A program made the translations under genes and the position numbers. A stretch of DNA of 64,000 nt, from NCBI GenBank assembly GCA_016839585.1, contig JAEOTZ010000042.1:3859-67858 (forward strand), given 5' to 3'. The notes beneath the pieces were generated by a model. The model saw only the letters and a program-made list of their open reading frames with translations, did not search any database and was not told where the DNA came from. This document shows, in pieces, positions 1 through 64,000 of the stretch. This DNA comes from Promethearchaeota archaeon (lineage in GTDB: Archaea > Asgardarchaeota > Lokiarchaeia > Sigyniarchaeales > SOKP01). How positions within the stretch are numbered: position 1 is the first letter of the stretch; each line of letters begins with the position of its first letter.

Positions 1-2
1 TC

Positions 3-1466
3 GATCTAAATTCTTTTTTAGTTACATGGCAGGATAAAGATCCTCCAATTTTTTGCCATACTTCTGGAACAACAGATAATAAATTATCCAATTTAAAATG
101 GTTTCATATGTCTAGAGATATTATTGAAAGGCAATGGGCTCCAGGAATGCAAGCTATTTTTGAATCAAGTGGTTTGGATACTAAGTCATCAGCAATTATT
201 TTTATACCATCTAGATTGGAATTTGATGGAATTAGGAGAAGTGAAGATACTACCCATATTTCATTATATTCTTCAGAATTTTCTCAGAGAATTATGCTTT
301 CTGTTGTTAAACCTTATTCATATACATTCTATGAATATAGAAATTCAAAGAATTTAGAAATTATATCTAAGATTTTACTTATGGAAAATATTGCAGTTAT
401 TTCTGCTCCTGCTATAACAATTCTGGGTTGGGCTGATATAAATAGATTACAAACTGGCTTAAAGAAATCTCTCAATTCAATAGATTCGGTTAATAATTCA
501 ATCTTAGAGAGTTTTTTAAATAAAATTAAAAAAAAAGGCTTGAGTTCTGTAGCAAGAGAAATTCAAGAAAAATTGTCAGAAAAATTATCTAAGGCTACAT
601 TGATTTTTAGTATTAGTTCTCTTTCTAAATCAGACTGGGAATTAATTCGTACATTGATGAAATGGGAGACAGGTAAAGAAAAATTCACAAATCTCTATGT
701 ATCCTCTGAGATCGGACCTTTTGCGGCAAGTATCAATAAAGGAAATTTTGAAATTTCACGTTTAAATAGAATGTATGTTTTTCCTTTAACATTGCCTGTT
801 ATTGAGAGTAAAGGTAAGAAGGAATTAATATCTAGAAGTAAAAATAAACTTGGTAAGCTTCTTGTATCTAGATTGAATAATTCAAGAGTTCTAATCAATA
901 TTGATACAGGAGATATTATCTCTGTTAAGAACAAAGAAGCAATTCCTCAAATTGATGGGAAAATTTTAAGATCACAATTCCAATTAAAATATCCTATTAA
1001 GATATCAAATCAAATTAAAATTAACTCAAACTATACTATCTACGCCGGAGATTACTTTTCGTTAACTGATTTTGAAATAGTTGAACCGCGTGTTCTATTA
1101 AATCGTTTGAAAGAACAATGTAATTTTACAAGTGATTCCTTAATATTAATTAAATTTATTGAAAAAGAGAAAATTAAGTGGAAACTAATCATACCTTCAA
1201 GTAAAAATACAATTTGCTCAGATGAACGCAGTGTGAGAAAATTTATCTTAAAATATCCAGAATTTGATGAAATACATCAAGCAATTAAAGACCAAATTAT
1301 CCATTTTCAGTTAATCAATGGTAATCCCGTAGATTTTCTAGCCCACCGCGATGAGATGTTAATGAGAGTTAGAAATGGCAAAATTCCAAAGGGAATTCTT
1401 AAAAAATGGTCTTTATATGTTATTAAACCTGAACAACCCCAATTAATTAAAAAAGAAAAAATTTGA
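3..1466 (+). CDS. Adenylate-forming enzyme family protein (ANL / F390-synthetase / GH3-like); N-terminus lies outside the window
   Basis: The frame of ORF 108..1466 stays open back to base 3. The upstream translation ...PPIFCHTSGTTDNKLSNLKW carries a (T/S)SGTTxxxK-type AMP-binding P-loop. I could not name a motif in the rest of the protein. Confidence 0.4.
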   Translation, partial: DLNSFLVTWQDKDPPIFCHTSGTTDNKLSNLKWFHMSRDIIERQWAPGMQAIFESSGLDTKSSAIIFIPSRLEFDGIRRSEDTTHISLYSSEFSQRIMLSVVKPYSYTFYEYRNSKNLEIISKILLMENIAVISAPAITILGWADINRLQTGLKKSLNSIDSVNNSILESFLNKIKKKGLSSVAREIQEKLSEKLSKATLIFSISSLSKSDWELIRTLMKWETGKEKFTNLYVSSEIGPFAASINKGNFEISRLNRMYVFPLTLPVIESKGKKELISRSKNKLGKLLVSRLNNSRVLINIDTGDIISVKNKEAIPQIDGKILRSQFQLKYPIKISNQIKINSNYTIYAGDYFSLTDFEIVEPRVLLNRLKEQCNFTSDSLILIKFIEKEKIKWKLIIPSSKNTICSDERSVRKFILKYPEFDEIHQAIKDQIIHFQLINGNPVDFLAHRDEMLMRVRNGKIPKGILKKWSLYVIKPEQPQLIKKEKI

Positions 1467-1476
1467 TATTTTAAAT

Positions 1477-1878
1477 TTATTTCCAAATTACTAAAATACT
1501 TCCCGCAATTAAAAATGCAATAAGATAAACGATATATTCTAAAAGAAATAGTTTCATACCTCTATCGTTAAAATTCGACTGATTTATACCTATAGTTGCG
1601 ACAAATCCAATCCAAAGCAATAAACTGAGTAATAAAGCGGGACCAATCTCTGATAATCCTATTAAGATCATAACAACATCAATTACAAGTACTGTAATAA
1701 AACTTAATGGAATCATAATTATTGTTTCTTTTATAATTTTAGATTTGGGCTCACCTTCTTTACCAACTAATTTAAGCCAGAGATTTCCGAATGCAGAAGG
1801 AAAATACCAAAAAAAATGTATGGCAAAATAAATCAGAGCGACAATAGTAACTGCTAACCAATTAATTTCAATAGCCAT
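1477..1878 (-). CDS. DUF1761-like small integral membrane protein, copy A
   Basis: The ORF has 4 predicted TM segments. The N-terminus MAIEINWLAV..YFAIHFFWYFP..FGNLWLKLVGKE looks like the DUF1761 family. It is paralogous to 2673..3074. I preferred the ATG at 1878 over the TTG at 1890. Confidence 0.6.
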   Translation of the reverse strand: MAIEINWLAVTIVALIYFAIHFFWYFPSAFGNLWLKLVGKEGEPKSKIIKETIIMIPLSFITVLVIDVVMILIGLSEIGPALLLSLLLWIGFVATIGINQSNFNDRGMKLFLLEYIVYLIAFLIAGSILVIWK

Positions 1879-1985
1879 TTTAAACCACAATTTATCATTT
1901 TAATATATTTTAATAGGAATATAATTAAGCAATATTTATTTCTTATTTATTTAAATTATAACTAAAATACCTAAGTGAACTCTAA

Positions 1986-2459
1986 GTGAAAGATAAATTT
2001 AATTTAGTAGAAAAAAAAATCAAGGAATTTTCCCTGTCAAATTCTAGAGGCGAAACTAGAAATATCCGTGAATTTGAGGGTGAAAAAAATGTAGTGATTG
2101 TGCTATTCAGGAGTAAAAGTTGACCCTATGCTAAGGCTCATTCAGAAAAATTAGGAAATGATTATGAAAAATTTAGAGAACTTAATGCTGAACTATATGC
2201 AATCTTACCAGATGACCTTGAAAATGCGAAAATTTTTGAATCGAATTTTGCAAAAGAGTATGCTATATTTTATGATGATAAAAAAAAGGTAAATAAAATG
2301 TTAAAGCAAGAAGTAAAGCCTTTAAAATTGGGGAGAATGCCAGCGCTCCTTATTATAGATAAACAAGGGATTATAAGATATGCATATTATAGTGATTCTA
2401 TGGCTGATATCCCGGAGAATGAAGATTTATTTGAAGTGCTTGAGAGCTTGAATAATTAA
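1986..2459 (+). CDS. Predicted selenoprotein: PRXL2/SelU-like thioredoxin-fold redoxin (AhpC/TSA superfamily), copy A; codon 46 TGA (2121..2123) read as Sec
   Basis: GTG start at 1986, directly after an in-frame TAA. Translation: KDKFNLVEKKIKEFSLSNSRGETRNIREFEGEKNVVIVLFRSKS-U-PYAKAHSEKL...GRMPALLIIDKQGIIRYAYYSDSMADIPENEDLFEVLESLNN. It is conserved with copy B on both sides of the TGA. The TGA falls where this fold has its redox Cys (strand, then C/U-x-x-C, then helix). A conserved hairpin follows the stop. Confidence 0.65.
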
Positions 2460-2462
2460 AAC

Positions 2463-2533
2463 GATTTGGTATGAATAAAATAGAATAAATTTTTGAATTT
2501 TATTCATAAAAGTTAGCCACACTTGACCAAATC
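2463..2533 (+). promoter_or_regulatory. SECIS-like 3'-UTR hairpin, copy A
   Basis: Starts 4 nt after the stop. Lower stem 2463-2470/2526-2533 (8 bp), upper stem 2471-2481/2497-2507 (11 bp), 15-nt apical loop, and an 18-nt 3'-side bulge (2508-2525). The bulge contains AAAGTTAGCCACACT, which is identical in copy B. Confidence 0.55.
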
Positions 2534-2672
2534 ATATTTATAATTTCATGAAAAGATTTGTCCACATCTTATAAGAGTATTATAAAATAACTAGAGTTCA
2601 ATTAAGAAAATCTTATATGTTTTCGAACCTTAACACTTAAAATTAATTAAAAAAAAAATTGAAATTTTTAAT

Positions 2673-3074
2673 TTATTTCCAGACTACCAAAATACTTCCA
2701 GCAACCAAAAATCCAATAAGATAAAAGATATATTCCAATAGAAACAGTTTTAAACCTCTATCATTAAAATTAGTTTGATTTAGTCCTATCGTGGCTACAA
2801 AACCTATCCAAAGTAATAAATTTAGCAACAGTGCAGGACCAATCTCGGTTATACCTGCTAAAATCATCACTACATCTATAATTAATACGGTAATGAAACT
2901 TGTTGGAATCATTATAATTGTATCTCTTATAATCTTTGATTTAGGTTCGCTTTCTTTTCCTACTAATTTTAACCATAAATTACCGAATGCGAATGGAAAA
3001 TACCAAAAAAAATGTATTGCAAAATATATTAATGCGACTACAATAACTGCTATCCAATTAATTTCAAAAGCCAT
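2673..3074 (-). CDS. DUF1761-like small integral membrane protein, copy B
   Basis: Paralogue of 1477..1878, near-collinear with high identity by eye. I preferred the ATG at 3074 over the GTG at 3080. Confidence 0.6.
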   Translation of the reverse strand: MAFEINWIAVIVVALIYFAIHFFWYFPFAFGNLWLKLVGKESEPKSKIIRDTIIMIPTSFITVLIIDVVMILAGITEIGPALLLNLLLWIGFVATIGLNQTNFNDRGLKLFLLEYIFYLIGFLVAGSILVVWK

Positions 3075-3191
3075 TTCCACACCAAAAAATAAATTTTTAT
3101 TTTAAATTTATAATTTTTAAGGATTATATAATTAAGCTGTATTTATTTCTTCTTTATTTAAAATATAAATAAAAATTAAAATGAAGTCAAA

Positions 3192-3668
3192 ATGAAAGAT
3201 AAATTTAATTTAGTAGGCACTAAAATCTATGAGTTTAGTTTACCAAATTCTAGAGGTGAAACGATCAACATTAGAGATTTCGAAAACAAAAAAAATGTAA
3301 TAATTGTATTATTTAGAGATATCAATTGACCTTTTTGTCGATGGCATGCTGCTAGATTAAGAAGAGACCTTGAAAAATTTGAAAAATTGGATGGATTTTT
3401 GTATCCAATTTTAGTTGATAATGAAAAAAATGCTAAAAAAATGGAACAGAAATATGCAAAAAAGTACGCTGTCTTTTATGATGAATCAAAAAAAGTTGCT
3501 ACGCTGTTAAAACAAGAAAAAAGGTGGATTAAACTTGGTCGTATGCCGGGATTATTAGTAATTGACAAGAAAGGGATCATTCAATACGCCTATTATGGGA
3601 AAAGTATGCATGATATCCCAGAAAACAATGAAATATTGCAAGTTCTTGAAAAAATAAATAAAAAATAA
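3192..3668 (+). CDS. Predicted selenoprotein: PRXL2/SelU-like thioredoxin-fold redoxin, copy B; codon 46 TGA (3327..3329) read as Sec within a U-P-F-C motif
   Basis: The ATG at 3192 is in frame with track ORF 3387..3668. Translation: MKDKFNLVGTKIYEFSLPNSRGETINIRDFENKKNVIIVLFRDIN-U-PFCRWHAARLRRDLEKFEKLDGF..., which resembles the R-x-G-C-x-x-CR..A..L motif of PRXL2/SelU-type redoxins. The TGA is at the same codon as in copy A, and a conserved hairpin follows the stop. Confidence 0.75.
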
Positions 3669-3669
3669 T

Positions 3670-3738
3670 GATTTGGTAAGAATAAAATAAAAAAAAATGA
3701 GATTTTATTCTTTAAAGTTAGCCACACTTTACCAAATC
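3670..3738 (+). promoter_or_regulatory. SECIS-like 3'-UTR hairpin, copy B
   Basis: Starts 2 nt after the stop. Lower stem 3670-3679/3729-3738 (10 bp, perfect), upper stem 3680-3688/3702-3710 (9 bp, perfect), 13-nt A-rich loop, and an 18-nt 3' bulge (3711-3728) with the same AAAGTTAGCCACACT core as copy A. The stem sequences differ between copies but pairing is kept. Confidence 0.6.
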
Positions 3739-3802
3739 AAATTACAATTTATAAATATATCAAAAAGAGATATTCTCATAGGAGCATTATAAAATTAAAT
3801 CC

Positions 3803-4282
3803 TTATCTTTCTTCAAAGGATTTGAGTCCAACTAATTTTCCGACTACTTCAAATTTATAGATAATTTGATCTTCAGTTTTGAAATTATCCCATCCTCCTT
3901 TTTTTTTGAATCCATGAGCCGAAAGAAAATTGGTAGAAAAATTCTCTCTAGCAATTTGTACCATCTTATTCATAACTTTGTGTTTTAACGCTTTATCTTT
4001 GATAATCTTTAAAACCCCTTGCATCGAAACAAAATAATAACTGCTTAAATCAGGTTCAAAATTTTCGATTGAAACACATACATTGGGATTTTTTGAGAGT
4101 AGCTCTTTCTTTTTGCCATAATCGGTAAAATGAAAGTATAAAGTGTTATCAATGCAAACATATTGGAAAGGAGAGATATAAGGAAAATCATCATCAATGA
4201 ATGCAATTCTACATAAATTATGAGAATAAATTGCTTCTCTTATTTCCTTTTCACTCATTTTTGGTAGTTTAATTGTTTTCAT
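3803..4282 (-). CDS. Pyridoxamine 5'-phosphate oxidase-like (split-barrel flavin-binding) family protein
   Basis: 159 aa. The N-terminal pattern M..EI.E.I....LCRIAFIDDDFPYISPF.YV..D..LYFH is typical of the Pyridox_ox_2/NimA-like family. Confidence 0.5.
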   Translation of the reverse strand: MKTIKLPKMSEKEIREAIYSHNLCRIAFIDDDFPYISPFQYVCIDNTLYFHFTDYGKKKELLSKNPNVCVSIENFEPDLSSYYFVSMQGVLKIIKDKALKHKVMNKMVQIARENFSTNFLSAHGFKKKGGWDNFKTEDQIIYKFEVVGKLVGLKSFEER

Positions 4283-4389
4283 TTATCTAACCAACATTTC
4301 TAATCTTTTGAGATTTTGCTGTAACTAAAAAAAAATTTCCTCAAATTTATATTTGTTTACAAATATTTCTTAATTTTAATGAGATCTAA

Positions 4390-5286
4390 TTAATTTTGAA
4401 GAAATCTAGCGTCATTAGAAATTATTTCTAATGCTTTCAATGCACTAATTTCTTTATCTTTTATTTCCAGCATAAGGTCAAAGTCAAAATCTCTTGTGAG
4501 GTAAATAAAATTTTTAAAATGAATTAGATCTATGGTATCAGCATGACTAGGTCTTTTTTTAATAGGATGTTCAGAACTATAATGAATGATTGGGATTCCA
4601 TCTTTTTCTTTCCATGTATCTGAAACTCTTTTAAAAGCTTCCTTGATCTGCTCTCCTAAATTATTACATTGATGGTGATAGACATCGAAGATAATTGGTA
4701 TGCTTGCTTTTTCGTTTATTTTTAAGCAATCGCTAAGGGTATAATTCTTATCATCATTTTCAATAACTAAACGATTTTTTATCTTATTATCAAGTCTAAA
4801 ATATCTATTGATAAAACGCTCCATGCTCGCTTTTTTATCTCCATAAACTCCTCCTACATGGATTTGAATTTTAGCAGAATAATCGAGATTAATTAAGTCT
4901 AATACGTCCACGTGATAAAATAATTCTTTTAGACTACTTTCATAAACTTTTTCATTGATTGAATTTAAGACCGTATATTGACCTGGATGCATAGTAATTC
5001 TCATTTTATTTTTTCTTATAAAAGCGCCTAAATCTTCAAAAGCAGTTTTAAAATGCTTTTTCCATTCAAAATCTAAAATAGGATGAGAAGCAAACGGAAT
5101 TAAATCAGAAGTAATTCGAAAGAATAAAATTTTGTTATCTTTATTAAATTCTAAAATCTTTTGTAGGCAATTTAAATTTGCTTCTATTGTGCTTTCAAGT
5201 CTTTCTTTTGAGTAATTTTTTAATCTGAACGTATGGTTACTCCGACAATCTAAAGTTAGATTAATGCAAGGATACCCTATTTTCAT
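4390..5286 (-). CDS. uvsE: UV damage endonuclease (UvdE/UvsE family)
   Basis: 298 aa. It has MKIGYPCINLTL...TFRL at the N-terminus, then RITSDLIPFASHP, HPGQYTVLNS, IQIHVGG, ENDD..YT and DVYHH. This is the TIM-barrel UvdE motif series. Confidence 0.75.
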   Translation of the reverse strand: MKIGYPCINLTLDCRSNHTFRLKNYSKERLESTIEANLNCLQKILEFNKDNKILFFRITSDLIPFASHPILDFEWKKHFKTAFEDLGAFIRKNKMRITMHPGQYTVLNSINEKVYESSLKELFYHVDVLDLINLDYSAKIQIHVGGVYGDKKASMERFINRYFRLDNKIKNRLVIENDDKNYTLSDCLKINEKASIPIIFDVYHHQCNNLGEQIKEAFKRVSDTWKEKDGIPIIHYSSEHPIKKRPSHADTIDLIHFKNFIYLTRDFDFDLMLEIKDKEISALKALEIISNDARFLQN

Positions 5287-5503
5287 TTTTTAATGCTAAA
5301 AGATTCATTTTTTCCTAATTCTTATTAAATTTCTAAATTGTAAATTAAAAAACTTAGTTTTAATAAATTATAACTAGAGTTTAACAATAAAATACAGAAT
5401 TCAATTAAAAAAATATTATAAACGATAAGCAAAATCATTTTAAAGATTTCTTTATTTATCGAGGTTAAGTTTGAATCATAATTATTGATTAAGATGAGAA
5501 ATT

Positions 5504-6034
5504 TTGAGTAAAGAAATTTATAAGTGGGAAATAATCGGAATGGTTTTTATTATTCTAGTCGGTTCATTTTTTCATTTTATTTTTGAATTATCTGGTGAAA
5601 ATTTAATTATCGCTGGAATCGCACCTGTAAATGAAAGTGTTTGGGAGCATTTAAAGTTAGGTTATTGGCCTTTAGTATTTTTTTCTCTAATTGAATATCG
5701 ATTTATAAAAGATGAGGCTAAAAATTTAGGAATAGCTAAATTATTGGCAGCTCTAACTATTATAGCGACAATTATCGTAATATTTTATTCCTATACTGCT
5801 ATTATTGGGGAAGAAATTTTATTTATTGATATTCTAAGTTTTATCTTAGGAGTTATTTTTGGACAAATTGTAAGCTATAAATTAATGAGTAGCTCAAAAT
5901 TACCACAATGGACTAATATGCTTTCTTGGATACTTTTTGTAGGGTTAGGATTTCTTTTTATATTATTCACGTTTTACCCACCAAAATTACCAATTTTCAA
6001 AGATGGTGTTACTGGTGGATATGGAATAGTATAA
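5504..6034 (+). CDS. Integral membrane protein, unknown function
   Basis: 176 aa with about 5 hydrophobic helices. The start is uncertain (TTG at 5504, or an internal ATG). Confidence 0.45.
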   Translation: MSKEIYKWEIIGMVFIILVGSFFHFIFELSGENLIIAGIAPVNESVWEHLKLGYWPLVFFSLIEYRFIKDEAKNLGIAKLLAALTIIATIIVIFYSYTAIIGEEILFIDILSFILGVIFGQIVSYKLMSSSKLPQWTNMLSWILFVGLGFLFILFTFYPPKLPIFKDGVTGGYGIV

Positions 6035-6051
6035 ATTAAGAGTAATTCCAT

Positions 6052-6837
6052 TTACCTTAAGTAAAATTCCTTTCTTCTATCATTAATAATATCATTGAAT
6101 TTATTCAGTTTCTTATCTCTAGCTTTTTCTATATCAATTTCTACAAGATCCACAGATACTTTATCTAAGGGGGCTGATGATAAGACCTTTCCGTCATATG
6201 AAGTAATTTGACTCTCCCCTGTGAAATTAAAATTATCCTCGCCCCTTATCTCTCGTCCAATTCGGTTAGCTGTTAAACCATAAACTCTATTTTCCAAACA
6301 TCGTGTAGTCATTGCTTTTTGGCAATATGGAAGTACTAAATTTGCTGGATGAGCAATGATATCGGTCCCAAGAAGAGTTAGAGATCGAGCAGTTTCAGGA
6401 AAGAACCAATCAAAGCATATCATTATGCCTATGTTGACTCCATTAATTTCATATACTTTTAATGGTCTGTTACCGGGAGCAAACCATAATTTTTCTTTAT
6501 AATATAAGTGAAGTTTTCGATACACTCCCAACAACTCTGAATCAGATATTATCATAGCAGAATTATATAAATCCTCTTTTTCTTTTTCTATAAACCCTCC
6601 AACTATAGTAGCCGATGTTTTTTTAGATAGACTCTTTAAAAATTCAGCAGTCTGTCCGTCTAATCCTTCCGATAATGATTCCGCTTCCTTTTTAGAAATA
6701 AATGTATAACCTGTAGCAAACAATTCAGGTAAAACTAGTAAATCTGCTTTTACTTTGAAAGTGAGTTCTGTAACTTGATCAAAATTTATTTCTTTTTCAC
6801 CAAAAATGGGAGATGTTTGAATATATCCAACTTTCAT
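6052..6837 (-). CDS. Carbon-nitrogen hydrolase (nitrilase superfamily amidohydrolase)
   Basis: 261 aa. It shows the family E-K-C triad context: LVLPELFATGY (Glu), YRKLHLY (Lys) and IGIMICFDWFFPE (Cys). Confidence 0.85.
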   Translation of the reverse strand: MKVGYIQTSPIFGEKEINFDQVTELTFKVKADLLVLPELFATGYTFISKKEAESLSEGLDGQTAEFLKSLSKKTSATIVGGFIEKEKEDLYNSAMIISDSELLGVYRKLHLYYKEKLWFAPGNRPLKVYEINGVNIGIMICFDWFFPETARSLTLLGTDIIAHPANLVLPYCQKAMTTRCLENRVYGLTANRIGREIRGEDNFNFTGESQITSYDGKVLSSAPLDKVSVDLVEIDIEKARDKKLNKFNDIINDRRKEFYLR

Positions 6838-6887
6838 TTAAATCACAATTATTTGTAATTAGTGAAAAATTAGAAGATATGGTTATA

Positions 6888-7736
6888 TCATTTGATTTTT
6901 GTGTCTTTGTCTTTTCTTACAGTATATAAATCTTCATACTGGGCAGTTGAGATTGCTCGTTCTTTAAACTGCCTTTCAATTATATCTTCTAAACCATCTT
7001 CAAAGAATACATTCTTTTTGAATTTCTTTGCGGGGGCTCCTACATAAATAAAGTTCTCATCTAATACTTGACCTACAGTAGTCATCGAACTCCCTGCTAG
7101 AATAGAATTCTTTTTGATATGGGTTCCTGGCATTACTACACTATGAGCACCGACCATTACATTATCCTCTAAAACGGTTTTTCTTAATATAAATAAATTT
7201 CCGATTATAATTGCTGATTGGATAAGAGCCGATTGGCCAATTGTCACGCTTTTACCAAAATCTATGAATTCTGTATCAATAAAACCCTCAAAGAGAGAAT
7301 TTGAATATTTTGTTTTAATCCCAAATAATTTTAAACATATATTATCCATAAATGGGAAGGGAAATTTGTGAGATAACCATAATGGCCATTTTTTTATAAC
7401 ACTTCTTAAGCACCAATATCGATAATCCTTATCAGAAGGATCTCTAAGAAACACGCCTTCTCGAGGTTTATGAATTACATTAATAATAACCAGAAAGATT
7501 TTAGCAAATATTAATGAGACCGCGATGGATGTTATATACATTACAAAAATCAAAAGTGGTAAAAGAACTAAAAAATGTATAAACCTAGGCTCATAGAGTT
7601 TCCATAGCAACCAAAATTCAAATTGAATTGAAAATATACTAATCCAAATAAGAAATATATAAAAAATTAAGTATCTCTTTTTAACTAAAAGTAATGTTGT
7701 ATGTGGTCCACATTTTAAACTTGCAGGTACTGACAT
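6888..7736 (-). CDS. Membrane-anchored left-handed beta-helix (hexapeptide-repeat, acyltransferase-like) protein, paralogue 1
   Basis: 282 aa. Two or three N-terminal TM helices are followed by HKPREGVF..DYRYW...PFPF. Hexapeptide-like turns come next (GKSVTIGQSALIQSAIIIGN..VLEDNVMVGAHSVVMPGTHIKKNSILAGSS), ending in Y.GAPAKKF. Confidence 0.6.
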   Translation of the reverse strand: MSVPASLKCGPHTTLLLVKKRYLIFYIFLIWISIFSIQFEFWLLWKLYEPRFIHFLVLLPLLIFVMYITSIAVSLIFAKIFLVIINVIHKPREGVFLRDPSDKDYRYWCLRSVIKKWPLWLSHKFPFPFMDNICLKLFGIKTKYSNSLFEGFIDTEFIDFGKSVTIGQSALIQSAIIIGNLFILRKTVLEDNVMVGAHSVVMPGTHIKKNSILAGSSMTTVGQVLDENFIYVGAPAKKFKKNVFFEDGLEDIIERQFKERAISTAQYEDLYTVRKDKDTKIK

Positions 7737-7742
7737 GATATC

Positions 7743-8645
7743 TTATTTCTCCTTATTATTATTATTTAGAAGTTCTTTTTTATCTTCATCAATATTTACT
7801 TCTTGTTTAATTTGATACTTAATTTCTTCATCTACATGCTTTTCATAAATTACTTCACGATTTTGTTCAGCATACTTGTTTGGTTTTAATTTCTTGGCAA
7901 ATTGACCTAAATAAATCCAACCTGCTTCTATCAATTGATTAGGAATAGTCGTGCTGAATGTGCCAATTACAGATTCTTTACCCATTTTCGTACCTGGCGC
8001 TATATTTGAAACACCTCCAACAACTGTATAATCACCAAGGATTACAGTTTTAATTATTAGATACTTTCCAACAACCATTGACCCCATCACAACAGCACCT
8101 TGCCCTACAGTTACATTTCGACCAAATTTAATGAATCCCCCACTCGCCCAGGCATCTTGCATATGACTAGAAAAATCAACATGGATACCCATCCATCTAA
8201 AACCCCACATTACAATCCAGGGTAAAGGTCCATTACTCATAAACCAAAGGGCTAGCTTTTTTAGTTCTACACGTACTCTCCAAAATTCATAATCTAGATC
8301 GCCCTCTTCAGCCCTGAAAACACCTTCTTTAGGTTTATGAACCATATTTATTATTAGAAGGAATGCTTTTGTGAAGATGGCAATACCAAATACAAAAATA
8401 AAATATAATACAAACAACCATACAGGTATAAGAAACATAGTAATTATCCAATTATTAATTAATCTCGAGACATCAAAGAAAACAGTTAATGCCATATATC
8501 CGGAAACCCACATAATAGGGATATATAAAGCAAGGAATTTATAACCCATTTTACTTATAGCACTAGTAGTTACAAAATCAATAATATAATCTGGTTTTTC
8601 ATTATTTTTCTTATTCGAGTCAAATTTTGCTAGTGGGTCATTCAT
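7743..8645 (-). CDS. Membrane-anchored left-handed beta-helix (hexapeptide-repeat) protein, paralogue 2
   Basis: 300 aa with the same layout as paralogue 1: TM hairpin, HKPKEGVF..DYEFW...PLPW, then GRNVTVGQGAVVMGSMVVGK..ILGDYTVVGGVSNIAPGTKMGKESVIG and Y.GQFAKKL. Confidence 0.6.
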   Translation of the reverse strand: MNDPLAKFDSNKKNNEKPDYIIDFVTTSAISKMGYKFLALYIPIMWVSGYMALTVFFDVSRLINNWIITMFLIPVWLFVLYFIFVFGIAIFTKAFLLIINMVHKPKEGVFRAEEGDLDYEFWRVRVELKKLALWFMSNGPLPWIVMWGFRWMGIHVDFSSHMQDAWASGGFIKFGRNVTVGQGAVVMGSMVVGKYLIIKTVILGDYTVVGGVSNIAPGTKMGKESVIGTFSTTIPNQLIEAGWIYLGQFAKKLKPNKYAEQNREVIYEKHVDEEIKYQIKQEVNIDEDKKELLNNNNKEK

Positions 8646-8669
8646 TTTTACTTTCCTTGAAATTTTTTT

Positions 8670-9563
8670 TTATTTTAGCTTCAAATTTTGTTTTAATTCT
8701 TCTGCTCTTTTCAGATCGTTCTCTGTAATTTGTAAATATTCCATAAGCCTTTTCTTAAAGATTTTCCTGAGGGGAGCTCCAAAATAATACGAGTTCCCTT
8801 TTAAGATATTATATTTTGTTGCTCCTGTCATTGGTAACAACCAAGAATTATTTCCGGTGTCCACACCAGGAGCAAAACAATTAAATCCTGCGGCAGTTAC
8901 GTTATTTCCTATTTTCACTTTTGCGAAAGAAATATTTCCAAAAATTCCCTCAACTGCATGTGAACTGATACCTGGATTTGTCCCAATATAGCTATTTTCT
9001 CCAACTTCTACAAATCTATCCCCTGCAAGTTGTTCCTCAATGACAGATCCTTTCCCTATTTTATTAGTCCCTACAAAGTTATACATCCATTTTAACAACC
9101 AGGGAAATGGACCTCGAGAAAAAGCATTTTTGGGATATTTAATAATAAAACTTTTGAAATGGTACAAATCTAAAGTCTTACTAGGTATATTTCGAGGGAT
9201 AATGCCTGATTTGGAAGGAGATTTTTTTTCCGAGTAGTTCCAAAACCAGCGAGTTACTAGAGCTACAATAAACAAATGTATTAAATAGCATATTATAATA
9301 ACAAATGGTATAGTTATGGAGGCAATGAGAGAAGGTAAATTAGTAAAAATAAACATAAAATTTTTTATTTCCAAAAAATAAGGTAAATAAAAAAGCATCA
9401 TGTACGTCATAAAAATTATACTTGGGATTAAAAAAGAGCAAAAATAGATGACATAGAACAGTGGTAACCATAAACGTAAATTTAAACTAATTTCTTCTTT
9501 AATAATCGTATTTCCTGAATTTTCTTTCTGATCTGAACTTTTTGACTCCAACTTTTTTCCCAA
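8670..9563 (-). CDS. Membrane-anchored left-handed beta-helix (hexapeptide-repeat) protein, paralogue 3 (most divergent)
   Basis: 297 aa with a TTG start inferred. It has a TM hairpin, PFPW, GKGSVIEEQLAG..VEVGENSYIGTNPGISSHAVEG..VKIGNNVTAAGFNCFAPGVDTG and Y.GAPLRKIF. Confidence 0.55.
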   Translation of the reverse strand: MGKKLESKSSDQKENSGNTIIKEEISLNLRLWLPLFYVIYFCSFLIPSIIFMTYMMLFYLPYFLEIKNFMFIFTNLPSLIASITIPFVIIICYLIHLFIVALVTRWFWNYSEKKSPSKSGIIPRNIPSKTLDLYHFKSFIIKYPKNAFSRGPFPWLLKWMYNFVGTNKIGKGSVIEEQLAGDRFVEVGENSYIGTNPGISSHAVEGIFGNISFAKVKIGNNVTAAGFNCFAPGVDTGNNSWLLPMTGATKYNILKGNSYYFGAPLRKIFKKRLMEYLQITENDLKRAEELKQNLKLK

Positions 9564-9684
9564 ATAAGTTATATATTTCCTTTTTTAACGCTTTTTTTGT
9601 ATATTTCTTGATTATATACTTTTGAACATTTAAAAATTTTCAGATTCAAAATCATAGGATAAGTGGAAAAAAATATAAAGAAAA

Positions 9685-10521
9685 TTATTTTTTCTTTTTA
9701 GGGAACCAAGGAATAAAAGTGCTGGTTCTTCTTTTATATTCTGCGAATTCATCGTCTCCTTCATGGATTTTGTTTAATAGTCGCACTCCTGATACATTTA
9801 TTATTTGGAACGTGATATAGGCAGGAGCAAAAAAAGTAATAAAGCCCCAGGGTACTCCTAGAGCAATGATAAAAATTCCCCACCACATTGTTGTTTCCCC
9901 GAAGTAATTAGGATGTTGTGTATATTTCCATAAACCTTCATCCATTACTTTTTTCGTTCTGTTAGGATTATTTAAGAATTTATAGAGTTGGTAATCTCCA
10001 ATCGTTTCAAAGTAAAAACCAATAATCCATATTAAAGTACCAATCCATAGTGTTAATCCTGTGAAATCTAATAAATTTTCAACTTGAGGACTTTCAATGA
10101 TATTAATCCATAATACTGAAAAAACAACAATGAAAACGACTAATCCCTGGAATAAATATATCTTAGTTAAACTCTTTAGAGCTACATTTTTACCACTTTC
10201 TTTCCATCGTTTTCTCATTGCGGCATAACGGCGATCTTCTGGTTTTCCTCGATTTCTAATATATACATAAGTACTTAGCCTTATCGCCCATAATAAAACT
10301 AATATTGTTACAATTAACTGGCGAATTAAAAAAGTCTCATTTAATACAAAATAGAAGTACAAGCTTGTAAAGGCAACCACAAAATACGCAGGTCCATAAA
10401 AAATGTCCATTATTGCGTTATTTTTTTTTATTGTACCAACAAGAAAAGCTATTAGAATGTAAATAAAAAGCGCTAACGCCGCATAGCCAACTATTAACAA
10501 CGAATTATTAATAAAAATCAT
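9685..10521 (-). CDS. DUF1295 / steroid 5-alpha-reductase-like polytopic membrane protein
   Basis: 278 aa with multiple TM helices. The motif LWKYTQHPNYFGETTMWWGIFI matches the conserved ...RHPNYFGE..WWG signature of this family. Confidence 0.65.
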   Translation of the reverse strand: MIFINNSLLIVGYAALALFIYILIAFLVGTIKKNNAIMDIFYGPAYFVVAFTSLYFYFVLNETFLIRQLIVTILVLLWAIRLSTYVYIRNRGKPEDRRYAAMRKRWKESGKNVALKSLTKIYLFQGLVVFIVVFSVLWINIIESPQVENLLDFTGLTLWIGTLIWIIGFYFETIGDYQLYKFLNNPNRTKKVMDEGLWKYTQHPNYFGETTMWWGIFIIALGVPWGFITFFAPAYITFQIINVSGVRLLNKIHEGDDEFAEYKRRTSTFIPWFPKKKK

Positions 10522-10976
10522 ATTTATTTCTCTCTAAACTAAAATTTATGTTTTAATTTTATTATAATAATTGATAAACGATTTTCCTCCATTTAAATTT
10601 TTTATTTATTTTTTATTAATTGCATTTGCCACTAATTCCAGCATTTAAAAATTAGTAAACATCTAATCAGTTTTTTCTTTAAATGTATTGAAAATATGTA
10701 TAAAATGTGTCTTAACGACAATATTTCGACAAAAAATAAAGAAACACTTATTCCAAATAAACGTTAAAAATTTATTTTAAAATTAACGTTAATATCATAG
10801 ATTCTAAAAAACATTTAATTAAAGAATTAAAAGAGGTTAATCAATCGATTAATAAAATTCAAACATTAATTTTATATTGTATAATATCATTAAGTAATAG
10901 GTAGGTTAAGGCAATTTAAATTATATTTTAATATATTAAGCCGACAAAATCTAAATTATAAATATTCTCATAATAA

Positions 10977-10982
10977 AGGAGG
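10977..10982 (+). promoter_or_regulatory. Shine-Dalgarno-like site (AGGAGG) for nrdJ
   Basis: AGGAGG lies 6 nt upstream of the ATG at 10989. Confidence 0.5.
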
Positions 10983-10988
10983 AAAATA

Positions 10989-13223
10989 ATGACCAATAAC
11001 TCATTCTCGTTAACAGATCTGTACCCAAAATATGTAATCAATTCAAAAGGCGAAAAGAAAAAATTCGATGAGAACAATATTGCTAAAGTGCTAAACAAAG
11101 AGACAGGCTTGGATATGCACATTGCTGAAAAAGTTGCTGAAGATGTAATAAGAAAAATAATAGGTCTTGGAATAGAGGAGATTACGACTAATTATATTAG
11201 AGAACTAGTTTGTGTGGAATTAACTCAACGCGGCTTGAATAAATATAGAAATCTGTTCGCTCGAGCTATAAATTTGGAGAATATCAGCTTTAAATTAGAT
11301 GAGACTTTTATTGAAAATTATATAGGAAAGCAGCCATCTTTCGGTCCATTAGGTTATATTACATATAAAAGAACATATGCCAGAATAATTGAAAGTGAAA
11401 ACAGAAAAGAAGAATTCTGGGAAACCATTAGAAGAGTGGTTGAGGGTTGTTATTCAATCCAAAAAGAACATTGTATTAAACTTAGTTTACCATGGAGCGA
11501 TGCAAAAGCTCAAAAATCTGCTCAAACCATGTTTAAAAAGATATGGGATTTCAAATTTTTGCCTCCTGGAAGAGGTTTATGGATGATGGGGACAGAATTT
11601 ATAGCACGCCATGGTTCTATGTCTTTAAATAACTGTGGATTCGCCTCTACAGAAGATATTGATCTAAAATATTCAAAAGCCTTTGAATTTGTAATGGATG
11701 CTTTAATGTTGGGGGTTGGAGTAGGTTTTGATACAAAAGGAGCAGGAAAATTTAAAATCAATAAGCCACAAGAAGGTAATTTTGACTATCAAATTCCTGA
11801 TAGTAGAGAGGGTTGGGTTGAGGCTTTAAAATTAATACTTGAAGCTTATTTCTTAGGGAAGCAAGTTCCAACTTATAATTTTAGCCTCATTAGACCGGCA
11901 GGAGAACCAATAAGAGGCTTTGGAGGGATCGCCTCCGGACCAGGTCCTTTAAAAGAAATGCTCGAAGATATTCAAAACATATTGGAAGCCCGAGTTGGGC
12001 AACCGATTACCTCTGTTGATATTGTTGATATAATGAATTACATTGGTAAATGTGTGGTAGCTGGTAACGTTAGAAGGAGCGCAGAAATTGCTTTAGGAGA
12101 TCCAGCTGATTTAAGTTTTGTGACATGTAAACAAGATCAAGAAAAATTATATTCTCATAGATGGGCTAGTAACAATAGTGTTTTTGCTGTAAAGGGCTTG
12201 GATTATTCTTTTATCGCAAATCAAATAGCAGTTAATGGAGAGCCTGGAATTTTTTGGCTAGAAAATGCTAAGACTTATTCAAGAATGGGAGATAAACCAG
12301 ATTTTAAAGATAAGAAAGCTGCAGGAGTAAATCCATGTGGAGAGCAAACTTTAGAATCATTTGAGCTCTGCTGTCTTGTAGAAACTTTTCCATCTAGACA
12401 TGAATCTTATAAGGAATTTCAAGAGACTTTGAAATATGCTTATCTCTATGCCAAATCTGTTACGCTTGTAAATACGCATTGGCAAGAAACTAATGCTGTT
12501 ATGCTTAAAAATCGGAGGATGGGAATTTCCCAAACAGGGATAATAGAAGCTTTTGTGAAATATGGGAGAAGATCTATATTAGAATGGTGTGATAAAGGAT
12601 ATAAATATTTACAGGAACTAGACGAACAATACTCTGGTTGGCTTTGTATACCGAAAAGTATAAAACTCACAACTGTAAAGCCAAGTGGGACCGTAAGTTT
12701 GCTCCCAGGAGTACCACCTGGTATTCATTATCCTCATTCTGAATATTATATTAGAAGGATACGCATTTCAAAGAATTCTGACTTAATTAAACCACTTAAG
12801 AATGCGGGTTATTATATTGAAGAAGATTCATATTCACCAAATACAGTTGTTGTTGAATTCCCTGTCCATGAGAAATACTTCGATCGTTCAAAAAACGATG
12901 TATCTATCTGGGAACAAGCAGAGAATGCTGCTGCATATCAAAAGTATTGGTCTGATAATCAAGTATCAATAACAATTACATTTAAAGAAGAAGAGGCAGA
13001 TCAAATTAAATATGTTCTTGAATGTTACGAAGATAAATTAAAAAGTGCTAGTTTTTTACCAATCAAGGAACATGGGTATAAGCAAGCTCCATATGAAGAA
13101 ATAACAAAAGAAAAATATGAGGATATAATATCAAAAATAAAACCTTTAGATTTAGATACTACTAAAGATCGAGCAATTGGAGAACGGTTTTGTGATACTG
13201 AAGCTTGTGAAGTTCGATTCTAG
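10989..13223 (+). CDS. nrdJ: Adenosylcobalamin-dependent (class II) ribonucleotide reductase with N-terminal ATP-cone
   Basis: 744 aa. The N-terminus is ATP-cone-like (VINSKGEKKKFDENNIAKVL...). The active-site region NPCGEQTLESFELCCL and overall collinearity fit class II RNR. Confidence 0.85.
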   Translation: MTNNSFSLTDLYPKYVINSKGEKKKFDENNIAKVLNKETGLDMHIAEKVAEDVIRKIIGLGIEEITTNYIRELVCVELTQRGLNKYRNLFARAINLENISFKLDETFIENYIGKQPSFGPLGYITYKRTYARIIESENRKEEFWETIRRVVEGCYSIQKEHCIKLSLPWSDAKAQKSAQTMFKKIWDFKFLPPGRGLWMMGTEFIARHGSMSLNNCGFASTEDIDLKYSKAFEFVMDALMLGVGVGFDTKGAGKFKINKPQEGNFDYQIPDSREGWVEALKLILEAYFLGKQVPTYNFSLIRPAGEPIRGFGGIASGPGPLKEMLEDIQNILEARVGQPITSVDIVDIMNYIGKCVVAGNVRRSAEIALGDPADLSFVTCKQDQEKLYSHRWASNNSVFAVKGLDYSFIANQIAVNGEPGIFWLENAKTYSRMGDKPDFKDKKAAGVNPCGEQTLESFELCCLVETFPSRHESYKEFQETLKYAYLYAKSVTLVNTHWQETNAVMLKNRRMGISQTGIIEAFVKYGRRSILEWCDKGYKYLQELDEQYSGWLCIPKSIKLTTVKPSGTVSLLPGVPPGIHYPHSEYYIRRIRISKNSDLIKPLKNAGYYIEEDSYSPNTVVVEFPVHEKYFDRSKNDVSIWEQAENAAAYQKYWSDNQVSITITFKEEEADQIKYVLECYEDKLKSASFLPIKEHGYKQAPYEEITKEKYEDIISKIKPLDLDTTKDRAIGERFCDTEACEVRF

Positions 13224-13224
13224 C

Positions 13225-14343
13225 TTAACTTTTCTCAGCTCGAGCTAATTCCGCTTTTTTATCCATTATGGCTACATAGGTATTATATGAATTTTTTGGT
13301 GGAATAGTTTCTTTCTCCTTTTTATGAAGAGATATTGCTTCCGAGGTACAAGTTGGTACACAAACGCCGCAGCCTATACACCTTGCCTTATTTATATGTG
13401 ATATATTATCTTCTAGCGTTACAGCATCCATATTGCAGCGCTCTTCACAGATGCCACAACCTGTACATAAATCTTCGTCCACTTCAGCATAATAATTAGA
13501 TGCAAATAATTGAGCAGGCTCTGACACTCTTTTTTGATTTACAAGGACTTCACAACAACAACCGCAACATGTACAAATGCTTCGCGGTCTTTGAGAGTTT
13601 GCTGGTTGAATTACTAAGCCATCTTCTTCAGCTTTTTCTAAAATCCTTAGCGCTTCTTCTTTTGAAATTTCTCTACCTAGCCCTCTTTCTATATACATCT
13701 CTGCAGCTGTCCTAAACGAAAAACACGATTCCCGAAGATTTGTTTTCTTACAAGGCTCTCCAATAAGGTCTTTACTCTTTCTACAGACACATTCAGCCAA
13801 GGATATTGGACCACCAATATTCTCAAGTATCACTCTCAAATCATCATAAGTAGAAATAGATTGCTCATATTCAATGCTTTGTTCTATTGGTATGGAACGT
13901 ATTTGTGGAATCCCTGTTTTATTAAATTCTTTATCCCAAAATGCTTCTTCGAAATATTGATATATATCTTTAACAAAATCTTCTGTCAATCGATTTAACT
14001 GATATTCAAACATACCCACTACAATTGGTGCAGAAGCATAATATTTTACTTCTACGTCACCCTCTTTTCTTTTTCCCACATTAATTGCACCTTTTTTATA
14101 CATCACATCTAATTTCTGTTCAAGTTTTTCCATTGAAATACCGCTTTTTTTCATTCTTCTATAAATTGTCTTTAGTGGTTCAGGTTGAAAATTTAAATTT
14201 ATAGCTATTCTTGCCTCTTCTGGAGTAAAAAGATGAGATAAAATTCGTAGTTCTACTCCAGATTCCGTGGCAGGATATCCAACCGGCATCTTATCGAGAT
14301 GTAGTTGCAATTCTCTATATACATCTAAACTTACTTCATTCAT
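13225..14343 (-). CDS. Fe-S cluster-binding protein (Cys-rich CCGCCC motif plus 2x[4Fe-4S] ferredoxin domain)
   Basis: 372 aa. It has ICTCCGCCCEV, then CTGCGICEERC...CIGCGVCVPTC. The physiological role is unknown. Confidence 0.55.
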   Translation of the reverse strand: MNEVSLDVYRELQLHLDKMPVGYPATESGVELRILSHLFTPEEARIAINLNFQPEPLKTIYRRMKKSGISMEKLEQKLDVMYKKGAINVGKRKEGDVEVKYYASAPIVVGMFEYQLNRLTEDFVKDIYQYFEEAFWDKEFNKTGIPQIRSIPIEQSIEYEQSISTYDDLRVILENIGGPISLAECVCRKSKDLIGEPCKKTNLRESCFSFRTAAEMYIERGLGREISKEEALRILEKAEEDGLVIQPANSQRPRSICTCCGCCCEVLVNQKRVSEPAQLFASNYYAEVDEDLCTGCGICEERCNMDAVTLEDNISHINKARCIGCGVCVPTCTSEAISLHKKEKETIPPKNSYNTYVAIMDKKAELARAEKS

Positions 14344-14596
14344 AATAAATACCTATATTTATTCCTAAAAAAAATTAATCGAAATGAATCAAAATTAGTA
14401 GGATAATATTTTATAACTAAAATCCTTATATTTTAGACGAGATAAGAAATTTATAAAATACTACTAATTTTCTTTCCTTTGGAAAGAAAGGGTTAATCAA
14501 TAAAAGATTAAAGTAAAAATTATATAGTATCCAAAAGAAAATTACATTAACAATATAATATTTTAATAATCAAAAAATTGAAAAATGTGATAATTC

Positions 14597-15481
14597 ATGG
14601 CAAAAAAAAAAGAAGAGCCTAAAGCAAAAGAAGAACCTAAACCTAAAAAAGCAAAAGAAGCCAAAGCTAAACCAGCAGAACCACCAAAACCAAAAAAAAT
14701 CGTATATAAAAAAATTAAAGTTAATTTTTGGAGGACACGCTTACATGATGAAGAATTAGGAATTCATCAACAACTTAAATATCAAGCAAAAACGCGCTAT
14801 TTCTCAAAAAATTTTGATATTGAAGGTATTATCGAATATGATAATAAGAAAAAATACATTATTGGCTTTAGCAAGGATTCTTGGGAAGAAAATCCAACTC
14901 TCGAGAAAAGACTTGTTTGCCGTCTCTTTACTATTATGGAAGAATCGATAGATGCTACACCAAAAGGAGGAAACTTTAAAGGAGGTTTAGAGCTAAGTGT
15001 TACCCACTCTTTAATACAAAGTTATGAAATTAAACACCCAGCTCCTGTCTTTTTCATGCAATTACCAGGCACTCTTACATTAGTTCGAGTAGTTAGGGGT
15101 TGGAGACTTGTTGGAACAAGATGGACCTTCCCATTAATTCCAGAAGAAGCAGGGGATAAATTACAAGTGGTAATGGCTAAGGGAATTGTAGGACCTGGGA
15201 GAAATTATTGGATATATCTAGGGGACAAAAAGATCGCAAGGATTGATGGACAAGTTGTGCAAAAGAATTTTGAAATTGAAATTTATGATGAAAAATACGC
15301 AAAAGATAAGTCATTTATAATGTATCTTACATTATTTGGCGCTATTTGCAATTTTATGAAAGGTGCTGAAAAAATGATTAAAGAATTATATAAAAAGATG
15401 AAGAAGACAGCAACTACAAATTTTAAACCACCAAAACAAGAAATAGATCTGTTCAGGAACCCAAGAATGATGAGACGCTAG
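14597..15481 (+). CDS. Hypothetical protein with a Lys/Pro/Glu-rich N-terminal tail; C-terminus weakly scramblase/LURP1 (tubby-like)-like
   Basis: 294 aa. The N-terminus is KKKEEPKAKEEPKPKKAKEAKAKPAEPPKPKK. The C-terminal QKNFEIEIYDEKYAKDKSFIMYLTLFGAICNFM resembles the scramblase C-terminal pattern (F.I.F......K......F.ID.M). This is a weak call. Confidence 0.3.
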   Translation: MAKKKEEPKAKEEPKPKKAKEAKAKPAEPPKPKKIVYKKIKVNFWRTRLHDEELGIHQQLKYQAKTRYFSKNFDIEGIIEYDNKKKYIIGFSKDSWEENPTLEKRLVCRLFTIMEESIDATPKGGNFKGGLELSVTHSLIQSYEIKHPAPVFFMQLPGTLTLVRVVRGWRLVGTRWTFPLIPEEAGDKLQVVMAKGIVGPGRNYWIYLGDKKIARIDGQVVQKNFEIEIYDEKYAKDKSFIMYLTLFGAICNFMKGAEKMIKELYKKMKKTATTNFKPPKQEIDLFRNPRMMRR

Positions 15482-15561
15482 TTTAAAAATCTTTTAAAGC
15501 TACAATTTTAAGAAAAATAACGTAAAAAAAATGTAAAAATTAATTTTTATTTATAATTTTT

Positions 15562-16332
15562 TTATTTAAGTTTTGCTTTCCATTCTTTATATCCACGTGT
15601 TTCCTTACCCCGATAAACTGGTTTTTGTCCAATTTCTTTCTTATAAATGTCTCTTAGAGTTCTTTCATCGGCATTCTTTATAGCATCCTTTTTAATCTGG
15701 TCTTCTATTTCTATTTCTTCTTCAATTTCTTTCACATGTCTAAGAACCCAAAATACTCCATGATTCCAAATCATTAATGCAAGAAAAATAAAAAGGACTG
15801 CTAGTAAAACCATTCCTCCAAACCATAAAATCCACAGTGCCGGATAATCTTTAAAATAATCAACCATTTTTAACCACAGATCTCCTATTGAATTAAAAAA
15901 TACAGTAGGAAGGAGTCCAACGGCAAGTGAAACAAGGGTAATGTATAGACCTAATAAAGCAACACCGACAAGCATTCTAAGTCCATAATAGTCTTCCCAT
16001 TTTTTCGCTAAAAGGCGATCTTTAAACAATATTCTGCAAAATTTCACCATACCTCCACGAAATAGAATATAAAATAGAACTAGTAGAAATAAATGACCTG
16101 TAACTGCCCCTCCAATAATGGCAATTTGATATCCTAAATCAAGGTCTACGAAGAAATCCCATTTACCAGTTTTAATAACCCAATTAAGGATGAGGGCCCA
16201 AACTCCCAACACAAATATAACAGTAGCTAAAATAAATCCATAATAGATAACTTTAGCAATCCTAATATCCCATGTACTATATGCTGCGAGAGCATCTTCT
16301 ATTTCAGGAGCTGATCGTGCTTTTCTTGGCAT
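15562..16332 (-). CDS. Polytopic membrane protein, unknown function
   Basis: 256 aa with about 6 hydrophobic helices and a charged C-terminal tail. Confidence 0.45.
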   Translation of the reverse strand: MPRKARSAPEIEDALAAYSTWDIRIAKVIYYGFILATVIFVLGVWALILNWVIKTGKWDFFVDLDLGYQIAIIGGAVTGHLFLLVLFYILFRGGMVKFCRILFKDRLLAKKWEDYYGLRMLVGVALLGLYITLVSLAVGLLPTVFFNSIGDLWLKMVDYFKDYPALWILWFGGMVLLAVLFIFLALMIWNHGVFWVLRHVKEIEEEIEIEDQIKKDAIKNADERTLRDIYKKEIGQKPVYRGKETRGYKEWKAKLK

Positions 16333-16469
16333 AATTTTCTCATCTTTTAATATTATTTTTTTTTAGGTTTTCAAAATTCTATAATTTAATATTTAGTTAT
16401 ACTATTATTTATTTTTATTAGTTTATTGATATTTAGAAAAAATTTTACATTTAATACACTTTTAAAAAG

Positions 16470-16961
16470 TTAAAATTTTAATGCTGCTTGACAAAATGGG
16501 CAAGTTGGATAATCCTCATCTAATTCTTCTCCACAGAAGGAACAATAATTTTTTTCTTTCTCCTCCTCTTCCTCTTCTTTTTTCTTTTTGGGTTTCTTTT
16601 CAGCAGGTTTCTTTTTTGCCGGTTTTTTCTCAACAGGTTCAATTTTAACGACTTCTTCTTCTGGACCTTTCTCTTCCTCTACTTTTTCAAGTACTCTCTC
16701 TTTTGGGGTCATGGCTTCACGCTTCTTTTTTGGCTTTTCAAAGGGTTTATCAGAATATGTTAATTTAGAAAAGCAATCTGAGCAGAAAATTTTAGGCCTA
16801 TAAGCAAGATAAATTAGATATGCAATTCCTACAATACCAAGTGTAGCAACGGTACATATTATCCATACAGTTTTTGCCATTCTACTCAATGGTTTTCTAC
16901 TTGATTGTTCAACTTCTTTCTTACATACCTCACAATATGCATATTTAACTTTTTTTGGCAT
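16470..16961 (-). CDS. Zinc-ribbon membrane protein with a KE/KP-rich linker
   Basis: 163 aa. CxxC...CxxC pairs flank one TM helix. There is a KKPAKKKPAEKKPKKKKEEEEEE tract and a C-terminal CSFC...CPFC ribbon. Confidence 0.45.
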   Translation of the reverse strand: MPKKVKYAYCEVCKKEVEQSSRKPLSRMAKTVWIICTVATLGIVGIAYLIYLAYRPKIFCSDCFSKLTYSDKPFEKPKKKREAMTPKERVLEKVEEEKGPEEEVVKIEPVEKKPAKKKPAEKKPKKKKEEEEEEKEKNYCSFCGEELDEDYPTCPFCQAALKF

Positions 16962-17087
16962 TTTTCACCATCATTTAACATTTAAAATGTGCTTTTTTAA
17001 GATAGATTATATTAATTAAAAAAAGTTTTTAATACCTAATAATCAAGTTCTTTTAATAAATGTTATATAATTTTATATGAATTAATC

Positions 17088-18401
17088 TTGCAAGAAAACT
17101 CATTTTATATTGAAACGTATGGATGCACATCTAATAAAGCAGACTCTTATATAATTTCTAATGATCTAAAAAAATCAAATTATACACAAAAAAGCTTAGA
17201 AGATGCCCAATTTGTAATAATAAATACATGTGCCGTTAAGGAGCAGACTGAGAATAAAATTAAAGCACGTTTGAAAAATTTATATGAATTATTTTATAAG
17301 AATCCTAATAAACATATTATAATTGCTGGATGTTTACCACATATAGCCCCTCATTATATCGAAGTTATTAAGGACATAATTCCTGCTTTTTCTGCAATTA
17401 TAGATTTAGATAATATCCACGAAATTCCAAGAATATTTCAAGAAATTAAGAAAGGGAAGAAAAATTTAGTTTTTAAATCGGAACATCCAATAGATAAAGC
17501 AGAGTTTTATATTGATCATGAGCCAGGAAAAATTACAGGAATTATTCCAATTTCAGAGGGATGTTTAGGTTCATGTACTTATTGTTGTGTAAAAAATGCT
17601 AGAGGGAAGTTGAATTGCTATAACTCGAAAAAAATAGTTGAAAATATCGAGTATCAATTAAATCAGGGAATTAAACAAATATATTTGACTTCCCAAGATT
17701 GCAGTACATATAGATATAATGGCACTAATTTGTTTGAATTAGTTAGACAAATTGTTGATTTAAACTTTAAGTTTTTTCTGAGAATTGGAATGATAAATCC
17801 AAGCTTTTTAATTGATAATCTTGATCAGTTATTTTCAATTTTTAAATTAAATAAAGTATATCAATTCCTACACATTCCAATTCAATCTGGTAGTAATAAA
17901 ATTCTAAAAATGATGCAAAGAAAATATCTCATCTCTGATATTTTCGATAAAATTGGAATTTTAAGAGACACTTTTCCTAATTTAACTATATCAACTGATA
18001 TTATCTGTGGGTTTCCAGGTGAAACTGAAGATGATTTCGATAGAACGATTGATTTTATAAAATGGTTAAAACCAGAAATTTTGAATATCTCAAAATTTAC
18101 TCCTCGTCCTGGAACAAAAGCGAAAGATATGAAGCAATTAAAGAGTAAAATTATAAAAGAAAGATCTATGAGATTGACAAGAGTCTTCCGTAATAGCTTG
18201 GTTGATATGAATAAAAAATGGAAAGATTGGAAGGGAGAGGTTTTAGTTTTACATGAGGGTACAGAACGAAATCAAGCTTTTGGAAGAAATCTCGCTTACA
18301 AAAATATATTTATAAATAATTATAATAGCGATTTTGGCACATTTGCTAAAGTTAAAATAGAAAAAGTTGATGGGTTTAATCTATTTGGAAAAGTTATTTA
18401 A
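17088..18401 (+). CDS. mtaB: Radical SAM methylthiotransferase, archaeal/eukaryal MtaB (CDKAL1-like) type
   Basis: 437 aa. It has a UPF0004 N-domain (YIETYGCTSNKADS), a radical SAM CxxxCxxC (GCLGSCTYCCV) and a C-terminal TRAM-like domain. The start is TTG at 17088. Confidence 0.85.
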   Translation: MQENSFYIETYGCTSNKADSYIISNDLKKSNYTQKSLEDAQFVIINTCAVKEQTENKIKARLKNLYELFYKNPNKHIIIAGCLPHIAPHYIEVIKDIIPAFSAIIDLDNIHEIPRIFQEIKKGKKNLVFKSEHPIDKAEFYIDHEPGKITGIIPISEGCLGSCTYCCVKNARGKLNCYNSKKIVENIEYQLNQGIKQIYLTSQDCSTYRYNGTNLFELVRQIVDLNFKFFLRIGMINPSFLIDNLDQLFSIFKLNKVYQFLHIPIQSGSNKILKMMQRKYLISDIFDKIGILRDTFPNLTISTDIICGFPGETEDDFDRTIDFIKWLKPEILNISKFTPRPGTKAKDMKQLKSKIIKERSMRLTRVFRNSLVDMNKKWKDWKGEVLVLHEGTERNQAFGRNLAYKNIFINNYNSDFGTFAKVKIEKVDGFNLFGKVI

Positions 18402-18475
18402 TAAAAAAATATGGTGTTATAAGTAGATAATTATTCCTTATCACCAGTAAATATAGAATCTATTTGATAAATCTT

Positions 18476-19648
18476 ATGTCTAAAAAATTATTTTGGGAGA
18501 ATGCATACGACACTAAATTTAGCTCTAAGGTAGTATCAATCAAAGAAAAGGGTATTACACTCGACAAAACTTTGTTTTATCCTGAAAGTGGAAATCAGTT
18601 ATGCGACCATGGGTATTTGGAAATTAATGATCATAGATTTAAAGTTGAAAAAGTGACTAAGGAGGGAGATGATATATTACATCATATTTCTTCTGATTTT
18701 AAAAAGAAAATTAATATTGGAGATAAAGTTGATGGAGAAATTGATTGGAAATTTCGATATGGTTTAATGAAAGCCCATTCTTCTCAACACATTTTATCTG
18801 CAATAATTAAGAATAAATACGATATTGATACTATCCGTGCTAATCTTAATTTTGAAGATGTTAATCTACAATTATCTCAAGAGCTAAGTTATGACCAATT
18901 AAAAGAAGTATTACTGGATGTAAATACAATTTGTACTTCAATTAACCTTAAAATCAATTCGAAAATCGTTTCACGTGAAGACGCTCAAAAATTATCTGAA
19001 AAAATTAGAAGTATAATTCCAAATGAATCTCAGGTACGATTGATGGAAATTGAAGGTTTAGATTTGGTTTGTTGTGGAGGAACTCATGTTAGGAATACTT
19101 CAGAAATTGGAGAAATTTTTATTTATGATTTTAAAAAAGGAAGCGAGATAAAATACTATGTGGGAAATAAAGCTTTATTAGCGAGTTCAATTAATAACAT
19201 TGATATGATAACTCTAGTTAATAATTTAAACACTCCCATTGGAAATATCAAAGGAATCATTGAAAAACGTTTAAAATATATCGAAAATGTTCAAGACCAA
19301 CAAAAATATTTATCAATCAAATTACTAGAGTTGATTTCAAAAACACCTTTAAAAATTATTAACAATATCTCCCTTTTTTATATTGATTTTGATATTGACA
19401 TAAAGCTCCTAAGTAGTATGTTAAATCTTTTTCCACTAGATTCACTCATTATTGTAAGGATAGAATCCAATAAATTAAGAATACTTTCTACAAGTGAGAA
19501 AATAGATGCGAATGAAATCTTAAAAAAGTTGATCATTGAGTACGGCGGAAAAGGAGGAGGTAATCCTAAATCGGCTCAAGCATTTTTAGAAAAAGTTCCG
19601 AAAGATCTCTTATCTAAGATAGAAATAATTATTTCAAACTCTATTTAA
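18476..19648 (+). CDS. alaX: Alanyl-tRNA editing protein AlaX (long form)
   Basis: It has HSSQHIL (HxxxH) and CCGGTHV zinc motifs of the AlaRS editing domain, plus a C-terminal DHHA1-like part (GGKGGGNPKSAQA). I preferred the ATG at 18476 over the TTG at 18464. Confidence 0.85.
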   Translation: MSKKLFWENAYDTKFSSKVVSIKEKGITLDKTLFYPESGNQLCDHGYLEINDHRFKVEKVTKEGDDILHHISSDFKKKINIGDKVDGEIDWKFRYGLMKAHSSQHILSAIIKNKYDIDTIRANLNFEDVNLQLSQELSYDQLKEVLLDVNTICTSINLKINSKIVSREDAQKLSEKIRSIIPNESQVRLMEIEGLDLVCCGGTHVRNTSEIGEIFIYDFKKGSEIKYYVGNKALLASSINNIDMITLVNNLNTPIGNIKGIIEKRLKYIENVQDQQKYLSIKLLELISKTPLKIINNISLFYIDFDIDIKLLSSMLNLFPLDSLIIVRIESNKLRILSTSEKIDANEILKKLIIEYGGKGGGNPKSAQAFLEKVPKDLLSKIEIIISNSI

Positions 19649-19703
19649 AGAAGTAGATTTATTTTATTTGTTAAAAAAATTGAATATTATATTTTAACCG
19701 TTC

Positions 19704-20591
19704 CTACTTTATATTATATTTTTCTAGCAATGCTGTTAATCTAGATCTATGGAACTTTAATCCTAGATCATCTGGATTCTCTCCAAACGCTAAAGCCATT
19801 AGTTCAGTTAGATACAGTATTGGAATATTAAAACTTTTGTTCGACTGAGTCGCTGCTTTCTTTTGATTTGAATCCATTTGTTGAAAGCAAGCTGGACAAA
19901 TAACGACAAATGCTTCAGCCCCAGCTTCTAGAGCACTAGTGAATTTATTGGCTAAGACCTGCATCGATGGTTCTTCTTCTGTGTTTCCTACTCCCGCTCC
20001 ACAACAAAGCATTTCCTCTGCATATTCTATTGGGGTTGCGCCCGTGGCAGCGACTAGCTCTCTTAATTTTACTGGTTCCATTGGATCATCAGTTTGCATA
20101 ATTTCAGAGGGTCTATTATAGTGACAGCCTGTATGGCATGCTATTTTTAATCCTGATAAATCACGAACGATATTTTCCTTGATTTTTTCATCTCCTAACT
20201 CGTGTAAAACTTCGACAAAATGTTTAACATGGATAGTTCCTTTAAATTCTCGACCAACCGTTTTTAAAATTTTATTTATCTTTTCTTTTTCATGATCATT
20301 ATGAGATAATTCATGGTTTACCGCTTTTAGTGTTTGAAAGCAACCATTGCATAAGGATACTATATTTTTTCCTTCTTTTTCGGCAATAGTAAGATTACGT
20401 GCACCCATTGCTAACCAACTAGTATGATCTACAGCATTAAACCCAACTGGGTCTGGACAACAAGCAAACGGAGCATCAGATGTTTTTATTCCTAATTTAT
20501 CAAATACTTTTCTTGCTGAAGCTTCAATAAACGGAATTCTATTTCCAATTGTACACCCTTGGAACATTTTATATTCTTCTGCTTTTGCCAT
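19704..20591 (-). CDS. hdrB: Heterodisulfide reductase subunit B-like protein (two CCG domains)
   Basis: 295 aa. It has PFACCPDP and EMLCCGAG CCG-domain motifs and is collinear with HdrB. No hdrC is adjacent. Confidence 0.8.
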   Translation of the reverse strand: MAKAEEYKMFQGCTIGNRIPFIEASARKVFDKLGIKTSDAPFACCPDPVGFNAVDHTSWLAMGARNLTIAEKEGKNIVSLCNGCFQTLKAVNHELSHNDHEKEKINKILKTVGREFKGTIHVKHFVEVLHELGDEKIKENIVRDLSGLKIACHTGCHYNRPSEIMQTDDPMEPVKLRELVAATGATPIEYAEEMLCCGAGVGNTEEEPSMQVLANKFTSALEAGAEAFVVICPACFQQMDSNQKKAATQSNKSFNIPILYLTELMALAFGENPDDLGLKFHRSRLTALLEKYNIK

Positions 20592-20734
20592 AATTACTCT
20601 CTTCTTTTCTTCTATATTAATTATTTTATTTAATATAGAGTAAATTAAAAAATTTGTTAATTCATATTTGTTTAAGCCTATTTATAAAATAAAAAAAAAA
20701 AGAAAAAGAAAATATTTTTACTCTGATTTTGTTA

Positions 20735-21166
20735 TTAATCTTTCTTTAATTTCATTCGTCCAATAATAGTTAATATAACACCTAAGAAACCATAACTACC
20801 ATGGATAGTTTCAGTAACAATTTGGTCCAGTTCCTCGAGAATTGAGCCTTCAACTATACCTGTGATTAGAAATATTAATAAACTAATCAATCCCATACCA
20901 GCCCCAATTCCAATAATAAATTTACCTAATCTATAATGGTCCATCGCTACGATTATAGATCCTATAATAACAGAAATTCCTCCTCCTATAGCAATGTATG
21001 CTAGAATTTGAATAACAAGGGATACAATCTTAGCAACATCTTCTCCAACGTCAGCCTCTATATAACTAAAAAGCGTTTCAAAAAATGCAACGCTCCCTAT
21101 AACAGAACTGATAATCATTAAAATTCCGCCAATTATACAAAGCAAAATCCATCCAAAATTTTTCAT
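20735..21166 (-). CDS. Small 4-TM membrane protein, paralogue of 22187..22744
   Basis: 143 aa. The N-terminus MKNFGWILLCIIGGILMIISSVIGS.. and ..HYRLGKFIIGIG.. match the paralogue (..QYRLGKFLIGVG..). Confidence 0.5.
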   Translation of the reverse strand: MKNFGWILLCIIGGILMIISSVIGSVAFFETLFSYIEADVGEDVAKIVSLVIQILAYIAIGGGISVIIGSIIVAMDHYRLGKFIIGIGAGMGLISLLIFLITGIVEGSILEELDQIVTETIHGSYGFLGVILTIIGRMKLKKD

Positions 21167-21252
21167 AATATTTTAGACCTTTTTTCAAATTTTTAAATTG
21201 ATTATAGATTAATATTTATATTTCTAATATTTATAAGTTCTAAGTATTTAAT

Positions 21253-22068
21253 TTAGATAATAATTCTAGAAGGGTGAGTATAAATATTCATTCTTGCTCC
21301 CCTTACAAATCCTATCAATGTAATTCCGTAAGCAAAAGCTAACCTAATACCAGATTCTATGGCAGCAGATAGGGATGCCACAATCGGAATCTTTGCCCGT
21401 ATTGCTTTCAATACCGAATCTCCTGTTAATCTGCCTGTTGATACTAATATTAGGTTTTGAAAATTATGCTCTTTTAACAATAAATCCCCTATGACTTTAT
21501 CAATTGCGTTGTGTCTACCAATATCTTCTTTAACACTTATTAAATTGCCTTCCAAATCAAATATAGCTGCACCATGACATCCTCCAGTTTCTCGATATAA
21601 TTTTGTTTTTGTATGCATTTCTTTAATAGCAGAATAGATTATATCTGATTTAATTTTAAGAGTTGATTTTCCCTTAAGAGATTCTTTTACTTTATACTTT
21701 TCTAGACTGTTCTTTATAACATTTCTCCATGGAGATGAAATTCCACAGGTTGTATCAACAACTCTACTAACAGGGTTTATCTCAAGATTTTTTACTCTGA
21801 AGTCTATGGAATCATCTAATTCAATAAACACTTTCTTTTCTAACTCTTTTACATTAACAGATTTTACATCTTTAATTGAGTTGATAATTCCAATAGAGAA
21901 TAAAAATCCAATACTCAATTCTTTAAGATCTTTTGGCAAACAAATAATATTAACTAACGCTTCGGAGTTTACAATTATATCTATAGGACTCTCAATAAGA
22001 ATTAAATCATCTTCCTTGCTTCTTTGATTTTTCTTTATCCGAGTAATATTTACCTTTCGCTGAAACAA
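21253..22068 (-). CDS. fdhD: FdhD-type sulfurtransferase (Mo/W-bisPGD enzyme maturation)
   Basis: 271 aa. It has GGCHGAAIFD and EDIGRHNAIDKVIG signatures. The start codon is uncertain (TTG at 22068). Confidence 0.85.
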   Translation of the reverse strand: MFQRKVNITRIKKNQRSKEDDLILIESPIDIIVNSEALVNIICLPKDLKELSIGFLFSIGIINSIKDVKSVNVKELEKKVFIELDDSIDFRVKNLEINPVSRVVDTTCGISSPWRNVIKNSLEKYKVKESLKGKSTLKIKSDIIYSAIKEMHTKTKLYRETGGCHGAAIFDLEGNLISVKEDIGRHNAIDKVIGDLLLKEHNFQNLILVSTGRLTGDSVLKAIRAKIPIVASLSAAIESGIRLAFAYGITLIGFVRGARMNIYTHPSRIII

Positions 22069-22186
22069 AATTCTTACCTTGGGATGAATTAAATTCCTTT
22101 TTTTAGGATTTCAATATCATTTTTTGTATCAATAATATTTTATTAAAATAATAAGTGAAAAAATAAATTCTAAAATTAAATTTCAA

Positions 22187-22744
22187 CTAAGTTTCTTCGC
22201 TTTCTTCAAAAATTTCTTCTTTTTCTTCCAGCTTTACTTCTTGTTTTACTTTTTTAGGTTTTTTAGGTTCCTTTGGTTCTTTAGGTACCTTAGGCTTTTT
22301 AATAAACGCTCTTCCAATTATTGCAACTATTACTCCTGTAAATGCTAACCCCGTATTATAAGAAAAAAAATCTTCTAGTCTATCTAGATAAGCTACAATT
22401 TCTGGATCAGTAACTATTTCAAATTCATGTACAACTTCAGAAGTAATCCAAATAATAAGAGCTAGCGACCCAAATGTTAATCCAACACCTATTAAGAATT
22501 TTCCTAATCTATATTGATTTACCAAAAAAAGGAGTGTTCCAACAATGACTGCAATACCACCAGTATCTGCTATAATTCTTAAAACTATTATAGCAATTTT
22601 CCCTAATGGTACAAAGTCTGGAGGAATTTCTTCAGATACATATCCCCAAAGAAATTCATAAATACCTATCGACCCGATTGCGGAACTAATAATCATACAT
22701 ATTCCGCCAATAAACAACAAAATTATTCCTGTCTTATGTTTCAT
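22187..22744 (-). CDS. Small 4-TM membrane protein with a KP/KE-rich C-terminal tail, paralogue of 20735..21166
   Basis: 185 aa. It is collinear with the 143-aa paralogue and has an added tail KKPKVPKEPKEPKKPKKVKQEVKLEEKEE. Confidence 0.5.
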   Translation of the reverse strand: MKHKTGIILLFIGGICMIISSAIGSIGIYEFLWGYVSEEIPPDFVPLGKIAIIVLRIIADTGGIAVIVGTLLFLVNQYRLGKFLIGVGLTFGSLALIIWITSEVVHEFEIVTDPEIVAYLDRLEDFFSYNTGLAFTGVIVAIIGRAFIKKPKVPKEPKEPKKPKKVKQEVKLEEKEEIFEESEET

Positions 22745-22799
22745 TTAAACACCATTATAAATTTGAAATTTTTAAATAATACTATAAAAAATTATAATT

Positions 22800-23609
22800 T
22801 TATGCGGCAATATATAGTTTACCAGTTGATTCTTTACTTACAGAATGATCTCCACTATACTCAATAAACTTGCCTGTGATTTTTTCTCCATTCGGTAAAT
22901 CAATTTCTTTAACTTCACCTATTCTTTTAAAAGAAGGGAGTTTTCTTGAAACTTTACCCTTAATAACAATGATGCCTCGTGCTTGATCAGCGCCTGCACA
23001 CCTATCGCAATCTCCTTCTACAACAATAGTACCACCATGATTATGAGTCCCAAGAAATGGTCCTGCACTTCCACAATACAACATTGGCCATCTATTAGCT
23101 GGTTTTGAACTTCTTGCCCAAAGCATGGATTCATTACCGACTTTACCTTTTACCTTTATTACTCCATTTTTCATACCCTGCCAGTTACCTCTATACGCTG
23201 CCCCGACATAATGACCAGCATCTCCAATTATCTCTAATTCACCCCCTTGCAGCATGGCTCCTGCCCAATCATCAGCATTTCCATTCACTAAAATTTTTCC
23301 GCCTGACATATTATTACCCACATGCATTCCAACATTACCATTTATAATTATTTCACCACCACTCATTTGCTCTCCAATTCTTTTCACGTTTGATAGATCT
23401 CCATCAATAACTATTTTAGTATTATTCACATTACCAGATTTTCCAGAAACACTAAAATAATCTCCTATTACAGTATTTTCGTTTCCATGGTACAAAGGTA
23501 ACTTTTTAATTGCATCAAGAGTTTTTCCAGCAAAATTATCTGGAGTTATACTTTCGGCTTCTAAAGGGAATTTTGGTAGTTTTTTTAATTTCAACTTTAT
23601 CTCAGTCAT
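22800..23609 (-). CDS. fwdC: Formylmethanofuran dehydrogenase subunit C
   Basis: 269 aa. It has repeated G-x-x-G-x-x-G beta-helix units (GNVGMHVGNNMSGGKILVNGNADDWAGAMLQGGELEIIGDAG), as in FwdC and the GltB C-terminal domain. Confidence 0.85.
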   Translation of the reverse strand: MTEIKLKLKKLPKFPLEAESITPDNFAGKTLDAIKKLPLYHGNENTVIGDYFSVSGKSGNVNNTKIVIDGDLSNVKRIGEQMSGGEIIINGNVGMHVGNNMSGGKILVNGNADDWAGAMLQGGELEIIGDAGHYVGAAYRGNWQGMKNGVIKVKGKVGNESMLWARSSKPANRWPMLYCGSAGPFLGTHNHGGTIVVEGDCDRCAGADQARGIIVIKGKVSRKLPSFKRIGEVKEIDLPNGEKITGKFIEYSGDHSVSKESTGKLYIAA

Positions 23610-23612
23610 TAC

Positions 23613-24941
23613 TTACTCTCCTTTTTTTTCCTTTATTTTCTCAATTAATTTTTCTAATATTTCTTTATCAGATAAACACTTACCAGGAGCATCTTTCACT
23701 TTTCTTAATCTTATAGGAACACTATCCATGCGGTAAGCTGTTCCTTCACATTCAATCCCTGCAATTGCTGCTGGGAAATTAATATCAGCATTCGCAGAAG
23801 TTGGTGTTTCATGCGGTTCAATAGAAATTAAAGGATGCTTAAATAAATTTTTCACGGAAGCTGCTGGAAAATTACTGGCAGGATCAGATGCAACTATCAA
23901 GGAGGCATCAATTTCATCTCTCATTAAAAGATCTACTGATGAAAATTCTCCCGGATTATATCGGGGATATCCTTTTGAGAAATCAATTGAATAAGCATAA
24001 CCCGTATTCCAAGCAAAAACAATATTAGCTCCTGTTACGTTATAATGACCCCGCATAGGCATTAGTAGAAATTTAGTATGATCATTTAATTCTCTAACTA
24101 AGGAAATGGCCGCATCAATGTTCCTATGGTGAGCTAAAGATTGAGTTAACCCCATACCAAAAAATATAACTCCAAAGTTACAAGTTTTCAAAATATTGAC
24201 TAATTCTTTGATCTTTTCCATTGGAACGCCTGAGATTTCCTTTTCATCTAATTCTACTCCTCTTACCATTGCTCTAATAGCATTTAATAATTCATAATCT
24301 TCGCTAGGTTTTATTTGAATAAATAGATCTGCTATTTGGGCAGTATGAGTATTCCTTGGATCAACAACAACAATAAATCTGTCATTTCTACCATCTTTTC
24401 TAAAATACCCCCTTACAAACTCGCTATATCTCCCAAGATGCCTTGGATGAGCATGGACGGGATTGGATCCCCAAAATATAACAAGATCTGCCCTATTTTT
24501 AAAATCTCCTAATGTTGCCATAGGTGCTCCCACATCTTGGATAGCCAATAAACTAGGACCATGACAGACTGAAGCGGTGTTATCTAAAATTCCACCTAAC
24601 AACTCTGCTAACTCAACACCTTTACTTTGAGCTTCACATTCTGTGCTAGAAAAACCATAAAGTAAAGGTCTTTTAGCACTAATTAATATTTCTGCGGCTT
24701 TATCAAAAGCTTCATCCCAAGATACTTCTTTAAATGAATCATTTTCTTTGATCCGAGGTTTGGTATATCTATGTCCACTTGGATTTGATGAAAAGAATTT
24801 TTTTGTGCCAATTTGACAACCATTCCTTATTTCTACAATCGTTTCTTCTTTAATATCTACATCAACTTCAAGATCATCACAAAGTGTGCCACAAAAAGGG
24901 CAAATAACATCAGAGATTGTTCTTAATTTCCTTTCCACCAT
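23613..24941 (-). CDS. fwdB: Formylmethanofuran dehydrogenase subunit B (Mo/W-bisPGD catalytic subunit), Cys form
   Basis: 442 aa. It has an N-terminal Cys cluster (CPFCGTLCDD) and molybdopterin oxidoreductase collinearity. The active-site region is NTASVCHGPS, with Cys and no TGA. Confidence 0.85.
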   Translation of the reverse strand: MVERKLRTISDVICPFCGTLCDDLEVDVDIKEETIVEIRNGCQIGTKKFFSSNPSGHRYTKPRIKENDSFKEVSWDEAFDKAAEILISAKRPLLYGFSSTECEAQSKGVELAELLGGILDNTASVCHGPSLLAIQDVGAPMATLGDFKNRADLVIFWGSNPVHAHPRHLGRYSEFVRGYFRKDGRNDRFIVVVDPRNTHTAQIADLFIQIKPSEDYELLNAIRAMVRGVELDEKEISGVPMEKIKELVNILKTCNFGVIFFGMGLTQSLAHHRNIDAAISLVRELNDHTKFLLMPMRGHYNVTGANIVFAWNTGYAYSIDFSKGYPRYNPGEFSSVDLLMRDEIDASLIVASDPASNFPAASVKNLFKHPLISIEPHETPTSANADINFPAAIAGIECEGTAYRMDSVPIRLRKVKDAPGKCLSDKEILEKLIEKIKEKKGE

Positions 24942-24943
24942 TA

Positions 24944-25339
24944 TTATGCCACCTTTAACGTTTTTATTAAATCAAGAGCATCTAAAACATTACCATTTTT
25001 AACTACTTCTACTTTTGCTTTCATCCCTTTATAAGTCGGTGTACCACAGGATTGAGTATCGGGATTTACAACTTGGTTAGCCCAAGGTCCCAGAGGTATA
25101 AATATTATACCCTTATGGGGACCTTCTTCAGAAATAGTAGAGTAAACCATTACTTCTCCATAATCAGTAATAACTTTAACAGGAGTTCCTACAAGGCAGT
25201 CTAACTTCTTGAAATCTTCTTTATCAAATGTACATATGGCAGCAGCTCTCACATTTTCTTTTGTTGTTTTACCACCTTCGAGTGCAACTCCCTGATTAAT
25301 TGTTCTTCCAGTCAGTAAAATCAAGTTGTTTAAACTCAT
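24944..25339 (-). CDS. fwdD: Formylmethanofuran dehydrogenase subunit D (molybdopterin dinucleotide-binding domain)
   Basis: About 131 aa from MSLNNLILLTGRTINQG. The start at 25339 forms an ATGA overlap with the upstream stop. The longer track ORF (to 25402) overlaps the polyferredoxin gene. Confidence 0.8.
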   Translation of the reverse strand: MSLNNLILLTGRTINQGVALEGGKTTKENVRAAAICTFDKEDFKKLDCLVGTPVKVITDYGEVMVYSTISEEGPHKGIIFIPLGPWANQVVNPDTQSCGTPTYKGMKAKVEVVKNGNVLDALDLIKTLKVA

Positions 25340-26085
25340 TCTTCTTTCTCCTCTTTTTCTCTCTCTCTTAAAGTCTTTAATCTTTCTAATAAAGGTTCCC
25401 AAAACATTTCACTAAATTTTCCAGATGTTTTAACATCTGTAATTTCTAACTTGACTGCACCTGTTGGACATCCATTATCACAAGCTCCACAAAATACGCA
25501 TTTTTCCTCATCCACAACTACATTTGGGACTGTTTCCCAGCCTTTATCAGACTTTTTTGGGACTGTAATTGCACCAGATGGACATACTTCGTAGCATGTT
25601 TGACATCCACCAGGGCACTCCTCATCAACAATACTTATTTTGCCGTCGGTATATTGTTTAACAACCCTCTTAATCGCGTTATAGTTCTCAATCTTTTTAG
25701 CTTCAAATTCCAGTCTGGGTACTACTTTTTCTTTTACAATTTGGATGTCTTCTAACTCAATTACTTCACCATCTTTTTTTAAAGTTAGAGCACTAAAAGG
25801 GCACATGTACACACAAGTTCCACAAAAAACACATTTTTTTGGGTCATATACCTCTGGTATAATATCTTCTAAAGTTGGGAATCGTCGGGAAGTTCCTACA
25901 GGTCCTCTTGAAATTGCCTCTTTAGGACAAACACGAGCACAAGTTCCGCAACCAACACATTTAGTTCTATCTAAAATTAATTCTAAACTTTCAGTTAAAA
26001 ATTGAACTTTTACATGTTCTATTTCTTTACTAATTGTTCTTGATATTTTTGGAAATGACATATTTTTTACCTCATTTACTTTCAA
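25336..26085 (-). CDS. fwdF: Polyferredoxin (FwdF-like, about four [4Fe-4S] motifs)
   Basis: 249 aa with four CxxCxxCxxxCP-type motifs, located within the fwd operon. Confidence 0.7.
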   Translation of the reverse strand: MKVNEVKNMSFPKISRTISKEIEHVKVQFLTESLELILDRTKCVGCGTCARVCPKEAISRGPVGTSRRFPTLEDIIPEVYDPKKCVFCGTCVYMCPFSALTLKKDGEVIELEDIQIVKEKVVPRLEFEAKKIENYNAIKRVVKQYTDGKISIVDEECPGGCQTCYEVCPSGAITVPKKSDKGWETVPNVVVDEEKCVFCGACDNGCPTGAVKLEITDVKTSGKFSEMFWEPLLERLKTLREREKEEKEE

Positions 26086-26329
26086 CTAAATGTAATTCAA
26101 TAGCAGAGACTGGGCAAAATTTAATACAAACACCACATCCATCACAGTTCACATCTCTACCCTCAACATATATATCATAAGCCATTCCATTTTTGACTAA
26201 GACTACTGCATTTTCTTTAGTTAAATAACCCTTTTGTTTTAATTGTTGAAAATTCAAGGGGCAACTTACAACGCAGTCATTACAGCCAATACATGTATTT
26301 TTATTAATTTTCAGTCTGTAAATTTGCAT
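26072..26329 (-). CDS. fwdG: 2x[4Fe-4S] ferredoxin (FwdG-like)
   Basis: 85 aa. It has CIGCNDCVVSCP and CDGCGVCIKFCP. It is the first gene of the fwd operon, with a GAGGG SD-like site upstream. Confidence 0.7.
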   Translation of the reverse strand: MQIYRLKINKNTCIGCNDCVVSCPLNFQQLKQKGYLTKENAVVLVKNGMAYDIYVEGRDVNCDGCGVCIKFCPVSAIELHLVESK

Positions 26330-26612
26330 ATTTTTCCCTCATTGTTAAATGAAACGGTGAAAGGCATTCAAAATAGCGTAGAACATTTATAGATATATAG
26401 ACGTTTTATAATATCCGTCAATATATTAAATTTTATATTTAACTTAAATTGTAGAAAGTATATTTTTTTAAAAAATTTGTTATAGGAATTAGTAAGTCAT
26501 AAATTAATATAAAATTCTAAACTTTTTTGTTAATTTAAATTTATCATATTATTTTATAATATAAATTATCCTTAGTTTAAAAGAAAAAAAGAAATAACCA
26601 TCTTTTAAAAGT

Positions 26613-27128
26613 TCATTCATTATTAGGACGAATTGACTCCAAATATGGAAAATTTTTTATTTCCATCGAAGTACCGGTAGCCTTGATTAATTTTCGGAAA
26701 TCGGGTTCGGGGATTTGTAAAGTTTCGGTATTAACATTTGGATGACAACAAATTTCTTCCGCATTCCATATATTTTCATCTACCATGAAAATCACCTTGT
26801 TATTGGTATCATTAACTAATGAAAGCGGAGATACAGCACCAGCGGTAATACCTAATATCTCAGAAAGATCTTCAGGTTCGGCAAAACGAACTTTTGGAGC
26901 ACCTATCAATTTACGGAATTGGTTTAAGTCCAGACGCTTTTCATGAGGTATGGTAACTAAATAGAATTGCCCGGATTTTTTATTCTTAAGAAACAAATTT
27001 TTGCAATGAGTTCCTGGGATGTGTCCACAATGCACTCTTGCTTCTGGTACAGTGAACACTGCCGAGTGAGTGTGTAAGACATATCGAATATTATGATCAG
27101 CTAACCATCGCTTTAATGAATCTTCCAT
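26613..27128 (-). CDS. YbaK/ProX-type aminoacyl-tRNA deacylase (trans-editing domain)
   Basis: From MEDSLKRWLADHNIRY it is about 171 aa. It has HCKNLFLKNKKSGQFYLV and GAVSPLSL motifs. The N-terminal 28 aa of the track ORF look like a spurious extension. Confidence 0.7.
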   Translation of the reverse strand: MEDSLKRWLADHNIRYVLHTHSAVFTVPEARVHCGHIPGTHCKNLFLKNKKSGQFYLVTIPHEKRLDLNQFRKLIGAPKVRFAEPEDLSEILGITAGAVSPLSLVNDTNNKVIFMVDENIWNAEEICCHPNVNTETLQIPEPDFRKLIKATGTSMEIKNFPYLESIRPNNE

Positions 27129-27299
27129 TTTCCTTACATTTAAATAAAAACCTATCTGCGTTATAAGGTTTAAGAATAAAATCAAAAAAAGAACCTTAAA
27201 ATTATAAAACATATGTTTATAAATTCTTTAAAATCATTTCATAATATTAAAAATTAAGATATTTCAAATAAAGAAATCTGAAAAATAGGGATTTATGTT

Positions 27300-28958
27300 A
27301 TGAAAAATGATATATTTACTTTTCTTGTTGGCGGAAAAGCAGGAGAAGGCGTAAAGAAAGCTGGTTCAGTAGCGGCACATATTTTTTCAAGTATGGGACG
27401 TCATCTTTTTCAAATGGATGACTATATGAGCTTAATTAGAGGAGGTCATAATTTCTCAGTTGTTAGTACTTCCCGAAGATGGATCAGTAGTCATTATATG
27501 AAGGCAGATTTAATTGTAAATTTTGATAAAAGAAGCTGCGAAACTCATATTAACGAAGTTGCTGAGGGAGGGATTGTTATTTTTAATTCAGATGAGCAAG
27601 AGGATGTAGAAGGGATTGGAGTACCATTAAGCTCGATAGCTAAAAAATATCCACTTAAAAGCTTAATGTATGGAGTGGGTGCTGTCGCAGTCTTATCTTC
27701 TTTTATAGGTTTCAAGAAAGAAGAAATGAATCACATCATAAAATCTGAGTATCCAAGAGGTATTAAAGATAATATCTCTTTTGCTAGTGAGATATATGAT
27801 ATTGTAAATCCTGAATGTGGAAGTAAGTTTCCTTTAGAAAGAGGTGACTATAAGAGACCAATCATAACAGGCAACGAAGCAATAAGTTTGGGTGCGATTG
27901 CAGGTGGATTAGACACTTATTATGGATATCCAATGACTCCAGCCTCATCAATTTTGCATTTTTTAGCTGAACAAGCAGAAAATTTTGGTTTAGCAGTTGT
28001 TCATGCTGAAAGTGAAATTGCTGTAATAAATATGGCTATTGGTTCTGCATTTACAGGTGCAAGATCTATGGTTGGAACAAGTGGAGGGGGCTTTTCTCTT
28101 ATGACAGAAGGTTTTTCTTTGGCAGGTATGACAGAAACTCCCATATTAGTGATATTTTCTCAAAGACCTGGACCTGCCACTGGTGTGCCTACTTATACAG
28201 AGCAGGCAGATTTAAATTTTGCTTTATCAGCTAGTCATGGAGATTTCCTGCGAATTGTGGCATCTCCCGGGACCATAGAAGAAGCATATTACTTAACAGC
28301 AGAGATGCTGGACATTGTATGGAAATTTCAAACACCAGGAATTTTACTTACTGAAAAACATTTATCAGAATGTAGTATAACTGTGGATCTTGAGATTAAT
28401 AATGTTAAATGGGCTGAACCTAAGATGCATAAAGGTGGAGAATATAAGAGATATCTTGATACTGAGGATGGAGTCTCTCCCATGTTATTCCCTCCATCTA
28501 AAGAAGTTATAAAGTGGAATAGTTATGAACACGATGAATTTGGAATCACAACTGAAAAAGCTAATCTGATTGAAAAAATGCATGATAAAAGAAAGAAAAA
28601 AATTAAAGTAATTCAAGATTATTTGAAAAACTTAAATACTGTTAATATTTTTGGAAATGGAGAACCAATAATATTCACTTATGGATCTACTACGATGAGT
28701 GTATTAGAAGCACTTAAATGCAGGAATATTGAAGCAACTGTAGTTCAACCAATATTTTTAAAACCCCTTCCTCTTTGGAATCTTAAAAATTATGTGGATA
28801 AAGAAAATATAGTTGTAGAAATGAGTTCAACGGGTCAATTTGCGACTTTACTTAAAGAAAAAGTGGGCATCTCTCCTAAAGCAGAGTTAAGACAATATAA
28901 TGGAAGACCTTTTGATCCTATTGACCTATCAAATAAAATAATGGAGGTGTTAAAATAA
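27300..28958 (+). CDS. korA: 2-oxoacid:ferredoxin oxidoreductase, fused gamma-alpha subunit
   Basis: 552 aa. The N-terminus is the gamma domain (GGKAGEGVKKAGS), followed by the alpha-domain pattern GNEAISLGAIAGG..YPMTPAS. Confidence 0.85.
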   Translation: MKNDIFTFLVGGKAGEGVKKAGSVAAHIFSSMGRHLFQMDDYMSLIRGGHNFSVVSTSRRWISSHYMKADLIVNFDKRSCETHINEVAEGGIVIFNSDEQEDVEGIGVPLSSIAKKYPLKSLMYGVGAVAVLSSFIGFKKEEMNHIIKSEYPRGIKDNISFASEIYDIVNPECGSKFPLERGDYKRPIITGNEAISLGAIAGGLDTYYGYPMTPASSILHFLAEQAENFGLAVVHAESEIAVINMAIGSAFTGARSMVGTSGGGFSLMTEGFSLAGMTETPILVIFSQRPGPATGVPTYTEQADLNFALSASHGDFLRIVASPGTIEEAYYLTAEMLDIVWKFQTPGILLTEKHLSECSITVDLEINNVKWAEPKMHKGGEYKRYLDTEDGVSPMLFPPSKEVIKWNSYEHDEFGITTEKANLIEKMHDKRKKKIKVIQDYLKNLNTVNIFGNGEPIIFTYGSTTMSVLEALKCRNIEATVVQPIFLKPLPLWNLKNYVDKENIVVEMSSTGQFATLLKEKVGISPKAELRQYNGRPFDPIDLSNKIMEVLK

Positions 28959-28959
28959 A

Positions 28960-29799
28960 GTGGAAAATTTAAAAAGTAATGCTGAAATTACTTGGTGTCC
29001 AGGATGTGGTAATTTTGGGATCTTTACTGCCATTCGGAATGCAGTTCCAATATTAGAAGAGAAAGGAATTTCAAGAGAAAGAATTATAATGACTGCTGGG
29101 ATTGGATGTCATGCCAAGATATTTGATTATTTAAACTTAAGTGGTTTTTATGGTTTACATGGAAGGAATACCTCAAATTCTGAAGGAATTAAAATTGCAA
29201 ATCCAGATCTAAAAATAATTAATTTTTCTGGAGATGCTAATGGATTAGCAGAAGGATTGGCACATACCATGTTCGCAGCAAAAAGAAATCAAGATATAAC
29301 ATTTATTTTACATAATAATAGCGTGTATGCTCTTACTACAGGCCAATTCTCTCCATTAGCAGAAAAGGGATGGAAGGGACCTTCTACACCCAGAGGTAGC
29401 TACGAGGAACCGTTTAATCCGATGTCGTTGATGATCGAGGCTGGTGCTACTTTTGTTGCTAGAGGTTTTGCAGGAGATACAAAGCATCTCACCGATCTCA
29501 TAGTACAAGGAGTAGAACACGAAGGCTTTGCTTTCATTGAAATCTTACAACCTGCCGTTCCGTACCATAAGTGGGAAGAATATAGAGATCGTGTTCAATA
29601 TCTTGAAAAAGAACCAGAAACATATTGTGAAAGTATTAAGGCTGCCAAGGAAAAACATAAGTTTACAATTGGAGTATTCTATAGAACTACAAGACCAGTT
29701 TATTGTAAAGAGTTATATGGAGATTATAACCCAATTACAAAAAGCTTATCAAAAGAAGTAAGAATGGAAAGAATAAGAAAAATTCTTGAATCCAAATAA
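28960..29799 (+). CDS. korB: 2-oxoacid:ferredoxin oxidoreductase beta subunit (TPP-binding)
   Basis: 279 aa with a GTG start 2 nt after the korA stop. It has WCPGCGNFGI and GDANG...NN.VYALTTGQ TPP motifs. Confidence 0.85.
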   Translation: MENLKSNAEITWCPGCGNFGIFTAIRNAVPILEEKGISRERIIMTAGIGCHAKIFDYLNLSGFYGLHGRNTSNSEGIKIANPDLKIINFSGDANGLAEGLAHTMFAAKRNQDITFILHNNSVYALTTGQFSPLAEKGWKGPSTPRGSYEEPFNPMSLMIEAGATFVARGFAGDTKHLTDLIVQGVEHEGFAFIEILQPAVPYHKWEEYRDRVQYLEKEPETYCESIKAAKEKHKFTIGVFYRTTRPVYCKELYGDYNPITKSLSKEVRMERIRKILESK

Positions 29800-30033
29800 C
29801 ATTACAATCTTAGATGTAAACCAACAAGGAGATACTAAAAATTTATAACTTTTCCAACAATTAGTTTATTTTACTTTCCCAATTTCATACTATCTCTAAA
29901 CCTATTTAATTATTTTTGAAAAAGACTGTATATATATGAAAATTTAATTAAAAAAAAAGAAAGATTTTTTGTTTTTAATTTCTATTAAATTGAATCTTTT
30001 ATTTTTTAGCTATTAATACTCCGTTACTGATAT

Positions 30034-31236
30034 TCATAAAACGGCATCTAAAATGAAACCTACTAGGGTACCAGACCTATCATCATCAGAAGTAAAGACC
30101 ACAACTATGTTGTCTTCTGGAATAACAATTATCCGTTGACCATAAAGACCAGAAGCTGAATAATAATTAACAGAGGGCCACCATAAATATCCATAATCAA
30201 ACCAACCACCAAAATAGGGATTATAGCGAGTTATTTGAACACTCGTCGATTCTTCTATCCATTCTTTCGAAACAACTTGTCTCCACCACCACCAACTCCG
30301 CCACTTCCCGTCATTTAAGCACATCAATCCAATACGAGCCATTGCTCTATGTGTCATGAAAAGTCCGAAACCTCCATGATTTTTAATTGCAAGATCTCCA
30401 GTTCCCCATGTTGAAGCTCCTTCCCACCAATCCCATTCGCTATCTAGGATTTTAAGTGGTCTAAATAGATATTTTCGAGCAAAATCAGCCATTGTCATCC
30501 CACTCTTATTGGCGATCATCACTGATAACATTTCTGCATTTCCACTTGAATATGTAAATGCATAAGAATGCTCGAATCCAGGTTCGTAAGACATATTCCT
30601 GGTAAGATAATCATCGAGTCTAAAATCATTAAAATACCAAGGCCACCAGTCGCCCAGCTCATTCCATTCAATACCAGCATTTTGTAAGAGCAAATTTTCT
30701 ACAGTTATATCTAATTTTGCATCACCAAAAACGGGATCACCATATATTGTAGGATTCCATCTATCTGGGAAAACTTCGAAGAATGTAGTGTCTAAATCGA
30801 AAAGTCCCTGTTCAATAGCTATTCCAGTAAGCAGAGATACGATGGATTTAGTAACACTCCATAGACAATGCAAATTACCGTTTCGAAGCTGTATAAATGG
30901 ATCGGCTTCAGGCCATTCATAACTCTTTTGCTCCATGCGTTTAGAATCATTAAGGTATTCTTCATTAACTATGTATCCATTGCGAATAATTAAAGCACTA
31001 TGAAGATCAATTTCGTTTGCTTCGACAAAATCATACATTTCCTCTATCTTGCTTGAATTCATGCCTTGTCTTTCGGGACTTGTTTGACTCCACCAAAACC
31101 AACCAGGGAAATAATCTCGCCTTCTAAATCCACCACATGCAACTGTCTGATATGGGAAAAGTCCAAGAAAGATGATGACGGCAAAAGAAATTCCAATAAT
31201 AGTTAATTTTGAACTACGTTTCATAATCATTTTCAC
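30034..31236 (-). CDS. Secreted serine hydrolase, beta-lactamase/transpeptidase-like (class C family)
   Basis: 400 aa. It has an N-terminal signal/TM segment and an S-x-x-K motif in LWSVTKSIVSLL. The sequence is Trp-rich. Confidence 0.7.
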   Translation of the reverse strand: MKMIMKRSSKLTIIGISFAVIIFLGLFPYQTVACGGFRRRDYFPGWFWWSQTSPERQGMNSSKIEEMYDFVEANEIDLHSALIIRNGYIVNEEYLNDSKRMEQKSYEWPEADPFIQLRNGNLHCLWSVTKSIVSLLTGIAIEQGLFDLDTTFFEVFPDRWNPTIYGDPVFGDAKLDITVENLLLQNAGIEWNELGDWWPWYFNDFRLDDYLTRNMSYEPGFEHSYAFTYSSGNAEMLSVMIANKSGMTMADFARKYLFRPLKILDSEWDWWEGASTWGTGDLAIKNHGGFGLFMTHRAMARIGLMCLNDGKWRSWWWWRQVVSKEWIEESTSVQITRYNPYFGGWFDYGYLWWPSVNYYSASGLYGQRIIVIPEDNIVVVFTSDDDRSGTLVGFILDAVL

Positions 31237-31573
31237 TTATTTCTTTGAATTTTTGCGACAAAATTGTCGCATAACATATATTATATTATTGTATTTAAAA
31301 CTACTCATTTACATTTTTGTAAATTAAATCTATCGACAAATAGAGAAAAGAGAAAAGAAAAGTTTGGTAAGATTAAGAAGTATCAATAGAGTAATGATAT
31401 GAAAGAAATGATAAAAAGTAATGCGCAAAATACTTGGATCTAAATGAAGAAATAGTCCTATTTTTAATAATTTTCTGTTTTTATTTTGTTTTTAACAGTA
31501 CACTTATTAATTCTTGCACGAATTTTTAATTAAGTATATATATTGTTATGAAATTTTTAGTTAGAAGATAAGC

Positions 31574-32728
31574 ATGGAAATAACAAGAAGTGAAGATTGT
31601 CTAATATTTAATGGTCTTACACCTGAAATTACTAAGATGGATAGCGTCTATAATGCCCTCGCAGAATTCATGAAAAAAAAACAAGCGAATGATCCATCCG
31701 ATAGATTTAATTTTATAGTGTTTCAAGAAGATGGTCCAAATTATTTAAATAATTTTACTTTATACCCTGAATATATTATAGATACTTTAAAATCGTTAAA
31801 TGCTACAATAACTAGGGCTAATGTAGCGGGAGGAATCTTTGTGGCTGTAACATTCATAATTGATGTATTTAAAAAAATTTCTGATAAATTTTTTCGTTTA
31901 ATTATTCTTGTGGATGAAGGTTCTCGAAAAATTCCGCCTCAATTTATTCCTGTTTTGGAAGACCTAATTGGTAAAGTTAAAGATATGCCTTTTTTCATAG
32001 ATGTTATACGTATTAATGACTATAATTTTCAAGAAGGAGAAAAACTGAATAAATTGGCTAAAACATGTAATGGTAAATTATATCAAATTGATAGAATTCG
32101 AGATCTTTTTCCGTTATTAGACGAACTTTCAGAAAAAAAATATGTAAAAATACCTGAGTTTTATTTTAAACCAAGTGCTCCCTATATTCCAAACGAAAAT
32201 CAGCCATTTTATATTAATCTGGCTGATGCCCCAATAGAAGTAGAGAAAACGTCAACATGTGCTATTTGCTTTCAAAAAGATAATTATAATATTGTACAAT
32301 GCCCATCATGTGAAATTTTAGCTCATAAGACATGTTGGGCTCAATGGGCTAAAACTACTAATATTGGAATTCCACATGTCTTTAGGTGTCATAATTGTTT
32401 TAATATTTTAAAACTTGATAGTGATTTTGTTCATGATGTTCACGCAGGGAAAATACCTACAGCAGAACAATTAAGAGAAATAAAAGTACGGAATATTGTT
32501 GAATATTTACAGGATTTAGAGGCGGAGAAAAAACCAGAAATCATTCATGTTCCAGACCCAATGGCCCTGGAAGGTGTAGCTAACGAATATATTGAAGACG
32601 TTCCTCTAGAGAATAATATAAATGCGAGAAAAAAATCTGATATTAACGTAATAATTTGCCCTAATTGTAGTAAAATTGCTACAAGTATGAAAAAAAAATG
32701 TCCCTATTGTGGATTTCAATTATTTTAA
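31574..32728 (+). CDS. vWA-like domain protein with a C4HC3 (PHD/RING-type) zinc finger and a C-terminal zinc ribbon
   Basis: 384 aa. Residues 229-275 read C-x2-C-x10-C-x2-C-x4-H-x2-C-x17-C-x2-C. The C-terminus is CPNC...CPYC. The N-terminal alpha/beta region (..FNFIVF.., ..LIILVDEGS..) is only weakly vWA-like and has no clear MIDAS. Confidence 0.55.
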   Translation: MEITRSEDCLIFNGLTPEITKMDSVYNALAEFMKKKQANDPSDRFNFIVFQEDGPNYLNNFTLYPEYIIDTLKSLNATITRANVAGGIFVAVTFIIDVFKKISDKFFRLIILVDEGSRKIPPQFIPVLEDLIGKVKDMPFFIDVIRINDYNFQEGEKLNKLAKTCNGKLYQIDRIRDLFPLLDELSEKKYVKIPEFYFKPSAPYIPNENQPFYINLADAPIEVEKTSTCAICFQKDNYNIVQCPSCEILAHKTCWAQWAKTTNIGIPHVFRCHNCFNILKLDSDFVHDVHAGKIPTAEQLREIKVRNIVEYLQDLEAEKKPEIIHVPDPMALEGVANEYIEDVPLENNINARKKSDINVIICPNCSKIATSMKKKCPYCGFQLF

Positions 32729-32959
32729 ATTATTATCTCAAATATTCTAAATTTAATCTATAATTGGTTTATTTCTGAGAGTTATCTCTCTTTTAATTTA
32801 ACAGGGGAGAAATTCCAAATTGTTATATCATGATAGTCATGAAATAAAGAAAAAGTGTGAATATATTTAGCAAGTCTATTTATACTGTGATTGTTTATCT
32901 CTCTATTAATATTTTCAAATTGAATTACAAATAGATAAAAAATTTTATAAATTTGTAAA

Positions 32960-34156
32960 ATGTATTTGTATATCATGAGATGTTTTTTCACCAAAAAAAG
33001 GGCAATATTTTTAATTTGGATGTTTATAATCATATTAATTACAGGATGTTTGGAACTAACTAAGGATAAATCTAAAGCTTCGATAGAATTTAGCACTAAC
33101 ATAGAAAAAAACCTAAAACTACCCTCTTTCTGGAATTTAACGGGAACTTTTATGGAGACATATGTATACCATAATGGAGATATAGTAACTGAAGAACAGT
33201 ACAAAACAGTTGCTGGAATATTAATTGATGAAACATTAGAAAATTTCACTTGGAGTAAAACAGTCGCAACTTATCCTTGGTGCAATGGTTCTGGGACTAA
33301 AGAGGACCCCTATATAATTGAAAAAGTATATATAGATGGGCAATTTGCAGGAACCACATATTTGATCTACTCAAATATTTTAATTAGACATTCTAGAGCA
33401 TATTTCACTATCAGAGACAGTAGTTTACATAAAGCGGGACCAAATGATAATGCTGGGATTTACTTGTATAATACTACAAATGGAGTACTAACAAGAAATA
33501 ATTGTACTTACAATCGCAATGGAATATATCTATTTGAGAGTCATAATAATTCAATTACATATAATAGAATGCTAAGTAATCACAGTCTTATTGTGGGTAC
33601 AGGTAAAGCAATTTTTTTAGATGGATATGGAAATGGAAATGGGAGTTGTAATAACACTGTAGAAGATAATATTATAATAAATCACTACGATGGAATTGGT
33701 GTATGGTTTAGTTTAAATAATAAGATTAATAGGAATTTCTTAAATAATACTTTATTTGGACACTTCCCTGACACAGGACTATATCTTTGCGACTCTAATT
33801 ATAGCTATATAACTTTTAACACATTTGCAGGAGATTACGCTGATTATTCAAATCCCTACGGGGATTCTATAATTAACGAACAAAATTGTGTAGGAAATAC
33901 AATAGAAAATAATTTTGGAGGAAGCGGTACGAGTATTAGTTCTAGTTTGAAAATCCAAAACTCTGAATCTTGGTTTTATTTAGAAAATAGCAATTATAAT
34001 TATATTTATGGAAATAAATTAATAAGAACTCATCCAATCACAAAATCAGTAATCCCTGGGTACATTATCTACATTATAATTATCATTGAAGTAATGAGTG
34101 TAATCGCTATCTCCATACTTTTCAAGAAAAAGTTAACTAATGTAATAGAAAAATAA
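32960..34156 (+). CDS. Cell-surface right-handed parallel beta-helix repeat protein (NosD/pectin-lyase-fold-like) with a lipobox-like signal and a C-terminal TM anchor
   Basis: 398 aa. It has the signal ..IILITGC, repeated N-rich beta-helix turns (NNCTYNRNGIYLFESHNNSITYN..; NTVEDNIIINHYDGIGVWFS) and a C-terminal hydrophobic anchor IIYIIIIIEVMSVIAISILF. Confidence 0.55.
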   Translation: MYLYIMRCFFTKKRAIFLIWMFIIILITGCLELTKDKSKASIEFSTNIEKNLKLPSFWNLTGTFMETYVYHNGDIVTEEQYKTVAGILIDETLENFTWSKTVATYPWCNGSGTKEDPYIIEKVYIDGQFAGTTYLIYSNILIRHSRAYFTIRDSSLHKAGPNDNAGIYLYNTTNGVLTRNNCTYNRNGIYLFESHNNSITYNRMLSNHSLIVGTGKAIFLDGYGNGNGSCNNTVEDNIIINHYDGIGVWFSLNNKINRNFLNNTLFGHFPDTGLYLCDSNYSYITFNTFAGDYADYSNPYGDSIINEQNCVGNTIENNFGGSGTSISSSLKIQNSESWFYLENSNYNYIYGNKLIRTHPITKSVIPGYIIYIIIIIEVMSVIAISILFKKKLTNVIEK

Positions 34157-34220
34157 CTTTTTTCTTTTTTAATTAGTTGTTAAGTTAATAATTAGGAGAA
34201 TAAAATTAATTTCCAATCTG

Positions 34221-35579
34221 TTAAATTAAGTCTATTCGACCTATAGCTCTAAAAGGTAGTTCTATATTGAATTCATCATAGTTATATATTCGTCTACCAT
34301 CTACAAGATTTGGGTTTTTCATCAATTTCTTAAAATCAATGGGATTTAATGTTTTAAACTCTTCCCACTCAGTAATTAGGAAAGCACATTCAGAATCTTT
34401 TAATGCATCTTCTACGGTTCCAGCATATTGAATTTTATCTCCAAATACTTCTCTAGCTGTTTGATTCGCTTTAGGGTCATAACCTATAATATCAGTAACA
34501 TTTCGTTTTAATAATTCATTAACAATCCTAATACTTGCTGCTTCTCTCATATCATCTGTGCCTGGTTTAAATGAAAGACCTAAAAGTGTTACTCTTCTCC
34601 CTGCTAATTTACCAGCTAATTCTTCACCAATATTAACAATTTTAACAGCCTGATCATCATTTATACCCAGAACTGCTTCTAATAATCTAGAATGATATCC
34701 CTTAGCTTTTGCCCAAGCTTTAATAGCATTAACATCTTTATGAAAGCAAGAACCACCAAAACCTACTCCGGCACCCAAGAATCTTGGATTAAGTCTGTAA
34801 TCTAACCCTACACCCTTCATAACTTGGACGACGTCAACATTGGGTACTAGTTGAGCAAAATTAGCAAATTCATTGGCATAACTAATTTTTGTAGAGAGCA
34901 AGCAATTATTTCCATATTTTACTAATTCCGCACTTTCAAGATTCATTCGTAAAATAGGGCAGTTTTGAAGGTGTTCTCCATAGAAATATTCATAAAATTC
35001 TTGAAGCATTGCCCCACTCCTTTCATCAAATTCTCCAATAACGATTCTATCAGGATGTAAAGTATCTTCAATTGACCGACCTTCAGCTAAAAATTCTGGT
35101 TGCATACATAATCCAAAATCTTTCCCTGGTTCTTTTCCTGATATTTCTCTAATTATTTTGCCTACTAAATTTCTCGTCGTTCCGGGAACAACTGTAGATC
35201 TGACAACAACCAAATGATATTTATCTTTTTTCTTTAAGCTTTCACCTATTTCTCTTGCTGTACTCTCAATGAAACTTAGATCAATACTTTTATCTTCTCT
35301 CATTGGAGTTCCTTGAGTAATCATTGAAATGTCTGTTTCCATTACTGCTCTTATAGGATCTGTAAGGCATTGTAAAAGGTGGGGCATTTTTCTCTTAATT
35401 TCATCCATTATTTCTTGTAGGCCTGCTTCAAAAAAAGGAGCTTTACCTTCATTAATCTTCGCTGCCTTTTTTTCATTATGAGTAGAAGCTAATACTTTGA
35501 TATCTTTGTTAGCAAAGCAAGCCGCTGAGCAAAGTCCAATAAATCCAGTCCCTAGGATTGAAACACTATATTTATACAT
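34221..35579 (-). CDS. ugd: Nucleotide-sugar 6-dehydrogenase (UDP-glucose/UDP-ManNAc dehydrogenase family)
   Basis: 452 aa. It has an N-terminal Rossmann fold (ILGTGFIGL) and the catalytic Cys region GFGGSCFHKDV. Substrate specificity cannot be called. Confidence 0.8.
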   Translation of the reverse strand: MYKYSVSILGTGFIGLCSAACFANKDIKVLASTHNEKKAAKINEGKAPFFEAGLQEIMDEIKRKMPHLLQCLTDPIRAVMETDISMITQGTPMREDKSIDLSFIESTAREIGESLKKKDKYHLVVVRSTVVPGTTRNLVGKIIREISGKEPGKDFGLCMQPEFLAEGRSIEDTLHPDRIVIGEFDERSGAMLQEFYEYFYGEHLQNCPILRMNLESAELVKYGNNCLLSTKISYANEFANFAQLVPNVDVVQVMKGVGLDYRLNPRFLGAGVGFGGSCFHKDVNAIKAWAKAKGYHSRLLEAVLGINDDQAVKIVNIGEELAGKLAGRRVTLLGLSFKPGTDDMREAASIRIVNELLKRNVTDIIGYDPKANQTAREVFGDKIQYAGTVEDALKDSECAFLITEWEEFKTLNPIDFKKLMKNPNLVDGRRIYNYDEFNIELPFRAIGRIDLI

Positions 35580-35740
35580 AATAATTAGTTTTTTTTTTTA
35601 ATTATATTAGTTTATAATATTAAAGTTTTAATATTGTTTTCCGCATTAAATTAAATTATTCTGAAAAAGAAATTTCAAAAATCTTAAAATAATAAGAAAA
35701 TAGTATTACATTTATGAAATTTCAAAGGAGATTTTAGAAA

Positions 35741-37027
35741 ATGAAAGAATTAAGAAAAAAACTAAAAATCACAAGTAAAGCGTTAGATACAGTAAATAAA
35801 TTTCTTGTTGATGAAAATAATATTCTAATCAATAATTTATTTGAAATAATCGAAAAATATGGTGGCGTTGATGAAATCAATAAGAAAGCTAAAGAAGCAA
35901 GTGAATTAGATAATCTACTAAGTAAACTAAAAAATAAGAAGCCTGATTATGCGCAGGATATAGAATGGTTAATTGAACAAAGAGATAATAACGCTTTTAT
36001 TAGCATACCTGAATATAGAAAGAAAATCCTGGGAGAAAAATTTTCAGAAATGAGCTTTAATAAGGATTATGCTGTTACTTTAGAGCTTTCAGCTTGCCAG
36101 TACTTTCCATTTTTTATGGATATAGCAAGAGCCGCTATTGAAGATCAGAATTTAATGCCAGGTAGAATAATTCGTGTAAGAAAAATGAAGGAACAAGAAG
36201 TAGATGGGGATCTATTAGCAATGGCGACTGCTATGCAAATTATAGGGGCAACCTATGTCGAAACACTTGATACCAAGGGAACTGCTCCTGGTCCTGATGG
36301 ATTTCCTGTAAATGTCCATTTAGGAGGACCAGAAACTATAACGGGTTATTTTGGTGGAGTGGGGCAACCTAATGATTTTGCTTTAAAGTGGGTTGATGAA
36401 TATCTTTATTATTATACTAATTATGGTATCAAGCAAGTTCTAAATGTTAATCCAGGAACGGTTTTACTAGGATATTTTATTCATAAATTAGGGATTAATA
36501 ACGAATTTAAAATATCAGTATATATGGGAAATGATAATCCATATTCTTGCCTGTGGACTCTTTTAACAGCTAAACTATTCGCCAGAGAAGACGGAACAAG
36601 TCCGTTGATTGGTTTTAATCTTGCTAACTCAGTAAATAATGAAACAATTGAACTCACTGCTCATATTAGAAAAGCATTTGATTTTGAAGATGTTGTCAGA
36701 TTTGAACATCATGTGATTGAAACACAGAAAAGTATTGTACGCCAACCATATGATCGAAGAGAAGATTTATTGGAAGTTGCTATGAAAGTGAAAAATGTCA
36801 GTGCTAAACATGAAGGCGGTGATGTAGAAATAGATAAGAATAGAGAACATCCTTCAGATATTTTAGATTATTTTAGGGATAAGCAAGAGATTATTGATTC
36901 AGGTCATTGGGAATTTATGCGTAGAAATCACCTTGATAGATATATTGCTATTAATACTACGGCTAAAGTATTAACTGAAAACGGTATTGATATTATTGCT
37001 GCCCAAAATCTTCATCAAGTTGATTAA
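35741..37027 (+). CDS. Conserved-looking hypothetical protein (no family recognised), immediately upstream of the DapA-Fae fusion
   Basis: 428 aa with a strong AGGAG SD. It is globular and non-repetitive, and ends 22 nt before the next gene. Confidence 0.4.
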   Translation: MKELRKKLKITSKALDTVNKFLVDENNILINNLFEIIEKYGGVDEINKKAKEASELDNLLSKLKNKKPDYAQDIEWLIEQRDNNAFISIPEYRKKILGEKFSEMSFNKDYAVTLELSACQYFPFFMDIARAAIEDQNLMPGRIIRVRKMKEQEVDGDLLAMATAMQIIGATYVETLDTKGTAPGPDGFPVNVHLGGPETITGYFGGVGQPNDFALKWVDEYLYYYTNYGIKQVLNVNPGTVLLGYFIHKLGINNEFKISVYMGNDNPYSCLWTLLTAKLFAREDGTSPLIGFNLANSVNNETIELTAHIRKAFDFEDVVRFEHHVIETQKSIVRQPYDRREDLLEVAMKVKNVSAKHEGGDVEIDKNREHPSDILDYFRDKQEIIDSGHWEFMRRNHLDRYIAINTTAKVLTENGIDIIAAQNLHQVD

Positions 37028-37049
37028 ATAATAGAGGTTCGAAGAAAAG

Positions 37050-38537
37050 ATGAGTAAGTTTGACTTTAGACCCTCGGGAGTCATGCCAGCAATGGTAACA
37101 CCATTTAATAAAGATGAATCGATAAACGAAGACCAATTAAGAAATTTAGTTAATCATCTTATTGAACAAGGGGTTACAGGATTAGTCCCTGTCGGTACTA
37201 CCGGAGAATTTGTAAATATGACTTTTGAGGAACGTATAAAAGTAATTGAAATTGTAGTGGATGAAACAAATGGTAGAGTTCCGGTTATAGCAGGAACAGG
37301 AGAGACAGGAACTAAGTTAGTAATTGATGCTACTAAGGCCGCAACTGATATTGGTGCTGATGCAGTTTTAATAGTTACACCGTATTATTTAAAGCCAAAG
37401 GCAAAAGGGTTATATGATCATTACTTTACAATTACTGAAAAAACAGACATCCCTATAGTACTATATAATATCCCTGCTTGTACGGGCGTAGAATTGCCTT
37501 GGACTGTTGTGGAAGATCTCGTAGATATCGAAAATATTGTTGCTATTAAAGATTCTAGTGGTGATTATAAATACTTTTCAGCATTATTGGAAAAAGTAAG
37601 TGATAAGATTTCAGTCCTTATTGGATGGGATGAAAATGTTCTAGGAGCTTTAGCTGGAGGTGCTGCTGGCTGTATCTTAGGTTCTGCAAATGTGTTCCCT
37701 AAAATTTGGCTCGAAATTTATAATCATGTAAAAAATAATCGTCTAGAAGAAGCTCAAGTACTTCAAAAGAAGGTCCAAAAAATAGCAAGACTTTTAATAA
37801 ACTCAGGAGCATTAGGAGTTAAATCTTGTTTAAATATAATGAAAGTACCGGTTGGAAAAACTAGACAGCCCATTGTTATAGGAGACGCTCTTTCTTATGA
37901 AATAAAAGATGAATTAAGAGTTGAGCTTGAGAAATTAGGATTGATAGAAAAAATAGAAATCCAATTTGAATTAGGAGAAAAAACACTAACAAGTCGTTTT
38001 TATGCTGTTGGAATTACACCGAGGAAAATCATAAATTTCAAGTTAAAAGTCGGGGAATCTTTAGTAGGAAATCGCGTTGAACTTGCACATATTGATCTTT
38101 TAATTGGTGAAAAAGATGGACCTGTTGGACAAGCTTACGCTCAAGCTTTAACTAGTCCTGAAGAAGGACGTGAAGGACTTCAGGTCATACTTGAGCCTAA
38201 TATGCAAGTAAAACCACCCACAATCATGATTCCTACAGTTCGTCCGGTCTCTCTACGTCACGCAAGTTTAACTTATGGGCCTGCTCAAGCAGCAATAGCT
38301 AAAGCAGTGATGCAATGTGTAGAAGATGGAATTCTTCCAAAAGAATTAGCTGATGACATTGTTTTAATTGTAAATGTTTTTGTTCATCCAAGTGCGAGTG
38401 CAAGAAAAAGAATCTTCATTAACAATTATAAGGCAACTCGTAATGCGATTCGAAAAGCAATGGAAGGCTTACCAACTGTAGAAGATGGTATTGAAAATGC
38501 TGAAAGTGCCAGACATCCATTTAGAAACGATCCTTAA
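37050..38537 (+). CDS. Fusion protein: DapA/DHDPS-family class I (pyruvate-dependent) aldolase plus formaldehyde-activating enzyme (Fae) domain
   Basis: Residues 1-~300 show GTTGE, YNIP and the Schiff-base Lys context AIKDSSG. Residues ~330-495 read VGESLVGNRVELAHIDLLIG...YGPAQAAIAKAV..DGILP..ADD...VNVFVHP.A....I..NY.ATR.AI..A...HPF, which is collinear with Fae. Confidence 0.8.
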   Translation: MSKFDFRPSGVMPAMVTPFNKDESINEDQLRNLVNHLIEQGVTGLVPVGTTGEFVNMTFEERIKVIEIVVDETNGRVPVIAGTGETGTKLVIDATKAATDIGADAVLIVTPYYLKPKAKGLYDHYFTITEKTDIPIVLYNIPACTGVELPWTVVEDLVDIENIVAIKDSSGDYKYFSALLEKVSDKISVLIGWDENVLGALAGGAAGCILGSANVFPKIWLEIYNHVKNNRLEEAQVLQKKVQKIARLLINSGALGVKSCLNIMKVPVGKTRQPIVIGDALSYEIKDELRVELEKLGLIEKIEIQFELGEKTLTSRFYAVGITPRKIINFKLKVGESLVGNRVELAHIDLLIGEKDGPVGQAYAQALTSPEEGREGLQVILEPNMQVKPPTIMIPTVRPVSLRHASLTYGPAQAAIAKAVMQCVEDGILPKELADDIVLIVNVFVHPSASARKRIFINNYKATRNAIRKAMEGLPTVEDGIENAESARHPFRNDP

Positions 38538-38726
38538 AAAGTGAGTACCTTTTTTTCATCTTTTTATATTTTATTAATTTAAATCTTTTAAAATATTAAA
38601 TTAGTAAACTCTTTTTATAGAAATCTAATACATTATAAAGCGTATATTGATAATTTCAAGAATTTATTTATAATTAATATTAATAGTAAATTTAAAAATA
38701 ATTGAATAATAGAGCTGAACTATAAA

Positions 38727-39209
38727 ATGACACAGGTAATCGATTTGGAAGTAGGAAATAAAGCACCTGAATTTACACTCCCAGATAAAGATAATAAAGA
38801 AGTATCTTTAAGAGACTTTAAAGGAAAATATGTTATACTTTATTTTTACCCGAAAGATAATACGCCAGCATGCACAACTGAGGCTATTGGTTTTACAGGA
38901 ATTTTACCAGCATTACAAAAATTAGATGCTGTTGTTATTGGAATTAGTCCTGATACACCTGAATCTCATGCGAAATTCATTGAAAAGAAAAATTTGAATG
39001 TAATTCTCTTAAGTGATGTGGATAAAAAAGTAATTAAAAAATATGGTAAATGGGGAAAGAAAAAATTTAGGGGGAAAGAGTATATAGGGGTTATTCGAAG
39101 TACTTTTTTAATAGATCCAGATGGAAAGATTGCACACATTTGGCCTAAGGTTTCTGTAAAAGGGCATCCAGAAGATGTTGAAAGAGTATTAAAAGAATTA
39201 ATAAAATAA
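38727..39209 (+). CDS. bcp: Peroxiredoxin, Bcp type (thiol peroxidase)
   Basis: 160 aa. It has FYPKDNTPACTTEA peroxidatic Cys context and typical Bcp length. Confidence 0.85.
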   Translation: MTQVIDLEVGNKAPEFTLPDKDNKEVSLRDFKGKYVILYFYPKDNTPACTTEAIGFTGILPALQKLDAVVIGISPDTPESHAKFIEKKNLNVILLSDVDKKVIKKYGKWGKKKFRGKEYIGVIRSTFLIDPDGKIAHIWPKVSVKGHPEDVERVLKELIK

Positions 39210-39276
39210 GTTTCTTTTTTATCTTATATATTCTATGAAATCTATTTAATTAGAAAAATCAAATTAATTTTATATT

Positions 39277-39843
39277 ATGAATGTTATAGATGCTATAAAA
39301 GAAAGGAGAGCCTTCCGGTCTCTTGAATTTGTTGACATCTCAGATGAATTAATTAATGACTTGGCTAGTAAAGCACAAATTGCTCCTTCATGTATGAACA
39401 AGCAACCTTGGAATTTTATTTTTATAAGAGAAAAAGAACAACTAGAAAGATTATTTACAACTCTCTCGACTGGAAATAAATGGGTTGAAAAAGCTTCCAT
39501 GATAATTGCTGTATTAAGTAAACCTGATAATGATTGTATAATTGGAGAACGCCTTTATTACTTATTTGATACAGGATTAGCAACTGCATTTATAATTCTA
39601 CGTGCTACAGAATTGGGTCTAGTTGCGCATCCTATTGCTGGCTTTAAAGAAGAAGAAGCAAAGAAGATTCTGAATATCCCTGAAGACTTTAGGCTTATTA
39701 CCCTAGTCAATATTGGAAAACATTCTGAAACCATTAATCCAGTTCTTTCTGAAGCAATGAAATTAGGAGAGAAACAAAGACCTCCAAGAAAAGATTTAGA
39801 GGAGTTTGTTTTTATAAACAGTTATAAAAGTAACTCTAAATAA
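39277..39843 (+). CDS. Nitroreductase family protein
   Basis: 188 aa. It has the RRAFRS N-terminal motif, APSCMNKQPWNFI and the family length. Confidence 0.75.
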   Translation: MNVIDAIKERRAFRSLEFVDISDELINDLASKAQIAPSCMNKQPWNFIFIREKEQLERLFTTLSTGNKWVEKASMIIAVLSKPDNDCIIGERLYYLFDTGLATAFIILRATELGLVAHPIAGFKEEEAKKILNIPEDFRLITLVNIGKHSETINPVLSEAMKLGEKQRPPRKDLEEFVFINSYKSNSK

Positions 39844-39864
39844 ATATGATACAGATAAGAGTCT

Positions 39865-40467
39865 TTAATTAAATAAGCCTGAAATCCCTTTAATATGATA
39901 TTTTATTAAGAAATCTATATTGGAATCGACCCACTCATCATTTTTATAATGTTTTGCTAATTCAAGTAAGCCCTCTAATAAATTAGTGGCAATGATATGC
40001 ATACCAAATGAATGGTTTAAATTATTATCTTTTGTTTCCTTCTGGTGAACAGTACTCTCTGTAAAATGCGATTCGATTTGCTTAATTAAATTTTCTTTAA
40101 AATTTTCATATTTCGTTCCTTCACTTCTATCCATAAGAATTATTAGTTCTTTTGGGTTCTCTTTAATTATTTCACCGACTGGATGAGCAAGAAGATCTGA
40201 AAACTGTTTGAAAAATTCATCCTCACCTAGATTTCTCTCTGTCTCAAATAATTTAAATAGTAATTTTTTAGTTCTATTATATACAGGATCAATTAGAGAA
40301 GAAAACAAATAATCTTTACTTTTAAAGTAATTGTATATATTGCTAGTACTTACTCGTGCTTTTTTTGCAATATTTCGCATTGAAGTCTTGGTAAAACCAT
40401 ATTCTAGGAAGTCTTCACGAGCTGCATTTTCTATTCTTTTTTTTATCTTTTCTTTTTTTATTTGCAT
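39865..40467 (-). CDS. TetR/AcrR family transcriptional regulator
   Basis: 200 aa with an N-terminal HTH (FLEYGFTKTSMRNIAKKARVSTSNIYNYFKSKD). Confidence 0.85.
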   Translation of the reverse strand: MQIKKEKIKKRIENAAREDFLEYGFTKTSMRNIAKKARVSTSNIYNYFKSKDYLFSSLIDPVYNRTKKLLFKLFETERNLGEDEFFKQFSDLLAHPVGEIIKENPKELIILMDRSEGTKYENFKENLIKQIESHFTESTVHQKETKDNNLNHSFGMHIIATNLLEGLLELAKHYKNDEWVDSNIDFLIKYHIKGISGLFN

Positions 40468-40542
40468 GAAAATTTCCTTTTAATGTTTAAAAAAAAATAG
40501 ATTTAGATATTTTTTATTTTTTAACTTTGTTTTTTAATTTAT

Positions 40543-41454
40543 TTATGAATAAACATATGATTTGGGATTTTCATTACTGACTAATGGACCTCGCCCATTC
40601 ATTGCATTTTCAAGCATATTATTCAATCTTGTCCAATTTGTATTAACATTTATTGCATTAAATTGACATTCAAGAATACATGCTACACAATGGATGCAAA
40701 AAGGCTTATCCAAGAGTATAGGCCCGTCATCTGTCATTTCAATACAATTTACTGGACAAATATCTATACACCGTTCACATTTTTGACATAGATCATGGTT
40801 AAAAATAAGTTTTGGGTACAAATAATTATGCCAGAACTTTTCTCTGAAAATAATCTTTGCTTTCATTCTATTCTTTAATTTCTGATAATTTAATTTCTTT
40901 GTAATATCCTTCGACTTATTAATAACTCCATAATTGAACTGGACTATCTTATCTGCTAATTCCTCTATAGTTGGTAGAGCTTCTTCTCCGGGCATTCCTT
41001 CATTTATTTTAATATTGATCTGTGGTAAAGCAGTCATACAATGGAATGCATTTATCTTCATACTCAAGATTGTGATTCGCCCTGACTTTTTCAAAAGGTT
41101 TGCCGCTTCGTGAAGAGCCACCCCAGAATTTATTGCTCCATAAGTTACAAATGGAACTGCTAACCGTGCCCATCCATTTTCTGGTTTAGGTAAAGCTTTT
41201 ATGATGTTTTTTACATTATAATGTAAATGATGGGCATAAACAGGAGATCCAATACATAAAAGATCGTGTTCCTTAATATTTTCTCTTAAAAAAGATTTCA
41301 TATTGTCATTTCGAAAAATCATATCATTTCCAGTAAAATTATATAATTGAACATCGAAATTTCTGGATATTAATTGTTTTTCTAGCATTTGCCCAACTTT
41401 TAATGTATTTCCAGTTGGGCTAAAAACTATAATTGCTGCTTTCAAGAGTCTCAC
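40543..41454 (-). CDS. Flavodoxin-like domain fused to a 2x[4Fe-4S] ferredoxin domain (EFR1-like)
   Basis: 303 aa with a GTG start. The N-terminus is IIVFSPTGNT. The C-terminus has CQKCERCIDICP and CIHCVACILEC. Confidence 0.65.
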   Translation of the reverse strand: MRLLKAAIIVFSPTGNTLKVGQMLEKQLISRNFDVQLYNFTGNDMIFRNDNMKSFLRENIKEHDLLCIGSPVYAHHLHYNVKNIIKALPKPENGWARLAVPFVTYGAINSGVALHEAANLLKKSGRITILSMKINAFHCMTALPQINIKINEGMPGEEALPTIEELADKIVQFNYGVINKSKDITKKLNYQKLKNRMKAKIIFREKFWHNYLYPKLIFNHDLCQKCERCIDICPVNCIEMTDDGPILLDKPFCIHCVACILECQFNAINVNTNWTRLNNMLENAMNGRGPLVSNENPKSYVYS

Positions 41455-41752
41455 CTCTAAAGATGTTATTTATTATTTAATAACGAACAATCGTTCGCTA
41501 TTTATTAATAAAAAAGAACAAATGTTCTCTTTTAAACTTTATGGTTTAAAAATGCAGAAATCTAAATATTGTCTAAAAAACGTGATAAGTCCTTTATCTT
41601 TACTTTTGGATTAAAATACAAATAATGTACTTCAGAGGTTTCTAATTTATAATTAAGTGAATATCTAAAGTTTATAGATTTAAGACAATTTTAACAAAAA
41701 TTAATAGACTATAACCGAGATTTTGATATTTGAGTTAAGTATTAATAACCAT

Positions 41753-43861
41753 ATGATTACAAAAGAAACAAAAAAAAATCATCTATTCAATGAAAAAAGC
41801 CCTTATTTACTTCAACATGTTGAAAATCCTGTTGATTGGTACCCATGGGGAGAGGAAGCCTTTAAAAAAGCTAAAGAGGAGAATAAGACTATCTTCTTGT
41901 CAATAGGATATTCTACTTGCCACTGGTGCCATGTTATGGCCCATGAATCTTTTGAGGACGACGAAGTAGCAGAATTAATGAATGAAGTATTTGTATCAAT
42001 AAAAGTAGATAGAGAAGAACGTCCAGATATTGATAAGATTTATATGACAGTCTGTCAAATGATGACAGGAAGTGGAGGATGGCCATTAACCATAATGATA
42101 ACACCTGACAAGAAGCCTTTCTTTGCAGGTACCTACTTTCCGAAAGAAAGTCGCTTTGGGCGTATAGGACTTATTGATTTAATTAAAAGAGTAAAAAATC
42201 TCTGGAATAATAATAAAAATGAAATATTAAATTCCGCTGATCAGATTACAATGACTCTACAGAATATTGATCAAGAAGCTCCAGGAGATAATTTCAGTAA
42301 AACAATATTAAATAAAGCTTATAAGCAGCTAAAAAACAATTTTGATGAAAAAAATGGTGGATTTAGCGAACGTCCAAAATTTCCGACACCTCATAATCTT
42401 TTATTCTTACTTCGATACTGGAAGCGAACAGGAGAGAAGGAAGTTTTAGAAATGGTAGAAAAGACACTTCAAGCAATGAGAAGAGGTGGAATTTATGATC
42501 ATATTGGTTTTGGAATCCATCGATATTCAACAGATTCAACTTGGCTTGTTCCTCATTTTGAAAAAATGCTTTATGATCAAGCATTAGTTGCCATGGCATA
42601 TATAGAGGCATATCAAGCTACAAAAAATCCGGAATACAGAAAAACTACTCAAGAAATATTTGAATATGTTTTACGTGATATGACTTCTCCTGAAGGAGGA
42701 TTCTATTCGGCAGAAGATGCTGATAGCGAGGGAGAAGAAGGAAAGTTTTATGTATGGTCAAAAAATGATGTTGATAAGATTCTTGATAAGAATGAATTTG
42801 ATTTAGTTATGAAAGTTTTTAATATTAAAAAATCTGGTAATTATTTAGAAGAATCAATAGGAAGAAAAACTGGGCAAAATATATTACATTTGACTGCTCC
42901 TTTAACAAAAATTTCAAGCGATCTTAGCATTTCGGAAAAAGAATTAGTATCAAAAATTGAAAATATACGTAGAAAGCTGTTTGAAGTACGTGAGAAGAGA
43001 GTTCATCCTCATAAAGATGATAAAATCTTAGTAGATTGGAATGGATTAATGATCGCAGCATTAGCTAAAGGAGCACAAATCTTTAATGAAAGAAAATATC
43101 TGAAAATGGCTATAAAAGCTTCTGAATTTATATTATCATCATTACGTTTACCTAATGGTAGATTACTGCATCGATATAGGGAAGGAGTAGGTGAAATCAA
43201 TGGATACTTATCGGATTACGCTTTCTTAATTTCGGGATTAATTGAATTGTACGAAGCTACTTTTGATATTTATTTTCTTAAAACTGCGCTGGAACTCCAT
43301 GAAATTCAATTAAAACATTTTTGGGACAATAATATTGGTGGTTTTTTTCTCACGGCGGACGATAGTGAAAAGTTATTAACGAGACAAAAAGAAATCTATG
43401 ATGGTGCAATACCATCTGGAAATTCTGTAGCAATGTTAAATTTATTACGTTTAAGTTATCTCACAGGTGATCACAAATTAGAAGAAAAGGCAGATATAAT
43501 AGGTAGAGTATTTACGGAAAAATTAAGTAATACACCTATAGCTTATACACATTTCATGATAGCAGCAGATTTTGCAATAGGACCAACATATTCTTTGGTA
43601 ATTGCTGGAAATACAAATAGTAAAGATACTAATGAGATGATAACAACAATACGAAATGAGTATATTCCTAATAAAGTCCTAATGCAAAGAAAAACAGAAC
43701 AAAATCCACCAGATATAGACGAATTCTCAAACTTTGTTGAATACTTTGATAATCTTGAGGGGAAAGCTACGGCATATGTCTGTGTTAATAAAACATGTAA
43801 ACCTCCAACCCATAATCTGGATCAAATGATTGAATTTCTTAAATCAGATTGGAGCAATTAG
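41753..43861 (+). CDS. Thioredoxin-domain protein of the DUF255/YyaL (SPATA20-like) family with an (alpha/alpha)6-barrel C-terminal domain
   Basis: It reads [47 protein letters not shown] preferred the ATG at 41753 over the TTG at 41723. Confidence 0.8.
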
Positions 43862-44004
43862 TTTGTATGAGCATGACAATGTAATTTATCATTAATAGAA
43901 CAATTTGAACACTCTGAGATATTTTTCCAAATACAAATTCCACGAGTATTGGTGTTTATTTCTTCATCTTCTATATTAGATTTAAAATTATTATTATTTT
44001 TCAT
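43858..44004 (-). CDS. Possible small Cys/His-rich ORF (48 aa)
   Basis: Translation by hand: [48 protein letters not shown]. There is no recognisable family and no clear SD. Its 3' end overlaps the stop of the convergent gene. Confidence 0.15.
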
Positions 44005-44104
44005 CAAATTAACAAATATATTAGTTGAATAATGTAAAATTCATGCTTGCATTAAATTATAGAAATAAAAAAAAATAAATTTTTATAGTTTTTAAAAGTA
44101 GTAT

Positions 44105-44395
44105 TTATTTTTCTCTAAAATCTTCGCCCTCGACAATTTGCATTTCTGCGATGGAATCTATTCCAATCCCCTTCATATTTTCATCCCATACTTTTCGGAT
44201 TGATTCTGCATCTTTCGCATTCCATTCACAATATAACTTTTCATGATCTAGTACTGCCCAAGTTCTTATCCAATAGGCATCAAAATTACAAGCTTTTCTC
44301 ACATTAATAATCATTTTATTTTGTTCTGGGGGAATTTCTGCCATTTGTTCCAACTGTTTTCTTGGTACAGAATGAACTACAATAAATTTTGGCAT
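44105..44395 (-). CDS. Small DUF4242-like (ferredoxin-like fold) protein
   Basis: 96 aa. The MPKFIVVH... beginning and the size resemble DUF4242. This is a weak call. Confidence 0.35.
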   Translation of the reverse strand: MPKFIVVHSVPRKQLEQMAEIPPEQNKMIINVRKACNFDAYWIRTWAVLDHEKLYCEWNAKDAESIRKVWDENMKGIGIDSIAEMQIVEGEDFREK

Positions 44396-44727
44396 TTTTA
44401 AACCTCTCTTTAAATTTTTTTAATATTTAAAATATATTTTTGAATTTCTATAGAAAATTGGTTCTATTATATATTTATGTACAAATATAATATATATTTT
44501 TTTAAAAAATTAAATTAGTAGACTTATTTAAACCTATTTAGAATATCCTTCTTAGAATTTTAATTTTATACTATTAATTTGATTAAAATTGTTATGTTTT
44601 TTATATAAATTAAAAGATTTTTGACAACTAATTATCTTAAATAAATCTAAATTTCTTATTTGAGAAGTGAATTTAAAAAGAAGAATTAACTCTAGATCAT
44701 CGAATAAAATTTAAAAAATGTAAATCA

Positions 44728-45972
44728 ATGCCGAAAGGACAAATTGAAAAAATTGAATTAATAAGTAAGTTCTTAGATAAAGCCAAAGTGATAAACTTTG
44801 ATAAATTAAATACAGTTGATGATATAATCAAATTACCAATTTCAACTTTTAATTTCTTGAGTGATGCTGATGTAGAATTAATTTATGATTTATTCGAAAT
44901 TAGTAGTATAGGACAATTTTCATCTTTGGATTATTTACAACCATTCAAAATTTTATATAAAGACAAAAAAACTAAAAGAAAAATTGAGCATATATTACAA
45001 ACAGATTTAGAAATCGAAGATAAGGTAAAAAAAGCAGTTGCTATAAGCAAAATTATATACCAAATAAAAGAAGAATCAATCTCCTTTTTAACAAAAGAGC
45101 AAAAAGTTATTGTTGTTGGTTTAAGTAATGCGGGAAAAACAACAATATTGAAAAAATTTGGTGGACAAATTGGTATAAAAGATCTAGCTAAATTAAGTCC
45201 AACAAAAGGAGTGGAACGTCATGAAATAATAACTTCAGATTTAGTTTTAATAGTTTGGGATTTTGGTGGTCAGCAAGAATACAGAAAAATGTATCTTCAT
45301 GAACCTGATAAATATTTTTTAAAAGTTGATTTAATAATGTATGTCATAGACCTTCAAGATCCAGAAAAATATGAAGAAAGTATAAAATATTTTAAAGAAT
45401 TAATTGATATTATCGAAAAACTTGAAGAAAATCCTTACATCTTAATTTTTATACATAAATTTGATCCCGATATAAAAGATAATCCGGAAATATTGCTTAA
45501 TATTGAAGTTGTAAAGGATTTAATTAAAAATGTTTTCAGGGATAAAAAGAAATATGATTATGACATATATTTAAGTTCTATATATTCAATATTAGCAAAA
45601 GAACCAAAATTTTCAAGATATCTTAAAGATACTATGGTAAAAACTGCAACATTAACAGATCATAAATTAGAAGGAATGGCATCAATTTTAGAGTCATCCT
45701 TAAATGGAATTATTAGATTATCAGAAACAGTAATGACACAATTTAATGAAATTGATAATCGAATAAGAATACTAGAAGGTGAAGAGCCAATCTCAAATAG
45801 GGCACCTTCTTCAATACCCTCTCCAGAATATTCTTCCATACCTCCATTTGCTTCACATTCAAGTACCAATATTGGAAAAAAAGTCATACCTAATAGAATT
45901 AAAAATGTAAGAGTTGCTGTTCTTGATGAACTAAAAGAATTACTTGAAAAAAGAAATAAAAAATTACTATAA
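44728..45972 (+). CDS. Arf/Sar-like small GTPase domain protein with N- and C-terminal extensions
   Basis: 414 aa. G1 is GLSNAGKT (residues ~131-138), G3 is WDFGGQ (the Arf-family WDxGGQ form), and G4 is the variant HKFD. It carries a ~125-aa N-terminal and a ~120-aa C-terminal extension. Confidence 0.75.
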   Translation: MPKGQIEKIELISKFLDKAKVINFDKLNTVDDIIKLPISTFNFLSDADVELIYDLFEISSIGQFSSLDYLQPFKILYKDKKTKRKIEHILQTDLEIEDKVKKAVAISKIIYQIKEESISFLTKEQKVIVVGLSNAGKTTILKKFGGQIGIKDLAKLSPTKGVERHEIITSDLVLIVWDFGGQQEYRKMYLHEPDKYFLKVDLIMYVIDLQDPEKYEESIKYFKELIDIIEKLEENPYILIFIHKFDPDIKDNPEILLNIEVVKDLIKNVFRDKKKYDYDIYLSSIYSILAKEPKFSRYLKDTMVKTATLTDHKLEGMASILESSLNGIIRLSETVMTQFNEIDNRIRILEGEEPISNRAPSSIPSPEYSSIPPFASHSSTNIGKKVIPNRIKNVRVAVLDELKELLEKRNKKLL

Positions 45973-45990
45973 TATAAATTATTATTCAAT

Positions 45991-46143
45991 ATGGCAAAAA
46001 AAAAAGAGAATCTCTCTGAAGATGAATTGGATGATTTACTCGATCAAACATTTAAAAGACAGGATATAATCCATCATAAATGCCAAATCAGAGACGATCC
46101 GGCAAAAAAGCAAGCAGAATGGAAAAAAAAGTATGAAAAATAA
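45991..46143 (+). CDS. Possible small charged ORF (50 aa)
   Basis: Translation by hand: MAKKKENLSEDELDDLLDQTFKRQDIIHHKCQIRDDPAKKQAEWKKKYEK. It starts 19 nt after the GTPase stop, on the same strand. Confidence 0.25.
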   Translation: MAKKKENLSEDELDDLLDQTFKRQDIIHHKCQIRDDPAKKQAEWKKKYEK

Positions 46144-46223
46144 TTAATTCTTTGCTAATAATTAATCAAGAAAGCCAAATTTTTTTGATCTATCAATATT
46201 TCTCATAATATTGATAATTTTTA

Positions 46224-46715
46224 TTACCATCTGGATTTTTCTCCTAATTTAATATCTAAAACGGGTGTTCCATCTATAGCATCCAAATTTTTAACAAACA
46301 GGGTTGTATTTTCAATCTTAATAAGTTTTACATTTGTAATGCCAATTCGAGATAAACGTATTGGTGTTCTAGAGGCGAATATACCCACACTTTTTCCATC
46401 AAGCCCTCGAGGAAAAACAGAACGAATTTGCCGCTGTTTATGAAAATAATATACAATCGTAATCCATTTTTCATCCTCTAATCTGTAAAGAAAGGATTCT
46501 TGGGATTTAAATAGGTGAATCTTAGAAATATTATCCCGACTTCCTCTAAGCCCAAATTTATGCCCTCGTGTTAGTTGGTTCTCAACAAATCCAATTGGAT
46601 AAATTTTGAATGGTTTATGATTATTATATAAACACGAATGGCAAATGAATTTACCATCAATTTTTTCCATATGAGGTAAATCTTTTTCTTTTTTACATAT
46701 ATTACAAATTGGCAT
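46224..46715 (-). CDS. trmO: TsaA/TrmO-like (YaeB family) tRNA methyltransferase domain with an N-terminal zinc ribbon
   Basis: 163 aa. It has CNIC...CHSC, then IYPIGFVEN and DAIDGTPVLDIK signatures of the TsaA-like domain. Confidence 0.65.
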   Translation of the reverse strand: MPICNICKKEKDLPHMEKIDGKFICHSCLYNNHKPFKIYPIGFVENQLTRGHKFGLRGSRDNISKIHLFKSQESFLYRLEDEKWITIVYYFHKQRQIRSVFPRGLDGKSVGIFASRTPIRLSRIGITNVKLIKIENTTLFVKNLDAIDGTPVLDIKLGEKSRW

Positions 46716-46873
46716 ATAAACTTCAATTATGTTAATATGAAAACATTTTTAGTATTTATTCCAAAAAATCTTTAATTTCACTAGTAATATCAAAATAATA
46801 ATTATATAAAATCTGAAAAATAAACAAATTAAACAATATGTTAAAGAAATTCTTCCACATGGAACATAAAGAT

Positions 46874-47638
46874 TCAATTATTTTGAGTATTAGTAGAATT
46901 CAAATATTTTTTTAATTTCATAAATACTTCTGTTGCTTTTCCTTTTAAAAGAATATCGACAATTGTCTGAGTATATTTGGTTGGTTCAATATTGACTTCA
47001 ATAATTCGTGCACCTTTTTCTCTTGCAACATACGGAATTAAAGAAGCAGGAAATATTTCTCCAGTCGTCCCGACTAATATAAATAGTTCTGCCATTGATG
47101 TATACTTATTAGAAAGAATCTGAGTTTCAGGTGGAATTGGTTCATTAAAAAATACAAAATTAGGTTTTAGCAAACCATCACAATGGGGGCAATGAGGAGG
47201 TAATTTTTCTTTATTTATAAGTTTATTACTATTAACTTTTTGAGCACAATTTAAACAAGTTAAGGTTCTTGATGTTCCATGATATTCAACAATATTTTTA
47301 CTTCCAGCATTTTGATGTAGATTATCTATATTTTGGGTAATTATTGCATTAATTAACCCTTTTTTTTCTAATTCTGCAATTATATAATGAGCGTCATTTG
47401 GATTTGCTTTATTGAAAAAATCATAAAAAATCTTATATATTAATTCCCAGGATTCTTTTGGATGTTCCTTAAAATAGCTCATTAATAAAAAAGATGGATT
47501 ATATTTGCTCCATAGCCCATTTTCACCGCGAAAGGGTGGGATCCCGCTTTCGACGGAAATTCCTGCCCCTGTAAAAAGTACAGTATATTTGGATTCTAAA
47601 ATCCATTCTGCAGCTAATTGATAGTCATCAATTTTCAA
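46874..47638 (-). CDS. cobB: NAD-dependent protein deacylase (Sir2/CobB sirtuin)
   Basis: 254 aa. It has FTGAGISVESGIPPFRG, QNIDNLH and a zinc ribbon (CLNC...CPHC). Confidence 0.9.
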   Translation of the reverse strand: MKIDDYQLAAEWILESKYTVLFTGAGISVESGIPPFRGENGLWSKYNPSFLLMSYFKEHPKESWELIYKIFYDFFNKANPNDAHYIIAELEKKGLINAIITQNIDNLHQNAGSKNIVEYHGTSRTLTCLNCAQKVNSNKLINKEKLPPHCPHCDGLLKPNFVFFNEPIPPETQILSNKYTSMAELFILVGTTGEIFPASLIPYVAREKGARIIEVNIEPTKYTQTIVDILLKGKATEVFMKLKKYLNSTNTQNN

Positions 47639-47676
47639 GCTAAATTCACTTTTTAGACAAAATTAATAGTAATATA

Positions 47677-47919
47677 ATGTATATAAATGATATGGAGAAA
47701 AATTTTTGTCGCTGGTATGATAAAACCTCAGCAATAAAACGAGCTTATGATAAAGGATTAATCAATAAGAAATGGGTTGAAAATTATTGTTGGACTGGTG
47801 GAAAAAATTGTGTTAGAAAAAGAAGATTTGAAAGGGAAGGATATGTATCTCCTAATTATGTTCTTCCAGATGGAACTGAAGATTCTAAGTTAAAAGAATA
47901 TTATTCTAATATTCATTAA
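47677..47919 (+). CDS. Small Cys-containing hypothetical protein
   Basis: 80 aa. The ORF is intact but I recognised no family. Confidence 0.3.
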   Translation: MYINDMEKNFCRWYDKTSAIKRAYDKGLINKKWVENYCWTGGKNCVRKRRFEREGYVSPNYVLPDGTEDSKLKEYYSNIH

Positions 47920-48002
47920 ACCTGTTAAAATTAACCCTATTAATTAAAAAATCATAAGAACTTTTAAAAAAGCTTAAATTTCTCCTTATTTATTTTCGAA
48001 TT

Positions 48003-48578
48003 ATGGCAAAGAAAAAAGAGATTGATCCTAAAAATTATGCACTATGTTTCATTCCCGTACCTGTTTACCTTATTTCTACAATAAGTGAAGATAATATCTT
48101 TAACATTGCTCCTTATGGAATGGTAATGCCTGTTTCTTATAACCCATTAATTATTAGTGTCGGATCTGCGAGAAATAGAGATACTTATAAAAATATTGTG
48201 GATACTCATGAATTTGTATTAAATGTTCCAAGTACTGAACTTTTGAGGAAAGTAAATAGAACTGCCGATCCCATTCCATCGGAGGATGACGAATTTATTC
48301 ATGCCGGACTAACCCCTATCGATTCAAAAACTGTTAAAGCTCCAAGGATTAAAGAATGTAGCGCTCATTTTGAATGTAAAACGATTTGGATAAGGGAAAT
48401 ATCAAAAGAAGCTAAAAATAGGGATATAATAATAGCAAAAGTAGTTGCTTTATCTCTTGACAAAAATCTTTTTTTAAAAAACATATGTAAACAAAAAGGA
48501 CTTATGAGTCCCATATATTATGAGAGAGATTCATATTTTACTCTTGGATCTTATATAGGAAATCGAAGAATGAGATGA
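48003..48578 (+). CDS. Flavin reductase-like FMN-binding domain protein (flavoredoxin-like)
   Basis: 191 aa. The pattern ...ISTISEDNIFNIAPYGMVMPVSYNPLIISVG...HEFVLNVP is typical of the Flavin_Reduct domain. Confidence 0.65.
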   Translation: MAKKKEIDPKNYALCFIPVPVYLISTISEDNIFNIAPYGMVMPVSYNPLIISVGSARNRDTYKNIVDTHEFVLNVPSTELLRKVNRTADPIPSEDDEFIHAGLTPIDSKTVKAPRIKECSAHFECKTIWIREISKEAKNRDIIIAKVVALSLDKNLFLKNICKQKGLMSPIYYERDSYFTLGSYIGNRRMR

Positions 48579-48685
48579 ATAAAATAATATTATGTTAATC
48601 TGTTCCATGAATATTCTTAAACAGGAAGTTATATCATCCATATGAACCGGAATTGATAATATCATAACCTTTGTTTTCTTTAATT

Positions 48686-49327
48686 TTAAATCTCTCCATT
48701 TTCCCTTAAAGTATCGATCCATTTCGTCATTAATTGAAGAAATTGGTGCCTTGCGGTTCTGATATGTTCAGGAAGTTGGCTAACTAGTTTTCTCTTTTCT
48801 TCCATACCGTTGTCTTTGCAGTCCCATATTTTATTAGTCCCACAAAAACAGAGAGGCATATCTGATTTTCCATCCCAGTTCTCTGTAGTGAAAAATCCAA
48901 GTTTTTTAAGTGGTTTATCAATTGTTACATCTATCTGTATCCATTTCCCATTTACTAGAATTTTAATATAGTTATGAAAGTCTATAATTTCATTCTGTTT
49001 TAGCATATATTTTAAATCTTCAGAAAAGTTTACTATTTCATATCTCCCTGTAGGAAACCATATCAAATCCTTCCAACGTTGCATACAGATCATATCTTTT
49101 GTTTTTAATTCGATACCTTTATATAACTCTCTTAATAGGAAATGTTTTCCTGAACATGTACCTTTATTTGATTTATAAATATCCATAGGATTTCTAGAAC
49201 CGATGCTACCAAAGCGAATATCCCTTACTTTTTCAAAAACTTTTACTATTTGATCATCTATGGATAATTCGTAAATATCCCATGTTTTTAGAATTTTAAT
49301 TCTTTCTTTTTGACTTAAAAACTCCAT
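48686..49327 (-). CDS. Transglutaminase-like (papain-fold Cys-His-Asp) domain protein
   Basis: 213 aa. The candidate triad contexts are GTCSGKHFLL (Cys), DFHNY (His) and WIQIDVT (Asp). Confidence 0.45.
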   Translation of the reverse strand: MEFLSQKERIKILKTWDIYELSIDDQIVKVFEKVRDIRFGSIGSRNPMDIYKSNKGTCSGKHFLLRELYKGIELKTKDMICMQRWKDLIWFPTGRYEIVNFSEDLKYMLKQNEIIDFHNYIKILVNGKWIQIDVTIDKPLKKLGFFTTENWDGKSDMPLCFCGTNKIWDCKDNGMEEKRKLVSQLPEHIRTARHQFLQLMTKWIDTLRENGEI

Positions 49328-49377
49328 TTTAAAGAAACCTCCAATTTTTTCTAAACTTAATATAAAAGAAAAAAAAT

Positions 49378-50115
49378 TTAATACAATCTAAGAATCTGAC
49401 CACATGAATATTCCCCTAACCCCGAGAGCCAAAGATTTACTGTCCAAATGATTCTTTTAGGATCATTTTTATAATTAGGTCCAAGAGCTATTCCATTTAC
49501 AGAAACTCCTTGAGGGATAATATCTGCTGCTATTGAAGTCATCATTCCTGTAATTCCACTTGAGCAAGCACTTTCATGGATAGATCCGTTAAGTGTTATG
49601 TCTCCTTCTCCTTCTCCTTCTCCAGTATATCCATTGGTTGTATTAAAAAAAACTACTCTCCCACTTTCTGCTTGGATCATTAAGGGAACAACGGCTTTCA
49701 GCACTAAAAAGTAATTAACTATCCAATCTTGAAATAAGTAATCCCATGTTTCTAAAGATAGATCCTCTGGTTTTATATTACGTTTTACATCATCGATATA
49801 GTAAGAACAAATCAAATAGTTAATATCACCAAAATAGCTATATATTCCTTCAACAGCATCAATTATATTATCTTTATTACCAGATTTTACTATCTTATAA
49901 ATGACTTCATTGTATTTTTTTAAATTATCCACGTCTCCACTGTTTTTATGAGAATCAAGATCAATCAAACCTAGATTAACATTTTTTTGAGCAAGAAACT
50001 TACTGATCGTTTTTCCAACAAAACTATTTGCTCCAAATATAATACAATTCTGTCCTTTATAGAATTGATCCTTGATAATCTTCCACCTCTTTTTAAAGAT
50101 ATGTGATTCCTCCAT
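49378..50115 (-). CDS. Atypical short-chain dehydrogenase/reductase (SDR)-like protein lacking the YxxxK catalytic motif
   Basis: 245 aa. It has a Rossmann-like IIFGANSFVGK. Where YxxxK is expected it reads ACSSGITGMM, and it contains a GEGEGEG insertion. Confidence 0.5.
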   Translation of the reverse strand: MEESHIFKKRWKIIKDQFYKGQNCIIFGANSFVGKTISKFLAQKNVNLGLIDLDSHKNSGDVDNLKKYNEVIYKIVKSGNKDNIIDAVEGIYSYFGDINYLICSYYIDDVKRNIKPEDLSLETWDYLFQDWIVNYFLVLKAVVPLMIQAESGRVVFFNTTNGYTGEGEGEGDITLNGSIHESACSSGITGMMTSIAADIIPQGVSVNGIALGPNYKNDPKRIIWTVNLWLSGLGEYSCGQILRLY

Positions 50116-50884
50116 CCGAAAGGAGTGTCAAACCGTTAATTTTCGGTGATTTAGCTAAAGAAAAGTATACATATATCTCTGCCACCTCTTTTGGAGTTAT
50201 CATTTTACCGGTTCTGGATTTTTTGTTTAATTCTTCGATACCCTTTTCAACATCCACTCCTCTTGCTTTCATAACTCTCCTTATCATTGGAGTATCACAA
50301 TGCCTTAAGACTAAAGTAAACGTTCTAATATCATATTCTTTGTATTTTTTAGAGATGTACTTTGCTAAACCGATAAAACCAGATTTACCAGCAAGATATG
50401 GACAAGGAATTCCAGAAGAAGATAAAGGTGCCCCAGTAAAAAGTATCCTCCCCCATCTATTTTTCTTCATATAGGGAATTGCCATGAGAGTACAATACAT
50501 TGCACCAGAAAGATCAATCTTAATTGTTTTTAGAAACTCATCATAAGAAATTTCAGGAAAATCACCTTTACCGTGAACGGCAGCATTATTGATGAGAATA
50601 TCTACTCCCTCTTTTTCTTTTGATATCTTCTGGTACATATCTTTTACTTTTACTTTGCTTGAAATATCACATGGGACTGACATTGATCTTGGTTCTTCAT
50701 ATTGCTCATTTATATAATTAGCTAGTTCTACAGTACTTTTAATATCACAAATATAAACAAAAGATCCTAATTCTGCAAATCTTTTACAAATTGCTGAACC
50801 GATGCCGCCAGTTGCTCCTGTGACAAGAGTCACTTTCCCTTTTAAAGACTCTTTCTCTTCGTATGATACATTCTTCTTCTTCAT
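50093..50884 (-). CDS. Classical SDR family oxidoreductase
   Basis: 263 aa. It has TGATGGIGSAI, NNAA and YLAGK (YxxxK). It overlaps the downstream SDR-like gene by 23 nt. Confidence 0.8.
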   Translation of the reverse strand: MKKKNVSYEEKESLKGKVTLVTGATGGIGSAICKRFAELGSFVYICDIKSTVELANYINEQYEEPRSMSVPCDISSKVKVKDMYQKISKEKEGVDILINNAAVHGKGDFPEISYDEFLKTIKIDLSGAMYCTLMAIPYMKKNRWGRILFTGAPLSSSGIPCPYLAGKSGFIGLAKYISKKYKEYDIRTFTLVLRHCDTPMIRRVMKARGVDVEKGIEELNKKSRTGKMITPKEVAEIYVYFSLAKSPKINGLTLLSDGGITYL

Positions 50885-51210
50885 TTTAGTAAGTAGTAAA
50901 AAACTTGTTCATTTTTGATTTTTATGATCAGCATCTTTTTATTCCTTTCATTTTTTAATTCTGGTGGAGGTGATTAAAGAAAATGTGAAAGAAAGTAGAA
51001 CTTTTGTAGCTCTTATATTATAAGAAATATTCTTATCTTATAGTTGGAGGGTATATCTATTATCATAAGATTATTTTATCTGATTTTTTATTAGAATTTT
51101 TAGAAGCAAATACTTTATTCATGCTTTTATCAAGTTTTCAGTTAGAATTTTCAATATTTATGTATTTACAAATAAATCTTTAGATATTTATATATACACT
51201 TGGAATGTTA

Positions 51211-51651
51211 TCAATCACTTTTCTTTTTGAACTTCTTAATTGCTCTTCTTAAAGTTCTTACTGCTAATGTTGCACAATGCTTATGATCTTCTGGTAAGCC
51301 ACCCAAAGAAACATCGATATCTTCAGCTGTTAATTTTTCTGTAAATTCTAATGATTTTCCTTCAACAAGTATCGTAGTATGGCTAGCGGTTGCTACAGAA
51401 GCGCCACAGCCGTCTGTGATAAACCAAGCATTCTTTATAGTTTTATCTTTAATATTTAAAAAGAATGTCATTGTATCTCCACAAGGACCAGTATATGATT
51501 CTGTAATAGATACTTTATTATCAGGGGGTTTTCCCCAATTTTTGGGTTTATGAAATAAATCAACGATATATTCGTTATATTCTTCTATTTCCTTTTGTTT
51601 GATTTCTTCTTGAAGCTTTTTTACGAACTTCTCAAAATTGTCATCAACCAT
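51211..51651 (-). CDS. iscU: IscU/NifU N-terminal-like Fe-S cluster scaffold protein
   Basis: 146 aa with three conserved Cys contexts: GPCGD, TDGCGAS and HCATLA. Confidence 0.75.
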   Translation of the reverse strand: MVDDNFEKFVKKLQEEIKQKEIEEYNEYIVDLFHKPKNWGKPPDNKVSITESYTGPCGDTMTFFLNIKDKTIKNAWFITDGCGASVATASHTTILVEGKSLEFTEKLTAEDIDVSLGGLPEDHKHCATLAVRTLRRAIKKFKKKSD

Positions 51652-51828
51652 TTTTTTACCATTCGTATTCTAATATTCTTATTAAAAATATCATTTATAA
51701 TAATCACTCTTTTTAAAACAAAACATAAATTAGAAAAATATAGTAAATTTATCTTATACAGATAAATTAATGAATTTTATTTTAGAAAAATAATAACATC
51801 TAAGGATAGGATTACTAATAATTAGTAG

Positions 51829-53034
51829 GTGAATAACATTTCAGGGGATAAAATAAAAAATATAATTGCTATGGCAAATTATTGTTATAGTTGTAATCGA
51901 TGTGTTAATGTATGTCCACTTTCCCACATAGATGTTTTCTATCCCCAAAAATTGGTAGTAGATTTACTTTTTTCACCATTAAAAGAGGTTTTAGAAAATC
52001 ATAATATATGGGATTGTCTTACGTGTGGTCAATGCACCAATTACTGTCCAATGACTCAAGAAAGAGTTGGTGTGAGATTCCCAGAATTAATATTAGAATT
52101 GAGAAAACTAGCTTTTAATGACATAACTCAATTAGATAAAATCATTCAGTGTGAAACACATGATGAAATATTTCCACTCATTTCAAAAATTATGTCGGAT
52201 GATAACTTACATCCCAATAAATTGGAATTTTTGGAAAAGACCTCTTTAAAGACGATAAATTCAGGTGAAATTGCATATTTTGTTGGATGTTTACCTCTTA
52301 TGGAAACTATTTTTTATAAATCAGATATCAAATATATAAATACACCAAAGACTATAATAGGTCTACTTAATGAAGCAAATATCGTGCCGGTTGTATTGAA
52401 TGAAAAATGCTGTGGACATGATACTTTATGGAGAGGGGATATTAATACCTTTAAAAAGCTCGCCGAATATAATGTTAAACTTTATAGAGATGCTGGGGTT
52501 AAAACAATTATCTTAGGATGTGCTGAAGGATATAGGACTTGGAAGTTTGATTATCCAAAGATTATAAAAGATTATGACTTTAAGATTATACATTTCTCTG
52601 AGTTTTTTCTCAAAGAAAAAATCCTTGATAATGTTAGATTTCCACAAGAAACAAAGATAAAAGTTACATATCACGATGCATGCCGATTAGGACGCTTAGG
52701 AGGAAAATTATATGATGCTCCACGGGAATTACTTAAACAAATTCCTGGAGTTGAACTAATTGAAATGGAAAATATTAGAGATGATGCAAATTGCTGTGGG
52801 GTCTCAGCTTTTATGGGATGTAATGAATCAACTCGTATTTTTAGACAGAACCGCATTAATGAAGCATTGGAAACAGGGGCTGAATATTTACTTGTGCCTT
52901 GTCCAAAGTGTTTAACACATTTCGATTGTTATCTTAATGAACCATCCTTAGAAGATGATAATAAAAATTTAATAAATAAAATTAAAGTTGTAGATTTAGC
53001 AAGCTTTATTGGAGAATTACTTTTCCTTGTTTAG
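51829..53034 (+). CDS. hdrD: HdrD-like protein (2x[4Fe-4S] plus two CCG domains; HdrC-HdrB fusion type)
   Basis: 401 aa. It has CYSCNRCVNVCP and CLTCGQCTNYCP, then CCGHD and NCCGVSAF CCG motifs. The start is uncertain (GTG at 51829 or ATG at 51871). Confidence 0.75.
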   Translation: MNNISGDKIKNIIAMANYCYSCNRCVNVCPLSHIDVFYPQKLVVDLLFSPLKEVLENHNIWDCLTCGQCTNYCPMTQERVGVRFPELILELRKLAFNDITQLDKIIQCETHDEIFPLISKIMSDDNLHPNKLEFLEKTSLKTINSGEIAYFVGCLPLMETIFYKSDIKYINTPKTIIGLLNEANIVPVVLNEKCCGHDTLWRGDINTFKKLAEYNVKLYRDAGVKTIILGCAEGYRTWKFDYPKIIKDYDFKIIHFSEFFLKEKILDNVRFPQETKIKVTYHDACRLGRLGGKLYDAPRELLKQIPGVELIEMENIRDDANCCGVSAFMGCNESTRIFRQNRINEALETGAEYLLVPCPKCLTHFDCYLNEPSLEDDNKNLINKIKVVDLASFIGELLFLV

Positions 53035-53122
53035 AAACGACAAAGTGTATAAAAAATGATATATAACTTTTTTTTAAAAAACCGTATGAACTTAAGGAAT
53101 TTTCAATAATAGAGGGATATAA

Positions 53123-56100
53123 TTGAGCGAAAAAAATAAAGTGGGGTCTGTAATGATTGTTGGAGCAGGGATAGGGGGATGCCAAGCGGCATTAGACTTA
53201 GCAGATTCTGGTATCAAGGTCTATCTTGTTGACAAGGAACCTTCCATCGGAGGAGTTATGGCCCAATTAGATAAAACATTCCCAACAAATGACTGTTCGA
53301 TGTGCATTTTAGCTCCAAAACTCGTAGCTGTAGATAGACATCCTAATATTGAATTGATTACCTATGCAGATGTCCTAAATCTGGAGGGTGAAGCGGGTAA
53401 TTTTAATGCAACGATTAATAAAAAAACAAGATATATTCATGAAGATAAATGTACGGGTTGTGGGGATTGCGTTCAGGAATGCCCTGTTCAAGTTCCTGAT
53501 GAATTCAATCAGAAATTGAATAATAGAAAGGCAATATATCTTCAATTTCCCCAAGCTGTTCCTTTTAAAGTATTAATTGATAAGCAAGGGATTCCTCCTT
53601 GTAAGGATGCGTGTCCTGCTCACGTAAATGCCCAAGGATATATTGCTTTAATTTCTAAAAAAAGTTATCAAGAAGCCTTGAATCTAATTAGAGAAAGATG
53701 TCCCCTACCCTCTGTTATAGGTCGCATTTGTCCTCGATTCTGTGAAATGGTGTGTAATAGAGCTGAATTAGATACTCCTATTAATATCTGCGGTTTAAAA
53801 AGATTTGTAGCTGATTATGTAAGGGATAATCTTGAGGAAGAGATCATATTCTTAGAAGATCAAAAGGAAGAAAAGGTTGCCATTGTTGGCTCAGGTCCAG
53901 CTGGACTTACTGTTGCATATCATCTTGCAAGACGTGGATATTCCGTAACTATTTTTGAAAAAGAAGCTTTTGCTGGTGGAATGCTAAGACTAGGGATTCC
54001 AGATTACAGGTTACCCCCAGATATTTTAGAAAGTGATATTGAACATATTAAGAAATTTGGGGTTGAGATAAAAACTAATACACCAATAGGTTCTGATTTA
54101 ACTTTTGAAGATTTGAAAAAACAGGGTTTTAAAGCTATATTTATAGCTATAGGTCTTCATAATAGTCGTAAAATGGATTTTGAATGTAAAGATATTGAAG
54201 ATGTAATATATGGTGTTGAGTTTCTAAAAGAATTAAATTTATCCAGAAATGTACCTAATCTTAAAGATAAAATTGTAGGAGTAGTGGGCGGAGGAGATGT
54301 TGCAATGGATGCAGCACGATCATCAATAAGATTAGGCGCTAAAAAAGTCATAATTATCTATAGACGATCTGAACAAGAAATGCCCGCTTCAAGGGAAGAA
54401 ATAGAAAGAGCAAGAGAAGAGGGTATTGAATTCAAATTTTTAACAGTTCCTACCAGAGATGCCAGTGGTAAGGGGGGTAAACTTTCTGAAATTGAATGTG
54501 TTGAAATGAAACTTGGTGAACCGGATGAATCTGGAAGGCGAAGACCTATTTCAATTGAAGGTTCTGAATTCAAAATGAAGATAGATACTTTAATCCTTTC
54601 TATAGGACAAGAACCAGATTGCTCTCTAATAGAATCTGCTTCTAAAAAGAAATTAAATATTAATAAATGGGGTTACATTGAATCAGATAAAATATCTTTT
54701 GAAACTAATATCCCTGGCGTGTTTGCTGGTGGAGAGATCGTTGAGGGCGCTGGTTCTGCTATAGAAGCGATAGCAACAGGAAATAAAGCTGCTATAGTGA
54801 TAGAGAAATATCTAAAAGGAGAAGATATTTCCGAATTAAAAGAAACCATTCCAGATTATAAAGTAACGGATATAATTACTAGTGCTGGTATTCAAGATAT
54901 TGAGAGTTTTTCATGTCAAGATAGGAATGAGTTCACAATATGTCTACCAGAGGAACGTATATACAATTTTAATGAAGTCGCTAATGGTATGGATGAAGAA
55001 TCTTCTATTGAAGAAGCATTACGTTGTCTCAATTGCGGATCTTGCTGTGAGTGCTTTGAATGCGTGAGAGCATGTCAAGCTGACGCTGTTGATCATAGCT
55101 TAACTGATGAGACTATTTCTATCAATATTGGGGCTGTGATATTAGCTCTTGGCTCTGATGAATATAGACCAAAAATAGGGAATGTTTATGGATATGGTGA
55201 ATATCCAAATGTTATAACAAGTATAGAATTAGAACGTATACTCAATGCATCTGGTCCATTTAATGGAGAAGTCATTCGTCTTTCAGATAACACACATCCT
55301 AAAAAAATAGCATTTCTGCAATGTATTGGTTCTCGAGATAAAAAAATAGGTCATGAATATTGTTCTTCAATGTGTTGTATGTATACTACAAAAGAGGCTG
55401 TTATAGCTAAAGAGCATTTGAGTACTCTTGAACCCACTATTTTTAGCATGGATATAAGAGCATACGGAAAAGATTTTGACAAATATATTGAACGAGCTAA
55501 AGAAGATTATGGTGTAAGATATATTAGAAGTAGAATAGCTGCTATTAAAGAAATACCGGAATCTAATGATTTAAAAATTAGGTATGAGACTGAAGAAGGA
55601 AAAATTATCGAAGAAATTTTTAACATGGTTGTTCTGTCCGTAGGATTACAACCTAATCCAAATACTGCAGCATTTGCAAAAAAATTAAATATTGAATTAA
55701 ATGAATATGGTTTTTGTAAGACTACCAATTTTAATCCAATTGAGACTTCGCGACCAGGAATATATGTATGCGGAACATTTAAAGAGCCTAAGGATATTCC
55801 AGAAACCGTTATTGAAGCTAGTGCGGCTGCTGGAGCTGTTAATGTTCTATTATCTGATGTTAGAAATACATTAATTGCTGAAAAGAAAGATTATGAAGAA
55901 ATTGACATCAGTGGAGAGCCACCTCGAATTGGAGTCTTTATTTGCCATTGTGGAATTAATATTGGAGGTGTTGTTGATGTTCCTGAAGTAGTTGAATACG
56001 CAAGCAAATTACCAGATGTAGTTTATTCTGAAAGAAATTTATATACTTGCTCAGCTGATACACAAACGATTATTAAAGAAAAAATAAAAGAAAATCATTT

Positions 56101-58069
56101 AAATAGAGTAATCGTTGCTTCTTGTACGCCTAGAACACATGAACCATTATTCCAAGCAACTATTAGAGAAGCAGGTTTAAACAAATATCTTTTTGATTTA
56201 GCAAATATTAGGGATCAATGCTCCTGGGTACATAAGCATGAACCAGAGGAAGCTACAATGAAAGCTAAAGATTTAGTTAGAATGTCTGTTGCTAAAGCTA
56301 GAAATTTAGTTCCTTTAAAAGAACAAAAAGTAGAAGTAATTCATAAAGGAATAGTTATTGGAGGTGGCGTAGCAGGAATGACTGCTGCTTTAAATTTAGC
56401 AGATCAAGGGTATGATATATATCTAATAGAAAAAAATGATAAATTGGGGGGTATCGCAAATTCTATTTATCAAACTTTGGAAAACAATGATGTTCAAAAA
56501 TTAATTGGAAATTTAATAGAAAAAGTAAACAATCATAAATTAATTACCGTTTTTCTCGAAGCTAATATTAATTCTGTAAGTGGATATATAGGAAATTTTA
56601 CCACAGATATAACCTATGGTAAAAAAAAAGAAGAGAAGAAATTTGATCATGGGATTATTATTGTAGCTACAGGAGCAAAAGAATATATACCTAAGGATGA
56701 TGAATTTCTATTTAATCAAGATAAAAGAATTACAACCCAGTCAAACCTAGAAGAAATTCTTTTTACAAACGAAAAAAAGATAAGAGAATTGAAATCAATT
56801 GTAATGATCCAATGTATTGGATCTAGAAACGAAGAACATCCTTATTGCAGCAGGATGTGCTGCGCAGAAGCTATAAAAAATGCGTTAAAAGCAAAAGAGA
56901 TTAACCCAGATATCAATATTATAATTTTATTTCGTGATATTAGGACTTATGGCTTTAAGGAAAAATACTATAATTTAGCCAGAGAAAAAGGAATAATTTT
57001 CATCAGGTTTGATGAAAAAAAGCCACCCGAAGTTGTTAAAGAGGATAATCAATTACAAGTCTTACTAAATAAGCCAGATGTAGGAGAACTTAAAATTAAT
57101 TCTGATTTAATAGTATTAAGTGCAGGAATTGTACCTCCTGAAGGAAATTCAGAGTTAGCTAAAATACTAAAAGTCCCTCTTAATGAGGACAATTTCTTTT
57201 TAGAAGCTCATGTTAAATTGAGACCATCTGATTTTGCAACAGATGGAATCTTTTTATGTGGAACTGCACGAGGAGCGGCCAATATAAGCGAAAGTATAGC
57301 TCAAGCGAATTCTGCCGCTGCTAGAGCAATGACAATATTATCAAAAGAGATTTTGGAAACAGAAGGCATAACTTCCTATGTTAATGAAGATAAATGCATA
57401 GGTTGTGGTCGATGTGCTGAAGTTTGTCCTTATAATGCTATTGAATTGGTTGAGACTACAAAACAAATGGGTTTATATAGTAATGACATAAAAAAAGCTC
57501 AAGTAATTAAAGCTGTTTGTAAAGGCTGTGGAACATGCTTCGCAGAATGTCCTACCTCTGCAATTTCGATGAGTCATTTTGGAAATGCGCAGATTAAGCC
57601 AATGATTGAGGAAGCTGTGAAATCTGATGAGATCGGTTGGGAACCACGAATAATTGCGTTTCTCTGTAATTGGTGTTCTTATGCTGGCGCTGATTTAGCT
57701 GGTGTAAGTCGATATCAGTATCCTCCAAATGTAAGGGTTATAAGAGTAATGTGCTCGGGAGGTATGTCTAAAAGTTTCATTTTACAAGCATTTTTAGAGG
57801 GTGCAGACGGAATATTTATAGCAGGGTGTCATCTAGGGGATTGCCATTACATTAGTGGAAATGAAAATGCCTATCTCCGCTTGGAAAATCTTAAAGAATT
57901 ATTAAAAATGATTGGAATTGAAGAAGAAAGAATTCAAATTAATCAGATTTCCGCGAGTGAGGGAAAACAATTCTCAGAACTTATAACTGAATTTACAGAT
58001 AAGATCAAAGCATTAGGAGAATCGAAGATGCCTAAGAAAATAAGTAAAGCGAAAATTGAATCTAGCTAG
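53123..58069 (+). CDS. Giant multidomain flavo-Fe-S protein: HdrA core with an inserted GltD/NfnB-like NAD(P)H module, a second HdrA module, and a C-terminal MvhD domain (HdrL-like)
   Basis: 1648 aa with a TTG start preceded by AGAGGGA. Residues 1-156 are an HdrA FAD domain (GAGIGGC..DKTFPTNDCSMC). Residues ~157-566 are GltD-like (CPLPSVIGRICPRFCE; IVGSGPAGL; GGGDVAMDAA). The rest of the HdrA core runs from ~630 to 910. Residues ~930-1500 are a second HdrA with its N-terminal Cys domain (ICHCGINIGG). Residues 1505-1648 are MvhD (FLCNWCSYAGADLAG..GCHLGDCHY). Confidence 0.8.
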   Translation: MSEKNKVGSVMIVGAGIGGCQAALDLADSGIKVYLVDKEPSIGGVMAQLDKTFPTNDCSMCILAPKLVAVDRHPNIELITYADVLNLEGEAGNFNATINKKTRYIHEDKCTGCGDCVQECPVQVPDEFNQKLNNRKAIYLQFPQAVPFKVLIDKQGIPPCKDACPAHVNAQGYIALISKKSYQEALNLIRERCPLPSVIGRICPRFCEMVCNRAELDTPINICGLKRFVADYVRDNLEEEIIFLEDQKEEKVAIVGSGPAGLTVAYHLARRGYSVTIFEKEAFAGGMLRLGIPDYRLPPDILESDIEHIKKFGVEIKTNTPIGSDLTFEDLKKQGFKAIFIAIGLHNSRKMDFECKDIEDVIYGVEFLKELNLSRNVPNLKDKIVGVVGGGDVAMDAARSSIRLGAKKVIIIYRRSEQEMPASREEIERAREEGIEFKFLTVPTRDASGKGGKLSEIECVEMKLGEPDESGRRRPISIEGSEFKMKIDTLILSIGQEPDCSLIESASKKKLNINKWGYIESDKISFETNIPGVFAGGEIVEGAGSAIEAIATGNKAAIVIEKYLKGEDISELKETIPDYKVTDIITSAGIQDIESFSCQDRNEFTICLPEERIYNFNEVANGMDEESSIEEALRCLNCGSCCECFECVRACQADAVDHSLTDETISINIGAVILALGSDEYRPKIGNVYGYGEYPNVITSIELERILNASGPFNGEVIRLSDNTHPKKIAFLQCIGSRDKKIGHEYCSSMCCMYTTKEAVIAKEHLSTLEPTIFSMDIRAYGKDFDKYIERAKEDYGVRYIRSRIAAIKEIPESNDLKIRYETEEGKIIEEIFNMVVLSVGLQPNPNTAAFAKKLNIELNEYGFCKTTNFNPIETSRPGIYVCGTFKEPKDIPETVIEASAAAGAVNVLLSDVRNTLIAEKKDYEEIDISGEPPRIGVFICHCGINIGGVVDVPEVVEYASKLPDVVYSERNLYTCSADTQTIIKEKIKENHLNRVIVASCTPRTHEPLFQATIREAGLNKYLFDLANIRDQCSWVHKHEPEEATMKAKDLVRMSVAKARNLVPLKEQKVEVIHKGIVIGGGVAGMTAALNLADQGYDIYLIEKNDKLGGIANSIYQTLENNDVQKLIGNLIEKVNNHKLITVFLEANINSVSGYIGNFTTDITYGKKKEEKKFDHGIIIVATGAKEYIPKDDEFLFNQDKRITTQSNLEEILFTNEKKIRELKSIVMIQCIGSRNEEHPYCSRMCCAEAIKNALKAKEINPDINIIILFRDIRTYGFKEKYYNLAREKGIIFIRFDEKKPPEVVKEDNQLQVLLNKPDVGELKINSDLIVLSAGIVPPEGNSELAKILKVPLNEDNFFLEAHVKLRPSDFATDGIFLCGTARGAANISESIAQANSAAARAMTILSKEILETEGITSYVNEDKCIGCGRCAEVCPYNAIELVETTKQMGLYSNDIKKAQVIKAVCKGCGTCFAECPTSAISMSHFGNAQIKPMIEEAVKSDEIGWEPRIIAFLCNWCSYAGADLAGVSRYQYPPNVRVIRVMCSGGMSKSFILQAFLEGADGIFIAGCHLGDCHYISGNENAYLRLENLKELLKMIGIEEERIQINQISASEGKQFSELITEFTDKIKALGESKMPKKISKAKIESS

Positions 58070-58091
58070 TTAAATAATAAAAAAATTTTAT

Positions 58092-58931
58092 TTAATATTC
58101 ATTAGGTATTTTTTTAAGCTCTGCCAGAGAGAACACTGGGCCATCAATACAGACGAATTTATTACCGATATTACATCTTCCACATTTACCAACCCCGCAC
58201 TTCATTCTCATCTCTAATGAATTTAAAATTTGCTCATCCTTCCAACCTAGATTTACCAATTCAGCCACGGCAGTTCTAATCATTATGGGCGGCCCACAGA
58301 CTACTGCTATAGCGTTATCAGGAGATGGAGCAACCTTCTTAACTACTGCTGCAACAAACCCTACTTCGCGAGTCCATCCTTCCTCTTCGCGATCAATCGT
58401 TAGGACTACGTTAATATCATCTCTTTTTTCCCATTCTTCAAGGATATCTCGATATAATACTTCACCAGAATCACGGTTACCATAAATCACAGTAATATCT
58501 TTATAATTGTTTCTATATCTTTCATCTAAAAAGTATACGACTAGAGATCTTAAGGTTGAAAATGCAAATCCGCCCCCGATGATCACGATATTCTTGCCTT
58601 TCATTTCTTCAATTGGCCAGCCATTACCTAAAGGACCTCTTACCCCTACAGTATCTCCAATTTCAACATTGTGAAATCCTGTAGTTACTGTTCCCATCTT
58701 CTTGATCGTAAATTTAATAGACCCTTCTTCAGTTGGAGATGAGGCAATACCTATTGGGCATTCTCCTTTTCCAATTAGACTAATTTCTGCAAATTGTCCT
58801 GGATTGTAATCAAAACTTTTCAAATCTTCTTCTTTCTTAAATACTAATTCGAGAGTTTTTATATCGTTTACTTTATTTTCTGAAACAACAGTTTTAATTT
58901 TCGTAAGCATGGGAATATACGGATTAGGCAC
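58092..58931 (-). CDS. FAD/NAD(P)-binding oxidoreductase with C-terminal [2Fe-2S] (FlxA / HydG / AsrB / PyrK-like)
   Basis: 279 aa. It has an FNR-like fold (GQFAEISL; RGPLGNGW; IIGGGFAFS) and C-terminal CGVGKCGRCNIG....C. Confidence 0.75.
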   Translation of the reverse strand: MPNPYIPMLTKIKTVVSENKVNDIKTLELVFKKEEDLKSFDYNPGQFAEISLIGKGECPIGIASSPTEEGSIKFTIKKMGTVTTGFHNVEIGDTVGVRGPLGNGWPIEEMKGKNIVIIGGGFAFSTLRSLVVYFLDERYRNNYKDITVIYGNRDSGEVLYRDILEEWEKRDDINVVLTIDREEEGWTREVGFVAAVVKKVAPSPDNAIAVVCGPPIMIRTAVAELVNLGWKDEQILNSLEMRMKCGVGKCGRCNIGNKFVCIDGPVFSLAELKKIPNEY

Positions 58932-59982
58932 TTACTTTCTCCTCCCTTTTTGGTTCAATTTTCTTAATTTTTTCAATTATTGTTCTAAGGTCATTATTAA
59001 CGGGACATAATTGAACACATCGTCCACATCCAACACACCCTAACATGCCGTAATTCTCAGGATAATAACAAAATTTATGTAAAATTCTATTTCTAACCCT
59101 TTGTATACAACTATTACGTGGATTATGACCACTTGTATGTAACGTATAAAGGCAAGATTGGCACGTATCCCATATTCTAATTCTTCTTCCACGATTCTTG
59201 TTTGGAACATTTTCATCAATTACATCAAAACAGGTACATGTTGGACATAGGAATGAACATGTTCCACATCCTATACAAGTTTCACTTACTTCTTTCCATA
59301 TTGGATGATCAAAATTTGGATCTAAAATTTTGTCGATATCCTTTAAATCTAATTTTGTTGTAATTGATTCTTCTGCCTGTTTTTTTAATTCTTGAGCCTT
59401 TTCTATATCCATCTCTTTAGCATCAGCAAGCCACGAAAGCTTTTTAATTAAATCTTTACCTTTATCACTAATTCCCTCAACAAGATATTCATTTTGTAAG
59501 TCAACTAAAAATACATCCATATAATCCTTTTGAAATGGATTTCCTTCTACTGATGTACAGAAACAAGTACTTTTAGGAGTATTGCAACCAATTCCTATTA
59601 AAATTGTATTTTTCCTTCTATTTATAATAATTTCGTCTTTGAAATCTCCTTGAGAGAAAAAGTTTACTAACAAGACAAAACTATGAGCGTCACAGGGTCT
59701 TATCCCAAAAATTATATTTTGTTCATTTAAATTTTTAGGTTCTTCAAGCTCTATCTCATTATCATTAATTTTATATTCAAAAAGAATATCTTTCTCCGGA
59801 AATAGTATTTCTTTCGGTGGAACTTTAGAATTTAGATAGTCCAGCACTATTTCTTCGGGATTTGTTATTTTTCTAAAAACTATATTTCTCTTTTCTTTAA
59901 TTGGAGCAAAAAAATTATAATCTTTTGTTAAATCATTATATAACTTTATGATTTGATCTTTTTTTAGAATTTTGTATTCCAT
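58924..59982 (-). CDS. Fe-S subunit (FlxB / HydB / AsrA-like)
   Basis: 352 aa. It has GIRPCDAHS, CIGCGTCSFLCPTCTCFD and CVGCGRCVQLCP. It overlaps the downstream gene by 8 nt. Confidence 0.7.
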   Translation of the reverse strand: MEYKILKKDQIIKLYNDLTKDYNFFAPIKEKRNIVFRKITNPEEIVLDYLNSKVPPKEILFPEKDILFEYKINDNEIELEEPKNLNEQNIIFGIRPCDAHSFVLLVNFFSQGDFKDEIIINRRKNTILIGIGCNTPKSTCFCTSVEGNPFQKDYMDVFLVDLQNEYLVEGISDKGKDLIKKLSWLADAKEMDIEKAQELKKQAEESITTKLDLKDIDKILDPNFDHPIWKEVSETCIGCGTCSFLCPTCTCFDVIDENVPNKNRGRRIRIWDTCQSCLYTLHTSGHNPRNSCIQRVRNRILHKFCYYPENYGMLGCVGCGRCVQLCPVNNDLRTIIEKIKKIEPKREEKVSA

Positions 59983-59998
59983 TTTTCAAGTCCCCTTT

Positions 59999-61009
59999 TT
60001 AATCTTCCTCCATCATAAATTCTTCTTTATCCTCTATATCATAAGCCATCATAGGAGGCAAGCTTCTTGGATCAATACCGGTTGTAAAATTAAACCTTTC
60101 TTTTGCGATTTTTTCTAAAGATCTGTTTATTAAATTCAAATCAATTCCCATCGGGCACGCACTGCTGCAAGCTCCACAACCTACACATCGACCTGCCATA
60201 TGCATTGCGCGAACTAAATGAAATACAAAAATATCAGAATAACCCGTTGTTTTTCCAAACCAAACAGGTTGGTTTTGATCTACAAAACATAGATTACAAT
60301 AGCACATAGGACATGCTTCTCTGCAAGCATAACATCGAGTACAAGTCTCTAAAAGACTTTTTATATATTCCCATTTTTCTTCAGTAGTTTTTGAATCAAA
60401 TTCAGCAATATCAGAAAAATCATCTTCAATAACAGGATTTTCTAAACATTCACCAACACATATATCTTCTAAAAATGGAGGTGATTTAACTTGGCATACT
60501 TTACATAATTCATTCATATATTCATTAAAAGGAAATACTTTTTCGAAGTCCCTGCCTTTTACTATGATATTATCACCAGATACTGAGATATCAAAGATTT
60601 CTCTTTCTCCTATTTCATCTTCAATTTTCTTCCTATTTATAATTCCATTACAAGGAATTCCAATTATTTTTATGCTTTCAAGATCGAGTTGATGCTCTAC
60701 CGATAAATGAATTAAAGCCCTGCCGACACAACCTTTTGATACAATACCTACTTTCAATTTTTGACCTTCTTCATTCATAAGTGTTGGTATTCGAGGGACC
60801 AAATATTTGGCCAAATTTATATAACATAAATTATTCCAAATTAATTTATCTACATCCTCTGCTTTATCTATCACAATTGGTGATGAACTTAAAGGAACAG
60901 TACCTTCTGTGTATCCAATAATAACATCAACTTGTTTTTCTTCAAGTAGTTTTCCAGCTAAATCTCTTATTAATTGCTCAATTTCTTTATTTTCATTTTC
61001 AATTACCAT
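59999..61009 (-). CDS. Fe-S protein (FlxC / FrhB-FdhB-like)
   Basis: About 336 aa from the ATG at 61009 (MVIENENKE...). It has CTRCYACREACPMCYC and CVGCGACSSACP. It starts 5 nt after the mvhD-like stop. Confidence 0.6.
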   Translation of the reverse strand: MVIENENKEIEQLIRDLAGKLLEEKQVDVIIGYTEGTVPLSSSPIVIDKAEDVDKLIWNNLCYINLAKYLVPRIPTLMNEEGQKLKVGIVSKGCVGRALIHLSVEHQLDLESIKIIGIPCNGIINRKKIEDEIGEREIFDISVSGDNIIVKGRDFEKVFPFNEYMNELCKVCQVKSPPFLEDICVGECLENPVIEDDFSDIAEFDSKTTEEKWEYIKSLLETCTRCYACREACPMCYCNLCFVDQNQPVWFGKTTGYSDIFVFHLVRAMHMAGRCVGCGACSSACPMGIDLNLINRSLEKIAKERFNFTTGIDPRSLPPMMAYDIEDKEEFMMEED

Positions 61010-61014
61010 AAAAA

Positions 61015-61470
61015 TCACCACTCCGTTTCAAATTTTTTGTTTGGTCCAAGTTTCTTTACATTATTTGTTACTTTTTTAATTAAAGTCGCAAATCTATCAC
61101 CTTCTGATGCAGAAGACCACATGAAAGTAACTCTATCAGGATCTATCCCGAAAAGTTTTAATAAATCTTGTAAAATCGCAAAACGTCTTCTTGCAACTAA
61201 ATTTCCACTAATGTAATGGCAATCACCTGGATGACATCCCGAGACAACAACACCATCCCAGCCTCTTAATAAACTTTTAATTATGAAAAAAGGATTTACT
61301 CTTCCTGAACATGGAACCCTTACTATTCTAATATTTGAGGGATATTGGATTCTACTAACACCTGCTAAATCCGCTCCAGCATAAGAACACCAATTACAGA
61401 GAAATGCAATTATTTTTGGCTCCCATTCTTTTTTATCTTCTGATTGTGTTTTTACTTTACTCGTTAAAGT
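61015..61470 (-). CDS. mvhD: MvhD/FlxD homologue ([2Fe-2S] electron-transfer subunit); start undefined, with no ATG/GTG/TTG ahead of the conserved domain
   Basis: Hand translation of the minus strand gives TLTSKVKTQSEDKKEWEPKIIAFLCNWCSYAGADLAGVSRIQYPSNIRIVRVPCSGRVNPFFIIKSLLRGWDGVVVSGCHPGDCHYISGNLVARRRF...ETEW*. The frame is bounded upstream by TGA (61473..61471). The ORF track does not list it. Confidence 0.75.
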   Translation of the reverse strand, partial: TLTSKVKTQSEDKKEWEPKIIAFLCNWCSYAGADLAGVSRIQYPSNIRIVRVPCSGRVNPFFIIKSLLRGWDGVVVSGCHPGDCHYISGNLVARRRFAILQDLLKLFGIDPDRVTFMWSSASEGDRFATLIKKVTNNVKKLGPNKKFETEW

Positions 61471-63464
61471 TCACCCCCCATTATTATTGAAAATATCTGT
61501 TCGCCAGTAAAGCCAATGATATCTATTGCTGAACATCTACAATTACCAGAACAAGCACCACACCCTTTACATAGAGCTTCATTTATTTTAGCTACTGTAC
61601 CAAACCATTTATCCTCAACAAGCTCAATAGCCCCATAAGCACAATTTTCAACGCACATACCACAACCAATACAACGTTCAGGGCGAACGACAGCAAAAAA
61701 TGGTTCTATCTCAACTTCACCCTGAGACATTAACACAGCTGCGCTTGAAGCGGCTCCTTTAGCCTGAGCAACAGCATCAGGAATATCTTTTGGACCTTGC
61801 GCAACACCAGCTATAAAGATACCCTCTGTTAAAGTGTCTACTGGTCGCAATTTTGGATGGGCTTCTAAAAAAAATCCATCTGCTGATCTTTGTATTCTTA
61901 ATAGAGAAGTTATTATATCTGCATCTGCTCGAGGCTCTAAACCACAAGATAAAACAAACAAATTTACTGTTAATTCAATTGGTTGTTGAAGTAAAGTATC
62001 TTCAGCTCTTATGATAATATTGTGATCATCATCTTCGATTACCTCTGCTATTCTTCCTCTCATAAAATTGATTCCGTAATTTTGCCCTGCAGATTCGTAA
62101 AATTCTTCATAACCTTTTCCAAAAGCTCGAATATCCATATAAAAAATATAAATATCTGCATCTGGATGCTTTTCCTTATATTGCCTTGCTTGCTTGGTTG
62201 CATACATACAGCAAACTCTTGAACAATATTGATTTCCTCCTTCTCTGAAATTTCTACTTCCCACACATTGAAGAAAGGCAATGCTATGGGGTTCTTTAAG
62301 ATCCGAAGGTCTAACAGGCTTTCCTATAACTGGTCCAAAAGAACTTAATAAACGCTCCATTTGAAGTCCAGTAATAACATTAGGGTATCTCCCATAGCCA
62401 TATTGTTTGAGTTCAGTAGGATCATATAAATCCCATCCTGTAGCAACGATTATTGTGCCTACCTTAATTTTCAAATATTCTGGTTTATCATCAAAATTAA
62501 TCGCTTCAGGTTCACATACATCTATTCTTGCACATATTCCGCATTTAATACAATTGTCCATATCAATCGTATATTGTCCAGGTATAGCTTGAGGGAATGG
62601 AATGTAAATTGCTTTTCTTGTGGCTAATCCGAGTTCAAATTCGTTTCCAACGACAACAGGACAATAATCAACACATACTCCGCAACCAGTACATTTCTCT
62701 TGATCTACGTAATGTGGTTTTTTTAAAATAGTAACTTCGAAATTTCCTATAAAACCAGAGACTTCTACTACTTCGGAATAGGTTAAAAGTTCAATATTTT
62801 TCTCACGTGAAATCTCAGACATTTTGGGGGTAAGTATACAACTCGAACAATCCATAGTTGGGAACGTTTTATCAAGTTGAGCCATATGACCACCTATTGT
62901 AGGCGTTTTTTCAATTAAATATACTTTATAACCCTCTGTAGCCAGGTCCAATGCAGCATTCATTCCTGCAACTCCTCCTCCTATTATTAAACAAGAGGGT
63001 TCTACTTTCACTTTCTGGACTTCTAGTGGTTTTAACTCCCTTGCTTTTGCTACAGCCATTCTAATATGGTCTTTAGCGATTTCATATGCTCCTTCTGGAT
63101 CTCTCATATGAACCCATGTTGAGTGTTCTCTAATATTTGCCATTTCAAATAAAAATTGGTTCAAACCAGCTTCTTTACAAGTGATTCTAAAAGTAGGTTC
63201 ATGCATCCTTGGAGAACATGCAGCAACAACAACTCTATTTACCAATCCCGCTTCAATATCTTCCTTTATAATCTTCTGCCCTACATCAGAACAAAAGAAT
63301 TTATATTCTTGTGCTACTTCTACGTTTGGAAGTGTTTTTGTATATTCTACCAAATCTGGAACTGAAACAACACCACCAATGTTGACACCGCAATGACATA
63401 TATAAACTCCAATTTTAGGTCTTTCATTACCAGTAACTTTTATTTCTTTTTTAGCTTCTGTCAT
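61464..63464 (-). CDS. hdrA: Heterodisulfide reductase subunit A (FAD, multiple Fe-S), Cys form
   Basis: 666 aa. It has an N-terminal Cys domain (ICHCGVNIGG), GGGVAGMNAA, DKTFPTMDCSSC, inserted and C-terminal ferredoxin motifs, and overall HdrA collinearity. Confidence 0.9.
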   Translation of the reverse strand: MTEAKKEIKVTGNERPKIGVYICHCGVNIGGVVSVPDLVEYTKTLPNVEVAQEYKFFCSDVGQKIIKEDIEAGLVNRVVVAACSPRMHEPTFRITCKEAGLNQFLFEMANIREHSTWVHMRDPEGAYEIAKDHIRMAVAKARELKPLEVQKVKVEPSCLIIGGGVAGMNAALDLATEGYKVYLIEKTPTIGGHMAQLDKTFPTMDCSSCILTPKMSEISREKNIELLTYSEVVEVSGFIGNFEVTILKKPHYVDQEKCTGCGVCVDYCPVVVGNEFELGLATRKAIYIPFPQAIPGQYTIDMDNCIKCGICARIDVCEPEAINFDDKPEYLKIKVGTIIVATGWDLYDPTELKQYGYGRYPNVITGLQMERLLSSFGPVIGKPVRPSDLKEPHSIAFLQCVGSRNFREGGNQYCSRVCCMYATKQARQYKEKHPDADIYIFYMDIRAFGKGYEEFYESAGQNYGINFMRGRIAEVIEDDDHNIIIRAEDTLLQQPIELTVNLFVLSCGLEPRADADIITSLLRIQRSADGFFLEAHPKLRPVDTLTEGIFIAGVAQGPKDIPDAVAQAKGAASSAAVLMSQGEVEIEPFFAVVRPERCIGCGMCVENCAYGAIELVEDKWFGTVAKINEALCKGCGACSGNCRCSAIDIIGFTGEQIFSIIMGGEL

Positions 63465-63474
63465 ATAATTCCTC

Positions 63475-64000
63475 CTAAATTAATTGTTCTTTAACTATAT
63501 TTAAGAACGGATCTATAGAAATAAAAGGAGAAACACCTTGTAACTCATGATTTTTAATTAATCCTAATAAATTAGGATCCATTCCGAAGGCTACTCCCAG
63601 GAGTTGAGTAATATATATTACAGGAATATGAAATGGTTCTCCAATTACATCTCCATAAAAATTATTTACCTCAACCTGCCCTAGGTCCAATTGAAGGTGG
63701 CAGAAAGGACAGCAGTTAATAATAATATCTACGCCTGCATCTCTCATATTCACTAATTTCTCCCGTGTAAAATCGGCTGCAACCTCTTTAACAGCAGTTC
63801 TAACAGCTCCACCAGCCCCACAACACATATATTTATCTTTGTAATCAATACTTTTTGCCCCTGTTATCTCAACAATTTCATCAAGAAATCTAGGAGCCTC
63901 ATATTCACCATTCCAAGGTCTTTTTTCACTTGGTTTTACAATATGGCAACCATAATGTACGGCTACCTTTAAATCTGAGAATTTAAGTTTGATAAAATCC
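63475..64000 (-). CDS. hdrB: HdrB-like CCG-domain protein; N-terminus lies outside the window
   Basis: The frame is open to the window edge. Translation: ..FIKLKFSDLKVAVHYGCHIVKPS...DKYMCCGAGGAVR...INCCPFCHLQL. This is the second CCG domain and C-terminus of HdrB. Confidence 0.75.
   Translation of the reverse strand, partial: DFIKLKFSDLKVAVHYGCHIVKPSEKRPWNGEYEAPRFLDEIVEITGAKSIDYKDKYMCCGAGGAVRTAVKEVAADFTREKLVNMRDAGVDIIINCCPFCHLQLDLGQVEVNNFYGDVIGEPFHIPVIYITQLLGVAFGMDPNLLGLIKNHELQGVSPFISIDPFLNIVKEQLI

Follow-up and report, generated by a model that had tools for sequence, protein, structure and literature searches.

An HdrL-type HdrA-GltD-HdrA-MvhD fusion of a Promethearchaeota archaeon and its proposed bifurcation circuit

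Organization of the locus

The analyzed window, a DNA stretch of 64,000 nucleotides from a Promethearchaeota (Asgard) archaeon, contains a gene for a very large HdrA fusion protein ("mega-fusion"), an HdrD-like gene upstream of it and a convergent operon downstream (Table 1). The fusion gene was found to be one uninterrupted frame, as stated in the preliminary description, and no ORF of at least 80 aa is present on the opposite strand inside it. A GGAGGG sequence lies 5′ of the TTG start. In relatives, the start position is occupied by TTG in three cases and by ATG in the fourth.

Table 1. Features identified at the locus of the fusion gene.
Feature	Position	Strand	Basis or remark
HdrD-like gene, 401 aa from GTG, possibly ~387 aa from M15	51829..53034	+	Pfam CCG 1e-26 (2 stretches) and Fer4 families
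HdrL-MvhD fusion gene	53123..58069	+	1,648 aa, TTG start
Unit 1 (HdrA'), aa 1-155	53123..53587	+	9sfi_A and 5ODC HdrA matches
GltD/NfnB-like NADPH module, aa 156-640	53588..55042	+	NF009410; PDB alignments 9n5u_A, 9bov_A, 8oh5_C (StnC), 4ylf_B, 5jca_L
Unit 1 continued, aa 641-915	55043..55867	+	Rest of TrxR fold
Linker (~15 aa) and unit 2 (HdrA'') N-terminal domain, aa 931-1070	55868..56332	+	Aligns to 5ODC_A residues 2-130
Unit 2 TrxR/FAD domain, aa 1071-1412	56333..57358	+	Sequence comparison
Unit 2 C-terminal 2x[4Fe-4S] ferredoxin domain, aa 1413-1500	57359..57622	+	Pfam Fer4_7, Fer4_21 (aa 1419-1483); 5ODC alignment
Fused MvhD domain, [2Fe-2S] Cys	57635..58069	+	Pfam FlpD 6.7e-53; alignments to 5odc_D, 9sw2_D
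Candidate partner trio, Flx/HydBG-like NAD(P)H:Fe-S	58092..61021	-	Pfam, NCBIfam
FAD/NAD/[2Fe-2S] protein of trio, 279 aa	58092-58931	-	
Fer4_22 Fe-S protein of trio, 352 aa	58924-59982	-	
Fe-S protein of trio, 340 aa	59999-61021	-	
Rest of convergent operon: MvhD, HdrA, HdrB	61015..64000	-	
Stand-alone MvhD	61015-61464	-	ACG in place of ATG
Canonical HdrA, 666 aa	61464-63464	-	
HdrB	from 63475	-	Runs off window

The HdrD-like gene ends 88 nt before the TTG, and the spacer holds a T8 run and a TATA-like stretch. Its position, strand and HdrC+HdrB fusion type agree with the preliminary description, and it was located upstream of the large gene in every Asgard locus examined. The Cys map of the protein and its conservation were examined in 7 Asgard orthologues. 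The N-terminal part aligns to HdrC of 5ODC and carries the eight Cys of an HdrC-like 2x[4Fe-4S] part (C19/22/25/29 and C63/66/69/73). The two CCG domains expected for a catalytic site were found; the second is complete (C285, C322, C323, C358, C361), but the first (C154, C194, C195, C231) lacks its fifth Cys (GCAEGY). The catalytic site may therefore differ from that of a true heterodisulfide reductase.

Integrity and conservation of the fusion gene

Fifteen orthologous protein clusters (P0001-P0015; 68-96% identity, 98-100% coverage), assigned to Asgard MAGs wherever the source names the organism, are colinear with the fusion. They are 1,618-1,651 aa long, 13 of the 15 falling between 1,637 and 1,651 aa, and the nearest orthologues stand at 95%. 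Four orthologues measure exactly 4,944 nt and differ by no indels, and no sign of stops or frameshifts between the modules was found. The dN/dS was 0.10-0.14 overall and 0.04-0.23 in the individual modules.

Loss of cofactor residues, considered earlier as a sign of decay, was not observed. A total of 48 of the 55 Cys are predicted cofactor ligands and all of these are present, together with K226, K757 and K1252. In the family alignment, in which the cofactor Cys and K226 were checked, the Cys are conserved throughout, bacterial relatives included, and K226 with one exception. That the ORF is chimeric or misassembled, or the gene a decaying pseudogene, can practically be dismissed, since the same frame recurs in independent assemblies of several projects, dN/dS is about 0.1 in every module and all ligands are conserved, while no point in favor was found, the sole oddity nearby being the ACG start of the adjoining mvhD. 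The gene is almost certainly a functional, conserved HdrL-type gene of this archaeon.

Domain architecture

The four modules described earlier (an HdrA without N-domain, a GltD-like insert, an HdrA with N-domain and MvhD) were all recovered, with limits agreeing to within a few residues. In unit 1, the FAD motif GxGxxG (aa 14-19) is followed by the Cys pair C58/C61, which corresponds to Cys194/197 of 5ODC and Cys202/205 of M. marburgensis, and by the first motif of the inserted ferredoxin domain (C110/113/116/120). Beyond the insert lie the second motif of this domain (C641xxC644xxC647xxxC651), the TrxR-fold cluster Cys (C734/747/751/752) and K757, the equivalent of Lys409 of 5ODC, whose role was taken from the literature (PMC6405883). 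Unit 1 has neither an N-terminal Cys domain nor a C-terminal ferredoxin domain.

Both are found in the second HdrA (aa about 931-1500), as an ICHCG N-domain and a C-terminal 2x[4Fe-4S] domain. The N-domain Cys (C941/943/976/1001) are invariant and mark the "shuttle" cluster domain. The TrxR/FAD domain has its GxGxxG motif, cluster Cys (C1231/1242/1246/1247) and K1252, and is without the Cys194/197-type pair (NNDVQK at this place) and without an inserted ferredoxin domain. All 37 aligned family members (37/37) have the Cys pair in unit 1 and lack it in unit 2.

The second unit had been described as a further HdrA. It does carry the ICHCG domain, but judged by their residues the two units are complementary halves, which jointly keep one bifurcation circuit, and the polypeptide is an HdrA2 dimer in single-chain, asymmetric form. 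Of the cofactor sites, those of the FAD and of the TrxR-domain cluster remain in unit 1, as do the Cys58/61 pair and the inserted-ferredoxin clusters, while unit 2 provides the "mobile arm", made up of the N-domain with its cluster, the C-terminal ferredoxin domain and MvhD. The flavin site of unit 2 (GxGxxG, four-Cys cluster, Lys) is intact and as constrained as that of unit 1; the site may therefore be more than a scaffold.

The FlpD/MvhD match spans aa 1505-1640, and Cys16, His68 and Asp71 of M. marburgensis MvhD have their counterparts in C1518, H1570 and D1573. The domain is a docking and relay domain, the partner of which is absent from the two genes.

The GltD module matches NF009410 with 536 bits (cutoff 516) and contains Fer4_20 (aa 158-235) and Pyr_redox_2 (aa 251-553). 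As noted previously, it is located in the inserted ferredoxin segment of HdrA; it does not replace this segment, however, since it sits between the two CxxCxxCxxxC motifs (C110-120, C641-651) and both are retained. A distal cluster (C160/C164 and C635/C638), a proximal cluster (C203/207/211 and K226), the FAD Rossmann fold (aa 251-286) and an NADPH site (GGGDVA...YRRSEQEMPA, aa 390-423) could be assigned, with GxGxxA and YRRS as NADPH-type motifs; the conservation of K226 and YRRS supports this assignment. The module is circularly permuted, the segment aligning to NfnB residues 13-43 being placed at the C-terminal end of the insert, as in 8oh5_C, 9bov_A and 9n5u_A.

The GltD fold, FAD, NADPH site and two [4Fe-4S] clusters are shared with both StnC (8OH5) and NfnB (4YLF, 5JCA). 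StnC is moreover permuted in the same way, has a Lys at the proximal-cluster position and is likewise inserted into an Fe-S domain of its host, although this host is a NuoG-like domain and not HdrA. NfnB of NfnAB differs in its linear topology, Glu ligand (LERF, compared to LKRF here) and NfnA partner, and bifurcates by itself. In StnC, K170 ligates the proximal cluster and the FAD is non-bifurcating (PMC10482914). By analogy, a non-bifurcating NADPH port is the most likely role of the GltD module.

Comparison with known HdrA fusions

The fusion is a member of a described class (bacterial HdrL, archaeal type III HdrA) and not a new kind of protein; by the published classification of HdrA proteins, it is at once of type II (tandem), type III (GltD insert) and type Ia (MvhD fusion). 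The earlier suggestion that it is linked to the HdrL of sulfate reducers holds: bacterial proteins of ~1,480 aa from Thermodesulfobacteriota/Syntrophaceae are colinear with 52-56% identity over ~90% of the length of the fusion, a figure that refers to these proteins, whereas the named HdrL1-3 of Desulfobacterium autotrophicum and Sfum_0824 of Syntrophobacter fumaroxidans (PMC2702500, PMC5947623) are likened by description. Their module order is identical (an HdrA' lacking the N-domain, with GltD placed inside its inserted ferredoxin domain, and then an HdrA'' that has both the N-domain and a C-terminal ferredoxin), with the same conserved Cys, K226 and asymmetry of the Cys pair, and bacterial HdrL always adjoins MvhD and CCG proteins. 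In bacteria, however, MvhD is a separate downstream gene and the partner is HdrB plus HdrC instead of a fused HdrD-like protein.

The archaeal side of the class is also documented. No archaeal version known to the preliminary description had been characterized, which still applies, but such proteins had already been described (PMC9012536, PMC12054007, PMC11237513). HdrA9-11 of ANME-1 (PMC9012536) and type III HdrA of ANME-1 and Bathyarchaeota (PMC12054007) carry a ~500-aa GltD/NfnB-like insertion within the inserted ferredoxin domain. This insertion is predicted to obstruct the site for ferredoxin and to connect Hdr with NAD(P)H. These are mostly single-HdrA proteins, the class A9-TRX-C being named for an extra C-terminal TRX (thioredoxin-reductase) part, and their motif was read as GxGxxG, hence NADH, whereas GxGxxA and YRRS point to NADPH here. 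They originate from methane-/alkane-metabolizing archaea with CoM/CoB; no Mcr was found in the window.

Two HdrA units per chain, of which one has lost the N-domain and the other the Cys197 pair, are also found in tandem HdrAs (ANME HdrA3/4, type II) and in the HdrA-HdrA-MvhD fusions of Loki- and Thorarchaeota ("cluster 77"; PMC11237513). This complementarity is a rule already described for ANME tandem HdrAs (PMC9012536). In ANME HdrA3/4 the unit order is reversed, the N-domain-bearing unit coming first. The closest scaffold was found in P0017-type proteins (~1,160 aa), with 62-86% identity in the HdrA and MvhD parts and an HdrD-like gene also nearby. All three groups differ from the fusion in having no GltD insert.

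Methanosarcina HdrA2, an HdrA-MvhD fusion, is colinear with the C-terminal unit plus MvhD. The match to NCBIfam NF040770 (HdrA2) reaches 1,209 (cutoff 1,100) as the sum of four stretches over two partial units. All HdrA and MvhD cofactor sites of the methanogen HdrABC-MvhAGD structure (5ODC) are found, spread over the two units, but no single unit is a complete HdrA and there is no CoM/CoB context. An automatic name such as "CoB-CoM heterodisulfide reductase HdrA2" would be misleading.

Proposed electron flow and alternatives

In the cryo-EM model of Mvh-Hdr-Fmd, MvhD, the Cys202'/205' pair, FAD', HA4' and HA5'/HA6' belong to one protomer, and the N-/C-domain arm of the other carries the shuttle cluster HA3 and MvhD (PMC13580544). 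On this mechanism, we infer that exactly one of the two bifurcation circuits would survive in the fusion, with three ports whose roles are extrapolated from the methanogen complexes. The mid-potential path would start at the [2Fe-2S] cluster of MvhD, which would need an external docking partner, and reach the FAD of unit 1 by way of the Cys pair, consistent with the retained equivalents of Cys16, His68 and Asp71. Along the high-potential path, electrons would leave this FAD through the TrxR cluster and enter the HdrD-like protein, whose 2x[4Fe-4S] and CCG clusters would serve a putative disulfide/dithiol. On the low-potential path, the FAD semiquinone would pass its electron to the N-domain cluster of unit 2 and the inserted-ferredoxin clusters, and from there via the two GltD clusters and the GltD FAD to NADP(H). 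The net, reversible reaction would be reduced partner + NADP+ + RS-SR -> oxidised partner + NADPH + 2 RSH. As a whole, this one-circuit, three-port scheme is the best explanation, with a probability of roughly 0.55.

The GltD module had been taken as an NAD(P)H entry site. An NAD(P)H module is present, but since it is wired to the inserted-ferredoxin clusters, the canonical low-potential exit, and MvhD is the canonical entry, this is only one of two port assignments. In PMC12054007, too, the GltD branch is proposed to work in the opposite sense, NADH being the mid-potential donor. In this scheme, NAD(P)H would reduce the HdrA flavin via GltD and re-purposed inserted-ferredoxin clusters, and the flavin would bifurcate to the CCG site (high potential) and, via the C-terminal ferredoxin domain/MvhD, to an acceptor of low potential, for instance ferredoxin, or H+ via MvhAG. 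All modules are intact, the insert would block access of ferredoxin to the inserted domain, mvhADG lies within the Bathyarchaeota type III HdrA cluster (PMC12054007), and StnC shows that electrons of NADPH can travel singly from a GltD module, over clusters, to a bifurcating flavin some distance away. In conflict with the cryo-EM model, however, the canonical exit would become an entry and the canonical entry (MvhD and Cys pair) a low-potential exit, no free ferredoxin-binding domain would be left, and the second pyridine-nucleotide module after MvhD in bacterial HdrL operons would be redundant. This assignment is possible but rather unlikely; if it were true, the two genes would be nearly self-sufficient.

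That the enzyme is simply an NADPH:disulfide (or NADPH:partner) oxidoreductase, its HdrA flavins doing no more than relaying electrons, is improbable. Some HdrA homologues, such as the matched sHdrA (6tjr), are thought not to bifurcate, and NADPH -> disulfide is exergonic and needs no coupling. Yet the Cys pair, the shuttle-cluster domain and the MvhD His/Asp pair are strictly kept over Asgard, Thermoplasmata and bacteria, with the Lys409 equivalent counted in the same bifurcation toolkit, and a simple reductase would not need ~1,650 residues and ~11 clusters. Slightly less probable still is a two-stage potential amplifier with two bifurcating flavins in series, the GltD FAD (like the NfnB b-FAD) and the HdrA FAD, an idea raised for ANME-1 HdrA9-11 (PMC9012536). 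Similarity of the insert to genuine NfnB is strong (4ylf_B, E 4e-99; 5jca_L, E 7e-96) and the N5 arginine position is conserved (IPDYRL), but an NfnA-like [2Fe-2S]/a-FAD high-potential branch is missing in cis, and the Lys ligand and permuted topology are those of non-bifurcating StnC.

Under the one-circuit scheme, the best candidates for the partner of the MvhD port are the neighboring Flx-like NAD(P)H module and an MvhAG-type hydrogenase. In bacterial HdrL operons, MvhD is followed by a three-gene Flx-like NAD(P)H module, as in the Syntrophaceae locus L004 (gcvH-hdrC-hdrB-hdrL-mvhD-FeS-FeS-FAD/NAD), which differs in starting with GcvH. The Asgard trio shows 56/39/40% identity to these three genes and adjoins the large gene in 6 of 6 Asgard loci extending far enough. 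Its location on the opposite strand, in a separate convergent operon with its own HdrABC and MvhD, counts against this partnership. Because the MvhD port has no partner in the two genes, the earlier view that they form a self-contained enzyme is doubtful.

The GltD-inserted type III HdrA, tandem HdrA and HdrA-HdrA-MvhD fusions have all been published. New here is that the two HdrA units are complementary halves keeping one complete bifurcation circuit, and that the GltD module is StnC-like (permuted, Lys in place of Glu at the cluster-ligand position, NADPH-type motifs) and is spliced into the ferredoxin-exit domain, the low-potential branch, rather than the MvhD entry.

Structure and integrity of the HdrL-MvhD gene

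The gene of the HdrL-MvhD protein forms a single uninterrupted frame with a TTG start, and the ORF listing contains no antisense ORF of 80 aa or more. The TTG is preceded by GGAGGG and was found at the same position in three relatives, with ATG in a fourth. A preliminary description of this DNA had claimed one continuous frame, an HdrD-like gene 88 nt upstream on the same strand and four modules. The frame and the neighboring gene were confirmed, and the Pfam, NCBIfam and PDB sequence searches agree on the placement of the modules.

Features of the HdrL-MvhD locus, of the window and of related loci (nt, nucleotide positions of the window unless a locus is named; aa, residues of HdrL-MvhD)
Feature	Position	Strand	Remarks
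Second Hdr-related cluster	nt 19704–26085	−	
DHDPS-family/Fae fusion	nt 37050–38537	+	495 aa
Small GTPase	nt 44728–45972	+	414 aa, Arf/RagA/Roc-type
NifU_N/IscU-like Fe-S scaffold gene	nt 51211–51651	−	
HdrD-like gene	nt 51829–53034	+	401 aa
HdrL-MvhD gene	nt 53123–58069	+	1,648 aa
HdrA FAD N-part	aa 1–155		best PDB stretch 9–155 = HdrA residues 145–291
GltD/NfnB-like module	~aa 156–640		NF009410, 536 bits (cutoff 516)
Remainder of first TrxR fold	to ~aa 915		Pfam, NCBIfam and PDB searches
Second HdrA	from ~aa 930		aligns from residue 2 of 5ODC HdrA
FlpD/MvhD	aa 1510–1632		E 7e-53
Unit 1	aa 1–155 and 641–915		mapped on 5ODC HdrA and canonical HdrA
Unit 2	aa 931–1500, then MvhD		N-terminal cluster domain, FAD motif, TrxR cluster, Lys, C-terminal 2x[4Fe-4S] domain
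Convergent Flx-Hdr-type genes	nt 58092–64000	−	
Stand-alone mvhD	nt 61015–61470	−	start 61462–61464
Canonical HdrA	nt 61464–63464	−	
Gene flanking the hdrL operon, L004	5108–5530		L004 = Syntrophaceae MAG locus
Genes flanking the hdrL operon, L005	1272–1706, 4580–5593, 12317–15486		L005 = Euryarchaeota MAG locus

The protein search identified 15 orthologue clusters of 1,618 to 1,651 aa (1,637 to 1,651 aa in 13 of them), with 68–96% identity and 98–100% coverage. Those with names belong to Promethearchaeota, Hod-, Hermod- or Thorarchaeota. The orthologues P0011, P0006, P0089, P0018 and P0017 were used in place of the window protein, for which an exact-sequence look-up gave no match. The nearest relatives in a species-level genome scan, with 95% amino acid identity, are encoded in two Promethearchaeota MAGs that share the gene order of the window. 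A length of exactly 4,944 nt recurs in four orthologous genes. The dN/dS values against the window (Nei-Gojobori) were 0.10–0.14 overall and 0.04–0.23 for the seven individual modules, including the second TrxR unit and MvhD, and every predicted cluster-ligating Cys is invariant in an alignment of 37 sequences from Asgard archaea, Thermoplasmata, other archaea and bacteria.

Neither stop codons or frameshifts between the modules nor a loss of cofactor residues, named beforehand as signs of separate or decayed genes, was found in these comparisons. Because of the orthologue lengths, the dN/dS values and the invariant Cys residues, misassembly and gene decay are excluded to the extent that sequence data allow. 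The gene is thus, to judge from its orthologues, a real and selected gene of an Asgard archaeon.

Two complementary HdrA units

The HdrA units were mapped on the HdrA of 5ODC (methanogen HdrABC-MvhAGD structure) and on the canonical HdrA of the window. Both have a FAD site with an equivalent of Lys409 of 5ODC, which forms a hydrogen bond to flavin N5 in HdrA (PMC6405883), namely GAGIGG with K757 in unit 1 and GGGVAG with K1252 in unit 2. The TrxR-domain clusters, C734/747/751/752 (5ODC Cys386/399/403/404) and C1231/1242/1246/1247 respectively, are invariant in all 37 sequences.

The accessory elements are divided between the units. Unit 1 contains the Cys pair NDC58SMC61, corresponding to Cys194/197 of 5ODC and Cys202/205 of M. 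marburgensis, as well as both CxxCxxCxxxC motifs of the inserted ferredoxin domain (C110–120 and C641–651). It has no C-terminal ferredoxin domain, and the N-terminal Cys domain is missing as well, since the best PDB stretch begins within HdrA. In unit 2, the Cys pair is absent (NNDVQK at that place) and about 12 residues stand in place of the inserted ferredoxin domain. The module order described previously was therefore correct, but not the designation of unit 2 as a second full HdrA. Neither unit has all four elements (N-terminal cluster domain, Cys pair, inserted and C-terminal 2x[4Fe-4S] domains); the full set is present only once in the polypeptide as a whole, and this pattern is identical in 37 of 37 family members. 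A complementarity rule was described for the tandem and fused HdrAs of ANME archaea by Chadwick et al. (PMC9012536). The units found here complement each other in the same way, but their order is reversed.

The fused MvhD (PF02662, 178 bits) has the Cys set C1515/1518/1544/1569/1574 together with H1570 and D1573. The equivalents of MvhD Cys16, His68 and Asp71, which face the HdrA Cys pair (PMC13580544), are conserved.

The inserted GltD module

The GltD module is inserted between C110..C120 and C641..C651, i.e., inside the inserted ferredoxin domain, which is the arrangement of a type III HdrA (GltD in the ferredoxin-reducing inserted domain; PMC12054007). Its best PDB matches are the inserted GltD modules 9n5u_A, 9bov_A and StnC (8oh5_C), followed by NfnB (4ylf_B, with an E-value of 4e-99, and 5jca_L). 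The FAD and NADPH Rossmann sites are present, as are the Cys residues of two clusters, Cys160/164/635/638 and Cys203/207/211. The segment PEERIYNFNEV...EEALRC635LNC638G aligns to the NfnB N-terminus (residues 13–43) but is located at the C-terminal end of the module, as in StnC, and the module is thus circularly permuted. The distal cluster would draw its Cys residues from both ends of the module (C160/C164 and C635/C638), an arrangement well suited to a domain insertion. A MAFFT alignment had placed C635 and C638 in the second ferredoxin motif; this reading was rejected, as the PDB alignments place both in the permuted N-terminal segment. C641/644/647/651 alone form a perfect CxxCxxCxxxC.

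The module fits NfnB in fold, FAD and NADPH sites and two [4Fe-4S] clusters, but differs in topology and in one residue. NfnB (4ylf_B, 5jca_L) reads LERF where HdrL-MvhD has LK226RF, with a Lys as in StnC (K170), so that both the acidic residue and the linear N-to-C topology typical of NfnB are absent. Almost all HdrL-type sequences share K226. The corresponding K170 is a ligand of the flavin-proximal cluster of StnC, whose flavin does not bifurcate according to experiment (PMC10482914). No NfnA partner ([2Fe-2S] and a-FAD) is encoded in cis in the HdrL-MvhD gene.

The nucleotide site (GGGDVA...YRRSEQEMPA) is similar to that of the NADPH-binding NfnB and StnC. In the relatives P0015 and P0016, YRRSxxEMPA is replaced by (V/I)MLES(D/E)DIIPAH (LESDD; aa ~405–420 in window numbering), and such HdrL-type enzymes may have switched to NADH.

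The HdrD-like protein

The HdrD-like protein consists of Fer4 dicluster motifs and two CCG domains (Pfam). The HdrC-like part aligns to 5odc_C and contains CxxCxxCxxxC twice (C19–29 and C63–73). The second CCG domain is complete. The first ends in GCAEGY without the last Cys in all eight Asgard sequences, where the compared HdrB sequences have CxxC, so that the active site is not the textbook HdrB site. Neither mcr nor CoM/CoB genes were identified among the annotated parts of the window. The divergent NifU_N/IscU-like scaffold gene does not keep its position in the Asgard loci L001 and L003.

Genomic context and possible partner genes

The HdrD-like gene is followed by HdrL-MvhD in the window and in all seven Asgard loci examined. 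In the window and the six loci that reach far enough, both genes converge on hdrC-hdrB-hdrA-mvhD-FeS (~340 aa)-FeS (352 aa, Fer4_22)-FAD/NAD/[2Fe-2S] (279 aa). The window contains the 279-aa, 352-aa and 340-aa proteins, MvhD, HdrA and HdrB of this order, which is a Flx-Hdr-type composition as judged by domain composition only. It characterizes the convergent operon and not the HdrL-MvhD gene. The Flx composition (FlxABCD-HdrABC) was reportedly described by Ramos et al. in 2015. Two NAD(P)H-linked Hdr systems thus lie tail to tail, 22 nt apart.

The 279-aa protein has the Pfam architecture of NfnA. It is nevertheless probably not an NfnA, being closer to HydG/AsrB (219 and 204 bits, compared to 84 bits for NF004862 with a cutoff of 220), and its gene invariably occurs with a HydB/AsrA-like one. 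Between hdrA and the 340-aa Fe-S gene lies an intact stand-alone mvhD. It has ACG where the relatives L003, L007 and L008 have an ATG overlapping the hdrA stop codon (TAATG), and no ATG, GTG or TTG precedes its conserved core. The ACG could serve as a near-cognate start codon, or it could reflect a recent loss of the start codon or an error in base calling.

Additional genes accompany HdrL in other lineages. The Syntrophaceae locus L004 has the order gcvH-hdrC-hdrB-hdrL-mvhD, followed by three genes with 40, 39 and 56% identity to the window trio. In Thermoplasmata, hdrCBA-hdrL-mvhD-FeS is followed by further HdrA genes, an order reminiscent of the HdrABC/HdrL cluster of S. fumaroxidans that is abundant in sulfate-grown cells (PMC5947623). 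The preliminary description regarded the enzyme as a candidate self-contained system of two genes; the extra module habitually found downstream of MvhD in HdrL loci argues against this.

In the Euryarchaeota locus L005, an MvhD-fused HdrL is surrounded by GcvH, two lipoate-protein-ligase genes, a GGR-like flavoprotein and a radical-SAM gene, which we take to resemble the sHdr/LbpA lipoate kit. Since a GcvH-like gene flanks the hdrL operon in L004 and L005, HdrL systems may have a lipoylated carrier protein as their thiol/disulfide substrate. The idea is not transferable to this genome, as tblastn found no GcvH or LplA homologues anywhere in the window.

Other genes of the window

The small GTPase is a eukaryote-signature protein that supports the Asgard origin of the window. 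The second Hdr-related cluster contains an HdrB of 295 aa with two CCG domains, FdhD, a 143-aa ORF without Pfam match, and formylmethanofuran-dehydrogenase-like genes (GXGXG/FwdC-like, molybdopterin/FwdB-like, FwdD-like and a 249-aa polyferredoxin). Such a gene set would fit an archaeal Wood-Ljungdahl pathway and possibly a connection between Hdr and Fwd. The fusion of a DHDPS-family and a formaldehyde-activating enzyme (Fae) domain occupies the same relative position in L001 and L003. No tRNA was found in the window.

Proposed electron routing

In the cryo-EM structure of Mvh-Hdr-Fmd (2026), the [2Fe-2S] cluster of MvhD comes close to FAD' and the Cys202'/205' pair of one HdrA, the high-potential electron exits FAD' through HA4' to HdrCB, and the other route ends at HA5' and HA6' (PMC13580544). 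When mapped on the fusion, the primed elements would all lie in unit 1 and the whole arm in unit 2, and the N-domain cluster would be HA3 when this structure is combined with the ANME analysis (PMC9012536). As the MvhD residues are kept as well, exactly one complete circuit appears to be retained. The GltD module would extend the HA5/HA6 branch, the canonical low-potential (ferredoxin) exit, with MvhD remaining the canonical entry.

The favored reading, with a probability of roughly 0.55, is a three-port bifurcating or confurcating enzyme with MvhD as mid-potential port for an external partner, the HdrD-like CCG site as high-potential port and NADP(H) at a non-bifurcating GltD module as low-potential port. 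The earlier observation is confirmed and its interpretation supported in part. In that interpretation NAD(P)H is the donor, entering through the GltD branch. This was also proposed for type III HdrA, where the insert is predicted to block the ferredoxin site and NADH to be the mid-potential donor (PMC12054007); with the entry at MvhD and the GltD module on the low-potential branch, we consider it possible but doubtful for HdrL-MvhD. A plain non-bifurcating reductase is very unlikely, and two bifurcating flavins in series are slightly less likely still. The flavin sites of units 1 and 2 are both preserved and under equal constraint, which the one-circuit reading does not account for. An artefact is practically negligible, given the orthologues.

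Comparison with known systems

HdrL was defined in D. autotrophicum as a fusion of HdrA and glutamate synthase with MvhD following it (PMC2702500). The present protein exceeds 1,400 aa, combines HdrA with a GltD-type NAD(P)H-binding domain and has a fused MvhD and an upstream HdrD-like CCG protein, which fits the published descriptions (PMC2702500; PMC5947623). As suggested earlier, it can be linked to the large HdrA/NfnB fusions of sulfate reducers, being colinear over its whole length with bacterial HdrL proteins of 1,476–1,490 aa; those compared are MAG proteins of Syntrophaceae and Thermodesulfobacteriota, and HRM2 HdrL1-3 and Sfum_0824 were matched by description only. Its HdrA scaffold is closest to Asgard tandem proteins without the insert (62–86% identity).

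In archaea, a 500-aa NfnB-like insertion is known from HdrA9-11 of ANME-1 (PMC9012536), the GltD-inserted type III HdrA was formalised in 2025 for ANME-1 and Bathyarchaeota (PMC12054007), and a 2024 survey found HdrA-HdrA-MvhD fusions in Loki- and Thorarchaeota (PMC11237513). The gene described here combines three published modifications, i.e., GltD insert, tandem HdrA and MvhD fusion. A limited literature search found no description of an Asgard HdrA with a GltD insert; such proteins are already deposited in public databases as 'FAD-dependent oxidoreductase'. Archaeal examples have therefore been described at the sequence level, but to our knowledge no HdrL or GltD-inserted HdrA has been purified so far, in line with the earlier remark that no characterized archaeal one was known to its author.

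With NF040770 ('CoB-CoM heterodisulfide reductase HdrA2'), the protein scores 1,209 bits (cutoff 1,100), only by summing four partial stretches (53123–58066). As this score is above the cutoff, PGAP-type rules could mislabel the protein with that name, which should be avoided in an organism whose annotated genes in the window include none for CoM/CoB. The finding is incremental, as earlier publications cover the class, the insertion and also the tandem complementarity; its value lies in a clean, testable single-circuit model and in the correction of a likely mis-annotation, not in a new class.

Implications

A further reading, which we regard as unlikely, is that the locus together with the adjacent Flx-like NAD(P)H module docked on the fused MvhD is a third kind of electron-bifurcating transhydrogenase, beside Nfn and Stn. 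The mid-potential donor would be NADH (or H2 at low partial pressure), the low-potential acceptor NADP+ at the GltD port, and the driving couple a disulfide at the HdrD-like CCG site instead of ferredoxin. In the relatives, this disulfide might be that of a lipoylated GcvH-like protein. If true, the enzyme would be an HdrA of the 'half-of-sites' type with a naturally single circuit, present in the archaea most closely related to eukaryotes.

Electron bifurcation by HdrA plays a central part in the way anaerobes conserve energy. The Asgard version would place one complete asymmetric circuit and an NADPH port in a single chain, and would thereby be a naturally 'single-circuit' object on which the Hdr model with its mobile arm and Cys pair could be examined. 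The enzyme would also shed light on how NADPH, thiols and H2 or NADH are kept in balance in syntrophic Asgard archaea.
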